Shown here: positions 1-64,000 of the stretch, one piece after another
Layout: every line of letters begins with the position of its first letter
Position numbering within the stretch: position 1 is the first letter of the stretch
DNA from: a virus
Reading direction: 5' to 3' (one strand)
Length of the DNA stretch: 64,000 bases
IMG/VR virus record: IMGVR_UViG_3300044981_000152
Location: 35,221-99,220 of that record
Position numbers and translations under genes: made by a program
The notes under the pieces: model-generated
Database searches by the model: none
Told to the model about the DNA's origin: nothing
Seen by the model: the letters and a program-made list of their open reading frames with translations, nothing else

Positions 1-124
1 GCACTGTGGTTAGATCGGGCAGCGAAGAGAAGGACGGCATACACGGGCTGTGCCGCGCTTGGCCCTGAGCGTTCGTTTGCCTGCGAGGGTGTCAGCCCAG
101 GACGCTGGCCGGTATGCCAGCGGC

Positions 125-153
125 CGGTCTCAGCCTAGCGCGGAGCCCGGCCG
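125..153. repeat. 29-30 bp direct repeat, copy 1 (CGGTCTCAGCCTAGCGCGG[G]AGCCCGGCCG)
   Basis: Matches 451-480 except for one extra G there; the core GCGCGGAGCCCGGCC also occurs at 306-320. Confidence 0.9.
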
Positions 154-308
154 GGGGTGGCGTCCCGCGTCCAAGTACCCCGGAGGGGTACAACTGCATC
201 CTGGCAATCGGAGGCAGGAAATATTATAACCGCGATCTGGCCAGGCCGTCCGGCCTGCGATGATTCCGCGTTTCCGCAGGTCGCGTTTCGGCTGTGGCCC
301 TGCATGCG

Positions 309-360
309 CGGAGCCCGGCCCCTCGCGTCTTCCTGGCGGTGTCGCGCGGGCCGGGCTCCG
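309..360. terminator. GC-rich hairpin, terminator-like
   Basis: CGGAGCCCGGCC (309-320) pairs with GGCCGGGCTCCG (349-360). Confidence 0.55.
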
Positions 361-450
361 TCAAGCAGGGCCAGTCTCGCCGCGGTCTGCTGACTGGCTG
401 CCGGTAATCGAAGTTACAGACCGCTTCTCTATCCGGCGGCGGTACGCACG

Positions 451-517
451 CGGTCTCAGCCTAGCGCGGGAGCCCGGCCGTGCCCCGTATCAACGGTCCG
501 GGGCGCGGACGGGCTCC
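451..517. repeat. direct repeat copy 2 plus long hairpin
   Basis: Repeat at 451-480; GGAGCCCG (469-476) pairs with CGGGCTCC (510-517), inner stem GCCCCG/CGGGGC. Confidence 0.8.
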
Positions 518-645
518 GTTAAAGCCGGCCCTGTGTCCGGCACTGCTCCGGTGCGGCGGTCATATCCCGAGCACTTCGAGGGTGATCAGTCCCGGTTACT
601 CAAGACGGGTAGGCCGCGCCGCCCGGCTCAACCTGCCTCACCAGC

Positions 646-1092
646 CTAGCGGTGGCCGTTCCCATTGAACAGCACCCCGGCTTCCAGGCGGCGCCACACC
701 TCGAGCGCCTCCTGACGCCGGGTCATGCCCGGCGTCGCCGCCGTTTCGCCGCCGTAGCAGCGGCAGGTGCGCTCATGATGGGCGAGCGGCCCGGCTACCT
801 CCATGAACTGGCATTCCTTGTGGACGTGGCGGATCCCGCCCGTCCTGTCGGCCTTCATGCATGGCATCGCCTGCCCGGAGTCGCCCGCTTCCTCGCTGAA
901 CGGCTCGTCGCAGTGCAGGCAGTTCTCGCCGACAGGGAAGGGCTTGCGCATCTCGGCGATCAACTGGCCGTCCTCGTCGTAGCAGATGTACGACCACCAG
1001 GGCTCGCCGAACCACCCCCAGTTGGCGCGGCGCACTTCGATGGGAATGTTATCGTACGGAGTGCCCGGCTTCCCGGTGTCAGCACCCATCAC
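646..1092 (-). CDS. hypothetical phage protein, Cys/His-rich
   Basis: Last ORF of the coupled minus-strand operon; CxxC and HxxC motifs. Confidence 0.7.
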   Translation of the reverse strand: MMGADTGKPGTPYDNIPIEVRRANWGWFGEPWWSYICYDEDGQLIAEMRKPFPVGENCLHCDEPFSEEAGDSGQAMPCMKADRTGGIRHVHKECQFMEVAGPLAHHERTCRCYGGETAATPGMTRRQEALEVWRRLEAGVLFNGNGHR

Positions 1093-1744
1093 GGCTCCCC
1101 TCGGTTCGCAGTTGCGCAGTCGCTTCCTTCAGCCGTTCCAGGCCCACGCCGCGCTCGCCGTTACGGCCCACGATCCGCATGAGCACATCCAACTCGCCCA
1201 GCTCGCGCGGCTCGAAGCGCCTGACCGGCTCGACCAGCGCAGCGGCACCGTCAGCGACGCGCCACTGTGCCGCGACCTCGCCTTCCCCTTCGTCGGTGAT
1301 GACCTGGGCGTGCAGGTCCAGGTACGGGAAAGCGGCGGCGATGGCCTGCCAGTCCTCCGTGACCTCCTTGGCGGTCGGCCATTTGCCGATGTTCCAGGTG
1401 GAGCAGCCGATCGCGCCGTCCCAGTCAAGCCAGCCGTGCGGGCCGCCGATCCAGGCCGAGACGATCCGCGAGTTGGTGAGGTGGTAAAGCGCGAGGCCGC
1501 CGATCGACTGGTACCACTCACCAGCGGCCTGCCAGGACATGTCCCAGTAGCTGTAGCCGCCGGCCTCGCGCCGGATCATCCCGATCCCGAGCACGTCGGC
1601 GACGGCCTTCTCCCACGCGCGGTCATTGGTGGAGAAGTACGGGCCGTTGGTCCGCAGCAGGATCTCATTCGCCTGCTTGCGGGTGACCGGCTCGGGCTTC
1701 TCGGGGACCACGATCAGGCGCGGCCACTTGGTCAGGTCTCGCAC
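1079..1744 (-). CDS. hypothetical phage protein (Trp-rich)
   Basis: 221 aa with protein-like composition, RBS upstream, overlaps the next ORF. Confidence 0.75.
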   Translation of the reverse strand: MRDLTKWPRLIVVPEKPEPVTRKQANEILLRTNGPYFSTNDRAWEKAVADVLGIGMIRREAGGYSYWDMSWQAAGEWYQSIGGLALYHLTNSRIVSAWIGGPHGWLDWDGAIGCSTWNIGKWPTAKEVTEDWQAIAAAFPYLDLHAQVITDEGEGEVAAQWRVADGAAALVEPVRRFEPRELGELDVLMRIVGRNGERGVGLERLKEATAQLRTEGSRDGC

Positions 1745-1781
1745 GGTTCCTCATCCTCCCGTACCTCGCGGGGCACCCCGA

Positions 1782-2042
1782 TCACGCCCCGATCCCCGCG
1801 AGGCGGTTCACGTAAAGCGTCCTGCCGTCCAGCCAGTCACCGAGCCCGGCGTACGGATGCAGCAGCCGCCCGTCGTCGTCGCGCGTCTCGAAGTTGTCAA
1901 ACGGGAGCGCGCCGCAGCCGGCGGCCCACCGCGCGGCTGTCGTGACGGGCGCCAGCGTCGACCAGCCCTCACGGACCTCGACGGTGACCTCAGTGCCGGT
2001 CACGTTCACCGCGATCTTCCGATTGGCGGTCTCAGTGCTCAC
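1782..2042 (-). CDS. ubiquitin-like beta-grasp protein, DUF2604-like
   Basis: GTG at 2042 with GGAGG RBS; IAVNVTGTEVTVEV...FDNFETRDDDGRLL...LYVNRLAGIGA follows the DUF2604 pattern as recalled. Confidence 0.7.
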   Translation of the reverse strand: MSTETANRKIAVNVTGTEVTVEVREGWSTLAPVTTAARWAAGCGALPFDNFETRDDDGRLLHPYAGLGDWLDGRTLYVNRLAGIGA

Positions 2043-2284
2043 CGGGCACCTCCTTCCACGGGCCGTAGGTGACGGTACGGGCGGACGAGCACAGCGGAAT
2101 CGGGCCAGCATCGCACCTCATGGCGCGCTCGGCGCTCGTTGTCGGGGCCGGTGCCCAGGATGGCCGCCTCCCCGCTGAGGTCGTCGTAGCGGACGCCCCA
2201 CTCGATCTTCAAGGCCTCGATGCGGCCCGTGATGATGTCCTCGGCTTCGTCCAGCTCGCGGGTGAGGTCGGGCTCAGCGGCCAT
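2039..2284 (-). CDS. hypothetical protein
   Basis: GTGA overlap with the downstream ORF. Confidence 0.6.
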   Translation of the reverse strand: MAAEPDLTRELDEAEDIITGRIEALKIEWGVRYDDLSGEAAILGTGPDNERRARHEVRCWPDSAVLVRPYRHLRPVEGGAR

Positions 2285-2453
2285 AGGTGACTCTCCCTTG
2301 CAAGTCGAGCCCGGCGTCACAGTCCGGGCATACGAACCCCACCTGCTCGCCGTCGTGCGTTTCCACTACGACCAGCTGGAAGTGGGAGCAGTTAACCTGA
2401 CGGACATAGGTACGCATAGCCAGCCGGTCGGCGGTCAAGTCACGGCCCGGCAT
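2274..2453 (-). CDS. small Zn-ribbon-like protein
   Basis: CSH...CPDC motif; overlaps both neighbours. Confidence 0.5.
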   Translation of the reverse strand: MPGRDLTADRLAMRTYVRQVNCSHFQLVVVETHDGEQVGFVCPDCDAGLDLQGRVTYGR

Positions 2454-2781
2454 CGGTCTCCCCTGTCTCAGCCGGGGCGGCCCCGGAGGGCACCTCCAGG
2501 TTGTCACGTCCGAACGCCTTAGCGGCGACAGCGGAAGCCGCCTCGAAGTGATGGTGCCAGGCAAGGTAGCCGCTTGATCCAGGGCCGGGTTCATTTTCGT
2601 CGGCATGACGGAGGATGGCGCTCGCGATCTTGTCGGCCAGGAGGGGAACGGCTGCTTCCAGGGCTGCGCGGGCGAGTGCGTCAGGCTCAGGGCTGCCGGG
2701 CCGGGTCAGATCGTCACGGAACTGGTCGCGGATGGCGGCTGTAGCAGCAGCGAGAACGGGGGCAGGGATGGGGTCAGGCAT
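2440..2781 (-). CDS. hypothetical protein
   Basis: Coupled ORF starting MPDPIPAP. Confidence 0.6.
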   Translation of the reverse strand: MPDPIPAPVLAAATAAIRDQFRDDLTRPGSPEPDALARAALEAAVPLLADKIASAILRHADENEPGPGSSGYLAWHHHFEAASAVAAKAFGRDNLEVPSGAAPAETGETDAGP

Positions 2782-3232
2782 CACGGCCCGGCTCGATCGC
2801 AGTCTGCTCACGCTCCAGATACCGCTGCCACACTGTCAGGCCGTCGTCGCCTTGCATGTAAGGCAGCATCACCTGGGCCATGTCGGCCACGCCCGCCTCG
2901 ATCAGCGCCAGCTGCGCCTCCAGCCAGTCCTTGAGAACGCGCCACGCAACGCGCTCGGCTTGCTCCAGGCTGGTGTACCGGTTAGGGACGTGACCGCGCC
3001 GGTAGCCTTCCTGCAGGGCCTTGTGGGTGCCGCGCACGTTGACCGGGAGCGCGAAGGTCCGCGGCCCGTATGGCGTGGTGATCACGAACTGCAGGCCGCT
3101 CGGCTTGAAGTTGTCATAGGTGATCCCGATGGCCGACGCACCGTGCTGGGCCAGCCGGGCGATACATTCCGAGGCTGATTTGGTGGCCTCGATCGTGGTC
3201 GTGTAGTTGAGCGGCCCTTTGCCTACGGGCAT
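2774..3232 (-). CDS. conserved hypothetical phage protein
   Basis: NYTT...QAERVAWRVLKDWLEAQLALIE pattern seen in many phages. Confidence 0.8.
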   Translation of the reverse strand: MPVGKGPLNYTTTIEATKSASECIARLAQHGASAIGITYDNFKPSGLQFVITTPYGPRTFALPVNVRGTHKALQEGYRRGHVPNRYTSLEQAERVAWRVLKDWLEAQLALIEAGVADMAQVMLPYMQGDDGLTVWQRYLEREQTAIEPGRDA

Positions 3233-3256
3233 GGTTCCTCCAGTTCTTCCCGCATC

Positions 3257-3670
3257 TCACTCATCCTCGGTGCCTTCTTTCAGCCCCAGCAGGGCAGAAG
3301 TGATGGCCAAGCGGATCTCGCATTCTTCGGCGGGCGCAGGGTCGCCGTGCTCGTCGCGGCAGCAGTCGCACAGTCCGTGGCGCTCGACGGTGACGCAATC
3401 CGGGCAGGCTTCGATCTCGTACCGGTCAAGCCCGATGCCTGCCCACGTGCGGTGCTCCGGGCACCTCTCAAGGTGCCTGGAATAGGCCGTCAGCGAGTGG
3501 AGTGCCAGCACTCTCTCAACCGCACAAAGGAGGAGAGGGACGTGCACGGCGCATGTGAGCTTGGGGCGGAAGAACTGGCTGTCCGCGTCAGCGTATGTCC
3601 GGATCTCGTCCAGGCGTTCCCGGATGACGGAGACGGGGGTGGTGGGGTCAGGGTCGGGCATCACGGCCAC
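3257..3670 (-). CDS. hypothetical Cys-rich protein
   Basis: Several CxxC motifs; in operon. Confidence 0.6.
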   Translation of the reverse strand: MAVMPDPDPTTPVSVIRERLDEIRTYADADSQFFRPKLTCAVHVPLLLCAVERVLALHSLTAYSRHLERCPEHRTWAGIGLDRYEIEACPDCVTVERHGLCDCCRDEHGDPAPAEECEIRLAITSALLGLKEGTEDE

Positions 3671-3867
3671 GCGAGGTTCTGGCCGGGCCGCTGCACGTCG
3701 TGAGCGCAGAGCCAGTCCTCGTTGCCGTCCGGGTCCGTGACCTTATAGGCGAGGTGCGGCTCGGGGCGGTTGCTGTCGGTCTCGCAGTCGCGGGCCTCCA
3801 GCACGGGCATCGTGAATCCGGGCATCAGGCGGTGCTCGATGATGTCGCCGGTCTTGAACTGGTCCAT
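3661..3867 (-). CDS. small SH3/KOW-like hypothetical protein
   Basis: FKTGDIIEHR start; RBS AAGGAGG. Confidence 0.6.
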   Translation of the reverse strand: MDQFKTGDIIEHRLMPGFTMPVLEARDCETDSNRPEPHLAYKVTDPDGNEDWLCAHDVQRPGQNLAWP

Positions 3868-3923
3868 GGGTTAGTCCTCCTTGGTTGGTGCCGCCGCGGG
3901 GGCGGCTAGCTCGGGTCGCGCCA

Positions 3924-4373
3924 TCAGCACGCCTCCCATAGTGTCCGCGGCATCCGCTCGGTGCCGGTCTGGCCCCGCGGCCTCGACGGACGGTCCCAGC
4001 CGGGATGAGGCGGCCGCTCGGCCACGACCCGCCATCCGGCCGCGCGCAGCGACGCACCGGGCTCCCCGGCCTGGGTGTACGTCACCAGGCGCGAATACCC
4101 CAGCGCTTTCGCAGCTTTCCAGCACGCCCCGTACAGCATCGAGCAGGCGTTCGGCCAGCCATCCGACGTCACCCGTGTTACCTCCAGCGTCTGCCCGTCG
4201 TCGAACAGCCGCGCCACCGGCCGGCCCGCAATGGCCACGCCTCGCAGCACGCCCTCCTGATCGGCCGCTCCCACGGCGAACTTCATCCCGCGGGGGGGGG
4301 CGTGGTGCCGGTGCCACATGGCCGTGAACGCCTTCGCCTCGCGCTGGGAGACGGGGACCAGGTGCAGGGTCAT
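3924..4373 (-). CDS. XF1762 family, Mom-like GNAT acetyltransferase
   Basis: HRHH...GVAIAGRPVAR...TLEVTR...NACSMLYGA...LVTYT...GASLRAAGW signature. Confidence 0.8.
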   Translation of the reverse strand: MTLHLVPVSQREAKAFTAMWHRHHAPPRGMKFAVGAADQEGVLRGVAIAGRPVARLFDDGQTLEVTRVTSDGWPNACSMLYGACWKAAKALGYSRLVTYTQAGEPGASLRAAGWRVVAERPPHPGWDRPSRPRGQTGTERMPRTLWEAC

Positions 4374-4826
4374 TCAGAACGCCGGCTCGTCGTCCAGGCC
4401 CTCGCCGGCCTCGTCTTCGCCGGCTCCATCCCAGCCCCAGCCGCCGGCCGGAAGCGCCGGTCTCGGCTCGGGCCGTTTCAGCGGAGTCGGCAGGCGGACC
4501 ACCTGGCATGCGGGGCCCATCACCACGTCGGCGATGATCCGGCCGTCCCAGTCGCGGACGACGAGGCCCTCAGCGCCGAACACCGATGCGCTGGCGATCC
4601 AGCCGGTGTGGTCGCGGCGGCCGGGTAGCTCCACGCGGCCCCATATCCCGTCAGGCCGGGAGTCCCCGGCCGGAGCCTCCTCGCCGCCAGCCGGCTCCCG
4701 GAGCGCGGCGAGGGTGCGCTCCATCACCTCGCGGATGTCGTCGGTCACCGGGTACGGCGCGTAGCATGCGCACACCTTCTGCAGCAGCTCCAGGTCGGCC
4801 CTGCTGACGGTTACGGTCTCGCTCAT
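4374..4826 (-). CDS. hypothetical protein
   Basis: ATG at 4826, abuts the next gene. Confidence 0.6.
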   Translation of the reverse strand: MSETVTVSRADLELLQKVCACYAPYPVTDDIREVMERTLAALREPAGGEEAPAGDSRPDGIWGRVELPGRRDHTGWIASASVFGAEGLVVRDWDGRIIADVVMGPACQVVRLPTPLKRPEPRPALPAGGWGWDGAGEDEAGEGLDDEPAF

Positions 4827-4828
4827 CC

Positions 4829-5113
4829 TCAGTCCTGCCGCCCGGCCATCAGGTGCCGGACCGACTCGCCGATGTGGTCCAGGGGCTCCCATTCGACCGT
4901 CTCGGTCTGCTCGATCACGTGGTGCGCCCCGTCGTAGTCGATCTCCTGACGGCTGACGTAGACGGCCCGGTGCCACGTCGGCTCGCCTTCGGCCGGCCGG
5001 TCGTGACCGTCAGGCTCGGTGCAGTGCAGGTCGATGCGGCCTCCCTTGACCGCGCGGCACTTGCGGGGCTCCGCGTCCGGCGCGGCCGGGTTCTCTCGTC
5101 TCTCGATGCTCAT
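4829..5113 (-). CDS. hypothetical protein
   Basis: Operon position. Confidence 0.55.
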   Translation of the reverse strand: MSIERRENPAAPDAEPRKCRAVKGGRIDLHCTEPDGHDRPAEGEPTWHRAVYVSRQEIDYDGAHHVIEQTETVEWEPLDHIGESVRHLMAGRQD

Positions 5114-5250
5114 TTCTGCTCCGTCCAGATAGTCACGGTGGCCAGATCCTGGGATGCCATCACCGAGATCACCTCAAGGTCGTCCCCGTCGATGGCTATG
5201 GCGTCCTCAGGCATTGCCTTCAGGTGGTCGATCAGCTGGGTTACGGTCAC
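5110..5250 (-). CDS. 46-aa hypothetical protein (not in ORF track)
   Basis: AAGGAG RBS plus GTG; VTVTQLIDHLKAMPEDA...; ATGA overlap. Confidence 0.55.
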   Translation of the reverse strand: MTVTQLIDHLKAMPEDAIAIDGDDLEVISVMASQDLATVTIWTEQK

Positions 5251-5322
5251 GGCGATCTCCTTTCCCGTTTGACGGCGATGCACGGCAGCGGACAGATGTA
5301 GACGGCGTAAGGGCTGGCCCGC

Positions 5323-5487
5323 TCACCGGAGCAGCAGCATCTCAAGGGCGAGCAAGAGCATGGAGACGAGGTTCACCGCCTGCGTGCGCCGGCTCAAGGT
5401 GGCGCCGGCCAGCACGCTGCCGAGCTGGCAGATGCACAGGAGCACCAGCACTCCACCCGTCACGGCGTGCCATGTTCCGAGGTTCAT
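5323..5487 (-). CDS. small membrane protein
   Basis: Two hydrophobic segments; ATGA overlap. Confidence 0.5.
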   Translation of the reverse strand: MNLGTWHAVTGGVLVLLCICQLGSVLAGATLSRRTQAVNLVSMLLLALEMLLLR

Positions 5488-5885
5488 TCGCTGTCTCTTT
5501 TCTCGTCGCCGCGTTCTTCCAGCTCGCACCCGAACTCGTTCCCGCAGCAGAAGTGATGCTCCCTGCACGAGCGTCTCATCAGCTCCCCGGCGGGCAGCGT
5601 CTCACCGGGCGCCAGCGATTCCTTCACGCGGTCCGCCAGCACCTTGCAGAACGCCCAGTAGTGGCCCTGGTGAGAGTTGCCGGTGTGGTGCCCGCAGCGG
5701 GGGCAGACGACACAGCGGCACGCCATGGTCCCGTCAGGCATGTGGTAGACGCTGGGAGCCTCGGCGTCGCACGCCGAGCCGGGCACGGGGGCGAGGCCGA
5801 TAACCTCGCCGAGGATGAAGCCCTTCGCGGCCAGTTCCGCTCGCAGCGCGTCATCGGGCGGCGGGGGCATGTCGTCAGGCTGCAT
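5484..5885 (-). CDS. Cys/His-rich hypothetical protein
   Basis: CRCVVCPRCGHH, HHFCC motifs. Confidence 0.6.
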   Translation of the reverse strand: MQPDDMPPPPDDALRAELAAKGFILGEVIGLAPVPGSACDAEAPSVYHMPDGTMACRCVVCPRCGHHTGNSHQGHYWAFCKVLADRVKESLAPGETLPAGELMRRSCREHHFCCGNEFGCELEERGDEKRDSE

Positions 5886-6534
5886 GCGGGGCCACCCCCC
5901 GCTGTGACCGTTTCCGCGTCCGCTGGTACTCCCGGTCCAGCCCGGCCAGGGCGTCAGGGACAGCCCGGCCCGCGTTGCGCTGCCGCGCCGCCTCGGCGTG
6001 GGCCTGCCGCAGTACCGCCAGCCACGGCTCCGCGGGCAGCGGGGCGACCCGCCGCGGTCCGGCCAGCGCCGCCGGATTCCGGGCCCACCGGCCGGCCGAC
6101 GGCTTCCGGGCCCGGTGCGCAGCGTCGTACGCGTCCAGTTCCCGCAGCAGGATCTCCCGGTGCAGCGCCGCCTCCGGGTCCGGGGGGATTCCCGGCGGGG
6201 CCTCGTGCGCGCCGGCGGCGAGGCGGATCAGGGCGTCGATCAGCGGCTGCGCGCGGTGGCCGCCCATCGGGGCCGACGCCTCGTCGGCGCGGGCCATCGC
6301 CTCAGCCAGGACCTCGTCGCCGATGCCCGCGGGGAGCGCGGCGCGCTCGCCGGGGACCAGTCCGCCGAAGACCCCGTACTGCTCGCCGGCCGACAGCGCG
6401 GCCCGCAGGCACCGGGCCCGGACCGGGCAGCCCTGGCAGACCGTGCGGGCCCTGGCCAGATCGGCGGGGGTGTCGGGGAAGAACAGGTCCGGGTCCTCGT
6501 CCAGGCACGCGGAGCGGTCGCGCCAGCCGGTCAC
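5875..6534 (-). CDS. whiB: WhiB-family transcription factor with C-terminal extension
   Basis: C...DLFFP...CQGCPVRARC...GVFGG four-Cys WhiB motif. Confidence 0.9.
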   Translation of the reverse strand: MTGWRDRSACLDEDPDLFFPDTPADLARARTVCQGCPVRARCLRAALSAGEQYGVFGGLVPGERAALPAGIGDEVLAEAMARADEASAPMGGHRAQPLIDALIRLAAGAHEAPPGIPPDPEAALHREILLRELDAYDAAHRARKPSAGRWARNPAALAGPRRVAPLPAEPWLAVLRQAHAEAARQRNAGRAVPDALAGLDREYQRTRKRSQRGVAPHAA

Positions 6535-6661
6535 AAGATGCTCCGCTCAGCCGCCCGGTCCTTGATGTGTTCCGGGGGAGTCGTTATCGTCATCAGTGCT
6601 TGATCCTTCCCGGGCGGCCAGCCCCTACCGTGTTGCTGGCCGCCCGTCCATCGTTTCCGGC

Positions 6662-7525
6662 TCAGGCTGGCTGGCCGTGCATCACCGTCACGTTGCACTC
6701 GGCCGCGAGCTTGTCGACGACCTTGGTCACGGCCTCCCGGGCGACCCGTGCCGGCTCGTTCATGAAGTACCCGAGCGCCAGCGTCTTGTCCTGGCCGATG
6801 CGGTACCGGAGCCGGACCGCCATCACGGCCGGCGCGATGTCCTCGTACGGGGCGATCAGGAGGTCGAACTCGTTCGGCATCTCGATCGTGCCCCGCTTGG
6901 CGTTCTGCCCGGTGGCCGCGATCTCCTCGATGTAGCTGAACTGGGTCTGCCCGGAGGAGACCCGCGTGCCGCTGGTCATCGCGACCTTGAGGGTGGCCTT
7001 GAAGTTCTGGGCGGTCTCTAGCAGGTCGGCGGACTTGACCGCGCCGGCCGGGTCGATGTCGCTGGCGTGCTCCTCAAGGAACTCCGCGAACGCCTCCTGC
7101 CCCATGAACCTCCGGTCCTTCGCGGTCCAGTCCTGCCACGGGAGCGTCGGTGTCAGGGCCAGGATGAGCCGGTGCTGCTGCCAGCGGGCACCCTCGCCGG
7201 CGGCCAGGCCGTCGCCGTCCGCGTCGGTGCCCCGGTGGGCGTCGAGGACGGCCGTCACGGTGCCCGCGTCGAGATCGGCGAACACCTCGGAGTCCTCGTC
7301 GGCGTGCTTCCCGTAGTACCGGGCGAAGCTGGCCACGTTCCGCACGGTGACCGTGCCGCGCTTGCGCTTGGGGAAGTCGCGGTACGTGTCGCCGGTCAGG
7401 TCGATCTGCTCGAGGCGGCCGCCGGGCAGCGCGACCGCGTAGAAGGCGCCCAGATCTAGCTCGTTCGGCTTGGCGGCGCAGGTGGCCAGGTCGCGGACGA
7501 CCTCGGCGTCTATGGTTTCTGTCAT
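6662..7525 (-). CDS. DUF2303 family protein
   Basis: SFARYY...TAVLDAH...W...MGQEAFAEFLEEH...VRLRYRI pattern. Confidence 0.85.
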   Translation of the reverse strand: MTETIDAEVVRDLATCAAKPNELDLGAFYAVALPGGRLEQIDLTGDTYRDFPKRKRGTVTVRNVASFARYYGKHADEDSEVFADLDAGTVTAVLDAHRGTDADGDGLAAGEGARWQQHRLILALTPTLPWQDWTAKDRRFMGQEAFAEFLEEHASDIDPAGAVKSADLLETAQNFKATLKVAMTSGTRVSSGQTQFSYIEEIAATGQNAKRGTIEMPNEFDLLIAPYEDIAPAVMAVRLRYRIGQDKTLALGYFMNEPARVAREAVTKVVDKLAAECNVTVMHGQPA

Positions 7526-7872
7526 TGCCTCACTCCTGGCACGTCGCGGTCCTGGAAGATCGGGAGGGTGTTCGGGTCGTTGCGGGACAGGTTGCCGTCC
7601 TCGTCCGGGTAGAAGATGGACGCCGGGGCCTCGGCCCTCGGCGCGCGGAGCTCGACAGCCCCGGCCACCTTCACGATGTCGTCGTTGCCGCTGAACGGCG
7701 AGACCTCGATGGTCAGCCGCAGGGTGCCCTTCTTGCCGGTCTCCCTGACGGCCGCCACGAGCTCGGCGAGGCGCGTGGCGGCCTCGTCGGCGACCAGGCC
7801 CTTGTTGACTTCGCTGAGCACGTCAGCGAAGGGCCGCACGGTGGCGGCCTGTGCTGTGTTCGTTCCTGGCAT
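7522..7872 (-). CDS. conserved partner protein of DUF2303
   Basis: ELVAAVRETGKKGTLRLTI...IFYPDEDGNLSRNDP; usual position upstream of DUF2303. Confidence 0.8.
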   Translation of the reverse strand: MPGTNTAQAATVRPFADVLSEVNKGLVADEAATRLAELVAAVRETGKKGTLRLTIEVSPFSGNDDIVKVAGAVELRAPRAEAPASIFYPDEDGNLSRNDPNTLPIFQDRDVPGVRQ

Positions 7873-7911
7873 CGTGGTTCCTTCCTCGGTGATGGTTTGG
7901 TTAGCGGGAGG

Positions 7912-8388
7912 TCAGTGGGGCGTGACTCCGGGGAGCGCGAGCTGCCCGGCGGCTTCCTGCTCGGCCGGGCTCATCGCCAGCGGCGGCGGCGGGTCATCGG
8001 GCCGGTGGAGATTGCACAGGGCGCCGTCCGGGCCGTCCTTCGCCCACCCCTCGTACGGCATCCAGTCGATGACCTGGTCGGAGGTCTCGAAGTGGATGCA
8101 GGACGGTCCTTCCTCCTCGTCGCCGAGCGTGTCACCGCAGGTTCCCTCCTGCCCGTCGGGGGCGTCGCATTCGGCGACCCAGCACGGGATGGAAAGCTCC
8201 TTCACGCGGACAGTAGCCAGCTCGGCCAGGAGTTCCGGGTCCGGGGCGCGGTCCTCGCGCAGTTCGGCCAGCGCCTTGTCCGCTTCGGCGCGCGTGACGA
8301 AGTGAGGGCTCCCGAGCCCGTCATCGTCGAAGTCGTACGGGTTCGGGTCGAGCTCGAAGCAGGGCTCCGGCAGCTGGCGGATGGTCAT
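7912..8388 (-). CDS. hypothetical protein
   Basis: Coupled ORF. Confidence 0.6.
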   Translation of the reverse strand: MTIRQLPEPCFELDPNPYDFDDDGLGSPHFVTRAEADKALAELREDRAPDPELLAELATVRVKELSIPCWVAECDAPDGQEGTCGDTLGDEEEGPSCIHFETSDQVIDWMPYEGWAKDGPDGALCNLHRPDDPPPPLAMSPAEQEAAGQLALPGVTPH

Positions 8389-8696
8389 GATGCCGCCGCC
8401 CGACCGGCGCCGGCAAGCTCGTACAGGTGCCAGACAAGGCCGCTCATCCTCGGACAGGTGCCGACCCACCGGGCGTTATCCGGCAGCGGGTGGCCCGTGC
8501 CGAACACCTGGAAGTGACGGGCGGTCTTAGGTGCGCCGTTAGTGAACTCGGCCCAGAACTCCACCTCGTCCAGGGTGTTCCCGTTGGCGACGTGAACCGG
8601 GTCTCCGGTCAGGTCGAAGGTCCACGGCCGGTCGTCCACCGGGACCGCGTAGCGGAACATGCGCCGGAGCGGCGCTCCCTGCTCATCGGTGCTCAT
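8385..8696 (-). CDS. conserved hypothetical phage protein (FGTGHP motif)
   Basis: RHFQVFGTGHPLP...WVGT...LVWHLYE. Confidence 0.75.
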   Translation of the reverse strand: MSTDEQGAPLRRMFRYAVPVDDRPWTFDLTGDPVHVANGNTLDEVEFWAEFTNGAPKTARHFQVFGTGHPLPDNARWVGTCPRMSGLVWHLYELAGAGRAAAS

Positions 8697-9100
8697 TGGC
8701 GTGTCCCTTTCTCGTCGGTGCCTCTTTCGCGCTTGTGCCGCACTGAGTGAATCTCCGGCTCCGGGCACTCGCACGGATCACCGATGCAGGAGGCGTGGCG
8801 GCCGTCGCGGCAGTCCGGATCGAGCAGCGGGCCCGCTCCGACCGCCTCCAGGTCCCGCGGCGGCTCGCCGATGAGGGCCGAGAACCAGCAGGAGGTTCCG
8901 TCCGGCCCCGTGCAGGCGGCCTCGGTGCGGTCGGCGAGCGCGCAGATCCTCTCCCGTTCGGCGGCCCGCATGAAAGGCGCAGCGGCGAGAAGGGCGGCCT
9001 CCAGCTCGTCGCGGGGGAACGGCTGGCCGGTGACGCGGAAAGCGCTGAACGCCTCATCGGCCGCCTCGTAAGCGCCGGCGGGCAGCGAGTCCTCAGCCAT
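8693..9100 (-). CDS. hypothetical protein
   Basis: Coupled ORF with Cys-rich C-terminus. Confidence 0.55.
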   Translation of the reverse strand: MAEDSLPAGAYEAADEAFSAFRVTGQPFPRDELEAALLAAAPFMRAAERERICALADRTEAACTGPDGTSCWFSALIGEPPRDLEAVGAGPLLDPDCRDGRHASCIGDPCECPEPEIHSVRHKRERGTDEKGTRQ

Positions 9101-9434
9101 TCGGGGCCTCCCCTTCGTCGGTGCGCTCTTGATCTTGCTCATCGCGTCCGATCACCTGCCGTACGGCCTCAGCGAGATCCTCCGGCCAGCCTCCGGCCGG
9201 GTAGTGCGCCATCCAGCCGTCAACAACCTCGCGAACCTGGGCCTTCAGGTCTGCGACGGCCCGGGCGGCGACAGCGGAGCCGATCCTCATGTCCAGTTCC
9301 CGCTGTTCCGGGTGGCGTTCCTCCCACGGGAGCATCAGGAATCCCGGCCGGTCCTTCAGGGCGGAGCGCTCGGCTTCGAAGTCGCGGCGGACCTGGTGGA
9401 CGACCTGGCCGAGCGGTTCGCGGGGGTCGCTCAT
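9093..9434 (-). CDS. hypothetical protein
   Basis: Coupled ORF. Confidence 0.6.
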   Translation of the reverse strand: MSDPREPLGQVVHQVRRDFEAERSALKDRPGFLMLPWEERHPEQRELDMRIGSAVAARAVADLKAQVREVVDGWMAHYPAGGWPEDLAEAVRQVIGRDEQDQERTDEGEAPNG

Positions 9435-9673
9435 TGCCCAGCCTCCTGCTCGGGCCGGTCGACCGGCCCGACCGTGATCCACCTCACCGAGTTACACCCA
9501 TCGCACGTGAACGCGACCTCGCGGGGTTCGGTGATCTGGTCTGCGTCGGCGATGATGTAGACGATGCTTGTGCCGCAGTCGCAGCCGAGTTCGATGCCCG
9601 GCCCGCCCTCCGTGGATACCGGGTTGGCCCATAGCAGGCTGCGGGGCGGCGGGACGTAATCGTTGTCAGCCAT
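9431..9673 (-). CDS. Zn-ribbon hypothetical protein
   Basis: CDCG...CDGC. Confidence 0.6.
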   Translation of the reverse strand: MADNDYVPPPRSLLWANPVSTEGGPGIELGCDCGTSIVYIIADADQITEPREVAFTCDGCNSVRWITVGPVDRPEQEAGQ

Positions 9674-9917
9674 TTCCGTCCCTCGGGTCCGCCTCGGTAC
9701 CGTCCGCGTAGAGCACCCTGACGGGCGTGGTGTCCGGATTGTGGCCGGACAGGATCAGCAGGCAGGCGAAGCACACGCCCTCATCCGGGCCGGGATTGGG
9801 CGCGTCCCAGCCGTAATAGTCGTCCTCCGGCGTGCACTGGTAGGTGCGCTTGCAGCGACTGCATGTCACCTGCTGCCACTGGAGCGCCTCGTTCAGGTCC
9901 ATGGCGGGCTCAGCCAT
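9666..9917 (-). CDS. Zn-ribbon hypothetical protein
   Basis: CSRC...CFAC. Confidence 0.6.
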   Translation of the reverse strand: MAEPAMDLNEALQWQQVTCSRCKRTYQCTPEDDYYGWDAPNPGPDEGVCFACLLILSGHNPDTTPVRVLYADGTEADPRDGNG

Positions 9918-10188
9918 GATCCGCCCCTTCGTCGCTGCGATCTTCCGGTCCTGTCCCGGTGATGGCCAGGATCTCCTGAGCTAGGTGAGGGCAGCAGGAC
10001 CCCGGCAGCTCAAGGTGCCCCCGGCAGTGGGACGTGATGGTGGCCAGCTTGCGCTCAGCGGCCAGTGCCCGGTCCAGGGTCCGTTCCAGCACTCCGTCAT
10101 GCAGGCATGCGGGGCACAGCCGGGTGACCGCGTTACCGGCACCGGCGAGGTCTTCGCGGGCTGTCTCCGGGTCCATGTCAGCGCTCAT
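9910..10188 (-). CDS. hypothetical protein
   Basis: Coupled ORF. Confidence 0.55.
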   Translation of the reverse strand: MSADMDPETAREDLAGAGNAVTRLCPACLHDGVLERTLDRALAAERKLATITSHCRGHLELPGSCCPHLAQEILAITGTGPEDRSDEGADHG

Positions 10189-10385
10189 GCTGCGCTCCTA
10201 GCCGCTGGCCACCCGGCCGCCTCCGCATCCCACCAGCAGTACCAGGTGTGACCGCAGACCGCGCAGCCGTAGGAAGCTCGCAGGCTCCCGCGGTCCTCAA
10301 CGGGATCGCCGAGGGGCAGCGCTACCGGGGCATCGCCGGGGAAGCACTCGGGGCAGGCGTCGGCCAGGGTCGAGGGCGTGCTCAT
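10185..10385 (-). CDS. Zn-ribbon hypothetical protein
   Basis: CPEC...CAVCGHTW; ATGA overlap with dnaB. Confidence 0.65.
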   Translation of the reverse strand: MSTPSTLADACPECFPGDAPVALPLGDPVEDRGSLRASYGCAVCGHTWYCWWDAEAAGWPAARSAA

Positions 10386-11752
10386 GCGGCACGCTCCAGT
10401 CCGCCCGAGGGGCTCCAAGGGCGGTACAGGCTGGTGCACCTCGCGTAGTGGCCCTGGAAAGCCAGCGTCACCGTGGCCTGCGCGCCCTGCCTGTTCTTCG
10501 CCACGATCAGGTCGATCTCCCCGGCCCGCGGCGACTCGCGCTCGTAAGCGTCCTCGCGGTACAGCAGGATCACGATGGACGAGTCCTGCTCAACCGAGCC
10601 CGACTCGCGGAGATCGGCGAGCAGCGGCCGGTGGTCGGAGCGCATCTCCGGGCCGCGGTTAAGCTGGCTGCCGACCATGACGGGAACCTCGAACTCCTTG
10701 GCCAGCAGCTTGATGCCGCGGGAGATCTCCGACACCTCGGCCTGCCGGGACTCGGTTTTGCCGGCCGAGGTCATGAGCTGGAGGTAGTCGACGACGACCA
10801 GGCCGGCCGGCGTCCCGGCCCGCCGCATGGATCGCAGCTCCGACCTGATGCCCTGCACCGTCAGGTACGGATCGTCGTTGATCATCAGGTGCGGGCATGC
10901 GGCCAGCTTTCCGTACGCTCCCGCGATCCGGTCCCAGTCGCCGTCATCCAGGCTCGCGCCGCGGATACGGTGAAGGCCGACGCCGCCCTCGGCGGCCAGC
11001 AAGCGCTCCGTGCATTCCTGCCCGGACATCTCCAGGCTGGCGAACAAGACCGGGATGCCAGCCGTCAGGGCCGCATGCGCGGCAACGTTGAACATGACGG
11101 TGGTCTTGCCGACCGAGGGCCGCGCCCCCACGGTGACCATCTCCCCCGGCTGGAAGCCCAGGATCACCTCATCCAGGTCCCGCCACCCCGACATCACCCC
11201 GGAGGCCGCGTCCGGGCCTTTCTCGATCCGCTCGAGGGCCGGGGTGGCGAGGGTGGCGATGCTGCATGCCCGCGTCGCGGCCGAGCGGCCCGTGGCCTCG
11301 TCCAGTGCGCGGTATGCGGCCTCGATCCGCTGCGGTATCTCGTCGGCGTCGATATCCAGCGCCCACCCGTACTGCCCGATCCGGGTACCCGCCTCGATCA
11401 GGCCCCGGAGCGCGGCGTACTTGGCGACGATCCGGGCGTAGTACCCGGCGTTCGCCGCAGTCGGCACCGACGCTATGAGGGTGTGGATGTACGGGGCACC
11501 CCCGACCTTTCCGAGCCGGCGTGTCGCCTGGAGATGGTCAGCGACCGTGATCGCGTCGACCGGGCCGCCGCGGGCCTGGAGCTCGAGGATCGCTTCGTGG
11601 ATGACCTGATGCGCCGGCAGGGAATGATCCGAGGGGCGCATCACCTCAGCCACGTCGGCGAGGGCTTCCTTCGACAGCAGCATGCCGCCGAGGACGCACT
11701 GTTCCGCCGCGAGGTCGTGCGGGGGCACGCGCTCGAAGTCGTCGTCGTTCAT
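10382..11752 (-). CDS. dnaB: replicative DNA helicase
   Basis: PPHDLAAEQCVLG N-terminus, GARPSVGKT Walker A, VVVDYLQLM, SQLNR, DLRESGSVEQD, KNRQG. Confidence 0.97.
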   Translation of the reverse strand: MNDDDFERVPPHDLAAEQCVLGGMLLSKEALADVAEVMRPSDHSLPAHQVIHEAILELQARGGPVDAITVADHLQATRRLGKVGGAPYIHTLIASVPTAANAGYYARIVAKYAALRGLIEAGTRIGQYGWALDIDADEIPQRIEAAYRALDEATGRSAATRACSIATLATPALERIEKGPDAASGVMSGWRDLDEVILGFQPGEMVTVGARPSVGKTTVMFNVAAHAALTAGIPVLFASLEMSGQECTERLLAAEGGVGLHRIRGASLDDGDWDRIAGAYGKLAACPHLMINDDPYLTVQGIRSELRSMRRAGTPAGLVVVDYLQLMTSAGKTESRQAEVSEISRGIKLLAKEFEVPVMVGSQLNRGPEMRSDHRPLLADLRESGSVEQDSSIVILLYREDAYERESPRAGEIDLIVAKNRQGAQATVTLAFQGHYARCTSLYRPWSPSGGLERAA

Positions 11753-12483
11753 GCGCCCGGCTTCCTGCGGTCGGTGCCGGTCATCGCGACCACCTCGCAC
11801 ATTTCCGCGAGGCGGCTGGCGGCACGCTCCCCGATCTGGTCAGCCAGCTTCGAGGGGGGCAGGTTGCTGGTGACGATCAGCGGCAGGCAGTTGGCGTAGC
11901 GATGGTCGATGACGGAGTAGACCCGTTCCTGCGTCCACTCCGATGGCTTCTCCGCGCCGATGTCATCGATGACGAGCAGGGCAGCGCGCTGGCAGTCGCG
12001 GATGGTCTGCACGGCGGCATCGCCGGGGCGCAGGTCGTCTAGCAGGTCGGTCAGGCGGGTGAAGATGACGTTCGGGGCGGTGCGGGCGGCAGGCCCTCCC
12101 CAGTCCACTGCCGGGGGTTCCTCGCCGTGCGGCCTGACGCCGGTCGCCTGACACCAGGCGGCGAGGGCCATCCATGCGGTGTGGGTCTTGCCTGTCCCGA
12201 CCTGGCCCGCGAGGTACAGGCCCTGCGCCTTCCTGCCCCGCGATGCCCACTCCGCGGTGGCGGCGGGGATCTCGACGGGGGCGCGGAACCTCGGCGGGGT
12301 GAAGCACAGGATCGCCTCGGCAAGTTGTTCCCTCGCGCAGTGCGGGCACTCTGCCGAGGCCGGGTAGTCGCCGCGCTCGTCATGGCGGATCACCGTAGCC
12401 CACTTGCCGTCGCCTCTGCACTCGGCTGATACCGCGTCCGGGAAGAACCCGGACAGGTCGCCGTGGTTCTGCTTACCAGCCAC
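11749..12483 (-). CDS. DnaC/IstB-like AAA+ helicase loader
   Basis: GQVGTGKT, LLVIDDIGAE, IDHRY...IVTSN; lies between initiator and DnaB. Confidence 0.9.
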   Translation of the reverse strand: MAGKQNHGDLSGFFPDAVSAECRGDGKWATVIRHDERGDYPASAECPHCAREQLAEAILCFTPPRFRAPVEIPAATAEWASRGRKAQGLYLAGQVGTGKTHTAWMALAAWCQATGVRPHGEEPPAVDWGGPAARTAPNVIFTRLTDLLDDLRPGDAAVQTIRDCQRAALLVIDDIGAEKPSEWTQERVYSVIDHRYANCLPLIVTSNLPPSKLADQIGERAASRLAEMCEVVAMTGTDRRKPGA

Positions 12484-13375
12484 CGTGGTACTCCTCATCG
12501 CTGTAGTTCGCCTGCTTGATGCCGGCCGGGGCCTGCGGCTGCGGAGGCGGCGTGTCTTCGTCCAGCCAGCACTTCTTGTTGAGCCACGTGGCGGGGTACT
12601 TGCCGTAACCCCGAAGCACCTGCGGGTCGTCGCAGTACCGCTTGACGGCCTCAAGGAGCACCTGCGGGTCGGCCCCCTCGCGGATCGCCTTCGCGTATGC
12701 CGTCTCGGCGTCGCCGGGTGCCTTGTGGACCGGGTAGGCGGCGTACCACTCGGCGAACTGCGGGTCGGTCGCCTTCTGGCCTGCCGGGCGTCCGCGTTTA
12801 GGCTTTGCCGCTTGCGGGGGGTGCCCGTTGGCTCCGGCATCGAAGAGAGCGCCGTCGCCGGATTTTGCGGGAGTAGATCTCTCCGTAGGAGAGATCTTTA
12901 CTTCCTGTTCTCTTCCTGTTCCGGGTGCAGATTCTGCGGGGGGGTGGTGCAGATCTTGCGGGGGCGCAGGATTTGCGGGGGGTGCAGATTCTGCGGGGTT
13001 CTGACTTGTGGCCTGCGGTGATGCCTGACCCCGCAAATCCTGCGGGGGTGCAGTATTTTCGGGGTGCAGATTCTGCGGGGGTGCAGATTCTGCGGGGGTG
13101 CGGGTATTTATGCGGTAGAGGTTGCAGCCTTTCGGCCCGGCGTTGTACCGGACCTCCAGTTCGCCGAGTTTCACCAGTTCGGCCAGGGCGGTCTGCACGG
13201 CGCGCTCACTCAGCCCGGTCTTGCTGGCCAACTCGGCGTTGCTCGGCCATGCCCAGCCCGGGTACGGGCCGTCGCCCTTCTCGCGGATGGCCCATGCGAC
13301 CCGCAGCAGCACCAGCTTCGCGCTGTGCCGGGACCTGGAATGGTCCCAGACCCACTCGCTGACGCTGATGGCCAC
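12473..13375 (-). CDS. phage replication initiator (N-terminal HTH)
   Basis: AWPSNAELASKTGLSERAVQTALAELVKLG HTH; C-terminal FAEWYAAYP...YPATWLN; internal iterons. Confidence 0.9.
   Translation of the reverse strand: MAISVSEWVWDHSRSRHSAKLVLLRVAWAIREKGDGPYPGWAWPSNAELASKTGLSERAVQTALAELVKLGELEVRYNAGPKGCNLYRINTRTPAESAPPQNLHPENTAPPQDLRGQASPQATSQNPAESAPPANPAPPQDLHHPPAESAPGTGREQEVKISPTERSTPAKSGDGALFDAGANGHPPQAAKPKRGRPAGQKATDPQFAEWYAAYPVHKAPGDAETAYAKAIREGADPQVLLEAVKRYCDDPQVLRGYGKYPATWLNKKCWLDEDTPPPQPQAPAGIKQANYSDEEYHGGW
12924..13101. repeat. iteron array, probable replication origin
   Basis: About 8 copies of GTGCAGATTCTGCGGGG-like ~17-mers with palindromic core GCAGA-T-TCTGC, inside the initiator gene. 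Confidence 0.85.
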
Positions 13376-13520
13376 CCGTGGCCGCCTTCCCGATCACGCC
13401 CTCACGATTCCTGTCGCTCATGCTCTCCATACTGTACTATCATAGCGGAGAACGTGAGGGAATAATGTAGCGGAGGTCCCCGCCGTGGATCAACTGGAAC
13501 TGCCAGCCTGGTGTGGCATC

Positions 13521-13766
13521 ATGGATTCCATGGGCGTCACACCGGAGATGCGCGCCCGGCTGACGAAGGCCGGCCGCAACTACACGCGCGCCAAGGAGGC
13601 GTTCGACGCTGCCCGCGGCGAGCTGGTCGGGGCCATCATCGACGCGCGCAAGGATGGCACCCTCATCGAGGACATCGCGGGCCTGGTGCCGTACCGGCAG
13701 ACGCAGGTGAACCGCGTTCTTGAGGCGGCGGGCCTGACCGAGAAGCGCTCCAAGCCGGAGTCCTGA
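13521..13766 (+). CDS. small HTH DNA-binding protein, antisense to the operon
   Basis: GTLIEDIAGLVPYRQTQVNRVL helix-turn-helix; start 13521 or 13530. Confidence 0.75.
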   Translation: MDSMGVTPEMRARLTKAGRNYTRAKEAFDAARGELVGAIIDARKDGTLIEDIAGLVPYRQTQVNRVLEAAGLTEKRSKPES

Positions 13767-13830
13767 GCTTCCGCCTCCTGACCCGTCCCACAAGACACCC
13801 ATAACGCCGCTCCCCTCATCGCCCGGCCGG

Positions 13831-15702
13831 TCACGCTGCACGCTCCAGGTCCGCACCGGTGATCGCCTCGACCAGCGCCGAGATGATGACCTCCGCCACC
13901 GGCGGCGTAACAGCGTTGCCGTACTGGCGCACCTTCTCGCGCTTGCTGCCGAGCACCTGATAGGCCGCGCCGAACGCCATGGCCGCGCCGATCTCGCCGG
14001 GCTCCAGCATCCGGAACAGCACGTCCTCGACGCTGACGGCGGCACTGGCGAGCGCCCAGCGGTCGGTTGCGGTGATGGCTCCCACGGGCTCGGCCGCGGT
14101 CCTGGCCACGCCCGTGCCGTAGTACGGCATGAGCAGGTGGGCCAGGTGCTCCCAGGTGATCAGCGACTGATGACCTGCCGTGGTGAGGGTACGGAACGGC
14201 TCGCTGGCCGGGGTGGACATCTGCCCCTGATCACCCCGCGCCGTGTTGTTCCGCATGATCATCGCCAGGCCGGGCGGCGAGATGAGCGCGTGGTGGGCAC
14301 CGGAGGCGCTGACCGTGCTTATCGGCCCGGTTACCGGCTGCGCGTCCATGTTGCCGCGCATGACGGCGATGAACGGCGGCACGGCAAGCCCGGTCTCGGC
14401 TCTGGCCGTCTGGGTCCGCATCGGGTCAGACGCCGGGAGCGCTTCCTTGCCCTCGCGGCCCTCGACGGGGACGAGCATCGGCGCCTGCGTGACGAGCCCG
14501 TGATTGCCCCCGTCCGCGACCACCGTGGCCAGCGGTTCAGTCTCGGCCAGGATTGAGCGGTTGCGCCCGGAGCGCAGCGGCACCAGGAACGGCGGCGTCA
14601 CGAGCCCGAACGGCTGGCTTGACGCGGTGAGGGATGCGAGCGGCTCGGTCACGGCCGACGTGCGCAGGTCATCCTGGCCGCCGCGGTTGACAGTCAGGAA
14701 CGGCGGGCACGCCAGCGCCTTCGTCGCCGTGGCGGTCTGCGTCGTCAGCGGCTCGTCGACCGGCCATGTCCGGACACCCGGCCGCCGCTCGAACGTGTTC
14801 CCCGCGGCCTCCAGCGTGATCGGCCGCGCGTACCGCTTCAGGCCGGCCTCGATCCGCGCGATCGTCTTCGGCTTCAGCGGGACCGCACGGTCCCCGATCC
14901 GGATTCCGGCGAGGGACCAGTCGATGGCCGCAGCCGCCGGCATCGCCGCAGGCTCCACGACCTGGCTGCATGAGACGCGCGGGCAGCGGTAGACGTACTG
15001 CTGCCGGTAGCGGCCCATGTCGCTGCCCGCGCGCTTCCACCACTGCACCGCGGCCACCGCCTGCTCGCACGACGGGCACCAGGCCAGCGGGCGCAGCCAC
15101 CGGTCCCAGTCGGGGTCACGGCCGAGCGATGCCGACCAGTAGGCCAGGTACAGCCGGTCCCTGGACTGCGGCGCGTACGGCGTGACCAGCGGCCGGGCGT
15201 GCATCGAGTTGATCGCGATCAGCCGCGTCCGGTAGCCCAGGTTCGCGATCGAGGCGACCCATTCCCGCCACGCGGTCCACGCCCGGACATCGGTAACGTT
15301 CTCGACCACCCCGGCCAGCACCGGCCGGCCGCGCAGCTGCATCGCCTCCAGGTACCGGGGTACGTCCCACATCAGGGAGCGGGACCGGTCGGTGGCCTCA
15401 TCGGGCAGCGTCTCCCCGAACAAGTCAGGCTGCTTGTCGTAGTCGCGGCGCTGGCCGCGGGCCACGGACCAGGTAGGGCACTCCGGCGATGCCCAGAACA
15501 GGTCACCGGCGGGGAACTTCTCCACGTCGGCGTCGTGCAGGTCGCCCTGGTAATGCTCGGTGGCGGGGAAGTTGAGCGCGTGCGACTCGATCGCGCGGGC
15601 CCAGTGGTTCGCCGCTAGCCGCGCGGTGACGCCGGGGACCGCTGTCGCGCCCTGGCTGCTGCCGCCGGCGCCGCAGAAGAAATCGATCAGGGTCAGGCTC
15701 AC
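13831..15702 (-). CDS. DNA (cytosine-5) methyltransferase
   Basis: DFFCGAGG (motif I), SPECP (IV), ENV (VI), QSRDR (VIII), QYGNAV (X). Confidence 0.95.
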   Translation of the reverse strand: MSLTLIDFFCGAGGSSQGATAVPGVTARLAANHWARAIESHALNFPATEHYQGDLHDADVEKFPAGDLFWASPECPTWSVARGQRRDYDKQPDLFGETLPDEATDRSRSLMWDVPRYLEAMQLRGRPVLAGVVENVTDVRAWTAWREWVASIANLGYRTRLIAINSMHARPLVTPYAPQSRDRLYLAYWSASLGRDPDWDRWLRPLAWCPSCEQAVAAVQWWKRAGSDMGRYRQQYVYRCPRVSCSQVVEPAAMPAAAAIDWSLAGIRIGDRAVPLKPKTIARIEAGLKRYARPITLEAAGNTFERRPGVRTWPVDEPLTTQTATATKALACPPFLTVNRGGQDDLRTSAVTEPLASLTASSQPFGLVTPPFLVPLRSGRNRSILAETEPLATVVADGGNHGLVTQAPMLVPVEGREGKEALPASDPMRTQTARAETGLAVPPFIAVMRGNMDAQPVTGPISTVSASGAHHALISPPGLAMIMRNNTARGDQGQMSTPASEPFRTLTTAGHQSLITWEHLAHLLMPYYGTGVARTAAEPVGAITATDRWALASAAVSVEDVLFRMLEPGEIGAAMAFGAAYQVLGSKREKVRQYGNAVTPPVAEVIISALVEAITGADLERAA

Positions 15703-16160
15703 GACGCGTCGCCGCCCCTCCGGTTCTGTCCCGGCTTGTACCGGGGTGCGAGATCACGTCGCCTGGTCCGTCCCGGCGTCCCTCGGAGCGATGCCCCGCG
15801 CTTGGCCAGCTCCCGTTTCATCTCAGCGCGGAACTCGGCACCGGACAGGCCCGTGGAACCGGCCGGGAGAACGTCAGGCTCGGACGCTCCCCCTGCCGGG
15901 TCTTGTCCGCCCGGGCCCGCTTCCGCCGGAAGTCCCGGCCTGGTCTCGGGCGGCGTTTCCGGCGGCACCCGGCCCGGACCGAGCCCGGTATGAGCAGGCT
16001 CGGGCCGGGCGGGTGCCGCGTTCCCTGGTGCCTGGATGAGGTCAGGCACCGAGGACGAGGTTAGGCCGGACTCCCCCACGGGATTAGGGGAGCCCGGCTC
16101 GCGCACTGGAGCCCGGCCTGGGGGCTCGACAGCCGCGCGTCTGGGGGTTCGGGGGGTCAC
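15699..16160 (-). CDS. Pro-rich hypothetical protein
   Basis: GTGA overlaps on both sides. Confidence 0.45.
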   Translation of the reverse strand: MTPRTPRRAAVEPPGRAPVREPGSPNPVGESGLTSSSVPDLIQAPGNAAPARPEPAHTGLGPGRVPPETPPETRPGLPAEAGPGGQDPAGGASEPDVLPAGSTGLSGAEFRAEMKRELAKRGASLRGTPGRTRRRDLAPRYKPGQNRRGGDAS

Positions 16161-16417
16161 TTCGGCGCCGCCTTTCCTGCCGCCATGGCGGCCGCCGCGG
16201 TCTCGGGAATCTCGCACTGCGGGCACGCATCCCACTGGCGCGGCCCCTTCTGGTTGCGCGGGACTCCGGTGCCCGTGCGGGCGTCGTACTGGCGAAACTT
16301 CCAGCCGTCCGCGGCTGCCCTGATCCGCGCCGAGGTGGCATCGGAAGCCAGTTCGGGATGCTCGGCTCCGCAGCCGTCGCAGACGAGCCGGGAGAAGCCG
16401 ACCGCACGCACGCTCAC
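16157..16417 (-). CDS. Zn-ribbon hypothetical protein
   Basis: CDGC...GW...DACPQC. Confidence 0.65.
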   Translation of the reverse strand: MSVRAVGFSRLVCDGCGAEHPELASDATSARIRAAADGWKFRQYDARTGTGVPRNQKGPRQWDACPQCEIPETAAAAMAAGKAAPK

Positions 16418-17175
16418 GACACACTCCGAAGCTCGCCAAGCTCCGCCAGCGCCGCCGCGACGGTCCGCTCGTCGGCGCGGATGGCGGTCTCCCAGCATTC
16501 GCCGCACGCGAGCTTGCCGACGCGGCGGCGCGCGGAGTGCTCGCGTCCGTTGCACAGTGCCCGCGCCTTGCGGGCCAGCGGGTGCTGGCTGGTGAAGTGG
16601 TCCGGCTCCCACACCGGGCCCATCGCGGGCCGCCCGTCCCGCTTGCGGTCCTTCGCCCGGACCCGCCGCACCGCGGACACCCCGTCGGATGCGGACAGGT
16701 CACCGCGCCGGATCGCCTCCTGCGACTTCACGTCCAGGTCGAGCAGCGACAGGTAATAGCCGACCGTGGCGTCCGATAGGCCGATCGACCGGGCGATCCG
16801 GATGTTGCTGTAGCCCTTCTTGCGGAGCTTGCCCATCGCCTCGGCCTTGTCCATCGGGTTCAGGTCGGCCCGCTGGCAGTTCTCCACCAGCATCAGTTCC
16901 TCAGGCTCGGCGGCCGGGGAGTCCTTGGCGGCCTGGCGGAACGCGATCGGCACCATCTCCAGCCGCGCCCGCTTCGCCGCCGCGAACCTGCGGTGCCCCG
17001 CGATGATCTGGTAGTGGCCGGGCTTGTCCGGGTGGTGCTCGACGACGACCGGCTGGAGGATGCCGTGCACGGCGACCGACGCGGCCAGCCCGGAGATGTC
17101 CCCCAGCTCGTCGCGGATGTTGTCCGGGTGCGGGTGGAGCCGGCTGATGTGGGCGTAATGCTTGCTGGCGGTCAT
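16414..17175 (-). CDS. ParB/RepB/Spo0J-family protein
   Basis: HPDNIR...GILQPVVV...IIAGHRRFAA...ENCQRADLNPMDKA plus HTH. Confidence 0.9.
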   Translation of the reverse strand: MTASKHYAHISRLHPHPDNIRDELGDISGLAASVAVHGILQPVVVEHHPDKPGHYQIIAGHRRFAAAKRARLEMVPIAFRQAAKDSPAAEPEELMLVENCQRADLNPMDKAEAMGKLRKKGYSNIRIARSIGLSDATVGYYLSLLDLDVKSQEAIRRGDLSASDGVSAVRRVRAKDRKRDGRPAMGPVWEPDHFTSQHPLARKARALCNGREHSARRRVGKLACGECWETAIRADERTVAAALAELGELRSVS

Positions 17176-17427
17176 TTGCCCCCCCCCGCTTTCCTGCGGG
17201 CTAGCTCATCCCTGGCGCGCTGCGCGATCTCGCCCGGTTCCGGTTCGGTGTCGCGGCCCCGGTAGGTGTAGCCGCTCATCGGCGCTCCATCAGCCAGTGC
17301 GACCGCCGGCGCCTCCCGGCTACAGCTACCCCGGCAGCAGCAGCAGAGAGGATCACGGCTCTCCGGTACCGGCCGTCCAGGGCGGAAGAGATAGCGCCGA
17401 GGAGGGATGCGGCGGCGATGACGCGGA

Positions 17428-17946
17428 TCATGCTGGCACCGCCGCAGCAATGCGCGGGTACTCATCCCAGGTGCGCCCGTCAAGCTCGCGGCCCCGGACG
17501 TTCAGCGACCTGATGTCCTCGGCTAGAGCGACCATGGCCGGGGTCGGGTCATAGTCGGCGGGTGCCCACGGGTAGCTGTCCTCATCGACTCGCGCGTCCC
17601 GCGACTCCTGTCGCGCCTCCTGAAGTTGGAGCGCAAGCTCGGCCTGCTGGCGCTTGATCAGGAGGTAGGGCAGCACGGCCGCGATAACTTCGGCGGCTCG
17701 GTCACCTTCCAGCACCCATTGGTACTGCGTACGGTGATGCGCCCTGTCTTCCTTTGGCTCGTAAGAGCGGACGCTGCCACCGTAGATAGATGCAGCGAGG
17801 TCGTGCGGTTCCCTCCGAGTCCCAGAGATGCCGACTCGCGGGGCGCAGTAGGTACGTCCCCGGCGAGTGCTGCTGGACGCGGTGATGTACCCGTCGCTGT
17901 CAATGATTCCGGCGAGGTACGCGAGGATCGTAGGCTCAGGCGGCAC
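17428..17946 (-). CDS. LAGLIDADG homing endonuclease carrying a DUF5131-type C-terminus
   Basis: AYLAGIIDSDGYI motif, LPYLLIKRQQAEL; ends GRELDGRTWDEYP. Confidence 0.85.
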   Translation of the reverse strand: MPPEPTILAYLAGIIDSDGYITASSSTRRGRTYCAPRVGISGTRREPHDLAASIYGGSVRSYEPKEDRAHHRTQYQWVLEGDRAAEVIAAVLPYLLIKRQQAELALQLQEARQESRDARVDEDSYPWAPADYDPTPAMVALAEDIRSLNVRGRELDGRTWDEYPRIAAAVPA

Positions 17947-18922
17947 GGGGGAACTCCCTCGGGAAAGGCTCGGGCCATTCGGCGGCGTTGCCGCCTTTCC
18001 GGTCGGCGCAGCCCCATTCGCGGGCGAGTGCAGCGCCGGCCTGCTTGAACAGGAACGGGATGCGGGCGTCCTGGCACTGATCCCGCAGCGACCGTGCCCA
18101 CTCGGGAAGCATCGGCCGCGCACCCGGGCCCGACTCGCCGCCAGCGACAACCCATGACACCGAGCCGGGGCAGGCCGCGTAGATCTCGCCGGCCGCCGTC
18201 TTCACGTCGCCGTAGAGCGCATCGACGAAGACGTTGCCCCGGATCTGGAGGTTGCGGAGGTCGATCGCGCCGAGCAGCGGCTCCGCGGAAACCCACAGCA
18301 CGCCGGCGGCGGGCTGGCAGGACAGCAGCGCGTGCACCCGGATCGCCGCCCAGTGCTGATCCTCAGCCGAGACGCCCAGGCACAGGTTCGGGATCGGCCA
18401 CGGCGCCTGCTGGCCAAAGTGGGTGTCGATGTAGTCGGCCCACGCCCGGCCGCCGCGCCCGAGGTCGGCGGCCAGCTGGTCCCAGCGGGCCTCGTACATG
18501 GCCCGGAACTCCGGCGAGGTCAGCAGCGAGCGCATCCGGCCGTGCCGCTTCGTCAGGAGCTGGAAGGTGTGCCACCGCGCCATGGCCATGACGGCGAACA
18601 CCTCGGCGATGAACTGATCCGGCACGTCCTCGTAGAACAGGTCCGCGAGGCTGTTGACGAACACCTTGCGCGGCTTGCGCCAGTGCAGCGGCTGCTCTAG
18701 GCGTTCAGGCAGGAGGTTGACGCGGCCGGTCCAGTCGGCCCGGCCAGGGGTCTGCACGGTCAGGCCATCGAACGCGGCGGCTACCTTCGGGTTCGGGTTC
18801 CCGGCCCGGATGCGCGCCTGGATGATCGCGTAACAGTGATCACATCCCGGCGACACGCGGGCACAGCCGAGCACGGGGTTCCAGCTCGCGTCGCTCCACT
18901 CGATCGCGGTGTTGTCGCTCAT
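17936..18922 (-). CDS. DUF5131 (phage Gp37/Gp68) family protein
   Basis: IEWSDASWNPVLGCARVSPGCDHCYA, FVNSLADLF, FQLLTKR, GGESG, FLFKQ. Confidence 0.95.
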   Translation of the reverse strand: MSDNTAIEWSDASWNPVLGCARVSPGCDHCYAIIQARIRAGNPNPKVAAAFDGLTVQTPGRADWTGRVNLLPERLEQPLHWRKPRKVFVNSLADLFYEDVPDQFIAEVFAVMAMARWHTFQLLTKRHGRMRSLLTSPEFRAMYEARWDQLAADLGRGGRAWADYIDTHFGQQAPWPIPNLCLGVSAEDQHWAAIRVHALLSCQPAAGVLWVSAEPLLGAIDLRNLQIRGNVFVDALYGDVKTAAGEIYAACPGSVSWVVAGGESGPGARPMLPEWARSLRDQCQDARIPFLFKQAGAALAREWGCADRKGGNAAEWPEPFPREFPRAA

Positions 18923-19158
18923 GCGGCCCTCGGAACTTGCCGGTCGCCAGCGGTCTCAGGCGCGGTAACCGCCGCCTTCACGTCGTCGAGGAGAGCCTGA
19001 CTCGCCGCCGTCACCGTGATCTTCGGCGGGGCCTTTACCGGTGCGACGAGCCGCAGCCTGGCCTCCAGCGTCCGCAGCGCCTTCCAGCCGGTCCCGAGGG
19101 TGGCCAGGTAGCAGGCTGCGCCGATCACCTCGGCTGTGATTATCTCGGGGGTGTTCAA
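18919..19158 (-). CDS. small membrane protein
   Basis: TTG start overlapping the upstream stop; one TM-like segment. Confidence 0.45.
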   Translation of the reverse strand: MNTPEIITAEVIGAACYLATLGTGWKALRTLEARLRLVAPVKAPPKITVTAASQALLDDVKAAVTAPETAGDRQVPRAA

Positions 19159-19328
19159 TGCAACTCCCCGGCGGCGAGGATGAGCGTCACGGTGATCGCC
19201 GCGCAGATGACGACCGCGCCCACTGCGGCAGCCGGCGTAAAGGGCTTGGGCGTCTTGCCGATCCGGCCGACCGCCATCAGCGCGGCAAGAACCTCGAAGG
19301 CGGCTATCACGTACAGGGCGTACTTCAT
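19155..19328 (-). CDS. small two-TM membrane protein
   Basis: Two hydrophobic helices. Confidence 0.6.
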   Translation of the reverse strand: MKYALYVIAAFEVLAALMAVGRIGKTPKPFTPAAAVGAVVICAAITVTLILAAGELH

Positions 19329-19678
19329 GCGGGTCCTCCGTTGCTGTCGTCGCGCTTCCTGCAGTGCCCGCACACCGGGAGCGGCCCGTGCCGGTCCCGG
19401 TGGTCAAGCCACGGCCCTTTCCCCCGGTCACCCGCAGGGCACAGGGGCTTCCAGGAGCCGGGGCGGGCGTAGTGAGCTACTGACCCGTTCGGCGAGTAGA
19501 GAAGCTGCCGGGGCCCGGGTTCCGCAGGTGCTGCAGCGGGAGCCGGCGAGGCCGACGGGAGATCCTGCATCGGGGGATCAGGCAGCGGCGACACATCAGC
19601 CCTCGGCACCGACGGCGGCGGGCCGGCGTGCAGCCCGACCTTGGCCGGACCGCGCTTCTTGCGCTTGAAGATCCTCAC
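19325..19678 (-). CDS. hypothetical protein
   Basis: H...C...CGHC; coupled. Confidence 0.55.
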   Translation of the reverse strand: MRIFKRKKRGPAKVGLHAGPPPSVPRADVSPLPDPPMQDLPSASPAPAAAPAEPGPRQLLYSPNGSVAHYARPGSWKPLCPAGDRGKGPWLDHRDRHGPLPVCGHCRKRDDSNGGPA

Positions 19679-19733
19679 GGAGTACCTGCCTCTCTGACGG
19701 CCTGCCCGGCGGCCAGGGCGATGCTGCCGGCGA

Positions 19734-19925
19734 TCACAAGAGCACCTTCCCGGCGGCGGCCAGGACGGCGGTGATCACCGACATGACCACGCACAAGACG
19801 GCGAACGCCACCCTGAGCCGCCGTTCTCCCGCCACGGCGCTCCAGCAGGCGAGGCCGAAGGCGGCGACGGCGAACCACGCGGCGATGAAGAGCACCGCGG
19901 CGGCGAGAACGGGATGGGTCGTCAC
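19734..19925 (-). CDS. small two-TM membrane protein
   Basis: Hydrophobic helices; GTGA overlap. Confidence 0.55.
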   Translation of the reverse strand: MTTHPVLAAAVLFIAAWFAVAAFGLACWSAVAGERRLRVAFAVLCVVMSVITAVLAAAGKVLL

Positions 19926-20266
19926 CGAGGCCCCCGTCCCCGGCTTCCGGCCGGCACGGCGATCGCCCGGCCCCGGTAGCGCCTGGCCAGCCACGGCAGC
20001 CGCCACCCCGGATACACGCGCTCCGCCTCCGTCGCCTCGTGGTAGCGGGCCACCAGCTCGTACCACCGGTCAGCCATCGCACCGGAGAGGGTGATCCCGT
20101 CCCGCTGCGCGCCAGGTGCCCGGCACGGCCGGGACCAGGCCCGGCGCAGGACCACCGCCAGGACGATGATCACGGCGGCGGTGACCAGGGCGACGGCAAG
20201 GTCGACTACGCCGCCTCCGCCATGGCCGCCCCCGTCCGGCGGGGACCAGCTGTACGCCGTCCTCAT
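19922..20266 (-). CDS. membrane-anchored hypothetical protein
   Basis: One TM segment; ATGA overlap. Confidence 0.5.
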   Translation of the reverse strand: MRTAYSWSPPDGGGHGGGGVVDLAVALVTAAVIIVLAVVLRRAWSRPCRAPGAQRDGITLSGAMADRWYELVARYHEATEAERVYPGWRLPWLARRYRGRAIAVPAGSRGRGPR

Positions 20267-20844
20267 GCTGCCGCCCTTTCCGCCTCGGTGAGCCGCCGCC
20301 CGTCGTCCGTCAGCCAGAAAGTGACGCCGGGGCCGTCCGGCCGCTCGAAGTACATGACGCCGACCTCGGCCGGGTCCTGCCAGGAGAACAGCGCGTAGCC
20401 CTTCCCCTCGTCGTGCGGGTCGGTGCGGCCGTCAACGCGGCCGTGGCACTTCTCGCCGCCGAGTCCGAGCAAAACGACCAAATTCGAGGGCACTGGCCGT
20501 CCGCCCTGGCTGGCCCGGACGCGGTGGCCGAGGCTGTAGTGCTGGCCCTTGATGGGGGTGCCGCAGCAGACGCAGCAAAAGCGGTCGCGGGCCAGTACCA
20601 GCGCGCGGACCTCAAGCGAGATCAGGTCCTCGCCGCGGACCGTGACGATCCGGTACGTCTTGCACCGCCAGCATTTCTCCGCTTTCCAGTCGATCTCCGA
20701 CCGGGGCCTGAGGTCGGCCGCCCTGCGGAGCGCGATGATCTCCGCGGCCTTCTCTGCCGTGTGCTGCTTGTGGTCGCAGGCGGCGGTGAGCGTGCCACCT
20801 CGGGCGAGGCTGGTCATGGCGCGAACCTCGCGTCCTTCCGCCAC
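20263..20844 (-). CDS. HNH-like endonuclease
   Basis: RDRFCCVCCG...HRVRASQGG...SNLVVL...CHG. Confidence 0.75.
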   Translation of the reverse strand: MAEGREVRAMTSLARGGTLTAACDHKQHTAEKAAEIIALRRAADLRPRSEIDWKAEKCWRCKTYRIVTVRGEDLISLEVRALVLARDRFCCVCCGTPIKGQHYSLGHRVRASQGGRPVPSNLVVLLGLGGEKCHGRVDGRTDPHDEGKGYALFSWQDPAEVGVMYFERPDGPGVTFWLTDDGRRLTEAERAAA

Positions 20845-20896
20845 TGGCGCATCCTCCGGCGCTCACCCAGGGCCCGGATCAGCCGAGCGAGGGCGC

Positions 20897-21319
20897 TCAT
20901 GAGCCGTACCCCTCGATCGCGTTCCGCTCGGCCCGCTGCGTGGCGCCGATGCTCCGGCAGGTGTCCCAGTCGTCCTTCAGCAGGCGGAGCACTTCCTTCG
21001 CCGCGTCCAGCTCAGCCTTAAGCGCGTCGGCGGCGAACACAGCCCCCGCCGCGGCGAGGCGCGACGCCTGGTCTCGCTGCTGCTGCGGCCCGTCGGCGGA
21101 CATGAACTCCTCGGCCCGGACGATCGTGGCGACCTTGACCGCCTCGGCGACATCGGTCTGGAGCTGCCGGATCTCCTCGATCTTGTCCCGTCGCATCCGC
21201 TGGATCGCGACCATCACCTGGGCGATCTCGCGCGGGCCCAGGTCTTCCGCCTGCCGCCCGCGCGGATGCTCGCCGGGCGACAGGATGCGCTCGATCGCGA
21301 CGGCTTCCAGGGTGGTCAC
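20897..21319 (-). CDS. hypothetical coiled-coil protein
   Basis: Coupled to recT. Confidence 0.65.
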   Translation of the reverse strand: MTTLEAVAIERILSPGEHPRGRQAEDLGPREIAQVMVAIQRMRRDKIEEIRQLQTDVAEAVKVATIVRAEEFMSADGPQQQRDQASRLAAAGAVFAADALKAELDAAKEVLRLLKDDWDTCRSIGATQRAERNAIEGYGS

Positions 21320-22242
21320 GCGGGCTCGCTCCCCGGCACGAACCCCTCCGGCCAGCCGTCCTCCGGGGTGCTCCTGGCGGGGTTGCCGAGGTCTTCATCC
21401 GCTGCGTCATCATCAGCGACCTGGCCGGGCAGCACGCGGGGCGGCCGCTCGGTCACTTCCCCGGCGTTCGCGGTCGGCGTGAGGTCGACCCGGATGCCGT
21501 TGTCCGCCTGCATCGCGGTGACCATCTCGGCGGACTTCGGGAGCAGCGCGAAGTTCCGCAGGATCATGGTCTTCTTCCCCATGGGCAGGAAGTGGTCGGT
21601 CCAGGGGCCGACGATCTTCCCGTTCTGGTTCCGCGGCGCATGCCTGTCCCGGTGCTGCTGCATCTCCTCAACTGACCAGGGGTCGGTGAGGGAGTAGCCG
21701 CCGCCGATGACCCGGGCGACCGAGTAGAAGCACACCGGATCACCGTGCAGGCCGCGGTAGGAGGGCTTGTGCAGGAGCTTGTCGCCGTCCTCGTGGAACT
21801 CGATGTCGAACTCTTCGCCCTCGTAGACGACCCGCGACGCGATCCCGGCGAGCTTGCCCGACCGGTAGCCGAGCTCGATGTACCCCTTGTAGCCGACGAC
21901 GAGCTGGGCGCGATGCCGGCGCTGGGCGTTGTCCCAGTACGGAAGCGGCCACGCGTGCCCGAGACTGGCCACGCCGGGCCGCAGGTCAAGCTGGGCGCAC
22001 GTCATCAGCGACCCGAGGAAGCTTTCCGGGTCGCACTTGTCGAGGTTCTTGATGGTCCGCAGGCACGTCATCGCGTCGCGGACAAGCTGGGTCGCCTCGC
22101 GGCCCTTCGGCATGGCCGCCTGGAATTCCGGGGTCATCCGCTCAAGCTGCTGCGCGAGCGTCCTGACCTGCTCGGGCTCGGAGCCGTTCCCGTTGCTGCC
22201 GTTGCGCTGGGCTGCTGCCCGCGCGGCTAGTTCTCGTCCCAT
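21316..22242 (-). CDS. recT: RecT-family ssDNA annealing recombinase
   Basis: SFLGSLMTCAQLDL, AQLVVGYKGYIELGYRSG, PWTDHFLPMGKKT. Confidence 0.93.
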   Translation of the reverse strand: MGRELAARAAAQRNGSNGNGSEPEQVRTLAQQLERMTPEFQAAMPKGREATQLVRDAMTCLRTIKNLDKCDPESFLGSLMTCAQLDLRPGVASLGHAWPLPYWDNAQRRHRAQLVVGYKGYIELGYRSGKLAGIASRVVYEGEEFDIEFHEDGDKLLHKPSYRGLHGDPVCFYSVARVIGGGYSLTDPWSVEEMQQHRDRHAPRNQNGKIVGPWTDHFLPMGKKTMILRNFALLPKSAEMVTAMQADNGIRVDLTPTANAGEVTERPPRVLPGQVADDDAADEDLGNPARSTPEDGWPEGFVPGSEPA

Positions 22243-22244
22243 GG

Positions 22245-23222
22245 TTACGCATCCCCCTTGAGCGTGACGTTGAACTGGCGGAATCCCTTGTCCGTGACGA
22301 CCTCAGCGGCCACGTCGGGATACTTCTCGCGCAGGACCGCGATTCCTTCCTTCGGGACGCTGGTCTTGCTGCGGTTCGCCCACCGGGCGACGGTCTCGCC
22401 CTCGTACGTGGCCGTCCCGGCGTCGCCCATGGCGGCGGTGATGAGCGCCTTGATCTCGTTCTTCCGGCCCTTGGCGGCGCTCTCGTTGGCGAGCTCCTTG
22501 CGGTACTCGCGCAGCAGGGCCACGTCGGCGGCGGACAATTCCGCCGTCTTGCCGTCGTCCGCCTCGGGGTACAGGCGCGCGATCAGGTCGGCCGACGCGC
22601 GGCCTTCGAGGGCGGGCGGGGTGCGGGCCTCGACCAGGTGCCAGAACTCTTCCTCGCACGCGGTCAGGTCGGCGATGAACGCCTCGTCCCGCTCGATCCG
22701 GCGGATGACCGGGGGCTGCCCGCCGACCTGCGCGGCCAGCCATGCGTGCGGCAGGCCGGTGACCGCCATGGCGTGCTGGGCCTGCGCCTCGGCGCCGTCG
22801 GCGACGATCTCGCCCTCGCCGTCTTCCCACTCGCCGCGGCGGTGGTAGTTCGTGTTCTTGATCTCCAGGATGCCGCCGTCGGCCGTGAGCCGGTCGACGG
22901 ACACCCGCTGCCACGTCCGCTCGGCGTGCTGCATGAGCCCGCAGCGGCGGGCGCTGACGCCGGTCTTGAACGTGAACCACTCGGCGATGGGCCCCTCGAC
23001 GTAGTTGCCCCAGGCCATGCCGTCGGTCTGCTCGCGCTCACCCCGGTCGTCGCCGGTCTTGTCGAGGTAGACCTCCATGCGGGTCTTCCACGGGTCCAGG
23101 CCCAGGACCGCGAGGGCGTCGCTGCCGCCGATGCCGTCCCGCCGCAGCCTCAGCCACTCCTCGCGGGGCGTGTCGTAGCGGGCCACCAGGATGCCGGCCG
23201 GCGTGACCTTGCGCCCGGTCAT
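22245..23222 (-). CDS. YqaJ-family viral recombinase exonuclease
   Basis: WLRLRRDGIGGSDA, SVDR...ILEIK; adjacent to recT. Confidence 0.93.
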   Translation of the reverse strand: MTGRKVTPAGILVARYDTPREEWLRLRRDGIGGSDALAVLGLDPWKTRMEVYLDKTGDDRGEREQTDGMAWGNYVEGPIAEWFTFKTGVSARRCGLMQHAERTWQRVSVDRLTADGGILEIKNTNYHRRGEWEDGEGEIVADGAEAQAQHAMAVTGLPHAWLAAQVGGQPPVIRRIERDEAFIADLTACEEEFWHLVEARTPPALEGRASADLIARLYPEADDGKTAELSAADVALLREYRKELANESAAKGRKNEIKALITAAMGDAGTATYEGETVARWANRSKTSVPKEGIAVLREKYPDVAAEVVTDKGFRQFNVTLKGDA

Positions 23223-23575
23223 GACGCACCGCCTGCGGCTGCCCGACCCTCGGCCGACGTGAGCACCTCGGCCAGGGGGGATCTGCCCGCGGTGACGTAC
23301 GCCGGGTCGATCTCGCGGGTCACGAACTCGGCGAAGCGGTCCGCGTCGTCCTTGCCGTCCACGATCCAGGCCGCGACCACGCGCTGGAGCTTGGCGGCCT
23401 CGGCGTACCCGATCTGCCACGCTTCCTCGGCCACGTGGCGGGCCATGACGGCAGGGTCGGGATGGGTGCCGCGTTCCACGGCGAGGTCCAGCTGGAAACT
23501 CGCCGGGCCAGTGTGCGAGGTCTCGTCGCCGGGCCGCGCGCCGCCGGTCAGGATCACGACGTACTGGCCGCTCAT
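23219..23575 (-). CDS. hypothetical protein
   Basis: Coupled ORF. Confidence 0.6.
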   Translation of the reverse strand: MSGQYVVILTGGARPGDETSHTGPASFQLDLAVERGTHPDPAVMARHVAEEAWQIGYAEAAKLQRVVAAWIVDGKDDADRFAEFVTREIDPAYVTAGRSPLAEVLTSAEGRAAAGGAS

Positions 23576-23916
23576 GCCGCTGTCTCCCGGTCGTTCCGGG
23601 GCTCGCACCCCGGGAACACGCGGATCAGCTCAGCCGTCCAGTACGCGACGTGCTCAGCGGCCCGCTCCAGGGCCGTGTGCAGCGCCTCCGGGTCACCCTT
23701 GAGGTCGTCCCATTCGGATGCGGGGTGGATGAGGTCACGCGAGAGCGCGTCGTACAGGTCCAGGGCGTCCTGCAGCGCGCCGGCCTCGGCCTTCGCGGCA
23801 TCGCGGACGCTGGCGGGCCATTCGGGGCTGGTGGCGCGGGCGAGGACCAGGAGCCCGTACGCGACGGTCTCGCGGCGGCACTCCGGGGTGATCGCCCCGG
23901 TCCCGTTGATGATCAT
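23572..23916 (-). CDS. hypothetical protein
   Basis: Coupled ORF. Confidence 0.6.
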   Translation of the reverse strand: MIINGTGAITPECRRETVAYGLLVLARATSPEWPASVRDAAKAEAGALQDALDLYDALSRDLIHPASEWDDLKGDPEALHTALERAAEHVAYWTAELIRVFPGCEPRNDRETAA

Positions 23917-24401
23917 GCTGCCTGCCCCTCCCGCCGCCGTTCGGCCTCCACCTGGTGCATGGCGAACGCGATAGCCCGGCGTACCCCGACGGCGGTCTCG
24001 TCGAGTTCCTCGTGGATGCTGCGGCGGGCCTTGCGGACGTAGGCGTGGATGTCCTCGTACCACCCGTCGCGGATGTCCTGCCCGAACCGCAGCCATACCG
24101 CGTCGTCGCCCGCGTACAGGACGACCCCGGTGCCGGGACGCTGCCCGTACTTGTGGTAGTCGCACCGGCACGGCGGCTCCGGCTCGGGGGCGGGGCTGCC
24201 GGTGACGGCCAGGAACGGTCCCGTGTGATGCTCGGCGTAGCCTCCCGCCATCGCTGCCGCGTGCTGCGGTACCGGCACGGCCGGGTACTCGTGCGCTACT
24301 TCCGGCAGGGGGACGAGCACGCCCGCGGCGGACACGGCACGACCCGCGGCCGGCGTCGTCGTGCGCGCGGAGCGGAACCGGCGGGGCCTGCGGCGGCTCA
24401 T
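23913..24401 (-). CDS. hypothetical protein
   Basis: Coupled ORF. Confidence 0.6.
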   Translation of the reverse strand: MSRRRPRRFRSARTTTPAAGRAVSAAGVLVPLPEVAHEYPAVPVPQHAAAMAGGYAEHHTGPFLAVTGSPAPEPEPPCRCDYHKYGQRPGTGVVLYAGDDAVWLRFGQDIRDGWYEDIHAYVRKARRSIHEELDETAVGVRRAIAFAMHQVEAERRREGQAA

Positions 24402-24745
24402 GACGCCGCCTGCCCGGTGAGCGCGGCGAACGCGGCGTCATGGTCGGGGGTGTAGTGCGCGTCGACGGTCAGCGACTCGCCGTCCTGGGTCCACCGGCGC
24501 TGGGCGAAGTACGTCTCGTTGCGGAAGTCCAGCGGGACGCCGAGCCAGTCGGCGATGGCCTGCGCTTTCGCGAGGCGCTCGGCGGGGGTGCCGTCGGCGA
24601 TCTTGATGCTGATGACGGCATCGAGCTTGGGCCGTCCGTCCGGGTGGTTATCCCAGTAGGCGGAGACCTCGGCGAGGACGATGCTGCCCCCGGAGGTCCC
24701 GTTCCCGGTCGCGAGGGACTTCTCGCGTTCAGTCAAGCCGATCAT
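24398..24745 (-). CDS. hypothetical protein
   Basis: GGAG RBS; first gene after the Cro-like gene. Confidence 0.65.
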   Translation of the reverse strand: MIGLTEREKSLATGNGTSGGSIVLAEVSAYWDNHPDGRPKLDAVISIKIADGTPAERLAKAQAIADWLGVPLDFRNETYFAQRRWTQDGESLTVDAHYTPDHDAAFAALTGQAAS

Positions 24746-24847
24746 GTCTCGTTCTCCGTTTCCGATATCGGTCTGTTATCCTTTGGTTGTCCGTTCTCCG
24801 GACATCCCGCCCCGCTGCGTCACCAGCGGGGCGAAGTTCCCTCTTTG

Positions 24848-25168
24848 CTAGGCCGCCGCCCCGTTCACCTGGGGCGGGCACTCGTGGCCGGGCTCCCACA
24901 GGCTGCTGCACCCGACGCATACGGTCGCGAGGCGCGTGCCGGGCCGGCCGTCCTTGCGCTCCAGCGATTCCCCGGAGCAGCCGAAGACTTCCGCCAGCCG
25001 GGCGATCATCGCGGGATGGGCGTTGCGGGTGCCGCTCTCGATCATGCTGACCAGGGCGAGGGATACGCCGAGCCGCCGCGCCACGTCGCTCTTGGTCAGG
25101 CCGGCCTGCTTGCGTGCCCAGGTCACGGCCTGCGGCTCGTGGTCGAAGACTGGCTTGGGGTTGCCCAT
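24848..25168 (-). CDS. Cro-like XRE HTH regulator with C-terminal Cys cluster
   Basis: ARKQAGLTKSDVARRLGVSLALVSMIESGTR; CVGC...HEC. Confidence 0.88.
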   Translation of the reverse strand: MGNPKPVFDHEPQAVTWARKQAGLTKSDVARRLGVSLALVSMIESGTRNAHPAMIARLAEVFGCSGESLERKDGRPGTRLATVCVGCSSLWEPGHECPPQVNGAAA

Positions 25169-25337
25169 GACGGGAACAATAGTGTGAAGGGACGTTATAT
25201 GCAAGTACCTACCGGCACCTTCTCGCACCTTTTTCACAAGCCCTTCACAGACCTGCGCCGAAGTGTTACCGTCACGGGCGGGCGGGATACGCGCACCTGG
25301 TAGACACCTGGTGTGAACCTATGTGAAGGTAGACCGC
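25169..25337. promoter_or_regulatory. divergent lysis/lysogeny switch region
   Basis: Between divergent HTH genes; five TGTGAA/TTCACA half-sites. Confidence 0.7.
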
Positions 25338-26024
25338 ATGGATACGCGCCCGCCACAGCCCCCCGAAGGCCGTCTCATAGGCGATGCAGCCGAACGCCTC
25401 GACCTCTCCATCAGGGAAGCAGCCCGCCGCGCCGGCATCTCCTACGGCCGCTGGCGCCAGATCGTCCAGGGCTACCAGAACGTCTCCCCCGGCAACTACG
25501 CGATAGTCCGCATACCCGACACCGGACGCGCGGCCAGGACCCTGGCGAAGATGGCGGCAGTCGCCGGCGTCACGCCCGAGCAGATGGAGACCATCGGGCA
25601 GCGTCCCGCCATAGCCGAGGTGATGCGCAGCCTGCCGGGCGCCCCGCGCCCTGTGCTCGCCGGCGAGTCCCCTCCTGACGCCCCGCCCGGCTTCATCAGC
25701 CGGGAGGCAGAGGAGGCAGCGCGGCCGTTCAGGGACGAGATCTGGCTGCGGCGCGGCGAGTGGAGAGAAAAGTACGCCTCCGCCCATCCCGGCATCGCCC
25801 CCAGCGACATCCCGGAGCCGCCCGGTGCCGCCCTGTTCGGCGAGGGCAGCCCTGACGCCCAGGACTGGGACCGCATGGGGAGCCGCGGCCTCGACCTCCA
25901 GGGGCGCATATGGGTCCTCGCCGCCACGCAGGTCCACGAGGCCAGGGCAAAGGACCGGGAAGCGGCCGGGTTAACCGGCCCGGTTCGCAGCAAGCCTCGG
26001 CAGCGTCGTATTACCGCGCGGTAA
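25338..26024 (+). CDS. CI-like immunity repressor (XRE HTH)
   Basis: LSIREAARRAGISYGRWRQIVQGY...TLAKMAAVAGVTPEQM; divergent from the Cro-like gene. Confidence 0.85.
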   Translation: MDTRPPQPPEGRLIGDAAERLDLSIREAARRAGISYGRWRQIVQGYQNVSPGNYAIVRIPDTGRAARTLAKMAAVAGVTPEQMETIGQRPAIAEVMRSLPGAPRPVLAGESPPDAPPGFISREAEEAARPFRDEIWLRRGEWREKYASAHPGIAPSDIPEPPGAALFGEGSPDAQDWDRMGSRGLDLQGRIWVLAATQVHEARAKDREAAGLTGPVRSKPRQRRITAR

Positions 26025-26175
26025 CGATACCGGCACGGACATAAGTGACCGCCTGCCGGCTATTGCCGGGCTGCGGACTGTGACACGAGGATTTCTGGTC
26101 TACTGGTGCAATGAGAGGGGCACGCTTAGCTCCGAGGAGCGGCGGGCAACGCAAGTTCAAGGGGAGGGCCTGGCG

Positions 26176-27168
26176 ATGATGCCGGAGGTTGGCGCACGCG
26201 ACGGCACGGCGGCAGCGGATTGCGGAGAAGTGGCCCGGCGGATGCAGGTGCGGGAGGATCAGTACGCTGCCCTGCTCGCCGCCATCGTCGCCGACCCGGA
26301 CCGGCCGGACCTGGCCCGGTGCCTGTCGCGCCAGACGGCGACGGACCGGGAGCTGCGCGCGTGGCTGGCTGGCCACGAGGCCGCCGACGCCTACGCTGAG
26401 TCCGTAGCCCGGCGGGCCTACGAGCGGGGCCGCGCCGACGAGCGCGCCGCCCAGGCGCAGCGCAAGGGCCGCCACGCCGCCGTCCCGGCTCAGCGCAGCT
26501 TCTTTCCCAGGTTGGTCCAGGGGATCGCCGGGCTGCCGCTCCTGGCCAAGCTAAGTCTCGGCTTCGGCGCTGCCGCGGTAGTCGCGGCGGGCGGCGCCGG
26601 GATCGCAGCGCATACCGTCCTCGCGCATCCCTCCGCCGCCGCAGCAGCCCCGGCCGCCGCCGCGCCGAGCTATGACACCGTGGCCACGCCGCTCCCGCCC
26701 CCGTCCTCGTCGCCAGCCGCTCTTACCCATCCGAAGGTGGACGCTGCGAGAGCGGGCCAGCTCCCCGTGCCCGTCATCACGCTCCCGTCCTTCGCTACGA
26801 CCCCGGCGGCGTCCGCATCCCCACCTGCGCCATCGCCGCAGCCGCCCGCCGCCGGCACGCTCACCGCGTCCACGACGTTCATCGACCTCGGCGCGGGGGA
26901 CCTCCCCCAGTTCGCGATCACGGCGCAGGGCGGCAGGGTCGCATGGGCGGCGAACTGCACCGGCCAGGTACTGGCCTGCAGCAGCACGAGCGGGCTGCTC
27001 GAGGACGGCGGCACGGTCACCGTCGGGATCACGGTCAGCCCCGACGCGCTGCTCAGCGGGGGGGCGGCCGTGATCATCGTGGACCCGGGGCACATCCGGG
27101 TCACCGTGACCTGGCCGGCCGCCCCGGTCCCGTCCGTGAGCGATACGCCGACGCCTTCGTCCTCCTGA
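26176..27168 (+). CDS. single-pass membrane protein with Pro-rich linker and Ig-like C-terminal domain
   Basis: Hydrophobic LSLGFGAAAVVAAGGAGIAA, P/S/A-rich stalk, beta-rich C-terminus with Cys pair. Confidence 0.7.
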   Translation: MMPEVGARDGTAAADCGEVARRMQVREDQYAALLAAIVADPDRPDLARCLSRQTATDRELRAWLAGHEAADAYAESVARRAYERGRADERAAQAQRKGRHAAVPAQRSFFPRLVQGIAGLPLLAKLSLGFGAAAVVAAGGAGIAAHTVLAHPSAAAAAPAAAAPSYDTVATPLPPPSSSPAALTHPKVDAARAGQLPVPVITLPSFATTPAASASPPAPSPQPPAAGTLTASTTFIDLGAGDLPQFAITAQGGRVAWAANCTGQVLACSSTSGLLEDGGTVTVGITVSPDALLSGGAAVIIVDPGHIRVTVTWPAAPVPSVSDTPTPSSS

Positions 27169-27204
27169 ACCGGGGCCGCCCGCTGCTGCGCTAGCCTTCC
27201 CTCC

Positions 27205-28488
27205 GTGAGCCACCCGATCACGCCCGCCCCAGCGCCGGACCGCCCGGCCGCCTCCGACCTGATCACCGTCCTGCGGGACAAGGCTCCCAGGCTGGCGATG
27301 ACGCTGGCCGCCGGGCAGATGGCGTGGCCGCTGGCCGCCCGCCTGCGCGCCCGCGCCCGCGAGATGCGCGCCTACACGGTCAAGGTGCCCGGTTCGGATG
27401 ACATCTACGACGACCTCCACGAGTGGGTGCTCGGCCGGCTGGCACCGAGGGAGCAGCGCGCCCTGGTCGCGTGGTCCTCCAGGCGGGGCATGCTGATGGA
27501 GGCGGCCAGCATCGGCGGCCGGCCTCGCGAGCCCGAGCCCCCGTCGCTTCGGCTGCGCTACGACGGCACCCGCGAGCAGGCCATCACCGCCGGCGGCCAC
27601 AAGGTCAAGGTGGTCGTGGCCGAAGGCGTCCAGGGCAAGGATGAAAGCACCTACTGGAAGCCGCCCGAGATCGTGTTCACCGCATCGTCGGCTGCGGGCC
27701 GTGACGCGCTCCTGGCCGAGATCCGGCGCGTGCTGGCCCGCTCCCGCAGCCGCGAGCGCAGGCCGTCGTTCCGCATGCTGAACTCCTGGGGCGAGTGGGA
27801 GAAGCTCGACGACCTGCCGCCCCGGACCCTGGACAGCGTGGTCCTCCCGGACGGGCAGCTGGAGCGGCTCACCGCCGATGTCGGCCGCTGGCTGGCCAGC
27901 GAGCAGGACTACCTCCGCCGCTGCGTCCCGTGGCATCGCGGCCACCTGTACGAGGGGGCGCCCGGAACCGGCAAGACGTCGGTGGCCCGGGCCATCGCCA
28001 GCCACTTCGGCATGGATGTCTGGTACCTGCCCCTGGCCGACGTGAAGAAGGACGGCGACCTGCTGCGGGTCGCATCCAGGGTCAGCCCCCGGTCCATGCT
28101 GCTGCTGGAAGACGCCGACGTGTTCCACGCCGCCACCAGGCGCGACGACGAGAACGGCGTGACGCTCTCCGGGCTGCTGAACGCGCTCGACGGGATCGCC
28201 ACCCCGCACGGGCTGCTCACCGTGCTGACGAGCAACAACCCCGGCGCCCTGGACTCGGCCGTCATCCGGGCCGGGCGGATCGACCTGACTGAGCACTTCG
28301 GCACCGCCGACGCCATGCAGGTGAGCCGCCTGGTGTCGCGCTGGTACGGGGCGCCGGCCACGGTGCCGGGCGACGTCTGCGGGATCACCCCGGCCGACGT
28401 GATCGAGGCGTGCAAGCGGCACGACGACCCGGCTTCGGCCGTGGCCGACCTCGCCAGCCGGACCGCGGCGGCGGTAAGAGCAGCCTAA
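27205..28488 (+). CDS. BCS1-like AAA ATPase
   Basis: PRTLDSVVL, PWHRGHLYEGAPGTGKTS, LLLEDAD, VTLSGLLNALDG, LDSAVIRAGRID. Confidence 0.9.
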   Translation: MSHPITPAPAPDRPAASDLITVLRDKAPRLAMTLAAGQMAWPLAARLRARAREMRAYTVKVPGSDDIYDDLHEWVLGRLAPREQRALVAWSSRRGMLMEAASIGGRPREPEPPSLRLRYDGTREQAITAGGHKVKVVVAEGVQGKDESTYWKPPEIVFTASSAAGRDALLAEIRRVLARSRSRERRPSFRMLNSWGEWEKLDDLPPRTLDSVVLPDGQLERLTADVGRWLASEQDYLRRCVPWHRGHLYEGAPGTGKTSVARAIASHFGMDVWYLPLADVKKDGDLLRVASRVSPRSMLLLEDADVFHAATRRDDENGVTLSGLLNALDGIATPHGLLTVLTSNNPGALDSAVIRAGRIDLTEHFGTADAMQVSRLVSRWYGAPATVPGDVCGITPADVIEACKRHDDPASAVADLASRTAAAVRAA

Positions 28489-28817
28489 GCGCCGCAGCGG
28501 CACCGTCCCGCGCTGTCGTCCGGCATCATCGACGCCATCGCCGGGCAGCTCGCCTCATGCCGGAACGCGGGCATCTCGGTCACCGTCGTCCACGGCGGGT
28601 GATCGTATCCCCGCGGACGGGGGACGGCTGGCGGCGGTTCCGGCTGCCGGACCTCCCGCAGGAACGCCGCCGCAGCCGTGAACTCCCTGCGCGCCCACGC
28701 GATCACCAGCACCAGGACGGCGGCGAAGGCCGCCGCCGCGGCGATCCAGTCTCCGCGCCAGCCGAGCGCGCCAGCGGCACCGGCCGCGATGAAGCCCCGC
28801 CACATCCGCCCGGTCAC
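28485..28817 (-). CDS. membrane protein
   Basis: Two TM segments; GTGA overlap with the methyltransferase. Confidence 0.55.
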   Translation of the reverse strand: MTGRMWRGFIAAGAAGALGWRGDWIAAAAAFAAVLVLVIAWARREFTAAAAFLREVRQPEPPPAVPRPRGYDHPPWTTVTEMPAFRHEASCPAMASMMPDDSAGRCRCGA

Positions 28818-29587
28818 CGCTTCACCCCGATCCCGCCGAGCACGTACGCCACGCCGAGATCCTTCCCCCCGTTGGGTGCCTCTCTCCAGCCAGGCCGCAG
28901 CTTCGCCGCAGGGGCGACGCCCGGCGACACCAGGTCCAGGCCGTCGAACAGCGCCGCGAACTGCGCGCGGGTGAAGTTGCGCAGCCCCGCCGGGTACGCC
29001 CCCTCCAGCTGGTCCTGCAGCCGCGGGTCATCCAACCGGAGCGTGCTGACCGCCACGAAGCTCCCCGGCGCGATCTTGCTCACGTACTCGGCCATTAGCT
29101 CCGCGGCCTCATCCGGAGGCTGGAAGTGCAGGACCAGGGCGAGCAGCAGGCAGACGGGCCGCTCCAGGTCGATGATCTCCTTCACGCCAGGGTCACCGAA
29201 CACAGCGGCGGGGTCGCGGATGTCAGCACGGGCCACGGCCACGCCCGGCACCCCGTACAGGACCGCGCCGAGAGTGTCGGTGACCTCGGGATCATGGTCG
29301 ATGCAGGCACCGCGTGCGCCGGGGCGCACGGTCCGGGCCCAGTCGTGGGCGTTCCCGTCCGGTGACAGCCCGCAGCCCAGGTCGGCAAACTGGCCGGCCG
29401 ACTGCGCGGCCCACCCGACGGCACGGGCGGCGAACAGGCGGTTGTCCAGCGCCATCCGCGACGCAGGGATGATCCGCCCGACCTGGTCGGCCTTAGCCTT
29501 GTCGGCCGGTTCCCAGTCGGTGCCGCCCAGCCAGTAGTTGAACATCCGGGCGCAGCTCGGCTGGCCCGGGCCGCCGACTGGCGTCAC
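28814..29587 (-). CDS. actinobacterial SAM-dependent methyltransferase (Methyltransf_19-like)
   Basis: PSCARMFNYWLGG, NRLF, QFADLGCGL, DHDPEV, LHF, FDGLDLVSPG. Confidence 0.9.
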   Translation of the reverse strand: MTPVGGPGQPSCARMFNYWLGGTDWEPADKAKADQVGRIIPASRMALDNRLFAARAVGWAAQSAGQFADLGCGLSPDGNAHDWARTVRPGARGACIDHDPEVTDTLGAVLYGVPGVAVARADIRDPAAVFGDPGVKEIIDLERPVCLLLALVLHFQPPDEAAELMAEYVSKIAPGSFVAVSTLRLDDPRLQDQLEGAYPAGLRNFTRAQFAALFDGLDLVSPGVAPAAKLRPGWREAPNGGKDLGVAYVLGGIGVKR

Positions 29588-29904
29588 CCGGTCCCCCGCA
29601 GCCCTCCGGCAGAAGCCTGCCCGCCCGCGACCGCGCCGGGCTCCGTCCGGGCCGCGACGCGCAGGCGGGCGTTCTCGCCGGCCAGCGCGCTGCCGAGCTG
29701 GACCAGCCGCCAGTTGAGCCGGAGCGTGAACGCCGCGAACAGGGCCACGGCGGCGGCGATGAGGCCGGATGCCCCGGTCAGCAGGTTCCCGAAGGCCAGG
29801 TTGACGACGGACTCCCCGGCCAGCCATGCGGCGGCGGCGAGCAGGAGCACCAGTGCCGCGCGGTGGCTGAGCGGGGGCCGGCCCTGGTGCGGTGCTGCGG
29901 ACAT
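29584..29904 (-). CDS. membrane protein
   Basis: Two TM segments; coupled. Confidence 0.55.
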   Translation of the reverse strand: MSAAPHQGRPPLSHRAALVLLLAAAAWLAGESVVNLAFGNLLTGASGLIAAAVALFAAFTLRLNWRLVQLGSALAGENARLRVAARTEPGAVAGGQASAGGLRGTG

Positions 29905-30153
29905 CGGAATCCTCTCGCTCGCTGCCGTTCCCGACATGGCCGGGCACGGAGCCGGCCTGGCGGAGCAAGCCCGGCCCCGTGCCCTCGTCTTTGGCGGAGG
30001 CCGTCCCGGCGGCGCGGGGTTCGGGGCGGAGGGAGCTATCGGCTCCCTCGCGCGCCCGCCCGCCGGGCCGGCCTCCGTGATGCGCAGCGGTTTCCTCCGG
30101 CGTCCCCGGGGGGGAGGGGGTACCCGTCATCCGTCGCCGCGCCGGCCCGGACG

Positions 30154-30450
30154 TTAGCCGCCCGGGTCCGCCTTGATGTTTTCTCCGCCGCCCGGCCCGG
30201 ACGGCGCGTGCTCTTCCTGCTCGGCGAGGGCTTCCCGCAGCTTCGCCGCGGTGTCGCCGTCCACTGTCATGGCCCACGCCGCCGCGGCGTCGAAGGGCAG
30301 GTCGTCCGGCTTCTCGCGGCGACCGGTCCTGGTCGCCCAGAACCGCCCGGCGCTGGACTTCCACGCGTGCCAGCCGGGGAACCTGGCTCGTATCGCCGTC
30401 AGCTCCCCGGTGTCCTGCGCCCGGCCGCCGCTGCCCGCGGCCGCGCTCAC
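30154..30450 (-). CDS. small actinobacterial protein (FPGW...RFWATR motif)
   Basis: RFPGWHAWKSSAGRFWATR...TVDGDTAAKLREAL. Confidence 0.7.
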   Translation of the reverse strand: MSAAAGSGGRAQDTGELTAIRARFPGWHAWKSSAGRFWATRTGRREKPDDLPFDAAAAWAMTVDGDTAAKLREALAEQEEHAPSGPGGGENIKADPGG

Positions 30451-30722
30451 AGTCCGCTCCCGCGTGCGAAATCGGCCCGGATCGCAGAATCGAGGCCTTC
30501 CAGGGTGGAAGCGGTGATCACCGGCCCTCCGGTGAGCCTGTAGGCGTGATACGCGCCGTCCGCGCGGCCGACGTCGTACGCCGAACTCCATTTTCGCTGA
30601 AGTTCGGCCAGCGCCACCTCGTCCGCTGTCGGCCATGCTGGGGCCGCGCAGTCCGTCGCAGCGTCGGCGGCGGTCGGCCATGCGGTGACGGCAGGCGCGG
30701 ATAGCGAAGACTGGTCGAGCAT
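30447..30722 (-). CDS. small hypothetical protein
   Basis: LAELQRKWSSAYDV...LDSAIRADF; similar layout to the downstream ORF. Confidence 0.6.
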   Translation of the reverse strand: MLDQSSLSAPAVTAWPTAADAATDCAAPAWPTADEVALAELQRKWSSAYDVGRADGAYHAYRLTGGPVITASTLEGLDSAIRADFARGSGL

Positions 30723-30998
30723 GATGATTCCCACCCCACGGCAGCCTCTCGGGCCGCCAGTATCAGATTTTCGCGCGCTTGGTCCGGACGCAATGCTCTG
30801 AACGTCTAGCAACGTAGCCGCTGCACGTGCAGCGGGAAAGTGTTTGCGCCGATACAAAAGCGGGACGGATGTGTCCCGTAATCTTCATCTCGTCTTCACG
30901 CGATCTTCACGCGGCCTCCATATCCACTCTGGCCTGCACATCTGCCGTGACGTGATGTGACCGGCGGATTATCGCCCGATGAGATCCCGGTTCATGAG

Positions 30999-31014
30999 TG
31001 TGATGCAGATCACA
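30999..31014. promoter_or_regulatory. CRP/GlxR-consensus site
   Basis: TGTGA-TGCAGA-TCACA, exact TGTGA-N6-TCACA, in a divergent intergenic region. Confidence 0.55.
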
Positions 31015-31102
31015 GTGGTCTGCAGATGTCCGGTGTCCGCGCCGGATGCCCGCAGAGTTACCGGACCGCAGGCACGGGTAAGCCGCTGTCTATGGTCTCC
31101 TC

Positions 31103-31390
31103 ATGACGGAGCGCGACGCCCCCCGCTTCCCGCCGCGCGGGCGTAAATTGGTCTACGTGGCGATAGCGGACGTGCTCGCGGCCAGGATCGAGGACGGGAC
31201 CTACCCGCCGGAGGGGCGGCTGCCCGCCGAGCTGGATCTCGTCGCCGAGTTCGGGTCCTCGCGGGAATCGGTGCGCCGCGCAGTCGACGAGCTGCGCAAA
31301 CGCGGGCTAGTCGAGACGGTGAAGGGGAAGGGCACTTTCATCCTGCCGGCCGGGGAGCGGCCGAACGGTCAGCGTAGTGCCGGGGACTGA
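31103..31390 (+). CDS. GntR-family winged-HTH regulator
   Basis: YVAIADVLAARIEDG...RLPAELDL...SRESVRRAVDEL...GKGTFI. Confidence 0.92.
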   Translation: MTERDAPRFPPRGRKLVYVAIADVLAARIEDGTYPPEGRLPAELDLVAEFGSSRESVRRAVDELRKRGLVETVKGKGTFILPAGERPNGQRSAGD

Positions 31391-31435
31391 CGAAACCGCA
31401 GCGACGAGGGGTGAGGGAAAGGCGGTTGATATCCC

Positions 31436-31900
31436 TCACGCGGGCGGATTGTTTCCCTCGCGCGGCCGGCAGGCGTTCACCGCGGCTACGATGAGCGCGG
31501 CCAGCTCGGGGGTGCCCACCAGCCCGATGACGGGATCGTCGTCGGCCGGCCCGTCGCCCACCTGCCGGTAGAGCGCCGGGACCTTCCGGCCCTGGCAGGT
31601 GGTGACTGACTGCCGGAGCGTGACACCCGCACCGGCCAGTTCCGCATGCCCGGCCAGTAGCGCCCGGAGGCGCCGGTTCTCCGCTGCCAGCTCTTTCACC
31701 CGCCGCTCCGGCGGCGTGCAGTCGCAGGCCGGGCAGATGGACGGGCCTCCCGCCGACAGCGGGTAGTCCTCCGCTCCGCAGCCGGTACACGGTCCCGGGT
31801 GCGGGCCGAAGTTGAGGCCGTTGATGCCGAGGCAGTGCGGGCACGAAGCCCAGCTGGAGCGGCCATGCGGGCACGGAGCGGACGTCACCGAGTTCGTCAC
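31436..31900 (-). CDS. Cys-rich hypothetical protein
   Basis: Several CxxC motifs; coupled. Confidence 0.6.
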   Translation of the reverse strand: MTNSVTSAPCPHGRSSWASCPHCLGINGLNFGPHPGPCTGCGAEDYPLSAGGPSICPACDCTPPERRVKELAAENRRLRALLAGHAELAGAGVTLRQSVTTCQGRKVPALYRQVGDGPADDDPVIGLVGTPELAALIVAAVNACRPREGNNPPA

Positions 31901-32103
31901 GACTTCCGCGCCTCCTCCGCCGCCCACGCCGCCATCCCCCACGCCTCGATCATGGTCAGGTCCGCCGTCTTGGCCAGCCAGTGGCACACCTTCCCGCGCG
32001 AGTCCAGGCCCTTGACGACCACGAGGGCTTCCAGCGGCTGGGACAGGTCGCAGTCGTCCATGTCCAGCGGCAGCCCGAAGGCGCTGAATCCGGCGTCACT
32101 CAC
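31897..32103 (-). CDS. hypothetical protein
   Basis: GTGA overlaps. Confidence 0.6.
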   Translation of the reverse strand: MSDAGFSAFGLPLDMDDCDLSQPLEALVVVKGLDSRGKVCHWLAKTADLTMIEAWGMAAWAAEEARKS

Positions 32104-32258
32104 TCGTCATCGGTTTCCAGCGCCACGTCGCACGGCAGGCCGCACCCGGTGCAGATGTACGTCCGGGTGGTCTTCCCCTGGACGCTGAGCACGGCACGGC
32201 AGCAGGCCGATACCAGCCGGCCAGTGTGCCAGCGCGGAGAGAAGCCGTCCTCGGTCAC
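32100..32258 (-). CDS. small Zn-ribbon protein
   Basis: SACC...YICTGCGLPCD; probable leaderless GTG. Confidence 0.55.
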   Translation of the reverse strand: MTEDGFSPRWHTGRLVSACCRAVLSVQGKTTRTYICTGCGLPCDVALETDDE

Positions 32259-32317
32259 GGCCTTAGTGTGCCACGTCGCCAGCCTTGAGCGCGGCGAGGA
32301 CGTTGCGGCGGGCTGGC

Positions 32318-32467
32318 TCAGCCGTTGTGGTACATCTGCGGGACCGGCTGGCTCCCGTTGTGATACATGGCCGCGGTGCCTGCGGGGGCTGCCGCGGTGG
32401 CGACGGTGACGGCGGGCACGGTGAGGGCGGCGGCACCGATGAAGACGGCGGCTATGAGCTTGCGCAT
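32318..32467 (-). CDS. 49-aa secreted pro-peptide with two MYHNG copies (not in ORF track)
   Basis: GGAGG RBS 8 nt before ATG; MRKLIAAVFIGAAALTVPAVTVATAAAPAGTAA-MYHNG-SQPVPQ-MYHNG*; the copies differ only at synonymous positions. Confidence 0.85.
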   Translation of the reverse strand: MRKLIAAVFIGAAALTVPAVTVATAAAPAGTAAMYHNGSQPVPQMYHNG

Positions 32468-32589
32468 GATGCGCACCTCCAGGCGCACTGTGCCAGGGGC
32501 GGGTCTTAGACCGCTCGTGGCTTACCACGGCCCCGGAAACATCGTGGCATCCGCGGCTGGCGGGCCCGGCCGTCCGGAAGGGGCGAACC

Positions 32590-32790
32590 GTGCACGAGAC
32601 CCTCAAGCGGTTCCGCGACCCCGAGCTTGACCTGTGCGCCATGCTCTGTGACCTCATCATCGACATCCGGCGCATCCTCATCCACCCCGACTTGCAGAAT
32701 CACGTCAAGCTCGCCTGCATTGCGGAGGCCGTGGACGAGCTAGCGCCACCCCCGCCTCCGGACCTGACGGCACCGCGGCCGGAGGGGTGA
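32590..32790 (+). CDS. hypothetical protein divergent from the peptide gene
   Basis: GAAGGGG RBS; protein-like 66 aa. Confidence 0.55.
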   Translation: MHETLKRFRDPELDLCAMLCDLIIDIRRILIHPDLQNHVKLACIAEAVDELAPPPPPDLTAPRPEG

Positions 32791-32880
32791 TGCCGGTGTT
32801 CTTCTGGGAATCTGACCCCGCGGTCCTGGCCGCGTACGACCCCGATCCGGCCGGGCAGGACGAGCGCGACGACGAGCGCG

Positions 32881-33102
32881 TCACGCCGCAGGCTGCCGCA
32901 CCCACGTCGCGATCCGTGCGTCCTCGCTGATCCGCGCGAGCTCGGCCACCAGCTCCGTCACGTCGGTGATGATCTGGCGTGCTGCGGACTGCGCTGGCGT
33001 GCCCGTCGCGAGGCTCTTGCGGACGACGCCCGCGCAGCTGGCGATCCGCCGCGCGAGCTTGTCGGCGGTGGCAGTGTGCTGCCGCTGCGAGGCGATGATC
33101 AT
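32881..33102 (-). CDS. hypothetical helical protein
   Basis: Protein-like ORF; start uncertain. Confidence 0.45.
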   Translation of the reverse strand: MIIASQRQHTATADKLARRIASCAGVVRKSLATGTPAQSAARQIITDVTELVAELARISEDARIATWVRQPAA

Positions 33103-33288
33103 GGTCAGGTCGGTGGGCTGAACGGACAACGGGGGTCTCCTTGTCGCCAGAAAAACGCGGTCCTGTGCGGACCGCGCCGTCTTGCCTTGAAATGTGAACG
33201 ACACCCGAACGCGCGTCAATATGGCATAAGCCACGGTTTGCAGCGGCCTGGCAGCGGGGATATCCAGCGGATACCCCTCTTGTCGGCC

Positions 33289-33726
33289 TCAGTAGCCGAG
33301 GATCCGGGCAGCCATGAAGTCCGGGTCCATCGCCATGTCCTCGTCGCTGCGGTCTTTGTCCACCACGAACCGCATCACCGCCGTAACGCCGTGGTGCAAG
33401 GTCTGGCCGTCCAGCTTCCTGATCGCCTGACTGGTGACCTCAACCTGGATCCGGCCATAGGGACGCCACCCTGCCTCCTCCAGCGCCTCGAGGGCTTCCT
33501 CCGCACGGTCCAGGAGGTGCGCCCGGACCTCGTGTGCGGCCTGAGCGGTTCCCCGTTCGGCATCGAGAGGGGCATCGGGGTCTACCTTGACGTCCGCCTC
33601 GAAGCTGTACGGCCCTTCGGGGTACAGGCCGCCGCTGTCACGGGCCTGCTCGTATTTCGTGATCCTCAGCCACGGATCGGCGATCTGGTGGATGGCGGCT
33701 ATCTCCTGCACGCTGGCGAGGCTCAC
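33289..33726 (-). CDS. hypothetical protein
   Basis: GTGA overlap with the lipoprotein. Confidence 0.6.
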   Translation of the reverse strand: MSLASVQEIAAIHQIADPWLRITKYEQARDSGGLYPEGPYSFEADVKVDPDAPLDAERGTAQAAHEVRAHLLDRAEEALEALEEAGWRPYGRIQVEVTSQAIRKLDGQTLHHGVTAVMRFVVDKDRSDEDMAMDPDFMAARILGY

Positions 33727-34124
33727 GATACTTCCGATTCCGGCTGCCATGACACCTGATCGCTGGCCAGCAGGAGGGTCACCAGCCCGTTCCAGACCGT
33801 CCCGTCCGTATACGTGATGTCGCAGCTGACCGTGTACGTGTCAGCAGGATTGGCCTTCACCGTGGACTTGAAGCAGTTCGCCTTGGTCACCACGGAGCCG
33901 TCCTTGGCGGTGGTCCCGACCATGGACTGCTCAGCATCCTGCGCGATGCACGCATGACTCGTGCAGACAGCCGCAGGGGTCGGACTCGGAGGCGGAGCGG
34001 CCAGGGCGGACGCTGACGGGGAGCCCGCGGGCAGCGGCGGGGGCGAGCTGGCAGCAGCGCAGCCAGTCAGGGCTAGAGCGGCAGCGACGAGAAGTGCGGC
34101 GAATGCGGCGTGTCTTCGGTTCAT
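33723..34124 (-). CDS. lipoprotein
   Basis: Signal peptide with LTGC lipobox, Pro-rich linker, four-Cys domain. Confidence 0.85.
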   Translation of the reverse strand: MNRRHAAFAALLVAAALALTGCAAASSPPPLPAGSPSASALAAPPPSPTPAAVCTSHACIAQDAEQSMVGTTAKDGSVVTKANCFKSTVKANPADTYTVSCDITYTDGTVWNGLVTLLLASDQVSWQPESEVS

Positions 34125-34251
34125 GGTGTCCCTCCCCCGGCGCGGGCTCCGGTGGCCGCGCCCTTAGGTAAAGGAAACGCCCGGAACGCGGCGAGGGCGC
34201 GCAGATTGCATGAACCTGACGTGGTCCCGTGACCGGGTTGTATCCGTTCCG

Positions 34252-35118
34252 CTAGGCCGTCCGCAGGTCGTCGAGCGCCCGCCGGATGATCGCGGCGGCG
34301 TCGCCGCCGATACTGGCCGCCTCGCGCAACTGCCCCAGGTACTTCTCGTATCGCGCCACCTGATCGCCCTCGGCCAGCTCCAGCTCGCGCTCGATCGACT
34401 CCACGATGACCAGGTCGTCGTACAGCCGGAAGCCGCTGAGCGGGTAGACCGGCAGCGCGGCCTCATCCGGGATGATCCCGAGCTCCAGCGCCGACAGGCC
34501 CGAAGCGGACATCAGCCACGTGAGCTGCCCGGCCAGCACGGGGACGGACACGACGCGGGAGCGCAGCGCGGCCTGGAGCATGATCACCGTGACCTGGTGG
34601 TCATGCCCGGACAGCACCCGCTGGCGCTGCAGCCGCACGTCGACCATCCGCTCGAGCTCGTCTTCGCTGGCGCCGAAGCTGAGCGGCCCGCACGGCAGGC
34701 GCAGCATTTCCCGCGCGTACTCGGCGGTCTGGACCAGGCCCGAGATCATGGCAGGCTGGAACTCCGCGATCCGGGCCGACTGCGCCTCGTAGGCCAGGAT
34801 GTCGGCCTGCACGCCATCAGCCCCGGCCTCGCGGAAGGCGTCCTTCCATGTCACGGACTCGACGCGCGCACTGCGGAGCATCCCGAGCAGTTCCGCGACG
34901 GCCTCAGTTGAGGCACCCGTGGCGGCGGCCCACGCAGTTACGTCCTCTTCGCCGGGGAGCTGCTTGAAGGTTTCGATCTTCGACACCTTGGACTGGCCAG
35001 CGGCCCCCCATCCGAGCATCCCGGCCAGGCGGGCACCACTGAACCCGGCACCCACCCGGAGCGCCTTGAGCGCCTCAGCGAGCCGCCTGCGCTCGCGCTG
35101 GTAAGCGGGTGTCGTCAA
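34252..35118 (-). CDS. XRE HTH plus DUF5753 regulator (WhiJ/Scr1-like)
   Basis: HTH ...QSKVSKIET; ISGLVQTAEYAR, RLQRQRVL, LELGIIP. Confidence 0.9.
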   Translation of the reverse strand: MTTPAYQRERRRLAEALKALRVGAGFSGARLAGMLGWGAAGQSKVSKIETFKQLPGEEDVTAWAAATGASTEAVAELLGMLRSARVESVTWKDAFREAGADGVQADILAYEAQSARIAEFQPAMISGLVQTAEYAREMLRLPCGPLSFGASEDELERMVDVRLQRQRVLSGHDHQVTVIMLQAALRSRVVSVPVLAGQLTWLMSASGLSALELGIIPDEAALPVYPLSGFRLYDDLVIVESIERELELAEGDQVARYEKYLGQLREAASIGGDAAAIIRRALDDLRTA

Positions 35119-35128
35119 TCAGGCCCTC

Positions 35129-35698
35129 TCAGGACGCGGCCAGCAGTTCCCTGCGGCGCATGTAGTCGGCGTACGGGATTGCCCAGTGCAGGGCGGCGTC
35201 CCGCCAGTAGGCGTGACTGACGATCGCGCCGGGGTCGCTGACCTGCCTGATGTACTCGAAGCGGCCTTCGCGGTCGTACCGCATGACCCACAGGTCGCTG
35301 GAATCGAAAAGCCAGTAGTCGTCAAGAGTGCCGAGCGTGCCCAGGCTCGGCACCGGGGTCTCGCTGGCTGGCAGGATGCGGATGTCCTCGCCGGCCTTCA
35401 CGTTCGGCGGGTAGCTCCACTCCAGCTCATACCGCAGGTAGTCCGTCAGCGGCTCGTTCACCAGGTGGACGCGCTGGACGGTCTTCCCGGCCGCCGCAGC
35501 GTATTCGAGCATCGCGACCCAGGCGCTCTTGGCTTCGTCGCGCGGCCGCGCCCGGCCGGCCAGGAAGGCGCGGTAGGGCTCGATCTCGTAGCTCACGTCG
35601 TAGACCTGGAGCGTTTCGAGCCGGTAGGCGGTGTGCTTGAAGCTGGCGAACAGCGCGTCGAACTCCGGGCTGGTTACGTCGGTGATCCGCCTGCCCAT
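35129..35698 (-). CDS. DUF6879 family protein
   Basis: FKHTAYRLET...Y, PLTDYLRYE, NVKAGEDIRIL, DYWLFD, WRDAALHWAIPY. Confidence 0.88.
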   Translation of the reverse strand: MGRRITDVTSPEFDALFASFKHTAYRLETLQVYDVSYEIEPYRAFLAGRARPRDEAKSAWVAMLEYAAAAGKTVQRVHLVNEPLTDYLRYELEWSYPPNVKAGEDIRILPASETPVPSLGTLGTLDDYWLFDSSDLWVMRYDREGRFEYIRQVSDPGAIVSHAYWRDAALHWAIPYADYMRRRELLAAS

Positions 35699-35700
35699 GG

Positions 35701-35919
35701 CTAGCCCCGCTGCGCGCGGATCTTGTCAGCCGCCCGGATGATGATGTCCGGGTTGAGGTAGACGGCCCGCTCGCCGGGCAGGACGTCGGGGATGCCCGCG
35801 AGCGTGCCCCCGTCGACTTCCTGGCCGAGCACGACGGCCATGCCGTCCTCGCGCATCCGCACCGAGGGGCATCCGCCGTTGCCGGAGTTGGCGTCTTTGG
35901 CTAGCAGGGTCGTCTTCAT
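35701..35919 (-). CDS. small DUF397-like protein
   Basis: KDANSGNGGCPSV motif; usual first gene of the DUF6879/DUF5753 triad. Confidence 0.7.
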   Translation of the reverse strand: MKTTLLAKDANSGNGGCPSVRMREDGMAVVLGQEVDGGTLAGIPDVLPGERAVYLNPDIIIRAADKIRAQRG

Positions 35920-35940
35920 GGTGTCTCCGTTCCTCACGAT

Positions 35941-36095
35941 AGCCATTCACGGTGCCATCTGACTAGCACTGTCTGAGCATCATGCGCAGGTCAAGCCTAT
36001 CCGGTCAAGAGCGAACCTGAGCAACCCTGAGCTATAGTGCATAATGCGTAAGTTATGCTTGACCTATGCACGATGCGGGCTTACGCTCAGAACAG
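35941..36095. promoter_or_regulatory. AT-richer divergent promoter/operator region
   Basis: CTGAGC x3 plus inverted GCTCAG; GGTCAAG x2 plus inverted CTTGACC; GCATAA..TTATGC. Confidence 0.65.
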
Positions 36096-36122
36096 AAGCC
36101 AACGGAGCGAACCGGAGCTGAC

Positions 36123-45406: not shown

Positions 45407-45726
45407 TCGAGATCTACGGCGCATCCGATGACCTGATCGAGGTCGAAGGCTGCGAAGGCGCGGACGAGTTCGGCGCCGACGGCAAAGGCTGCTGGCAGGC
45501 TGATCTGATCGCCCCGGACGGCGGGGCGATGCGGATCCGCGCGGAGTACGACCCGGATGGCTCTGGCTGCTGGGTGATCTCGCTCAGCCAGGTTGACGAG
45601 TCAGCCCCGTTCCCGGATTGGGGCAACGGCGTCAATCAAGCGGAGAACGGGTATTCGACCCTCGTCCGCATCGATGCGCCCGAGGGTACGCGGCTCATGA
45701 ACGTGAAGCCAGCGCCGCGGTCATGA
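45403..45726 (+). CDS. conserved hypothetical phage protein
   Basis: IYGASDDLIEVEG...DEF motif. Confidence 0.75.
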   Translation: MIEIYGASDDLIEVEGCEGADEFGADGKGCWQADLIAPDGGAMRIRAEYDPDGSGCWVISLSQVDESAPFPDWGNGVNQAENGYSTLVRIDAPEGTRLMNVKPAPRS

Positions 45727-46049
45727 CCACCGCGAACCCGGAACCGTCCGGCAGCACCTACCCGAGGAAAGCCGCGACCCAGTCGCACGTCAACCACAGC
45801 GTGTGCCTGTGGGAACCGCAGGAACACGAGATCAGCCTCGCCGTCGCGGTGGACCCGGCCGACGGGCCGCTGTTCCCCTTCGATGACTTCTGGTACCTCC
45901 AGCTGGCAGGCGCCATGCACATCGGCCTCGGCAGGCACCCGGAGAGCGTAGCCTCCGACGCGGCGGCGATGCGGAAGCTGGCCGCGCTGGCGTTGGAGGT
46001 GGCGGGGGAACTGGAGCGCCGGGCGGCGGAGCAGAAGGACGGCGGATGA
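45723..46049 (+). CDS. hypothetical protein
   Basis: Coupled ORF. Confidence 0.55.
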   Translation: MTTANPEPSGSTYPRKAATQSHVNHSVCLWEPQEHEISLAVAVDPADGPLFPFDDFWYLQLAGAMHIGLGRHPESVASDAAAMRKLAALALEVAGELERRAAEQKDGG

Positions 46050-46267
46050 CGATCGATGAGGCCCGCGCGAACATCGGCCGTTTCGTCGAGTACCGGCCCC
46101 GCGACACGCCCGATGCCGGACCCGAGCGGGGCGTTATCGCCGCCGTCGGGCACGTCAAGGTGTTCGTGTGGCACGAGGGCCTGGACTGCTCGCAGGCAAC
46201 CGACCCGGCCGACCTGACGCTGGCGGCGGGGGAAAGCGCAGCGAGGGAGGATCACGAGGATGGCTGA
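46046..46267 (+). CDS. small SH3-like hypothetical protein
   Basis: IGRFVEYRP...ERGVI...VFV...QATDPADL. Confidence 0.65.
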   Translation: MTIDEARANIGRFVEYRPRDTPDAGPERGVIAAVGHVKVFVWHEGLDCSQATDPADLTLAAGESAAREDHEDG

Positions 46268-46607
46268 GACCGGGACCCCGGTCCCGTGGGATGAGATCGA
46301 CCCGCAGATCGTCGCGGCGCTGCACGCGCTCGCTGACCACGAGATCGACACGTTCAGCTCCTGCCAGGGCGGCCCCGGCCATCCCGGGTACGGCGGCATG
46401 CCCGTGATCCTGTTCCACGGCGACGATCATGCCGGGTCGTGGGCGGTGTGGCTGCTGGAGACGCAGGGATTCAAGGTGCAGACGCTATCGCGGCACTGGG
46501 ACCTGAATCACGGCCTGCCGCGCGCGCCGTTCTGGCAGGTGACGCTCCGGACCCTGGAGCCGACAGGACCGGGACCGGGAACCATCCGGGTACGCGGCGA
46601 TGACTGA
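46260..46607 (+). CDS. hypothetical protein
   Basis: IDPQI...L...IDTFSSCQG motif. Confidence 0.65.
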   Translation: MAETGTPVPWDEIDPQIVAALHALADHEIDTFSSCQGGPGHPGYGGMPVILFHGDDHAGSWAVWLLETQGFKVQTLSRHWDLNHGLPRAPFWQVTLRTLEPTGPGPGTIRVRGDD

Positions 46608-46824
46608 CTGTGACTGGTCCGAGCGCCGTCGTGTCGAGCGCGCAGTCACCGAGGCGTTCCGCCGGGCGGTCGAGGAGTCAGGGCTGCCGCCGCACCCGGA
46701 CGGCGAGTGCCCTGGACCGGACTGCCGGTGCGAGGAACTGGCCGATTCGATCGAGGCCCGCACTGAGGAACTGGCGGCAGCCAGGCTGGGCATCCCCGTC
46801 GCTGATCTGCGGCGAGCGACGTGA
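46600..46824 (+). CDS. hypothetical protein
   Basis: Coupled ORF. Confidence 0.5.
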   Translation: MTDCDWSERRRVERAVTEAFRRAVEESGLPPHPDGECPGPDCRCEELADSIEARTEELAAARLGIPVADLRRAT

Positions 46825-47268
46825 TGAAGGCCAGGAGCGATTACGGCCCCCATCAGCTCGCAGACTTCCTCGGCACCTTCCACGGCTCGGTCGACCGGGC
46901 CCGGCTATTCGGGCTGCTGCCGGAACCTGACCGCGCGCGGGCGCTGGTCTGCTGCTGCCGCCGAGGAGATCCGTGGCCGGTGGCCGGAGATCAAGGCGGC
47001 AGTCGAGTGCATCGGCGCTCCCGGACTGGCAAAGCGCGGCTGGACCGAGGCGATGATCCGCGACCTGCTGGGCGATCCGGACCTGCGGACCGACAACCCG
47101 CACTACAAGACCGCCGCACCGAGACGGCTGTGGCGGCTGCAGAAGGTGGAGGCGGCCGAGGCCCGCCCGGAGTTCGCCTCGCGGAGGGAACGCGCTGCCC
47201 GCCAGTGCGCCGCAGCAGGTAAGGCGGCGGAAACCCGGAAGATCTGGAAAGCGCTAGGAGGTACCTGA
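46821..47268 (+). pseudogene. frameshifted putative DNA-binding protein
   Basis: YGPHQLADFLG...LLPEPDR continues as RWSAAAAEEI...GWTEAMIRDLLG...NPHY in another frame near 46941. Confidence 0.55.
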
Positions 47269-47287
47269 TGCTGGCGGGCGAGGGACT

Positions 47288-47536
47288 GTGAGCAGGTGCC
47301 AGGCGGAATCACTGGACGGCCATGAGCACACCGGGGATGTCACCGAGTACGTGGGCATCTGCGTGCGAGGCCATGAACGGCGCGGCCTGGTCTGCGGCGC
47401 GTGCGCCAGGCCGCTGCGCGAGCGGGGGCCTGCGGCGGTGACCTGCGCCGAGTGCCCCGACGATGATCCCCGTCCGCGTATTCTCATGCTGGCCGAAGTC
47501 TGGGACGAGTGCGGGCTGGCGGGCGACGGGCGGTGA
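47288..47536 (+). CDS. Zn-binding hypothetical protein
   Basis: CxxxH and two CxxC motifs. Confidence 0.55.
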   Translation: MSRCQAESLDGHEHTGDVTEYVGICVRGHERRGLVCGACARPLRERGPAAVTCAECPDDDPRPRILMLAEVWDECGLAGDGR

Positions 47537-47706
47537 GCGCGGCAACCGATGCGAAGTACATGCAAGGCTGGGCTGACGGGAAAGCCGATAAAGATCCCGA
47601 CCCGGATGAGCTGGCCTACGGCAGCGACCGCCTCAATTCCTATGAGCGCGGCTATATCGATAGCGGCCACTCCGATACTCCGCTTTTGCGAGCGCGCGGC
47701 CTGTGA
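47533..47706 (+). CDS. small hypothetical protein
   Basis: YMQGWADG...YERGYIDS; GTGA overlap. Confidence 0.55.
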   Translation: MSAATDAKYMQGWADGKADKDPDPDELAYGSDRLNSYERGYIDSGHSDTPLLRARGL

Positions 47707-48080
47707 TGATGAGGCTGGCGAGTGAGGCGGACGCGCATCACGCGGGCTGACTCCGATGTCCCGGCAGCCCCTCCCGCGCCTATAGGATAGTAGCACGTTC
47801 CAGGGTCCGTCTGACCTGCGGAAACGCCTCCCTTTCTCATCGCTGCGAACTTCTCTCCTGATCGGTGCGTGTCCCGTCGTGCTGCCCTGGCTCCTGGTCG
47901 CCGCTGTCGTCCTCCTGCCCGTCATCCTGAGGATCTTCGCCGAGGGTGACGACCCGGGCAGCGGCCTGGTCCACCACTCAGGCGGCGACGAGCCGGAACA
48001 GGACGACCCCGGCGACGTACTCGCTGCGGCGTGAGCGAGCCGGCTTTGCGCCACGCGCCCCGCTAGGCCACAATTCCGCC

Positions 48081-49106
48081 ATGGTCCGCAAGTACGCCCC
48101 AGGGTACGACTTCCGTTCCAGTGAGTCCCTGTCCCAGCGTGACCGGGAACGAGACCAGCGGTCGCACCGGGCCAGCCCGCCGTCCCGGACCCCGCCCGCG
48201 CAGGAACCGGCCCCGGACACGCCTGTCGCGCTCGCCCGCCTCAACCCGCCGCTGAGGTCGGAACCCGGCGAGGACGGCAAGCACTCCTGTGCCCGGGGCG
48301 ACTGGTGCACGGCAAGCCAGTCCGTCACCGCCAACGGGGAGACGCGCCGCGTGCCGGAGCGCTGCTATCAGCCGTTCTGCCACCGCGACCGCCGCTGCCT
48401 TGAAACGGACCTGCAGCAGCTGCCCGCCCAGTTTGTCCATCTCGCCGCGGAGATAGGCAACCCGGTCCGCAACGGGCAGGTGATCCACGTGCCGTTCGGT
48501 CCCCGCTGCCCGATCCGCCTGGACGTGGACGCGCTGATGCGGGCCATCGAGGAGTCCCTGTCGTCCTGGCATGAGCGGGTCGCCGACGTGGACAGCCTCA
48601 GCTATCCGCTCACCGCCGATTCAAGGTTGCAGCGGCAGATGGTCGCCGTGCGCAACGCCGAGCGGGTCCTCATCCACCGGATCGAGCCGCTGCTGGCCCT
48701 CGGCCCGCAGGTGATGGAACGGACCCGCCGTGTCACCAGCGACCGTGACCCGAAAGGCCGCGGCACCGAGGACGTGCGGGAGAACGAGCCTCTGGACGGC
48801 GCCGACGCGGGCATGGAGATCTTCACCCTGCGCTGGCTGTGCCGCGCTGTCCTCGGCGAGACGAAAGCCAGGCCGGAGGAGCTGCTCGGCGTGCCGTGCC
48901 GGCGGGAGGAATGCGACACCCTGGCGCTGCGCCGCGCCGAGCTCCCCTCCGATCCGGGCGCCCCGGTGTGGTGGTCGGAATGCTCGGAGTGCGGAGACAA
49001 GCTCGCCGAGGAGGAATACCGGGACTGGACGGCCCGGTACGCCCGGTGGGCGCAGGCGCAGCAGAAGACTCCCGCCACCCTGGAGAACCTGCCCGGCGTG
49101 GCGTGA
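48081..49106 (+). CDS. Zn-ribbon protein, candidate late-transcription regulator
   Basis: Cys clusters at both ends; immediately upstream of a promoter-terminator unit and the late genes. Confidence 0.7.
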   Translation: MVRKYAPGYDFRSSESLSQRDRERDQRSHRASPPSRTPPAQEPAPDTPVALARLNPPLRSEPGEDGKHSCARGDWCTASQSVTANGETRRVPERCYQPFCHRDRRCLETDLQQLPAQFVHLAAEIGNPVRNGQVIHVPFGPRCPIRLDVDALMRAIEESLSSWHERVADVDSLSYPLTADSRLQRQMVAVRNAERVLIHRIEPLLALGPQVMERTRRVTSDRDPKGRGTEDVRENEPLDGADAGMEIFTLRWLCRAVLGETKARPEELLGVPCRREECDTLALRRAELPSDPGAPVWWSECSECGDKLAEEEYRDWTARYARWAQAQQKTPATLENLPGVA

Positions 49107-49113
49107 GAGGTCT

Positions 49114-49143
49114 TTGACGACGCGGCCGGACTTACAGTATGTT
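49114..49143 (+). promoter_or_regulatory. sigma70-type promoter (candidate late promoter)
   Basis: TTGACG-N18-TATGTT. Confidence 0.55.
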
Positions 49144-49164
49144 CGGCACCAGCAGTACCAGCGT

Positions 49165-49201
49165 GCCCCGTGACGGAGATGATCCGGCCGGGGCCTTTTT
49201 T
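49165..49201 (+). terminator. intrinsic terminator
   Basis: GCCCCG/CGGGGC stem followed by six T. Confidence 0.75.
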
Positions 49202-49217
49202 CATGCCCGGAGGCACG

Positions 49218-49496
49218 TTGCTGATCACCCGCGGCGATGGTCTCGTCGACCGCGACCAGGCCGCCGAGCTGTGCGGCGTCACCCCCGACGCGGTGACGAT
49301 CTGGTCGACGCGCGGCTACATGGTCACGGTCGCAGCCGACGGCGAGAAGCGGCGGGTGCGCAGGTTCCTGCCGGTCGCCAAGCGGGAAGGCCGCAAGCCC
49401 CTCTACAGCCCCGTCGAGTTGCAGAAGGCCGAGATCGCCACCCGCAAGCGCGGACGCCGCGAGGTCCGCCGTGACGCCTTTCCCGCCGCCGCCTGA
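49218..49496 (+). CDS. MerR/Xis-type HTH protein
   Basis: LVDRDQAAELCGVTPDAVTIWSTRG...PLY; GGAGG RBS before TTG. Confidence 0.75.
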   Translation: MLITRGDGLVDRDQAAELCGVTPDAVTIWSTRGYMVTVAADGEKRRVRRFLPVAKREGRKPLYSPVELQKAEIATRKRGRREVRRDAFPAAA

Positions 49497-49523
49497 CCCC
49501 GTGCCGAAGGGAACTCGCACCCC

Positions 49524-49799
49524 ATGACCCCGACCCTCGGCGCCGACGTCCTGGTCTTCACCGACCCGGCCCGCAACAACGGCTCGGACACCGCCCCGGC
49601 CAAGATCACCCGCGTGTGGACGGACCAGATGGTCAGCGTGCGGATCTTCTGCGACGGGCCGGATGACGGCCGGGCCACGGTGCTGCTGTACGAGTCCCGT
49701 GAGGCAGCCGCGGCCGCGCCGCGCGGCGCGGGGCGGCCGCCGTCCGGCGCCTGGCGGCCGGCCCTGGATCGCGGCCTGGTTGCATCTGGCCGTTCATAG
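49524..49799 (+). CDS. hypothetical protein
   Basis: APAKITRVW...VRIFCDG. Confidence 0.65.
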   Translation: MTPTLGADVLVFTDPARNNGSDTAPAKITRVWTDQMVSVRIFCDGPDDGRATVLLYESREAAAAAPRGAGRPPSGAWRPALDRGLVASGRS

Positions 49800-49882
49800 G
49801 TCTCCGGACCCCGTTACCCCACGCCGCTCCGGGCCACGGAACGGTAACAGTCCCCCGTTTCCCCACGTCAAGGAGCGTCGCC

Positions 49883-50188
49883 ATGTCCACTCCCGCCGCC
49901 CCCGCCCTCAAGCTCGCGACCGACAAGCCCCGGTACGCGCCCGGCGAGGAGATCACCCTCACCGCCGAGCTGGTCGCCCCGGCCCAGAACACGATCACCG
50001 TCTCCGCGACCGACCCGGCCACCGGCAACGTCGTCACCGGTGAGGTTACGGTGCTGGTCGACGAGCCGGTCACCGCAGACGTCCAGTTCGGCGTCTCGGA
50101 CTCGCGGGGTGACCAGTTCGTCCAGCAGTCCGCGGGCGGCGGTTCCGCGGTGCTGACGACCACGGTCGGGCCCGCGCCCGCAGCCTGA
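49883..50188 (+). CDS. small Ig-like beta-sandwich protein
   Basis: TDKPRYAPGEEITLT; AAGGAG RBS. Confidence 0.65.
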   Translation: MSTPAAPALKLATDKPRYAPGEEITLTAELVAPAQNTITVSATDPATGNVVTGEVTVLVDEPVTADVQFGVSDSRGDQFVQQSAGGGSAVLTTTVGPAPAA

Positions 50189-50348
50189 CCGGTGGCCCGT
50201 ATCTGCGCCGTCTGCCTGGAGCCATGGCCGTCCGATTGCGTCTGCCCCGACGAGGACGACGAGGCCCCGGATAGCACCGAAGGCGGCAGCCCGGCGTGAG
50301 CGAGCTGCTGCGCCGCCTGTTCCGGTCGCTGCGCGGCCCGCTGATGCC

Positions 50349-50693
50349 ATGCCCGCCGTAACCCGGCCGGCCGGCCGGCGCCACCCGCGCCGGGTCCTGG
50401 CCGCTGTCTCCGCCGTGTTCACTGCGGCGTGGGCTGTGCTGGACTCGCTGTCGCTTCCCGGCGCCTACTGGCTGGCCTGGCTCGCGGCGGGCTTCCTGGT
50501 CCCCGAGCTGTACGGGCTGGTCGTCAATCCTGGCCTGACCCTCAGCGAGAACGTGTGGCACCTTGAGGCCGTGAACGCCGGGCACCCGTTCGACATGGCC
50601 GCCTGGCGGCCCCTCCACTGGGCCGTCGCGGTGATGGTGTGGGGGCTGGCGGTGTGGCTTTCCGGGCACCTGCCGTTCGAGATCTGGCGCTAG
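50349..50693 (+). CDS. membrane protein
   Basis: TMs plus TLSENVW motif. Confidence 0.65.
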   Translation: MPAVTRPAGRRHPRRVLAAVSAVFTAAWAVLDSLSLPGAYWLAWLAAGFLVPELYGLVVNPGLTLSENVWHLEAVNAGHPFDMAAWRPLHWAVAVMVWGLAVWLSGHLPFEIWR

Positions 50694-50702
50694 GCTGCGG
50701 GC

Positions 50703-51143
50703 GTGAGCGTCTTCTATCCCCGGCTCAGCAAGCGCCCCTCATCAGCGGACCGGCTACGCCGGCTGCTGGCCGCGACCGGTGACCCGCTGCGCCTCTACAC
50801 GACCGAGACGCTCTACCGGGTCCAGGTCGACTACACCTGCCAGCTGCTGGACGTCGTAGACGAGGTGGCCGACGAGGTGACGGCCAGCCTGATCATGAGC
50901 GCCATCTATGAGCGCCTGATCAGCGACGGCGTATCGGAGGCCGCCAAGCGTATCCGGGAGACCCGCGCTGAGATGGAGCGGCTGATGTCCGTGCCGCCCT
51001 CGGCCGCGGTGACCGGCCGGGGCAGGCAGTATCCGGACGGCCCGCTCGAAGCTCCGCCCGGCGGCATCCGGCCCAGGCTGCAGCGCGAGCAGCCCGGTCA
51101 TGGCAGCTTCCCCGGTGACTACTGGCCGGAGACCGCTCCGTGA
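50703..51143 (+). CDS. hypothetical protein
   Basis: Protein-like ORF. Confidence 0.55.
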   Translation: MSVFYPRLSKRPSSADRLRRLLAATGDPLRLYTTETLYRVQVDYTCQLLDVVDEVADEVTASLIMSAIYERLISDGVSEAAKRIRETRAEMERLMSVPPSAAVTGRGRQYPDGPLEAPPGGIRPRLQREQPGHGSFPGDYWPETAP

Positions 51144-51336
51144 GCGACCAGCCCCCTGACCCCATCGCCACCGAAGACGGCCTGTACGCCGCTGTCGTAG
51201 ACGAGTACCGGGGACTCCGCCGGGCAGGTGCGGGGATCATCGCAGCAGCAGCTATCTCGGCGGCGCACCTGATGTTCGCGCAGAAGGCCAACGAGGACTA
51301 GTCCGGGTGCTAGCCTGCGGGGCTAGAATGAGCAAC

Positions 51337-51458
51337 TGAGGCCGGTTCCCGGACCTGCGCACCTGCGGGTCCCCGGCTAGGTGGGCACGAGCGGGCATGT
51401 TCGGAGCCTGGCCACCACTTGGCAGGTAGCCCTCCTAAGCGGGAGGGCACCGGCCTCA
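51337..51458 (+). ncRNA. putative structured small RNA
   Basis: TAGAAT -10 at 51324-51329; 10-bp closing stem TGAGGCCGGT/ACCGGCCTCA enclosing three helices. Confidence 0.55.
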
Positions 51459-51499
51459 CCGGCTCCTCCGCCCTCGCAGCGACCTTCCCACCGCAGACC

Positions 51500-51676
51500 T
51501 CACTTCCCGAACTGCCTCAGCACCCGGAACAGCGTACGGGTGAGGTCACGGCGGATGAGGCGCTTGCCGAGCACGGCGGGACCGCGCTGCGCGGCCTGAA
51601 AGTCGCCGATTGAGCGGGCCAGCAGGTAAGAGTCCCGCCTGACCCGCTCAAGACCTGACCGCTTGCGTGCCATCAT
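51500..51676 (-). CDS. small basic protein
   Basis: YLLARSIGDFQAAQRGPAVLGKRLIRR; coupled to the RHH gene. Confidence 0.65.
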   Translation of the reverse strand: MMARKRSGLERVRRDSYLLARSIGDFQAAQRGPAVLGKRLIRRDLTRTLFRVLRQFGK

Positions 51677-51948
51677 GCACCTGCTTTCGTAGTTCCGACG
51701 CAGGTCCCGCAAGCTCCGCACAGTCCCTTGTGGACGCGGGCCTGCGGGTGCGGGCAGTCCTGCTGTGCGGCGTGCTCGGAGGCCCACTCGTCCAGAACGG
51801 CCCGGAGGACCCGGCGCAGCAGTGTCTCCAGTGGTTCGGGCTGGCCGGCGTCGAGGCCGCGGCGGATCAGGTCGGCCGGGGCGACGCCCGATGCCTTGAC
51901 GCGCCCGGCGAGTTCATCGCTCAGGTAGACGCTGGTCTTCTTGCCCAC
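51673..51948 (-). CDS. ribbon-helix-helix-like regulator with Cys tail
   Basis: KKTSVYLSDELAGRVK...DLIRRGLD; TACAAT -10 and leaderless GTG. Confidence 0.7.
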   Translation of the reverse strand: MGKKTSVYLSDELAGRVKASGVAPADLIRRGLDAGQPEPLETLLRRVLRAVLDEWASEHAAQQDCPHPQARVHKGLCGACGTCVGTTKAGA

Positions 51949-52035
51949 CCCGACATTGTACCGCAACCTCTACCGTCATACCGCGTGATGTACCGCACAT
52001 GGAGCTGATCGGCCGGACCGGACGGAGGGAACCCC

Positions 52036-52620
52036 ATGACCACGGGAACCCGCGCCGGCAACGGGCGCTTCACCCGTACGGCCGCCACGATCAAGCGCGA
52101 CCACAAGGCCGCCGAGCTGCGCGGGCAGGGCTACAGCTTCCAGCGAATCGCCGACGAGCTCGGCTTCGCCTCCAAGGGCAAGGCGCACGAGGCCGTGATG
52201 CGCGCCTATGCCGACATCCCCTCCGAGGCCACCGAGCAGGCGAAGCGGCTGGACCTGGAGCGCATCGACCGGCTCATCGAGCACGCCTGGGCGATCATGC
52301 TCCGCGATCACGTCACCGTCTCCCAGGGCCGCGTCGTCGGCAAGGTCATCGGTGTCGAGCGGGACGAGCACGGCGCGGTCGTCACCGACGGCGACGGGAA
52401 GCCGGTCCTGATCTACGAGGACATCCTGGACGACGGCCCGGCCCTGGCCGCCATCCGTGAAATCCGCGGGCTGCTGGAGCGCCGCGCGAAGATCATCGGC
52501 TACGAGGCCCCGGCCCGCTCGCGTGTCGAGGTCGTGACCTCGGACATGATCGAGGCGGAGATCACCCGCCTGGAGGAAGAAGTTGGCAGGCTCGGCCCCG
52601 CTCATCCAGGCCCCGGCTGA
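52036..52620 (+). CDS. terminase small subunit-like HTH protein
   Basis: AAELRGQGYSFQRIADELG...ERRAKIIG; directly upstream of the large subunit. Confidence 0.8.
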   Translation: MTTGTRAGNGRFTRTAATIKRDHKAAELRGQGYSFQRIADELGFASKGKAHEAVMRAYADIPSEATEQAKRLDLERIDRLIEHAWAIMLRDHVTVSQGRVVGKVIGVERDEHGAVVTDGDGKPVLIYEDILDDGPALAAIREIRGLLERRAKIIGYEAPARSRVEVVTSDMIEAEITRLEEEVGRLGPAHPGPG

Positions 52621-54289
52621 GCGTCTCGCCTACCTGAAGCGGCTGCAGGCCGAGAAGCGCCGGCAGGAAGCCGAGCGATTCAAGAGCCTCGACGTGTTCT
52701 CGCTGATCGGGTACGAGCCGAACTGCCTGCCCCGGCACGAGGTCCGCAAGCGCATCGCGGCCGGGCTGGGCATAGCCGACCCGTTCGACCCGAGGGCCGC
52801 CGAAGCTGCCGCTCCGGATCTCCCCGAGCCGTGCGGCGAGTGCCCGCAGGAGCGTTTCCACGCGGCCACCGAAGACGCGGTGCTATATGGGGGGGCCAGC
52901 GGCGGGGGCAAGTCGTACGCGATCACGGCCGAGGGGATCCGCTGCTGCGTCAGGCACCCCGGCCTGCGCGTCCTGCTCGTCCGCCGGTCTTACGACGAGC
53001 TGGAAGAGTCGATCTTCCCGGCGCTGCGCAAGTTCGGCATGGCCGAGGCCGTCGGCGGGAAATGGAACGGCACGACCCGCGAGCTGAACTTCAGCAACGG
53101 CAGCGTGTTCCGGTTCCGCTACCTGGAGACCATCGAGGACGCCTCCCGCCGCCAGGGCGGCGAGTACCAGCTCCTGCTCGTCGATGAGATGACCCTGATG
53201 GCGCCCGGCGTGGTGGATATCCTGCGCTTCGAGCGGCTGCGGGCGTCCGGTGGCCTGCCCGTGATCGGCCTGCGCGCGACCACCAATCCCGGCGGCGCCT
53301 CGCACGGCCAGGTCCGCGGCGAGTTCATCGACGCCACCGACCACGGCCGCAAAGTAGTCACCGACAAGCACGGGCTGACGGTCAAGTTCATCCAGGCCAA
53401 GGCGACCGACAACCCGCACCTGGACGCAGGCCACCGGGCCCGCCTCGACGCGATCCCCGACCCGGCCCGCCGCGCGGCGATGCGGGACGGCGACTGGGAC
53501 CAGTGGTCGGGGATGATCTTCAAGCAGTACCGCTGGGAACGCCACACCATGGACCCAGTCGCCGTCCCGGCGACCTGGCGACGGTACAACGGCGTCGACT
53601 GGGGCCACCGCAGCCCGTGGGCGGTCCTGTGGGGCGCGGTCGACGCGGACGGCCGGGTGTGGATCTACCGGGAGATCTACGAGACCCGGGTCGGCGAGTC
53701 CGAGCAGGCCCGGCGCATCCTCGAGGCCGAGGCGGAAGACGAGCACGTCGCCGTCCGGTACGCCGACGATTCGATGTGGGCCCTTGAAGGCGACGCCCTC
53801 CCGAAGGCCCAGGTCTACGCGGAGAACGGCGTCCACCTGACCAGGGCCGGCAAGGGTCCCGGTTCCAGGGTCACCGGCTGGCAGCGGATCCACTCCTACA
53901 TGGCCGAGGCCCCGGCGTGCCCGCACCACAGGGCGAACGGCTGGGAAACCTGCCCGATGATCCACATCTTCCGCACCTGCGAGAAGACGATCTTCGAGCT
54001 GAAGAACCTCCCCTACGCCCGCACGGGAAATCCGGAAGACAGTGACTCGGCAGCGCCTGACCATGCGATGGACGCGCTCCGTTACCTGCTGGTGAACCTC
54101 GGCGGCGGCCCCGATTTCACCGTCTTCCCCGAGGACGGGACCTCCGCTATCGCCGAGGAGATCGGCCAGCCCCTGCAGCCGCTCGGCCCGTTCGCCATCC
54201 GCCCCTACGCCGACGACGACCTGGCCTACAGCGGGGACTACGAGGAGCAGGCGCAGCGGATCGTCCGCACTGTCAGGACCGCCGGATAG
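52583..54289 (+). CDS. terminase large subunit
   Basis: YGGASGGGKS, LLLVDE, TTNPGG, GVDWG, DHAMDALRY. Confidence 0.95.
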   Translation: MAGSAPLIQAPAERLAYLKRLQAEKRRQEAERFKSLDVFSLIGYEPNCLPRHEVRKRIAAGLGIADPFDPRAAEAAAPDLPEPCGECPQERFHAATEDAVLYGGASGGGKSYAITAEGIRCCVRHPGLRVLLVRRSYDELEESIFPALRKFGMAEAVGGKWNGTTRELNFSNGSVFRFRYLETIEDASRRQGGEYQLLLVDEMTLMAPGVVDILRFERLRASGGLPVIGLRATTNPGGASHGQVRGEFIDATDHGRKVVTDKHGLTVKFIQAKATDNPHLDAGHRARLDAIPDPARRAAMRDGDWDQWSGMIFKQYRWERHTMDPVAVPATWRRYNGVDWGHRSPWAVLWGAVDADGRVWIYREIYETRVGESEQARRILEAEAEDEHVAVRYADDSMWALEGDALPKAQVYAENGVHLTRAGKGPGSRVTGWQRIHSYMAEAPACPHHRANGWETCPMIHIFRTCEKTIFELKNLPYARTGNPEDSDSAAPDHAMDALRYLLVNLGGGPDFTVFPEDGTSAIAEEIGQPLQPLGPFAIRPYADDDLAYSGDYEEQAQRIVRTVRTAG

Positions 54290-54300
54290 GGAGGTCACGC

Positions 54301-56265
54301 GTGGCCTTCCGGAACTGGTTCCGCCGCGACCGCGCCGCCCTTGACGTCGAAGAGGCCTTCACCAGGGCCCTGACCCCCGGCCAGGTCCCCGAGCGCGCCG
54401 GCTACGTCTACGGCATCCCGCGCGGCGGCCTCAACGAGGTCAACGCGGGCATCGGGGCGTCTACCCAGACCGACCGGCGCAGCGAACTGCAGCAGCTGTA
54501 CGAGTCGTTCCTGGCCTGCCCGTGGGCGTGGGCGTGCGTCCAGGCCATCGCGCGGACGATCACGGCCGGCGGCCTGGTCATGGACTGGGATTCCGACACG
54601 GGCGAGGGCGACCAGGAGGTCCCGGACAAGCCCGAGGGCGTCCTGGCCGTCGAGCGGCTGGTCAAGTTCACCAACGCCCGGCAGAACATCCGCCAGCTGA
54701 TGCGCAACGTCGTCATCGACCTGCTGGTCTTCGGCGACGCGCTCGTCGAGGTCACGTGGTGGGGCGGAACCCCGGTCGCGCTGTACAACCTCGACGTCCC
54801 GACGACGACGCCGATCACCGATGAGCACGGCAACGTCACCGCGTACAAGCAGGTCACGGACTACGGGCAGACGGCCGACTTCGGCCCGGACGACGTGATC
54901 CACATCTCCCTCGACGCGCCCCGCTCCGGCGTGTTCGGGGTCAGCCCGACGCAGGCCGCGCTGCTGCCGATCACGAGCTGGCTGTTCGCCGCGGCGTGCG
55001 GCAAGGAGATGGCCCGCAAAGGCCTCCCGGCCACCGTGCACGCGGATTTCCCGGCCAGCGCGAGCGAGCCCGAGCAGAACAAGTGGGTCGCCCAGGCGAT
55101 GGCCCGGAACGTCGGCCCGCGGAACATCGGCCGGCCGTGGGTCACCAAGGGCGGCGCGAAGCTGACCGAGCTGCAGACCGGCAAGATCGCCGACGTCCTG
55201 GCCTACCTGAACCAGAAGCGGGACGAGATCCTGGCCACGTACGGCGTCCCGCCGGCCAAGGCGACCGTCATCGAGTCGGGGAACCTCGGCGGCGGCACGG
55301 GCGAGGAGCAGGACAAGTCGTTCAAGATCGACGTGTGCGCGCCGATCGGGGAGCTGATCCTGGAGGCGTTCAACTACGCCATCGTCCAGAAGGGCTTCGG
55401 GGTCACGGACTGGCAGGCCAAGTTCCGTGAGGTCGACTACCGGGCAAGCAAGACGATCGAGGACATCCGGGACACCCGGATCCGCAACGGCACCTACACG
55501 ATCAACAAGGGGCGCACCGAGATCGGCGAGCCGCCGGTCGAGGGCGGTGATGACGCGGTGATCATCGACCGCCAGAACCTGGTGCTGGTGAAGGATCTCG
55601 CGGCGATGAGCAAGGCGACGATCGAGGGCAAGGCCGGCGCCGCTGCGGCCGCGGCTGCGAGTTTGGGCGGGGCGCCTCCTGGCGGTGAGACGCCGGACGG
55701 CAGCCAGCCTCCGGGCGCCGGGCAGGATGACACGTCAGGCTCCGGCGGGGACGACGGCCGGGAGTCGGTGTCCCCGGTGATGCTGGCCCGGTACCGGCAG
55801 CGGCTCGCCGAGGCGCAGCAGGCGATGGGCCTGGCCGAGGCCACCTCGCAGGACCCCGGCGACGCCGTGTATTCGCAGCTCACCGATGACTTCCCGCCGG
55901 ATGCCATCGCCTGGGTCAAGGACTCCGCATGGACCGGGCCCGGCCGGGTGCCGCTCGGCGACATCGACACCAGCGACCGGAGCCAGTGGGACGCCAGCCG
56001 GCCCCAGGACAAGCCGAAGGTCGAAAAGCTCCGCAAGAAGCTGCGCGCCAAGCTCGCCCGCGGCGCCCGGCCGAAGCCGGTCATCCTGATCAAGTGGCCC
56101 GGCGCGGCCAAGTGGGTCATCGCGGACGGGCACCACCGGTTCGTCGCTGCCGAGGCTGAGAAGCAGGCGTGGGTGTGGGCGTACACCGGGCACGTGCCGC
56201 AGGAGCATGGCGACTGGGACGTCATGGCCGCCTCCGAGGAGGACCGGGATGGCAAGGCTGCATAG
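54301..56265 (+). CDS. portal protein with C-terminal ParB/Srx-like domain
   Basis: DLLVFGDA, DDVIHI...GVSP, ILATYGVPP, TINKGR; C-terminal PVILI...IADGHHR. Confidence 0.92.
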   Translation: MAFRNWFRRDRAALDVEEAFTRALTPGQVPERAGYVYGIPRGGLNEVNAGIGASTQTDRRSELQQLYESFLACPWAWACVQAIARTITAGGLVMDWDSDTGEGDQEVPDKPEGVLAVERLVKFTNARQNIRQLMRNVVIDLLVFGDALVEVTWWGGTPVALYNLDVPTTTPITDEHGNVTAYKQVTDYGQTADFGPDDVIHISLDAPRSGVFGVSPTQAALLPITSWLFAAACGKEMARKGLPATVHADFPASASEPEQNKWVAQAMARNVGPRNIGRPWVTKGGAKLTELQTGKIADVLAYLNQKRDEILATYGVPPAKATVIESGNLGGGTGEEQDKSFKIDVCAPIGELILEAFNYAIVQKGFGVTDWQAKFREVDYRASKTIEDIRDTRIRNGTYTINKGRTEIGEPPVEGGDDAVIIDRQNLVLVKDLAAMSKATIEGKAGAAAAAAASLGGAPPGGETPDGSQPPGAGQDDTSGSGGDDGRESVSPVMLARYRQRLAEAQQAMGLAEATSQDPGDAVYSQLTDDFPPDAIAWVKDSAWTGPGRVPLGDIDTSDRSQWDASRPQDKPKVEKLRKKLRAKLARGARPKPVILIKWPGAAKWVIADGHHRFVAAEAEKQAWVWAYTGHVPQEHGDWDVMAASEEDRDGKAA

Positions 56266-56638
56266 CGCGGGAGGTCTTGTGCGCGGTCGCGGTCGCGTGG
56301 TCGACGGTCGCTATATCGGCGACACTGCGCCGTCAAGCCGCGTAGCACTCGGCGGCATGTTCGTAGATCCGGCCCAGCTGCCGTCCGACCTCAAAGAACC
56401 CTCAATGGAGGCGGGACAGCCGCCCCGGATCTCGCGGCCTGGCGCCGGCCCCCTCCTGTCCTCCCTCGCCGCTGCTCTTACCGCGTGCGAGCAGGCCGGC
56501 CTCAAGCCGAAGCTCCGCCACGGCGGGATCATCGAAACCCGGCACGGCTACGTCGTCCGGGCCGGGCGGGCGTGGGTAGCAAGGACGGCGGCGTGGACCG
56601 AATTCACCCCGGAAGGCGATGACCATGACGACGGCTGA
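56249..56638 (+). CDS. hypothetical protein
   Basis: GAGGAGG RBS; start uncertain. Confidence 0.45.
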   Translation: MARLHSAGGLVRGRGRVVDGRYIGDTAPSSRVALGGMFVDPAQLPSDLKEPSMEAGQPPRISRPGAGPLLSSLAAALTACEQAGLKPKLRHGGIIETRHGYVVRAGRAWVARTAAWTEFTPEGDDHDDG

Positions 56639-57023
56639 CCTGGCCGAGCCCGCGACGGCCTCCGAGCACGGCCCCGGTGCGGTACTCGCCTTCGAGGGCA
56701 TGGTCGTCATCCAGTGGGCAGCAGCCCGTCCGTCTGCCCGGTTCGGCGTCCAGCCGCTGCACTGGCCGCTGACTTCCGTCTACGACGCGCTCACCGGCAA
56801 GCTGATCACGACCGTGACCCGTATCCAGGTCCACGCCACAGCCGACAGCTTCGTGACCGCTGACCTGACCATGCACACCGGCGAGGACGGCCGGCCGGTG
56901 TACGACATCGGGCAGGTCCGCGTCGCAGACGGCAAGCCGGCGACCGGCACGTTCCCGTTCTGGGTGACGGAGATGCGCGTCGGCGAGCCCGGCGCGACCA
57001 CCGCGCCCGAGGTGCTGTCGTGA
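56619..57023 (+). CDS. hypothetical protein
   Basis: Protein-like ORF. Confidence 0.6.
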   Translation: MTMTTADLAEPATASEHGPGAVLAFEGMVVIQWAAARPSARFGVQPLHWPLTSVYDALTGKLITTVTRIQVHATADSFVTADLTMHTGEDGRPVYDIGQVRVADGKPATGTFPFWVTEMRVGEPGATTAPEVLS

Positions 57024-57153
57024 GCGAACAGCCCGGCGACGGCGACGGGGACCGGGACGACGGCAACCCGTACGCCGCGCTGGAACCCGAAGACCTGCCG
57101 GACCAGCCGCTCACCGCCGCAAAGGCGAGCGCCCTACTTTGGAAAGAGATCGG

Positions 57154-57426
57154 ATGATCCACGTTCCCGCTGACCGTCACGTGGCCACCAAGCAAATCGC
57201 CCGCTGGTTCGACTGGGAACACCTCCCGGTCGGCCTCGCCCGAGGCGTCTCCCAGTCGTGCGCCCAGCTCGCCGAGGGCGTGATCGAGGAACTGCCGGAT
57301 AGCCCGGAGCTGACGACCGGGCTGCGCAAGCTGCTCGAAGCCAAGGACTGCTTTGTCCGGGCCGCGATCGGCGCGCAAGGTGCCGCTGTCACCGAGCCAG
57401 GGCCGCGCGCGGAGATCACCGAGTAG
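57154..57426 (+). CDS. conserved helical-hairpin phage protein
   Basis: F.WEHLP...LPDSPELTTGLRKLLEAKDCFVRA. Confidence 0.8.
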   Translation: MIHVPADRHVATKQIARWFDWEHLPVGLARGVSQSCAQLAEGVIEELPDSPELTTGLRKLLEAKDCFVRAAIGAQGAAVTEPGPRAEITE

Positions 57427-57446
57427 CACCGGGGGGCGGGTGAGCC

Positions 57447-58016
57447 GTGGCCAAGCCCCAGCCTCACCTGTTCTGCGACGTTGACGGGGTCCTGGCCTGG
57501 CAGCCCGAAGGCGACATCATCGCGGTGAACGCCCGGTTCGGCTCGTCCTGGCTGATCTCAGATGCGACCGTGTACCCGTTCCGGTCGATGCTCCCCGGCA
57601 AGCAGGCGGCGTGGCTGGCCGCGAACTGGCCGGTGATCGCCGCGAACCTCGCCCCGGACACTCATGCGATCCGCGTGCTGAAGAAAGCCGCCAAAGCCAG
57701 CATCCAGGTCACGGTCTGCACTGAGCGGCCCGCCGGGCTGGCCGCGCTAACGCGGGCGTGGCTGGCGCTGTGGGACGTGCCGGGCGCCGCTGATGCTCAG
57801 GTGGTGGGGCCGGGCGGGAAAGAGGCACTGCTGGCCCCGTACGGGCCTGACTCGCCTGCCGTGCTGATCGACGACTCGCCGGCGAACGAGGCCCTGGCCC
57901 GGCCTGGCGTGCAGGTGTGGGTGCCGCCGCGGCCGTGGACCCCGCAGGACGACCCGCCTGACGGGGTGTGGCGGTTCCCTGACTGGCGCGCGGTCAAGAA
58001 GAAGCTCGGGCTGTGA
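57447..58016 (+). CDS. HAD-superfamily (5'-nucleotidase-like) hydrolase
   Basis: FCDVDGVL motif I, VCTER, LIDDS, RPW. Confidence 0.8.
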   Translation: MAKPQPHLFCDVDGVLAWQPEGDIIAVNARFGSSWLISDATVYPFRSMLPGKQAAWLAANWPVIAANLAPDTHAIRVLKKAAKASIQVTVCTERPAGLAALTRAWLALWDVPGAADAQVVGPGGKEALLAPYGPDSPAVLIDDSPANEALARPGVQVWVPPRPWTPQDDPPDGVWRFPDWRAVKKKLGL

Positions 58017-59023
58017 CCGGACTGGCCGCTGCTGCCGCGAACGCGTACCTGTCCGGCTGGGCGCTCACGGAGGCCCCGTGGACTGAGCGCGTCGAGGCCG
58101 GGTGTTACGCGGCCGTCCAGACCGCGCTCGACCACCGGCACGATCCCGGCATCCTCGAGGCGGCGCTGATCCTGGGGTCGCTCGAGGGCATCTGGGCCAC
58201 CATCTACCAGCGCAGGGCACGGCTGCAGCGCAAGCACGAGCGGGCGATCCGCGCCGCCTGGGACGCCTGCATCAAGGACCTGGACCCAGCCGACGTGGCC
58301 CGCTGGTTCCGCCGCGACACCTACCAGGCCGCCGAGACCGTCACCAGGGACCCGACTAAGAAGTGGTGGCAGGACGTCGCGATCACCACCGCACTGGCCT
58401 GGCTGCGGGCCGTCTACCACGCGGACGGGTTCGAGGCCCTGGTAACGGCACTGGCCGACGCGATCCGCGCGGGCATGGCCGAGGGCGAGGCCGGCGCGCT
58501 GGCTCTCGCCGCCAGCCGACAGGGACAGGCCGGGTTCAGCATCGCCAAGGCGTTCAAGGCCGCCTACGGCCGGCTCGCCACCGATCACACCATCACCCAG
58601 CGCGCGGCCGCCGCGGCGGCCGGCCTGATCGACGCCACCGCGGGCGACGTCGGCCGCAGGCTCGCCTCGCAGGCCGGAGACGGTGCCAGCCAGGACGACA
58701 TGGCCGCTGGCGTGTCGGATGTCATGAACGGCGGCCAGTCGGTCGACCGCGGCTCGGACACGGCGCTGTGGGCAGGGATCGGGCTCGGGGCGCTGGCGCT
58801 GTACCAGGCCATCGGCACCGCGGCAGGCGGCGGTCAGGCCGCGGATGTCGCGTACTTGCTCTGGCAATCGGCGGGGGACGGCAGAGTCTGTGTCCAGTGT
58901 CAGGACAACGAGGACAACAGCCCTTACACGCTCGCAAACGCGCCGGAGATGCCAGCTCACCCGCGCTGCCGGTGCTCCTGGGACTACACGGGCAACGTCC
59001 CCTCCGCGTTGCTAGACGGCTAG
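58013..59023 (+). CDS. MuF-like minor head morphogenesis protein
   Basis: W...DGRVCVQC...PAHPRCRC. Confidence 0.85.
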   Translation: MTGLAAAAANAYLSGWALTEAPWTERVEAGCYAAVQTALDHRHDPGILEAALILGSLEGIWATIYQRRARLQRKHERAIRAAWDACIKDLDPADVARWFRRDTYQAAETVTRDPTKKWWQDVAITTALAWLRAVYHADGFEALVTALADAIRAGMAEGEAGALALAASRQGQAGFSIAKAFKAAYGRLATDHTITQRAAAAAAGLIDATAGDVGRRLASQAGDGASQDDMAAGVSDVMNGGQSVDRGSDTALWAGIGLGALALYQAIGTAAGGGQAADVAYLLWQSAGDGRVCVQCQDNEDNSPYTLANAPEMPAHPRCRCSWDYTGNVPSALLDG

Positions 59024-59065
59024 GCACGCTGCTCGGCAGCTTCACCAACTGACAGGAGGCCCGGC

Positions 59066-59509
59066 ATGGGCAGTGCCCTCGGCGACCGCGCAGTCCTGAT
59101 CTGGTCCCTGGCCCAGTCCGGTCTCGGCACCACCCTCACCGCATCCGGCAACTCCGGCGCGTTCTCGACCGCGAGCCAGAACAAGATGAGCCCGGTCGAC
59201 CTGCGCTGGACCGACGACCTCACCATCGCCGTCTACGTCGCCGGCGCCGTCACCGGCACGACCCCGTCGCTGACCGTCCAGCTCGGGTTCTTCGACGACC
59301 AGGGGAACCTGTACCAGCCCGCGGCGCTCAAGCTGACGGCGATCACCGCCGCGTCCACGCCGGCGACGGCCCCGTTCCTGGCCGTCGGCCGGCACGCCGG
59401 ATCGGCCGGGACGTACATCGCGCTGCCCGAATGGGGGCAGGTGGCGTGGACGATCACCGGGACCACGCCGTCATTCAGCGGCGTGGAGATCGCCCTGTAC
59501 GCCCGCTAG
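59066..59509 (+). CDS. beta-rich virion-associated protein
   Basis: GTTPSLTV...WTITGTTPSFS; AGGAGG RBS. Confidence 0.7.
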   Translation: MGSALGDRAVLIWSLAQSGLGTTLTASGNSGAFSTASQNKMSPVDLRWTDDLTIAVYVAGAVTGTTPSLTVQLGFFDDQGNLYQPAALKLTAITAASTPATAPFLAVGRHAGSAGTYIALPEWGQVAWTITGTTPSFSGVEIALYAR

Positions 59510-59574
59510 CCCGTGTCACCCGGCCGCTGACGGCCGCCCTTCCGTAACCACCAGCCCGAAAGGGGCGTGCCGTC

Positions 59575-59886
59575 ATGGCCAAAAATCAGATCGTCACCGA
59601 CTACGACGACGCCGGCTACCCGCAGGTCGCCTCGCTGACCCAGTTCCCCACCGGGAGCCAGTCGGTCAAGACCGCTCCCGGCCGGCTGATCAAGATCGTC
59701 GTCACCACGACCACCTCGGCGGCGGTCACGTTCTACGACAACGCGACGACGAACAGCGGCACCATCCTGTTCGTCGTTCCCTCCGCAGCGCCGGTCGGCG
59801 CGGTATACGACGTGAACCTGCCGGCCGCGAACGGCATCTACGCCTCGTTCGCCGGCACCGGCACGCTCGCGGTCGGCTACTCCTGA
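59575..59886 (+). CDS. small beta-rich virion protein (paralog A)
   Basis: YDD..., APGRL, YDNA...SG, LPAANGIY. Confidence 0.75.
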   Translation: MAKNQIVTDYDDAGYPQVASLTQFPTGSQSVKTAPGRLIKIVVTTTTSAAVTFYDNATTNSGTILFVVPSAAPVGAVYDVNLPAANGIYASFAGTGTLAVGYS

Positions 59887-59936
59887 CCCGCCCCGTTCCG
59901 CCCGAGACCTCCTGATACCCGGAAAGGGGCACGATC

Positions 59937-60287
59937 ATGGCCCAGAACGGCATCGTCGCAGCCTACGACGACATCGGCCACCCGTCAGTGGCCCGCCTGG
60001 CGGTCAGCTGGGCCTTCGGCACCGGCGCGCTCGCCATTGCGGCAGCACCGGGACGGCTGTGCCGCGTCCACGTGACGACGGCGCTCACCTCGGGCACCAG
60101 CGCGACCGTCCTGCTGTACGACAACGCCTCCGCGGCGTCCGGGAACGTGCTATGGGAGCTGGTCACCTCGTCGTCGCTGAACGTCGCCGGGGGAGTGTTC
60201 GCCATCGACCTGCCGGCGTTCAACGGCATCTACCTGGGCATCAGCGGCGCGCTCACAGCAGGCGCGCTGACCATCGGCTACTGCTAG
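59937..60287 (+). CDS. small beta-rich virion protein (paralog B)
   Basis: YDD..., APGRL, YDNA...SG, LPAFNGIY. Confidence 0.75.
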   Translation: MAQNGIVAAYDDIGHPSVARLAVSWAFGTGALAIAAAPGRLCRVHVTTALTSGTSATVLLYDNASAASGNVLWELVTSSSLNVAGGVFAIDLPAFNGIYLGISGALTAGALTIGYC

Positions 60288-60297
60288 GGGAGTTGTC

Positions 60298-60618
60298 ATG
60301 AGCTACTGGGACACCGGACTGCTTGCATCCGGCCAGGATTTCGTCGCCAATCTCGACGGCACGTGGGCCTACGTCAACTTCTGCTGGTCATGGTCCGCCA
60401 GCGACTCGACCGCCCTGGCGGCCTGGTACGGGTCGCCAGACGAGGGCGTGACCTGGTTCACCATCCAGGAATCCGCTGGCACTAGCGGGACGGGTCAATG
60501 GTGCGCATTCCCGGGCGTCACCGGCGACTACGGGTTCGGTCCAGTGAATGCCATCAAGATTGCCGTCCTGAGCGGCCTTTCAACTACGACCCACAAGGTC
60601 GTCTTCACGGGCTGCTAG
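60298..60618 (+). CDS. small beta-rich protein
   Basis: SPDEGVTW Asp-box-like motif. Confidence 0.6.
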   Translation: MSYWDTGLLASGQDFVANLDGTWAYVNFCWSWSASDSTALAAWYGSPDEGVTWFTIQESAGTSGTGQWCAFPGVTGDYGFGPVNAIKIAVLSGLSTTTHKVVFTGC

Positions 60619-60620
60619 CC

Positions 60621-62564
60621 GTGAGCAAGGTCCTGGCCACGATCAGCGGGACGGCCCTGGCCCCCGGCGTGTCCAAGAACGGCCGCCTTTACTCGCGCGA
60701 GGCCATCGCCAAGGCAGTCGCGCGGGCGCAGGACCAGCTCGCCGAGGGCAAGACGCTCTCCGTCCTGACGCATCACGAGGCCGGGGATGACAGCGAGAAG
60801 ATCATCGGCCGGATCACCGGCATGTCCGTCGCCGAGGACGGGTCGGCGCGCTTCACCGCCGACCTGGCCGACACGCCGCACGCCCGCACGATCGCCAGCC
60901 TGGTCGACAACAGCAGCGGCCGGCCGTTCCTGTCCGGCATGAGCATCCGGGGCGCGTGGGTCGGCAAGGTGCAGCGCGTCAAGGGGCCCGATAACCAGCC
61001 CGTGGAAACTGCTGCCGACCTGGAATTCTACGGGATCGACCCGACGCATAAGCCCGGCGTTGAGGCGGCAGGGGTCGATGCGTTCGCCTGGGCTAAGGGC
61101 GGGGCTACCGAGACGACGGAGCGCGTCCTGATCACCGAGAGCGTCCAGGAGGCGCGCGTGACCGCCATCACCGAAGAGACGACACCCGCAGCCCCGGCCG
61201 CTGAAACCGTCCCGGCGGAGGTCCGCGAGGCGCTGAGCGTCCTGCTCGCCGGTGCCCCGGAAATCGAGGAGGCCGGCACGCCGCCGATGTCCAAGCGGGA
61301 CAGCGGCACAACCGGCAGCGGGAGGGTGTGGGCCGACCCCGGCTATCAGCCTGACAAGAAGCAGCGGTATGACATCACCACGAAGGCCGTGGCCAAAACC
61401 GCCTGGTCGTTCATCAACCAGCAGTCCAAGGCCGCAAAGTACACGCCCGCGCAGCTGAAGCGGATCAAGGGCCGGATCAAGGCCGCGCTCAAGAAGTTCG
61501 GCGTCACCGTCGCCGCAGAGGGCTGGACGATCGAGCCCGCGTTCCAGGTGACCGAGGCCATCGCCGAGTACCTGAACCGCCCGGACATGGCCGGGTCGTT
61601 CAGCCTGAACGCCTGCAACGGCCCGATCTCGATCTGCATCTCCTCGTACTGCCTCGACCCGGCCGACCTCGCCGTCATCCTCACCGCCGCGTGCGGGGCG
61701 GCGGTCCAGGCGCTGGCCGCGCTCGACCCGGACATGGACGGCGACATCGACGTCCCCGGCGCCGATTCTGAGGACACCGACGGCGACGCCGCCGACACGA
61801 CGGACCAGTTCGACAACGGCGACGGCACCGCAGACCTGGCCCGCCGGATCCTCGCCGCCGTCAAGGGCGAGTCCGATGAGTCCCTGGACGCCCTGGTCGC
61901 CGAAGCCAGCGCCGCGCAGACCCGCGCCGAGGTCACCGAGACCTCACCCACCAATGAAGACCCGGCGCCGGAAGTGGCCGCCGCTACCCAGGAAACGGAG
62001 GTTCCCGCCGTGAGCGAGACCACCACCACCGAAGCGGCCCCGCCCGCGGCTGCCGCAGCGTTCACCCAGGACCAGCTCAACGCCGCCGTCGCCGCGGCGC
62101 TGGACGAGGACCGCAAGGCCCGCAAGGCCGCCAGGAAGGCCGCGAAGGCCAAGACCGGCGAGTCGGCCGGCGGCGGCAAGGCCCCGGTCACCGAAACAGC
62201 CCCGGCCGCTGCGGCAGCCGCCGCGCCGGACCTCCAGAAGCTGGTCGACGCCGGCATCGCCGCCCAGCTCGCCGCCCAGGGCCTCGTCGAGACCCAGGAG
62301 CAGAAGATCGAGCGGATGATCGCCGAGGGCGTCACCAAGGTCAAGCAGGAACTCGTCGCCGCGGGCGGCGGGCCCGGCCGCAAGGGCCTGGTCACCGAGC
62401 ACACGGCGACCCGCCCCGCCGGCCTGGAAGGCGTCCCCGCCGACTTTCCGATCGACGGCAGCGGCAACATGATCCCCTCGGAGAAGTGGTCTGAGGCCCA
62501 GCGGCGCGCTGCTGGCGCTGTCCTGCAGACCCACGTCCTCGGCGACCGCGCCGTCTTCGACTGA
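60621..62564 (+). CDS. prohead protease / DUF6582-like / scaffold fusion
   Basis: PGVSKNGRLYS, H, MSIRG, IDPTHKPG; WADPGYQPDKKQRY; Ala/Glu-rich scaffold tail; precedes the capsid gene. Confidence 0.8.
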   Translation: MSKVLATISGTALAPGVSKNGRLYSREAIAKAVARAQDQLAEGKTLSVLTHHEAGDDSEKIIGRITGMSVAEDGSARFTADLADTPHARTIASLVDNSSGRPFLSGMSIRGAWVGKVQRVKGPDNQPVETAADLEFYGIDPTHKPGVEAAGVDAFAWAKGGATETTERVLITESVQEARVTAITEETTPAAPAAETVPAEVREALSVLLAGAPEIEEAGTPPMSKRDSGTTGSGRVWADPGYQPDKKQRYDITTKAVAKTAWSFINQQSKAAKYTPAQLKRIKGRIKAALKKFGVTVAAEGWTIEPAFQVTEAIAEYLNRPDMAGSFSLNACNGPISICISSYCLDPADLAVILTAACGAAVQALAALDPDMDGDIDVPGADSEDTDGDAADTTDQFDNGDGTADLARRILAAVKGESDESLDALVAEASAAQTRAEVTETSPTNEDPAPEVAAATQETEVPAVSETTTTEAAPPAAAAAFTQDQLNAAVAAALDEDRKARKAARKAAKAKTGESAGGGKAPVTETAPAAAAAAAPDLQKLVDAGIAAQLAAQGLVETQEQKIERMIAEGVTKVKQELVAAGGGPGRKGLVTEHTATRPAGLEGVPADFPIDGSGNMIPSEKWSEAQRRAAGAVLQTHVLGDRAVFD

Positions 62565-62577
62565 CCCGCTGAGCGTT

Positions 62578-62607
62578 CCCGGCGCGGTACCCCTGCACCG
62601 CGCCGGG
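62578..62607 (+). terminator. GC-rich hairpin before the capsid gene
   Basis: CCCGGCGCGGT pairs with ACCGCGCCGGG. Confidence 0.5.
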
Positions 62608-62714
62608 ACCCGGCTTCACCCCCCGTACCTACCCCTGGCCGCCAGCAACCCCGCTGGTGCCGCTCTGGCAGCGATGGCCGACCTCACTCACTCACCTGAG
62701 AGGAGGCGGCCCCC

Positions 62715-64000: not shown

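Follow-up and report, generated by a model that had tools for sequence, protein, structure and literature searches.

The small gene at positions 1782 to 2042 of the viral DNA studied here very probably encodes a single-domain ubiquitin-like protein (Ubl) of the BilA/DUF2604 type, a member of a distinct subfamily whose genes occur singly, as cassettes of one gene, in temperate phages of soil actinobacteria. In bacteria, Bil systems correspond to the antiviral tagging by ISG15 and ubiquitin. As a lone and well-conserved relative of their Ubl, the phage protein appears to be a credible candidate for a viral decoy against Bil defence. The analysed stretch, called the window below, covers the final 64 kb of an IMG/VR virus record of 99,220 bp, which was rated as 100% complete by CheckV.

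The coding sequence (P0001, 86 amino acids) is located on the minus strand at 1782..2042, including the stop codon. It starts with GTG at 2042-2040 and ends with TGA at 1784-1782. A Shine-Dalgarno sequence, GGAAGGAGG, was read at 2049..2057 of the same strand, 6 nt upstream of the GTG. The start codon overlaps the TGA stop of an upstream ORF of 93 amino acids (2039-2320) as GTGA (2039..2042, minus strand), which suggests translational coupling of the two genes within a co-directional leftward operon. A longer frame of 109 amino acids, beginning with the ATG at 2111, was tried and rejected, since the GTG at 2042 is favoured by its ribosome binding site, by the overlap as GTGA and by where the homologues begin. 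The homologues P0003 and P0010 also have 86 amino acids, and their N-termini agree with this start. The protein ends with TLYVNRLAGIGA (LYVNRLAGIGA). The codons of its C-terminal tail L81-A82-G83-I84-G85-A86 occupy 1785..1802 on the minus strand; the alignments, the tallies of the C-termini and the predicted interface of residues 79-86 that concern this tail are described below.

In public metagenomes, 29 close relatives with identities of 54-99% were found. A codon comparison of seven copies on independent contigs gave pairwise dN/dS values of 0.09-0.22 for close copies. The gene is under purifying selection, and together with the 29 relatives the dN/dS values argue that this ORF is more than a chance frame of DNA with 70% G+C. 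An 86-residue ORF with a good ribosome binding site and the end LYVNRLAGIGA, as described in the original prediction, is therefore real. In a scan of window positions 1-5000, neither a promoter nor a terminator was found. Among the sequencing runs listed as containing the sequence, there is no RNA run; the only full match among them is a soil metagenome, which may be the source sample.

For assignment of the protein to a family, we compared it with Pfam, PDB and canonical DUF2604 proteins. Pfam family DUF2604 (PF10790) matched the protein over profile positions 7-84 of 85 with an E-value of 1.6e-4 and 22.5 bits. This score of the single sequence is slightly below the family cut-off of 25 bits, and some members of the phage clade reach 29-30 bits. 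A profile of the clade (alignment A2) matched BilA of Ensifer aridi (8TYX/8TYZ) over the full length with an E-value of 5.6e-16, and it also matched the last beta-grasp domain of the multi-Ubl proteins 8U38 and 9D5B. By hhalign, the similarity to 18 canonical DUF2604 proteins had a probability of 97.5% and an E-value of 6e-12. An AlphaFold2 (AF2) model built with 23 sequences reached a mean pLDDT of 87.7 and showed the beta-grasp topology with the order beta-beta-alpha-beta-beta. Foldseek placed the BilA chains 8TYX_A and 8TYZ_B at the top for this model (TM 0.76-0.80, 30% identity), with ubiquitin, SUMO and Ras-binding domains (RBD) ranked behind them; 8TYX_A was the best structural match (TM 0.76-0.79). 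The beta-grasp fold of the DUF2604 type that had been proposed for this protein was thereby supported at the level of profiles as well as of the predicted structure. Searches of the protein against PHROGs, PADLOC and NCBIfam gave no match.

DUF2604 genes had been said to sit normally beside E1, E2 and JAB genes, and this proved to be correct for cellular genomes. A scan for the canonical DUF2604 pattern in one genome per GTDB species yielded 47 cellular loci from many phyla, 10 of which belong to Actinomycetota. In nearly all canonical loci the Ubl is followed by proteins of about 206, 160 and 510 amino acids. In three actinobacterial loci these were, in this order, a Metal_CEHH protein (BilB), a protein without Pfam family (BilC) and a protein with Prok-E2_C and ThiF domains (BilD). 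The order agrees with the Type II bilABCD operon (Chambers et al., doi 10.1101/2023.09.26.559546). Type II BilC genes of cellular operons (L019 7866-8339 and L049 6205-6687) have no Pfam match at E < 1e-3, so that Pfam screens with Prok-JAB and JAB miss this protein and a custom HMM is needed. Custom HMMs for BilB, BilC and BilD were built from ten canonical operons. They recovered BilB in 46, BilC in 44 and BilD in 43 of the 47 loci, and every miss was due to a contig ending too soon. Type II Bil is present in Actinomycetota but rare: strong BilD matches were obtained in 3 of 400 sampled actinobacterial genomes, the centre genome not being counted, and six weaker matches were seen, two of them in the unpublished genomes G004 and G051. 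Among metagenomic proteins, natural fusions of DUF2604 with Metal_CEHH, i.e. of BilA with BilB (Ubl-E2), were observed (P0056-P0058, P0073 and P0077). Tandem di- and tri-Ubl forms also occur (P0047 and P0053).

The phage is devoid of these enzyme genes. We searched the complete 99-kb phage and eight related contigs with the custom HMMs for BilB, BilC and BilD (--max), taking every stop-to-stop frame of at least 30 amino acids in all six frames with all filters off, and none of the three was found. The best score was 12 bits and belongs to an antisense ORF. The Pfam family search gave no match to ThiF, Prok-E2_C, Prok-JAB, Prok-E2_A or Metal_CEHH in the phage genome. Such negatives are weak alone, because the same search missed the DUF2604 match of 22.5 bits, and for this reason the custom HMMs were used. 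Direct Pfam scans of 28 phage proteins and of 10 neighbours on related contigs revealed no E1, E2 or peptidase. The original prediction had reported that the window holds no E1, E2 or JAB gene; by HMMs and Pfam, the same applies to the other 35 kb of the phage, and the six-frame search detected no cognate E1 or E2 elsewhere in the 99 kb. A search for longer or fused forms of the phage-type Ubl gave one protein with an unexplained N-terminal extension. In this respect the phage-type Ubl differs from canonical DUF2604, which is sometimes fused to Metal_CEHH.

These results bear directly on the idea that the gene is a leftover of a phage-carried bilABCD operon, or that its cognate enzymes are encoded elsewhere in the phage. 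Prophages often carry defence systems, and the original prediction was drawn from 64 of the 99 kb. However, the complete record yielded nothing in six frames with HMMs that recover 43 to 46 of 47 true operons. The gene is moreover maintained by purifying selection and occurs as a lone gene in nine contexts, and its approximately 45 members form an old, diversified clade. An operon remnant was therefore rejected as nearly excluded, and we regard this explanation as extremely improbable.

In total, about 45 phage-type relatives are known, all from soil and peat metagenomes or from phage contigs. HMMER found only 20 clusters among 1.8 billion representative proteins, and a wider profile search links these clusters to ordinary DUF2604. 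In a tree of 94 sequences, 32 phage-type proteins are located on one side of a branch with an SH-aLRT support of 100 and a length of about 2 substitutions per site. No match to the Ubl protein was obtained by tblastn in 50,697 GenBank phage records, and the pattern scan over one genome per GTDB species gave no phage-type member. IMG/VR added one further record, and JGI metagenomes added seven. The residues W27, T29, T35, R38, W39, C43, G44 and F48 are conserved in the phage clade and missing from canonical BilA. A survey of solo DUF2604 genes in phages, which had been suggested with the original prediction, thus revealed a separate clade without enzymes.

Comparison of nine loci showed that only the Ubl gene recurs; one other gene is common to two loci and stands at different positions. 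In contig L001, the Ubl homologue is located between the large terminase gene and a portal gene (10782-12452, plus strand) which contains an intein with Hint and LAGLIDADG domains. In contig L006, it is directly followed by an RNA-repair cluster (4643-7476, plus strand) encoding an RLIG1-like RNA ligase, a CCA-adding enzyme with an HD domain and an RlaP nucleotidyltransferase. In contigs L007 and L008, the homologues lie among genes of PHROG families. Taken over all loci, the contexts are terminase and portal genes, RNA-repair genes and the early region. Lone recurrence in such unrelated contexts points to a mobile accessory gene for which no partner from the phage is required.

Several members of the clade or matches to its profile have an unusual architecture. 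P0051 (198 amino acids) is a phage-type Ubl preceded by a winged helix of the MarR type at its N-terminus, either as a fusion or by read-through. P0034, P0036, P0041, P0043 and P0048 carry N-terminal extensions without any family match. In P0044 (2643 amino acids) and P0046 (2056 amino acids), the Ubl profile matched only via 8-11 short repeats of region 43-63, which resemble the segment G-x-x-P-F-D-N-F-E-x-R-D. These repeats are either a re-used motif or chance matches of low complexity.

By PHROGs and Pfam, the carrier phage encodes DnaB, a large DNA methylase, RecT, RecE, the large terminase, a portal protein and a Mom-like protein as well as ParB, WhiB, DUF2303, DUF5131 and HTH regulators. 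A tyrosine integrase (L010 12669-14054, corresponding to G000 32669-34054 of the whole record, plus strand) and an Xis-like HTH_17 gene (L010 12318-12554, G000 32318-32554, minus strand) are located just left of the window, about 3 kb from the Ubl gene, from which we conclude that the phage is temperate. A protein of 219 amino acids with an N-terminal WhiB domain is encoded at window positions 5875-6534 on the minus strand (Pfam E-value 2.9e-21). Together with the G+C content of 70%, the WhiB gene points to an actinobacterium as the host of the phage. The first 12 kb of the window had no match to phages by megablast.

The Ubl gene is located near the far end of a long leftward operon, which runs from an HTH region at about 25 kb over RecE/RecT, DnaB, WhiB and Mom towards the integrase. 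The far end of an operon, near the integrase, is a typical location of accessory genes. From the position within this replication and recombination operon we infer that the Ubl gene is expressed early. At window positions 24848-25237 (minus strand) and 25323-26024 (plus strand), Pfam identified divergent HTH_3/HTH_31 genes. This pair resembles an immunity switch, and the leftward operon that holds the Ubl gene would start there. The Mom-like DNA modification protein is encoded in the same operon, 2 kb from the Ubl gene, at 3924-4373 on the minus strand (phrog_1384, E-value 7.6e-37). In addition, a DNA methylase of 623 amino acids is located at window positions 13831-15702 and an N6_N4 methylase of 906 amino acids left of the window. 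The Mom-like protein and the two methylases indicate that the phage invests heavily in DNA modification. In a PADLOC scan of 105 phage proteins, the best 25 of 60 families were mostly methylases. The flanking ORFs at 2039-2320, 1079-1744 and 646-1092 gave no informative match in PDB or the Atlas. In a region of 3.2 kb with 76% G+C left of the window (G000 23081-26317), no ORF passed the codon-position filter; the region is non-coding DNA or else an unusual gene, perhaps one rich in repeats.

The C-terminal end of the phage protein deserves a closer comparison with BilA. BilA of E. aridi ends with ...LKAGVAG97-A98, and BilC cuts between Gly97 and Ala98 (doi 10.1101/2023.09.26.559546). Unprocessed BilA occupies the E1 site, and in the BilD crystal the uncut Ala98 blocks ATP binding (doi 10.1101/2023.09.26.559546). 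The phage Ubl ends with ...RLAGIG85-A86. The tails show no gap in the alignments by HMMER, hhalign and MAFFT, in which Ala86 is placed under the reactive Gly97 and Gly85 under Ala96. The original remark that the Gly-Ala end may need processing or may block conjugation calls for a qualification: E. aridi BilA ends with Gly-Ala as well, but in these three alignments Ala86 falls in the column of the reactive Gly97 and not of the leaving Ala98. In canonical BilA, the reactive column holds Gly in all 66 alignable proteins, with 0-12 further residues behind it. In a set of 45 phage-type proteins, the same column holds Ala in 32, Gly in 8 and Thr in 1, and in 2 the residue is absent. Alanine is thus found there in about 70% of the phage clade, and extra C-terminal residues are very rare. 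Of the 45 proteins, 44 have kept Gly85, which is invariant in the 23 rows of alignment A2. Eight phage-type members end with Gly-Gly, like mature BilA that can be conjugated, and these look fully competent. The copy of contig L001 ends at Gly85.

To judge from these alignments, either most of the clade has given up the reactive glycine, or the reactive residue is Gly85 and the tail is shorter than that of BilA by one residue. Either way, the geometry would differ from that of a normal BilD substrate. In a rival explanation, the phage protein would be a genuine modifier rather than an inhibitor, trimmed and activated at Gly85, or at Gly86 in the Gly-Gly forms, by Bil-type enzymes of the host or by an unrecognised E1. 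It would then be attached covalently to proteins of the host or of rival phages to the advantage of the phage or lysogen, e.g. by retargeting of the host system or by harmless capping of the lysines that BilA targets. Behind Gly85 the clade varies, with A, G, D, T, GL or no residue at all. Such variation would be expected if a reactive glycine is followed by a residue that leaves, and E. aridi BilA with its Gly-Ala end, cut in between by BilC, offers a parallel (doi 10.1101/2023.09.26.559546). A role in lysogenic conversion would be possible in a temperate phage with integrase and Xis-like genes 3 kb away, and the predicted position of the tail, which reaches the Gly-rich loop of the E1, would also suit activation. 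On the other hand, in three gapless alignments it is residue 86 that coincides with the reactive glycine, and the use of Gly85 would leave the tail one residue shorter than that of BilA. Furthermore, the nine loci show no accompanying E1, E2 or peptidase. We therefore consider a genuine modifier unlikely.

For prediction of an interaction with the E1, the Ubl (alignment A2) was co-folded with BilD from Streptosporangiaceae (alignment A5). The three runs gave ipSAE values of 0.84, 0.84 and 0.77, and the best of three controls reached 0.02. In the calibration, 58 of 80 solved complexes and 2 of 110 mismatched pairs came up to this mark, counts which hold only roughly here, since custom alignments were used. 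At least 78% of the contacts were common to the runs, and the pLDDT of the partner was at least 81. Because a similar complex (8TYZ) has already been solved, the pass speaks for a likeness to BilA and not for binding by the phage copy; it may reflect memory of solved structures, and the BilD used is a stand-in from another organism. The co-fold that had been proposed as a check of the original prediction passed its controls (0.84 against 0.02), and with the stand-in enzyme no more than likeness is indicated. The predicted interface comprises the five residues that are invariant in the family (G16, R54, G58, L60 and G85), the invariant loop G203-x-G205-A206-x-G208 of the E1 and the whole C-terminal tail (residues 79-86), which reaches this Gly-rich loop. 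Interface positions are better conserved across subfamilies than the other positions (mean BLOSUM score 1.70 vs 0.57, one-sided p 0.026). The segments with the best conservation across subfamilies are the motif P-x-D-N-[FW]-E-x-R-D-x-x-G-x-L-L and the A-G-[IV]-G tail.

This conservation is also of importance for another interpretation, which sees in the protein a beta-grasp adaptor unrelated to Bil. It would bind another partner, for example a factor of the host or phage or a different adenylating enzyme of the ThiF/MoeB type, and its likeness to BilA would be only ancestral. The long branch between the clade and all operonic BilA proteins fits with this, as do the clade's own conserved residues (W27, T29, T35, R38, W39, C43, G44 and F48), the additional N-terminal regions of some members, including one MarR-type winged helix, and the rarity of Bil systems in the sampled Actinomycetota. 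However, the segments that are best conserved across subfamilies lie largely in the predicted contact surface of the E1. An adaptor of this kind has in our view a small probability.

The phage Ubl is quite possibly a pseudo-substrate or competitor for the Bil enzymes of the host. Under this reading, the protein would be made from the long leftward operon, together with RecE/RecT, DnaB, the methylase and WhiB. It would dock onto Type II Bil enzymes of the host in the same way as BilA, with the beta-grasp body on the adenylation domain of BilD and the tail threaded toward the Gly-rich loop that binds the nucleotide. It may also occupy the BilC peptidase. With its terminal Ala at the position of the reactive glycine, or with a tail that is one residue short if Gly85 is the functional end, the protein would be a poor or dead-end substrate in either form. 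By competition with the BilA of the host, the conjugation of Ubl onto phage proteins would be blunted. Fold, homology, the lack of companion enzymes, the structure of the clade and purifying selection are established by the analysis, and from there we infer the binding to Bil enzymes, the timing of expression and any effect on defence.

Several observations weigh against a decoy. The clade is separated by a long branch from every operonic BilA, and for a mimic of a current host protein less divergence might be expected. The conserved residues W27, T35, R38, W39 and C43 suggest an additional or different partner. With strong BilD matches in 3 of 400 actinobacterial genomes, the target of a decoy would be rare. 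The eight Gly-Gly ends and the near-invariant Gly85 are as compatible with continued activation of the protein as with an inhibitor. Whether the clade may represent the first phage counter-defence against bacterial Ubl immunity, i.e. a pseudo-ubiquitin which enters the active sites of BilD and BilC like BilA and, by its Ala-for-Gly exchange or by its short tail, stalls them as a dead-end or very slow substrate, is a more speculative proposal, and we put it forward with some doubt. Such a protein would be a natural analogue of the laboratory ubiquitin mutant G76A.

If true, the pseudo-substrate mechanism would be the first described countermeasure of a phage to ubiquitin-like immunity in bacteria. 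The natural variation from Gly to Ala at the reactive position could reveal how E1 enzymes get trapped, and the Ubl of 86 amino acids would serve as a small and readily tested reagent for recognition by BilD and BilC. Even if the decoy idea fails, BilA-type Ubls exist outside of bilABCD operons.

Among the known systems, the best match to the phage Ubl in sequence and structure is Type II BilA, e.g. that of Ensifer aridi (8TYX, 8TYY, 8TYZ and 8TZ0; PF10790). Both consist of a single beta-grasp domain of about 85 amino acids, and both have the motif P-x-D-x-W/F-E-x-R-D-x-x-G-x-L-L and the tail A-G-[VI]-G-x. The predicted docking of the phage Ubl on BilD also resembles that of Type II BilA. Unlike Type II BilA, the phage Ubl is encoded by a phage whose genome has no bilB, bilC or bilD, and a long branch sets its clade apart. 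The reactive column of Type II BilA always holds Gly (66 of 66), with 0-12 extra residues, whereas A, G, D, T or nothing is found in the phage clade. Type I BilA of Collimonas sp. OK412 is an ISG15-like di-Ubl which is conjugated to the central tail fibre of a phage (doi 10.1101/2023.09.04.556158). Like the phage Ubl it is ubiquitin-like; it acts as a modifier in an anti-phage conjugation system and has a C-terminal glycine. In contrast, Type I BilA consists of two fused Ubl domains and always ends with Gly; the phage Ubl, which has no PADLOC match, is nearer to Type II.

Viruses of eukaryotes provide a further parallel. The ubiquitins of baculoviruses (v-ubi), pestiviruses and giant viruses are virus-borne copies of the host modifier that come without enzymes, and the idea that a virus carries the modifier so as to tamper with conjugation in the host would be common to both cases. 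Among the fold matches from the viral library, these ubiquitins turn up with 11-25% identity to the phage Ubl. These ubiquitins are close copies of eukaryotic ubiquitin, and they belong to another domain of life and to another set of enzymes. A phage relative of BilA without enzymes would extend this arms-race theme of viral modifiers to bacteria. In phages, Ubl domains of the type of the lambda tail assembly protein I, which occur with the JAB/NlpC protein gpK, were reportedly described by Iyer, Burroughs and Aravind in 2006. The lambda I-type domain is likewise a phage beta-grasp domain with a C-terminal Gly motif, and it is part of a tail module with a JAB peptidase. The phage Ubl differs from it in that its loci show neither such a peptidase nor a conserved linkage to tail genes, and a relation in sequence was not detected. 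In the literature searched, no paper mentions DUF2604, and none describes a BilA mimic of phages or a countermeasure to Bil. In comparison with these systems, what appears to be new here is a known Ubl family in a viral setting without its enzymes and with an end that is altered at the presumed reactive position.

Follow-up and report, generated by a model that had tools for sequence, protein, structure and literature searches.

The peptide gene and its surroundings

The window analyzed here makes up the right 64 kb of a 99,220-bp IMG/VR virus record and has a GC content of 70.5%. It contains a minus-strand gene for a 49-residue pro-peptide (P0002) with a predicted export signal, arranged back-to-back with a plus-strand gene for a 66-residue protein (p66). 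The features of the locus are the following.

32318 to 32467, minus strand: peptide gene (P0002), coding for a putatively exported pro-peptide of 49 residues, stop codon included; assigned from its coding GC, two public gene callers and the start and stop of the homolog P0006
32476 to 32480, minus strand: Shine-Dalgarno sequence GGAGG, separated from the ATG by an 8-nt spacer
32369 to 32467, minus strand: predicted Sec-type signal peptide, codons 1 to 33 of the peptide gene
32354 to 32368, minus strand: first MYHNG copy, within a seven-residue insertion found only in the lineage of the window
32336 to 32353, minus strand: linker SQPVPQ, containing the family-invariant Pro seven residues from the C end
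32321 to 32335, minus strand: second, C-terminal MYHNG copy, equivalent to the end that is hypervariable throughout the family
32468 to 32589, no strand: divergent intergenic region of 122 nt between the peptide gene and p66, with the presumed promoters
32590 to 32790, plus strand: p66, the conserved partner, a predicted three-helix protein of 66 residues; GC3 of 0.87; preceded by a GGAAGGGG site at a distance of 6 nt
32242 to 32263, minus strand: stem-loop of 7 bp located 3′ of the peptide gene, enclosing the AAGG and the GTG of the following ORF; does not qualify as a terminator
32100 to 32258, minus strand: second gene of the operon, a Cys-rich (zinc-ribbon-like) ORF of 52 residues, assigned from the frame plot and start candidates; no family match
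31897 to 32103, minus strand: third gene of the operon, 68 residues, whose start overlaps the preceding stop (GTGA)
31436 to 31900, minus strand: fourth gene of the operon, 154 residues, a Cys-rich zinc finger and a coiled coil followed by a second module; start in a GTGA overlap

The record comes from a genuine temperate tailed phage with a high-GC actinomycete host, a soil actinophage. Its tailed-phage genes include those for a terminase, a portal, an SU10-type capsid protein, RecT, YqaJ, a tape measure protein and a GH25 lysin, and the presence of a tyrosine integrase and of a Cro/CI-like pair indicates that the phage is temperate. In that pair, a Cro-like HTH_3 gene (24848-25237, minus strand) and a weak CI-like HTH_31 gene (25323-26024, plus strand) face each other. 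The portal is only about 25% identical to those of Streptomyces phages, no close DNA relative was found among phages or plasmids, and the coupling ATPase, used as a query, returned no close phage relatives. A 102-kb phage (G001) has 11 of the 99 proteins of the window's phage in common with it and does not carry the peptide gene and p66. In the 64-kb window, scans for Rfam families and tRNAs returned nothing.

The two genes are located in a region of mixed orientation between the early and late arms, i.e., the lysogeny/accessory region. An initial sequence-only reading had placed the peptide gene between two genetic switches. This is roughly right, as the Cro/CI-like pair lies on one side and a second divergent region, near 35950-36066, on the other. 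The latter promoter region harbors a 23-nt inverted repeat built on GCTTGACCT (35975-36076; 83% complementary, 54 nt apart). The repeat GCTTGACCT is found at 32625, inside p66, and at 35982 and 36057, and the count of this motif is not above chance.

The peptide gene is real and conserved

The ORF runs on the minus strand from an ATG at 32467-32465 through 49 codons to a TGA at 32320-32318. The GGAGG-N8-ATG start described in the sequence-only reading is thus present, but on the minus strand (GGAGG at 32480-32476, ATG at 32467). The GC contents of the three codon positions (0.65/0.55/0.88) are those of real genes of this phage, and the frame plot is flat for the ORFs that overlap it on the opposite strand. 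Two public gene callers also report the gene, with 49 residues in Logan and 56 in JGI/IMG. In the 122-nt intergenic region we found no sigma-70 consensus; it contains a 14-bp palindrome (32516-32529), which is unique and not above chance.

In its first 33 residues the peptide resembles a signal peptide of actinobacteria. The n-region is basic, the hydrophobic core is long, and the c-region contains Pro and Gly and has small residues at positions −3 and −1, two sites that are kept in the homolog P0006. A profile of the peptide was run in six frames against 401 Actinomycetia genomes, and its matches were confined to signal peptides at the N termini of large secreted proteins. At the level of prediction, these lines of evidence agree with the Sec-type signal sequence proposed before. 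From the c-region, we infer that signal peptidase I would cut after Ala33.

The 16-residue tail (positions 34 to 49) is composed of MYHNG, the six-residue linker and MYHNG again. As had been noticed from the sequence, the DNA copies of the motif differ from each other only at two synonymous third positions (TAT/TAC and GGG/GGC). For 16-mers drawn at random from the composition of this phage, the chance of a perfectly repeated 5-mer is approximately 4e-5. The synonymous differences make a recent gene conversion unlikely and favor selection on the peptide.

An exhaustive phmmer search of 1.84 billion representative proteins yielded one true homolog, P0006, and two low-complexity matches. P0006 has 46 residues, is 65% identical to P0002 and is encoded on a 625-bp NCBI contig. 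Start and stop are retained, as is the entire c-region, and both motif copies read MFHNN, showing that the Tyr-to-Phe and Gly-to-Asn changes affected the two copies together. This concerted change adds to the synonymous-only differences in supporting the earlier proposal of selection on the peptide, and selection for two identical peptides would be the simpler reading of the two sequences. The residue that precedes the second copy is not conserved (Gln in P0002, Trp in P0006), so that the release of two pentapeptides is a conjecture.

The peptide has no match in Pfam, PHROG, NCBIfam or PADLOC, and a word-index search returned the peptide itself only. No related loci were detected with a profile of P0002 and P0006 (A1) in genome, viral and metagenome contigs, nor did tblastn with either sequence find anything in phages and plasmids. 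A scan of genome contigs for two M[YF]HN units gave, among the matches listed, only chance ones in AT-rich genomes. None of our conclusions draws on the unpublished genomes G018, G266 and G307, which also came up in the searches, and locus L153 was omitted from alignment A5. The peptide seemed to be an orphan in these searches because the P0002/P0006 profile misses the syntenic alleles described below.

The peptide gene and p66 form a two-gene phage cassette

A p66 homolog with 75% identity is present in IMG/VR contig G405, a phage fragment that has only approximately 6 of the 99 proteins of the window's phage in common with it. Homologs with 73 to 77% identity are found, among the matches listed, in four metagenome contigs (alignment A7). 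At all five loci, an ORF of 43 to 49 residues with a signal-peptide-like N terminus is located divergently upstream of the p66 homolog, and in each case an AGGAG-type site is found 6 to 8 nt before its ATG. The divergent layout of the window recurs in loci L183, L188, L189/L190 and L191. Thus, the peptide gene is one half of a two-gene phage cassette, of which p66 is the other half, in back-to-back orientation. The sequence-only reading had suggested a search for small ORFs with variant peptides; tblastn retrieved none, and synteny via p66 revealed them at five of five loci.

The window and the other cassette loci have nothing in common except p66 and the peptide gene, and their downstream genes differ. 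No p66 gene was found in 401 sampled Actinomycetia genomes, and hence the cassette looks phage-borne and rare.

We aligned P0002 and P0006 with the syntenic peptides (alignment A8; six alleles). The export part is alignable and the Pro at position −7 is invariant, and no two of the six alleles share the same final hexapeptide. Five of the alleles end in Gly, and most have an aromatic residue and a His or an Arg. The seven-residue insertion, which amounts to an extra copy of the allele's own end motif, is present in P0002 and P0006 alone.

The p66 family members have 57 to 100 residues and are far more conserved than the ends of the peptides. The structural model of p66 (pLDDT of 77) has helices at residues 3 to 9, 15 to 30 and 33 to 51, followed by a run of Pro residues, with no detectable DNA-binding or ligand-binding fold. 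Searches of Pfam, PHROG, NCBIfam, PADLOC, PDB sequences and PDB folds gave no match. Conceivable roles of the protein are those of a receptor, of an effector that the peptide controls or of a regulator of the divergent promoters.

The cassette loci show several local variations. In the window, the GTG of a 47-residue ORF (32787-32930, plus strand) with a coding-type GC3 overlaps the p66 stop codon. This ORF, which may be the second gene of a rightward mini-operon, is not conserved in the other cassette loci. In L183 (2646-2785, minus strand) and L188 (2009-2157, minus strand), the stop codon of the peptide gene forms a TGATG overlap with the start of the following ORF, which suggests translational coupling of the peptide to a variable small downstream gene. 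The two overlapping ORFs, of 46 and 49 residues, are unrelated to each other. In L189 (1133-1204), L190 (1538-1609) and L191 (687-761, plus strand), the peptide gene and the p66 homolog are separated by a tRNA-like gene. ARAGORN calls it tRNA-???, with a 2-nt or a 4-nt anticodon. Only a T-arm-like remnant is found at this position in L188, and the window and G405 have no such element.

The peptide gene is the first of a four-gene operon

According to the frame plots and the analysis of start codons, four genes form an operon with the peptide gene at its head, and this operon converges on a GntR-type gene of 95 residues (31103-31390). The hairpin that had been reported to follow the peptide gene is a weak 7-bp stem without a U-run, into which the start of the next gene falls. 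It is located 55 nt past the peptide stop codon, the folding energy of the region is no better than those of shuffled sequences (z of −0.29), and a terminator scan found none.

We found no relatives of the 68-residue third gene product. The C-terminal module of the fourth gene product is conserved and ends in an Ala/Val-rich helix. The 154-residue ORF joins two modules that are found as separate proteins in other phage contigs, and the JGI gene call covers only its last 87 residues. At seven viral loci that carry these modules, no peptide ORF was found nearby.

Candidate receptors

In agreement with the sequence-only reading, which saw no TPR-type receptor, the TPR_12 and RNPP_C profiles gave no match in the 99-kb phage at E<=1, and the neighbors of the peptide gene have no TPR according to Pfam. 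A TrmB-type gene was not matched either, and no LuxR- or TrmB-type regulator lies beside the peptide gene. The GerE profile gave a weak match only, 15 kb away from it.

Several other receptors had been suggested in place of a TPR protein. Of these, the divergent ORF at 32590, i.e., p66, accompanies the peptide gene at five of five loci, and the HTH-DUF5753/DUF6879, lipoprotein and membrane protein genes do not. Chromosomal relatives of the HTH-DUF5753 protein have no gene for a secreted repeat peptide within 1.5 kb. We modeled this WhiJ-like HTH_31-DUF5753 protein (34252-35118, minus strand) from 30 sequences (pLDDT of 92). Its C-terminal DUF5753 domain has an alpha/beta fold that matches PLD-fold domains (F13, SauUSI, Zucchini, NucT and FAM83) and the C-terminal domain of TrmBL2 over 120 to 144 residues, with Z scores of 10 to 11. 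As the domain is alpha/beta and PLD-like, the protein is not of the TPR type. The family-invariant residues of the domain include no His or Lys, and it therefore looks like a pseudo-PLD ligand or partner domain. A complex prediction of residues 20 to 49 of the peptide with the DUF5753 domain (score of 0.09, mark of 0.32) carries no weight either way.

Locus L188 codes for a 398-residue HTH_31 protein with a sub-threshold TPR_2 match (37-1230, minus strand), 0.9 kb downstream of the peptide gene and on the same strand. The Atlas neighbors of its C-terminal part include TPR-labeled clusters of actinobacterial regulators. It displays an RRNPP-like architecture in an actinobacterial phage-type contig. 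As neither the window's phage nor G405 has a homolog of it, we regard it as a lead and not as a part of the cassette.

A possible peptide signal

Peptide-based communication between phages is known only from phages of Bacillota, with TPR receptors, and actinomycetes are thought to use small molecules instead (PMC10075063). We found no description of peptide signaling by actinophages in the literature.

A signaling role for the peptide could proceed as follows. Cleavage by signal peptidase I after Ala33 would free the 16-mer, and trimming near the invariant Pro would then liberate the C-terminal 5- or 6-mer. In the window's phage, the N-terminal end of the 16-mer could yield a second, identical copy. 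Unmodified, the 16-mer and MYHNG would have calculated monoisotopic masses of 1858.79 and 620.24. The short peptide might serve as an allele-specific, pherotype-like ligand that acts outside or after re-import, and the signal would be read via p66 or by an unlinked regulator of the host or the phage, to feed into the lysogeny/accessory region.

What makes the system pheromone-like is the combination of a conserved export and pro-region, a hypervariable C-terminal 5- to 6-mer and a faithful partner gene that moves with it between unrelated temperate phages. The concerted change of both copies in P0006 also fits selection on a released peptide. Against signaling, p66 is small and uniform, and the receptor profiles TPR_12, RNPP_C and TrmB found nothing in the phage; moreover, the family is tiny, and five p66 sequences are too few to judge co-variation. 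Considering these arguments, we view a pherotype-like signaling function of the exported pro-peptide as a reasonable possibility rather than a probable one, and as a credible candidate for such a system outside the Bacillus group. The more specific proposal is a non-RRNPP type of actinophage communication, in which a pherotype 5- to 6-mer present in two copies would set lysogeny, induction or spread, with p66 binding the re-imported peptide or acting as the effector. We hold this version to be rather doubtful. If true, phage peptide communication would extend beyond Bacillota, with parts unlike those of RRNPP systems. The cassette would represent a compact and directly testable entry point, consisting of a 16-mer and a 5-mer accessible to synthesis, one 66-residue partner and a temperate phage in which lysis and lysogeny can be told apart by eye. 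Should the signal reading fail, it would still encode a fast-evolving exported peptide of phages that has not been described before, along with its dedicated partner.

Other explanations for the peptide

The main rival explanation is that the product is an accessory (moron) mini-protein, exported or anchored in the membrane, with no signaling function. It might block superinfection, modulate a sensor or a transporter of the host membrane in an MgrB-like manner or act like a type I toxin peptide. The signal sequence would then stay as an anchor, and the tail would contact a fast-evolving surface target of the host or of a phage. The small size (49 residues) and the layout, a single long hydrophobic stretch followed by a short polar tail, are in line with this idea, as are the rare and patchy distribution of the peptide and its location among accessory genes of the lysogeny region, including a lipoprotein gene. 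The hypervariability of the tail could also reflect an arms race with a variable target. However, the part best conserved between P0002 and P0006 is the c-region, whose Pro, Gly and small −3/−1 residues resemble a cleavage site, the profile matches the cleavable signal peptides of secreted proteins, and an anchor does not need a concerted change of two copies. We consider such a mini-protein possible but somewhat unlikely. A secreted Cu- or Ni-binding peptide, in turn, would exploit the Met-Tyr-His ATCUN motif created by cleavage, or the two Met/His pairs as a Met2His2 site. Met2His2 sites with a neighboring aromatic residue resemble the Cu(I) sites of the PCuAC/CusF type. In both copies of P0002 and P0006 the Met and the His are invariant, and the His is the third residue after the predicted cut. 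Nevertheless, the ATCUN motif pointed out in the sequence-only reading is confined to these two alleles, and only if the cut occurs after Ala33. In the tails of the four other alleles Met is absent and His occurs once at most, and their predicted mature N termini lack X-X-His. In addition, no metal-handling genes lie nearby, and metal binding leaves the concerted Tyr-to-Phe and Gly-to-Asn changes unexplained. A metal-binding function thus appears improbable.

The position of the gene at the head of an operon, with a 7-bp stem over the AAGG and the GTG of the next ORF, could instead suggest a regulatory leader peptide of the CutF, SecM or MifM kind, in which export-coupled translation would open the stem. 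CutF is an exported nascent-chain metal sensor of approximately 118 residues that requires co-translational export. Sensors of this DUF2946-like kind have approximately 100 residues, a Sec signal, a Cys/His motif for metals, a Pro-rich C-terminal end that causes stalling and a conserved stem over the Shine-Dalgarno site downstream (PMC9973294). Our peptide similarly has a Sec signal, a possible metal-ligand motif, a Pro near the C-terminal end, the first place in an operon and a stem over the next start. Unlike CutF, however, it has no downstream metal genes and no Pfam match, and with 49 residues it is too short. Most of the chain would be in the ribosome tunnel at termination, which argues that sensing by co-translational export cannot work. 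The stem lies well beyond the stop codon (55 nt) and is not more stable than shuffled sequences. Since the downstream genes of the relatives differ or start by a TGATG overlap, no conserved stem exists among them. A leader function is therefore extremely improbable in our view. Equally slight is the chance that the peptide is a RiPP precursor with an aromatic/His core cross-linked by a host enzyme, such as the P450 that modifies biarylitides. The cores of biarylitides are Tyr-x-His, and three of the alleles have Trp-x-His or His-x-Trp near their ends. In the window motif, though, Tyr and His are adjacent and not in an i/i+2 arrangement. Furthermore, the phage has no P450, no modifying enzyme is found in any cassette locus, and a Sec signal peptide would take the peptide away from cytoplasmic enzymes. 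Finally, the ORF is short and Ala-rich, and in high-GC genomes such as this one long open frames occur frequently. A chance or non-functional ORF is nonetheless very improbable, given the coding-type GC3 and the Shine-Dalgarno site, the conservation of start and stop in P0006, the syntenic, Shine-Dalgarno-preceded counterparts at five loci and the chance probability of 4e-5 for the repeat.

Relationship to known peptide systems

The possible signaling function invites a comparison with arbitrium (AimP/AimR/AimX), found in SPbeta-like and other Bacillus phages. As in arbitrium, the carrier is a temperate phage, the pro-peptide has 40 to 50 residues and a Sec signal, and the candidate functional part consists of the C-terminal 5 to 6 residues, which vary between related elements while the rest is conserved. 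In contrast with arbitrium, the window's phage has no AimR-type TPR receptor, the partner is a divergent three-helix protein of 57 to 100 residues, the host is a high-GC actinomycete and the end motif is present twice. The arbitrium-like signal that had been proposed from the sequence thus agrees with the build of the pro-peptide and the allele-variable hexapeptide, but not with respect to an adjacent TPR receptor.

The RRNPP pro-peptide systems are defined for RRNPP_detector by an adjacent TPR receptor of 250 to 500 residues (PMC10075063). Our locus resembles Phr/Rap, PapR/PlcR and NprX/NprR in that a Sec-exported pro-peptide in the range of 10 to 100 residues has an allele-specific C-terminal end and adjoins a conserved partner gene. 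It differs from them by the lack of an adjacent TPR receptor; only L188 has an HTH protein with a weak TPR match, 0.9 kb away. As it fails this adjacent-receptor definition, the locus should not be filed as RRNPP or arbitrium.

Precursors with several copies of a signal peptide are known from other organisms, such as those of yeast alpha-factor, the plant CLE and CEP peptides and the cyanobactin precursor PatE. The product of our gene differs from them in being a bacterial Sec substrate with only two copies and no conserved dibasic or other cleavage sites in the spacer. Like them, it is a single precursor in which a short peptide is present in identical copies, probably kept so across species by selection on the product.
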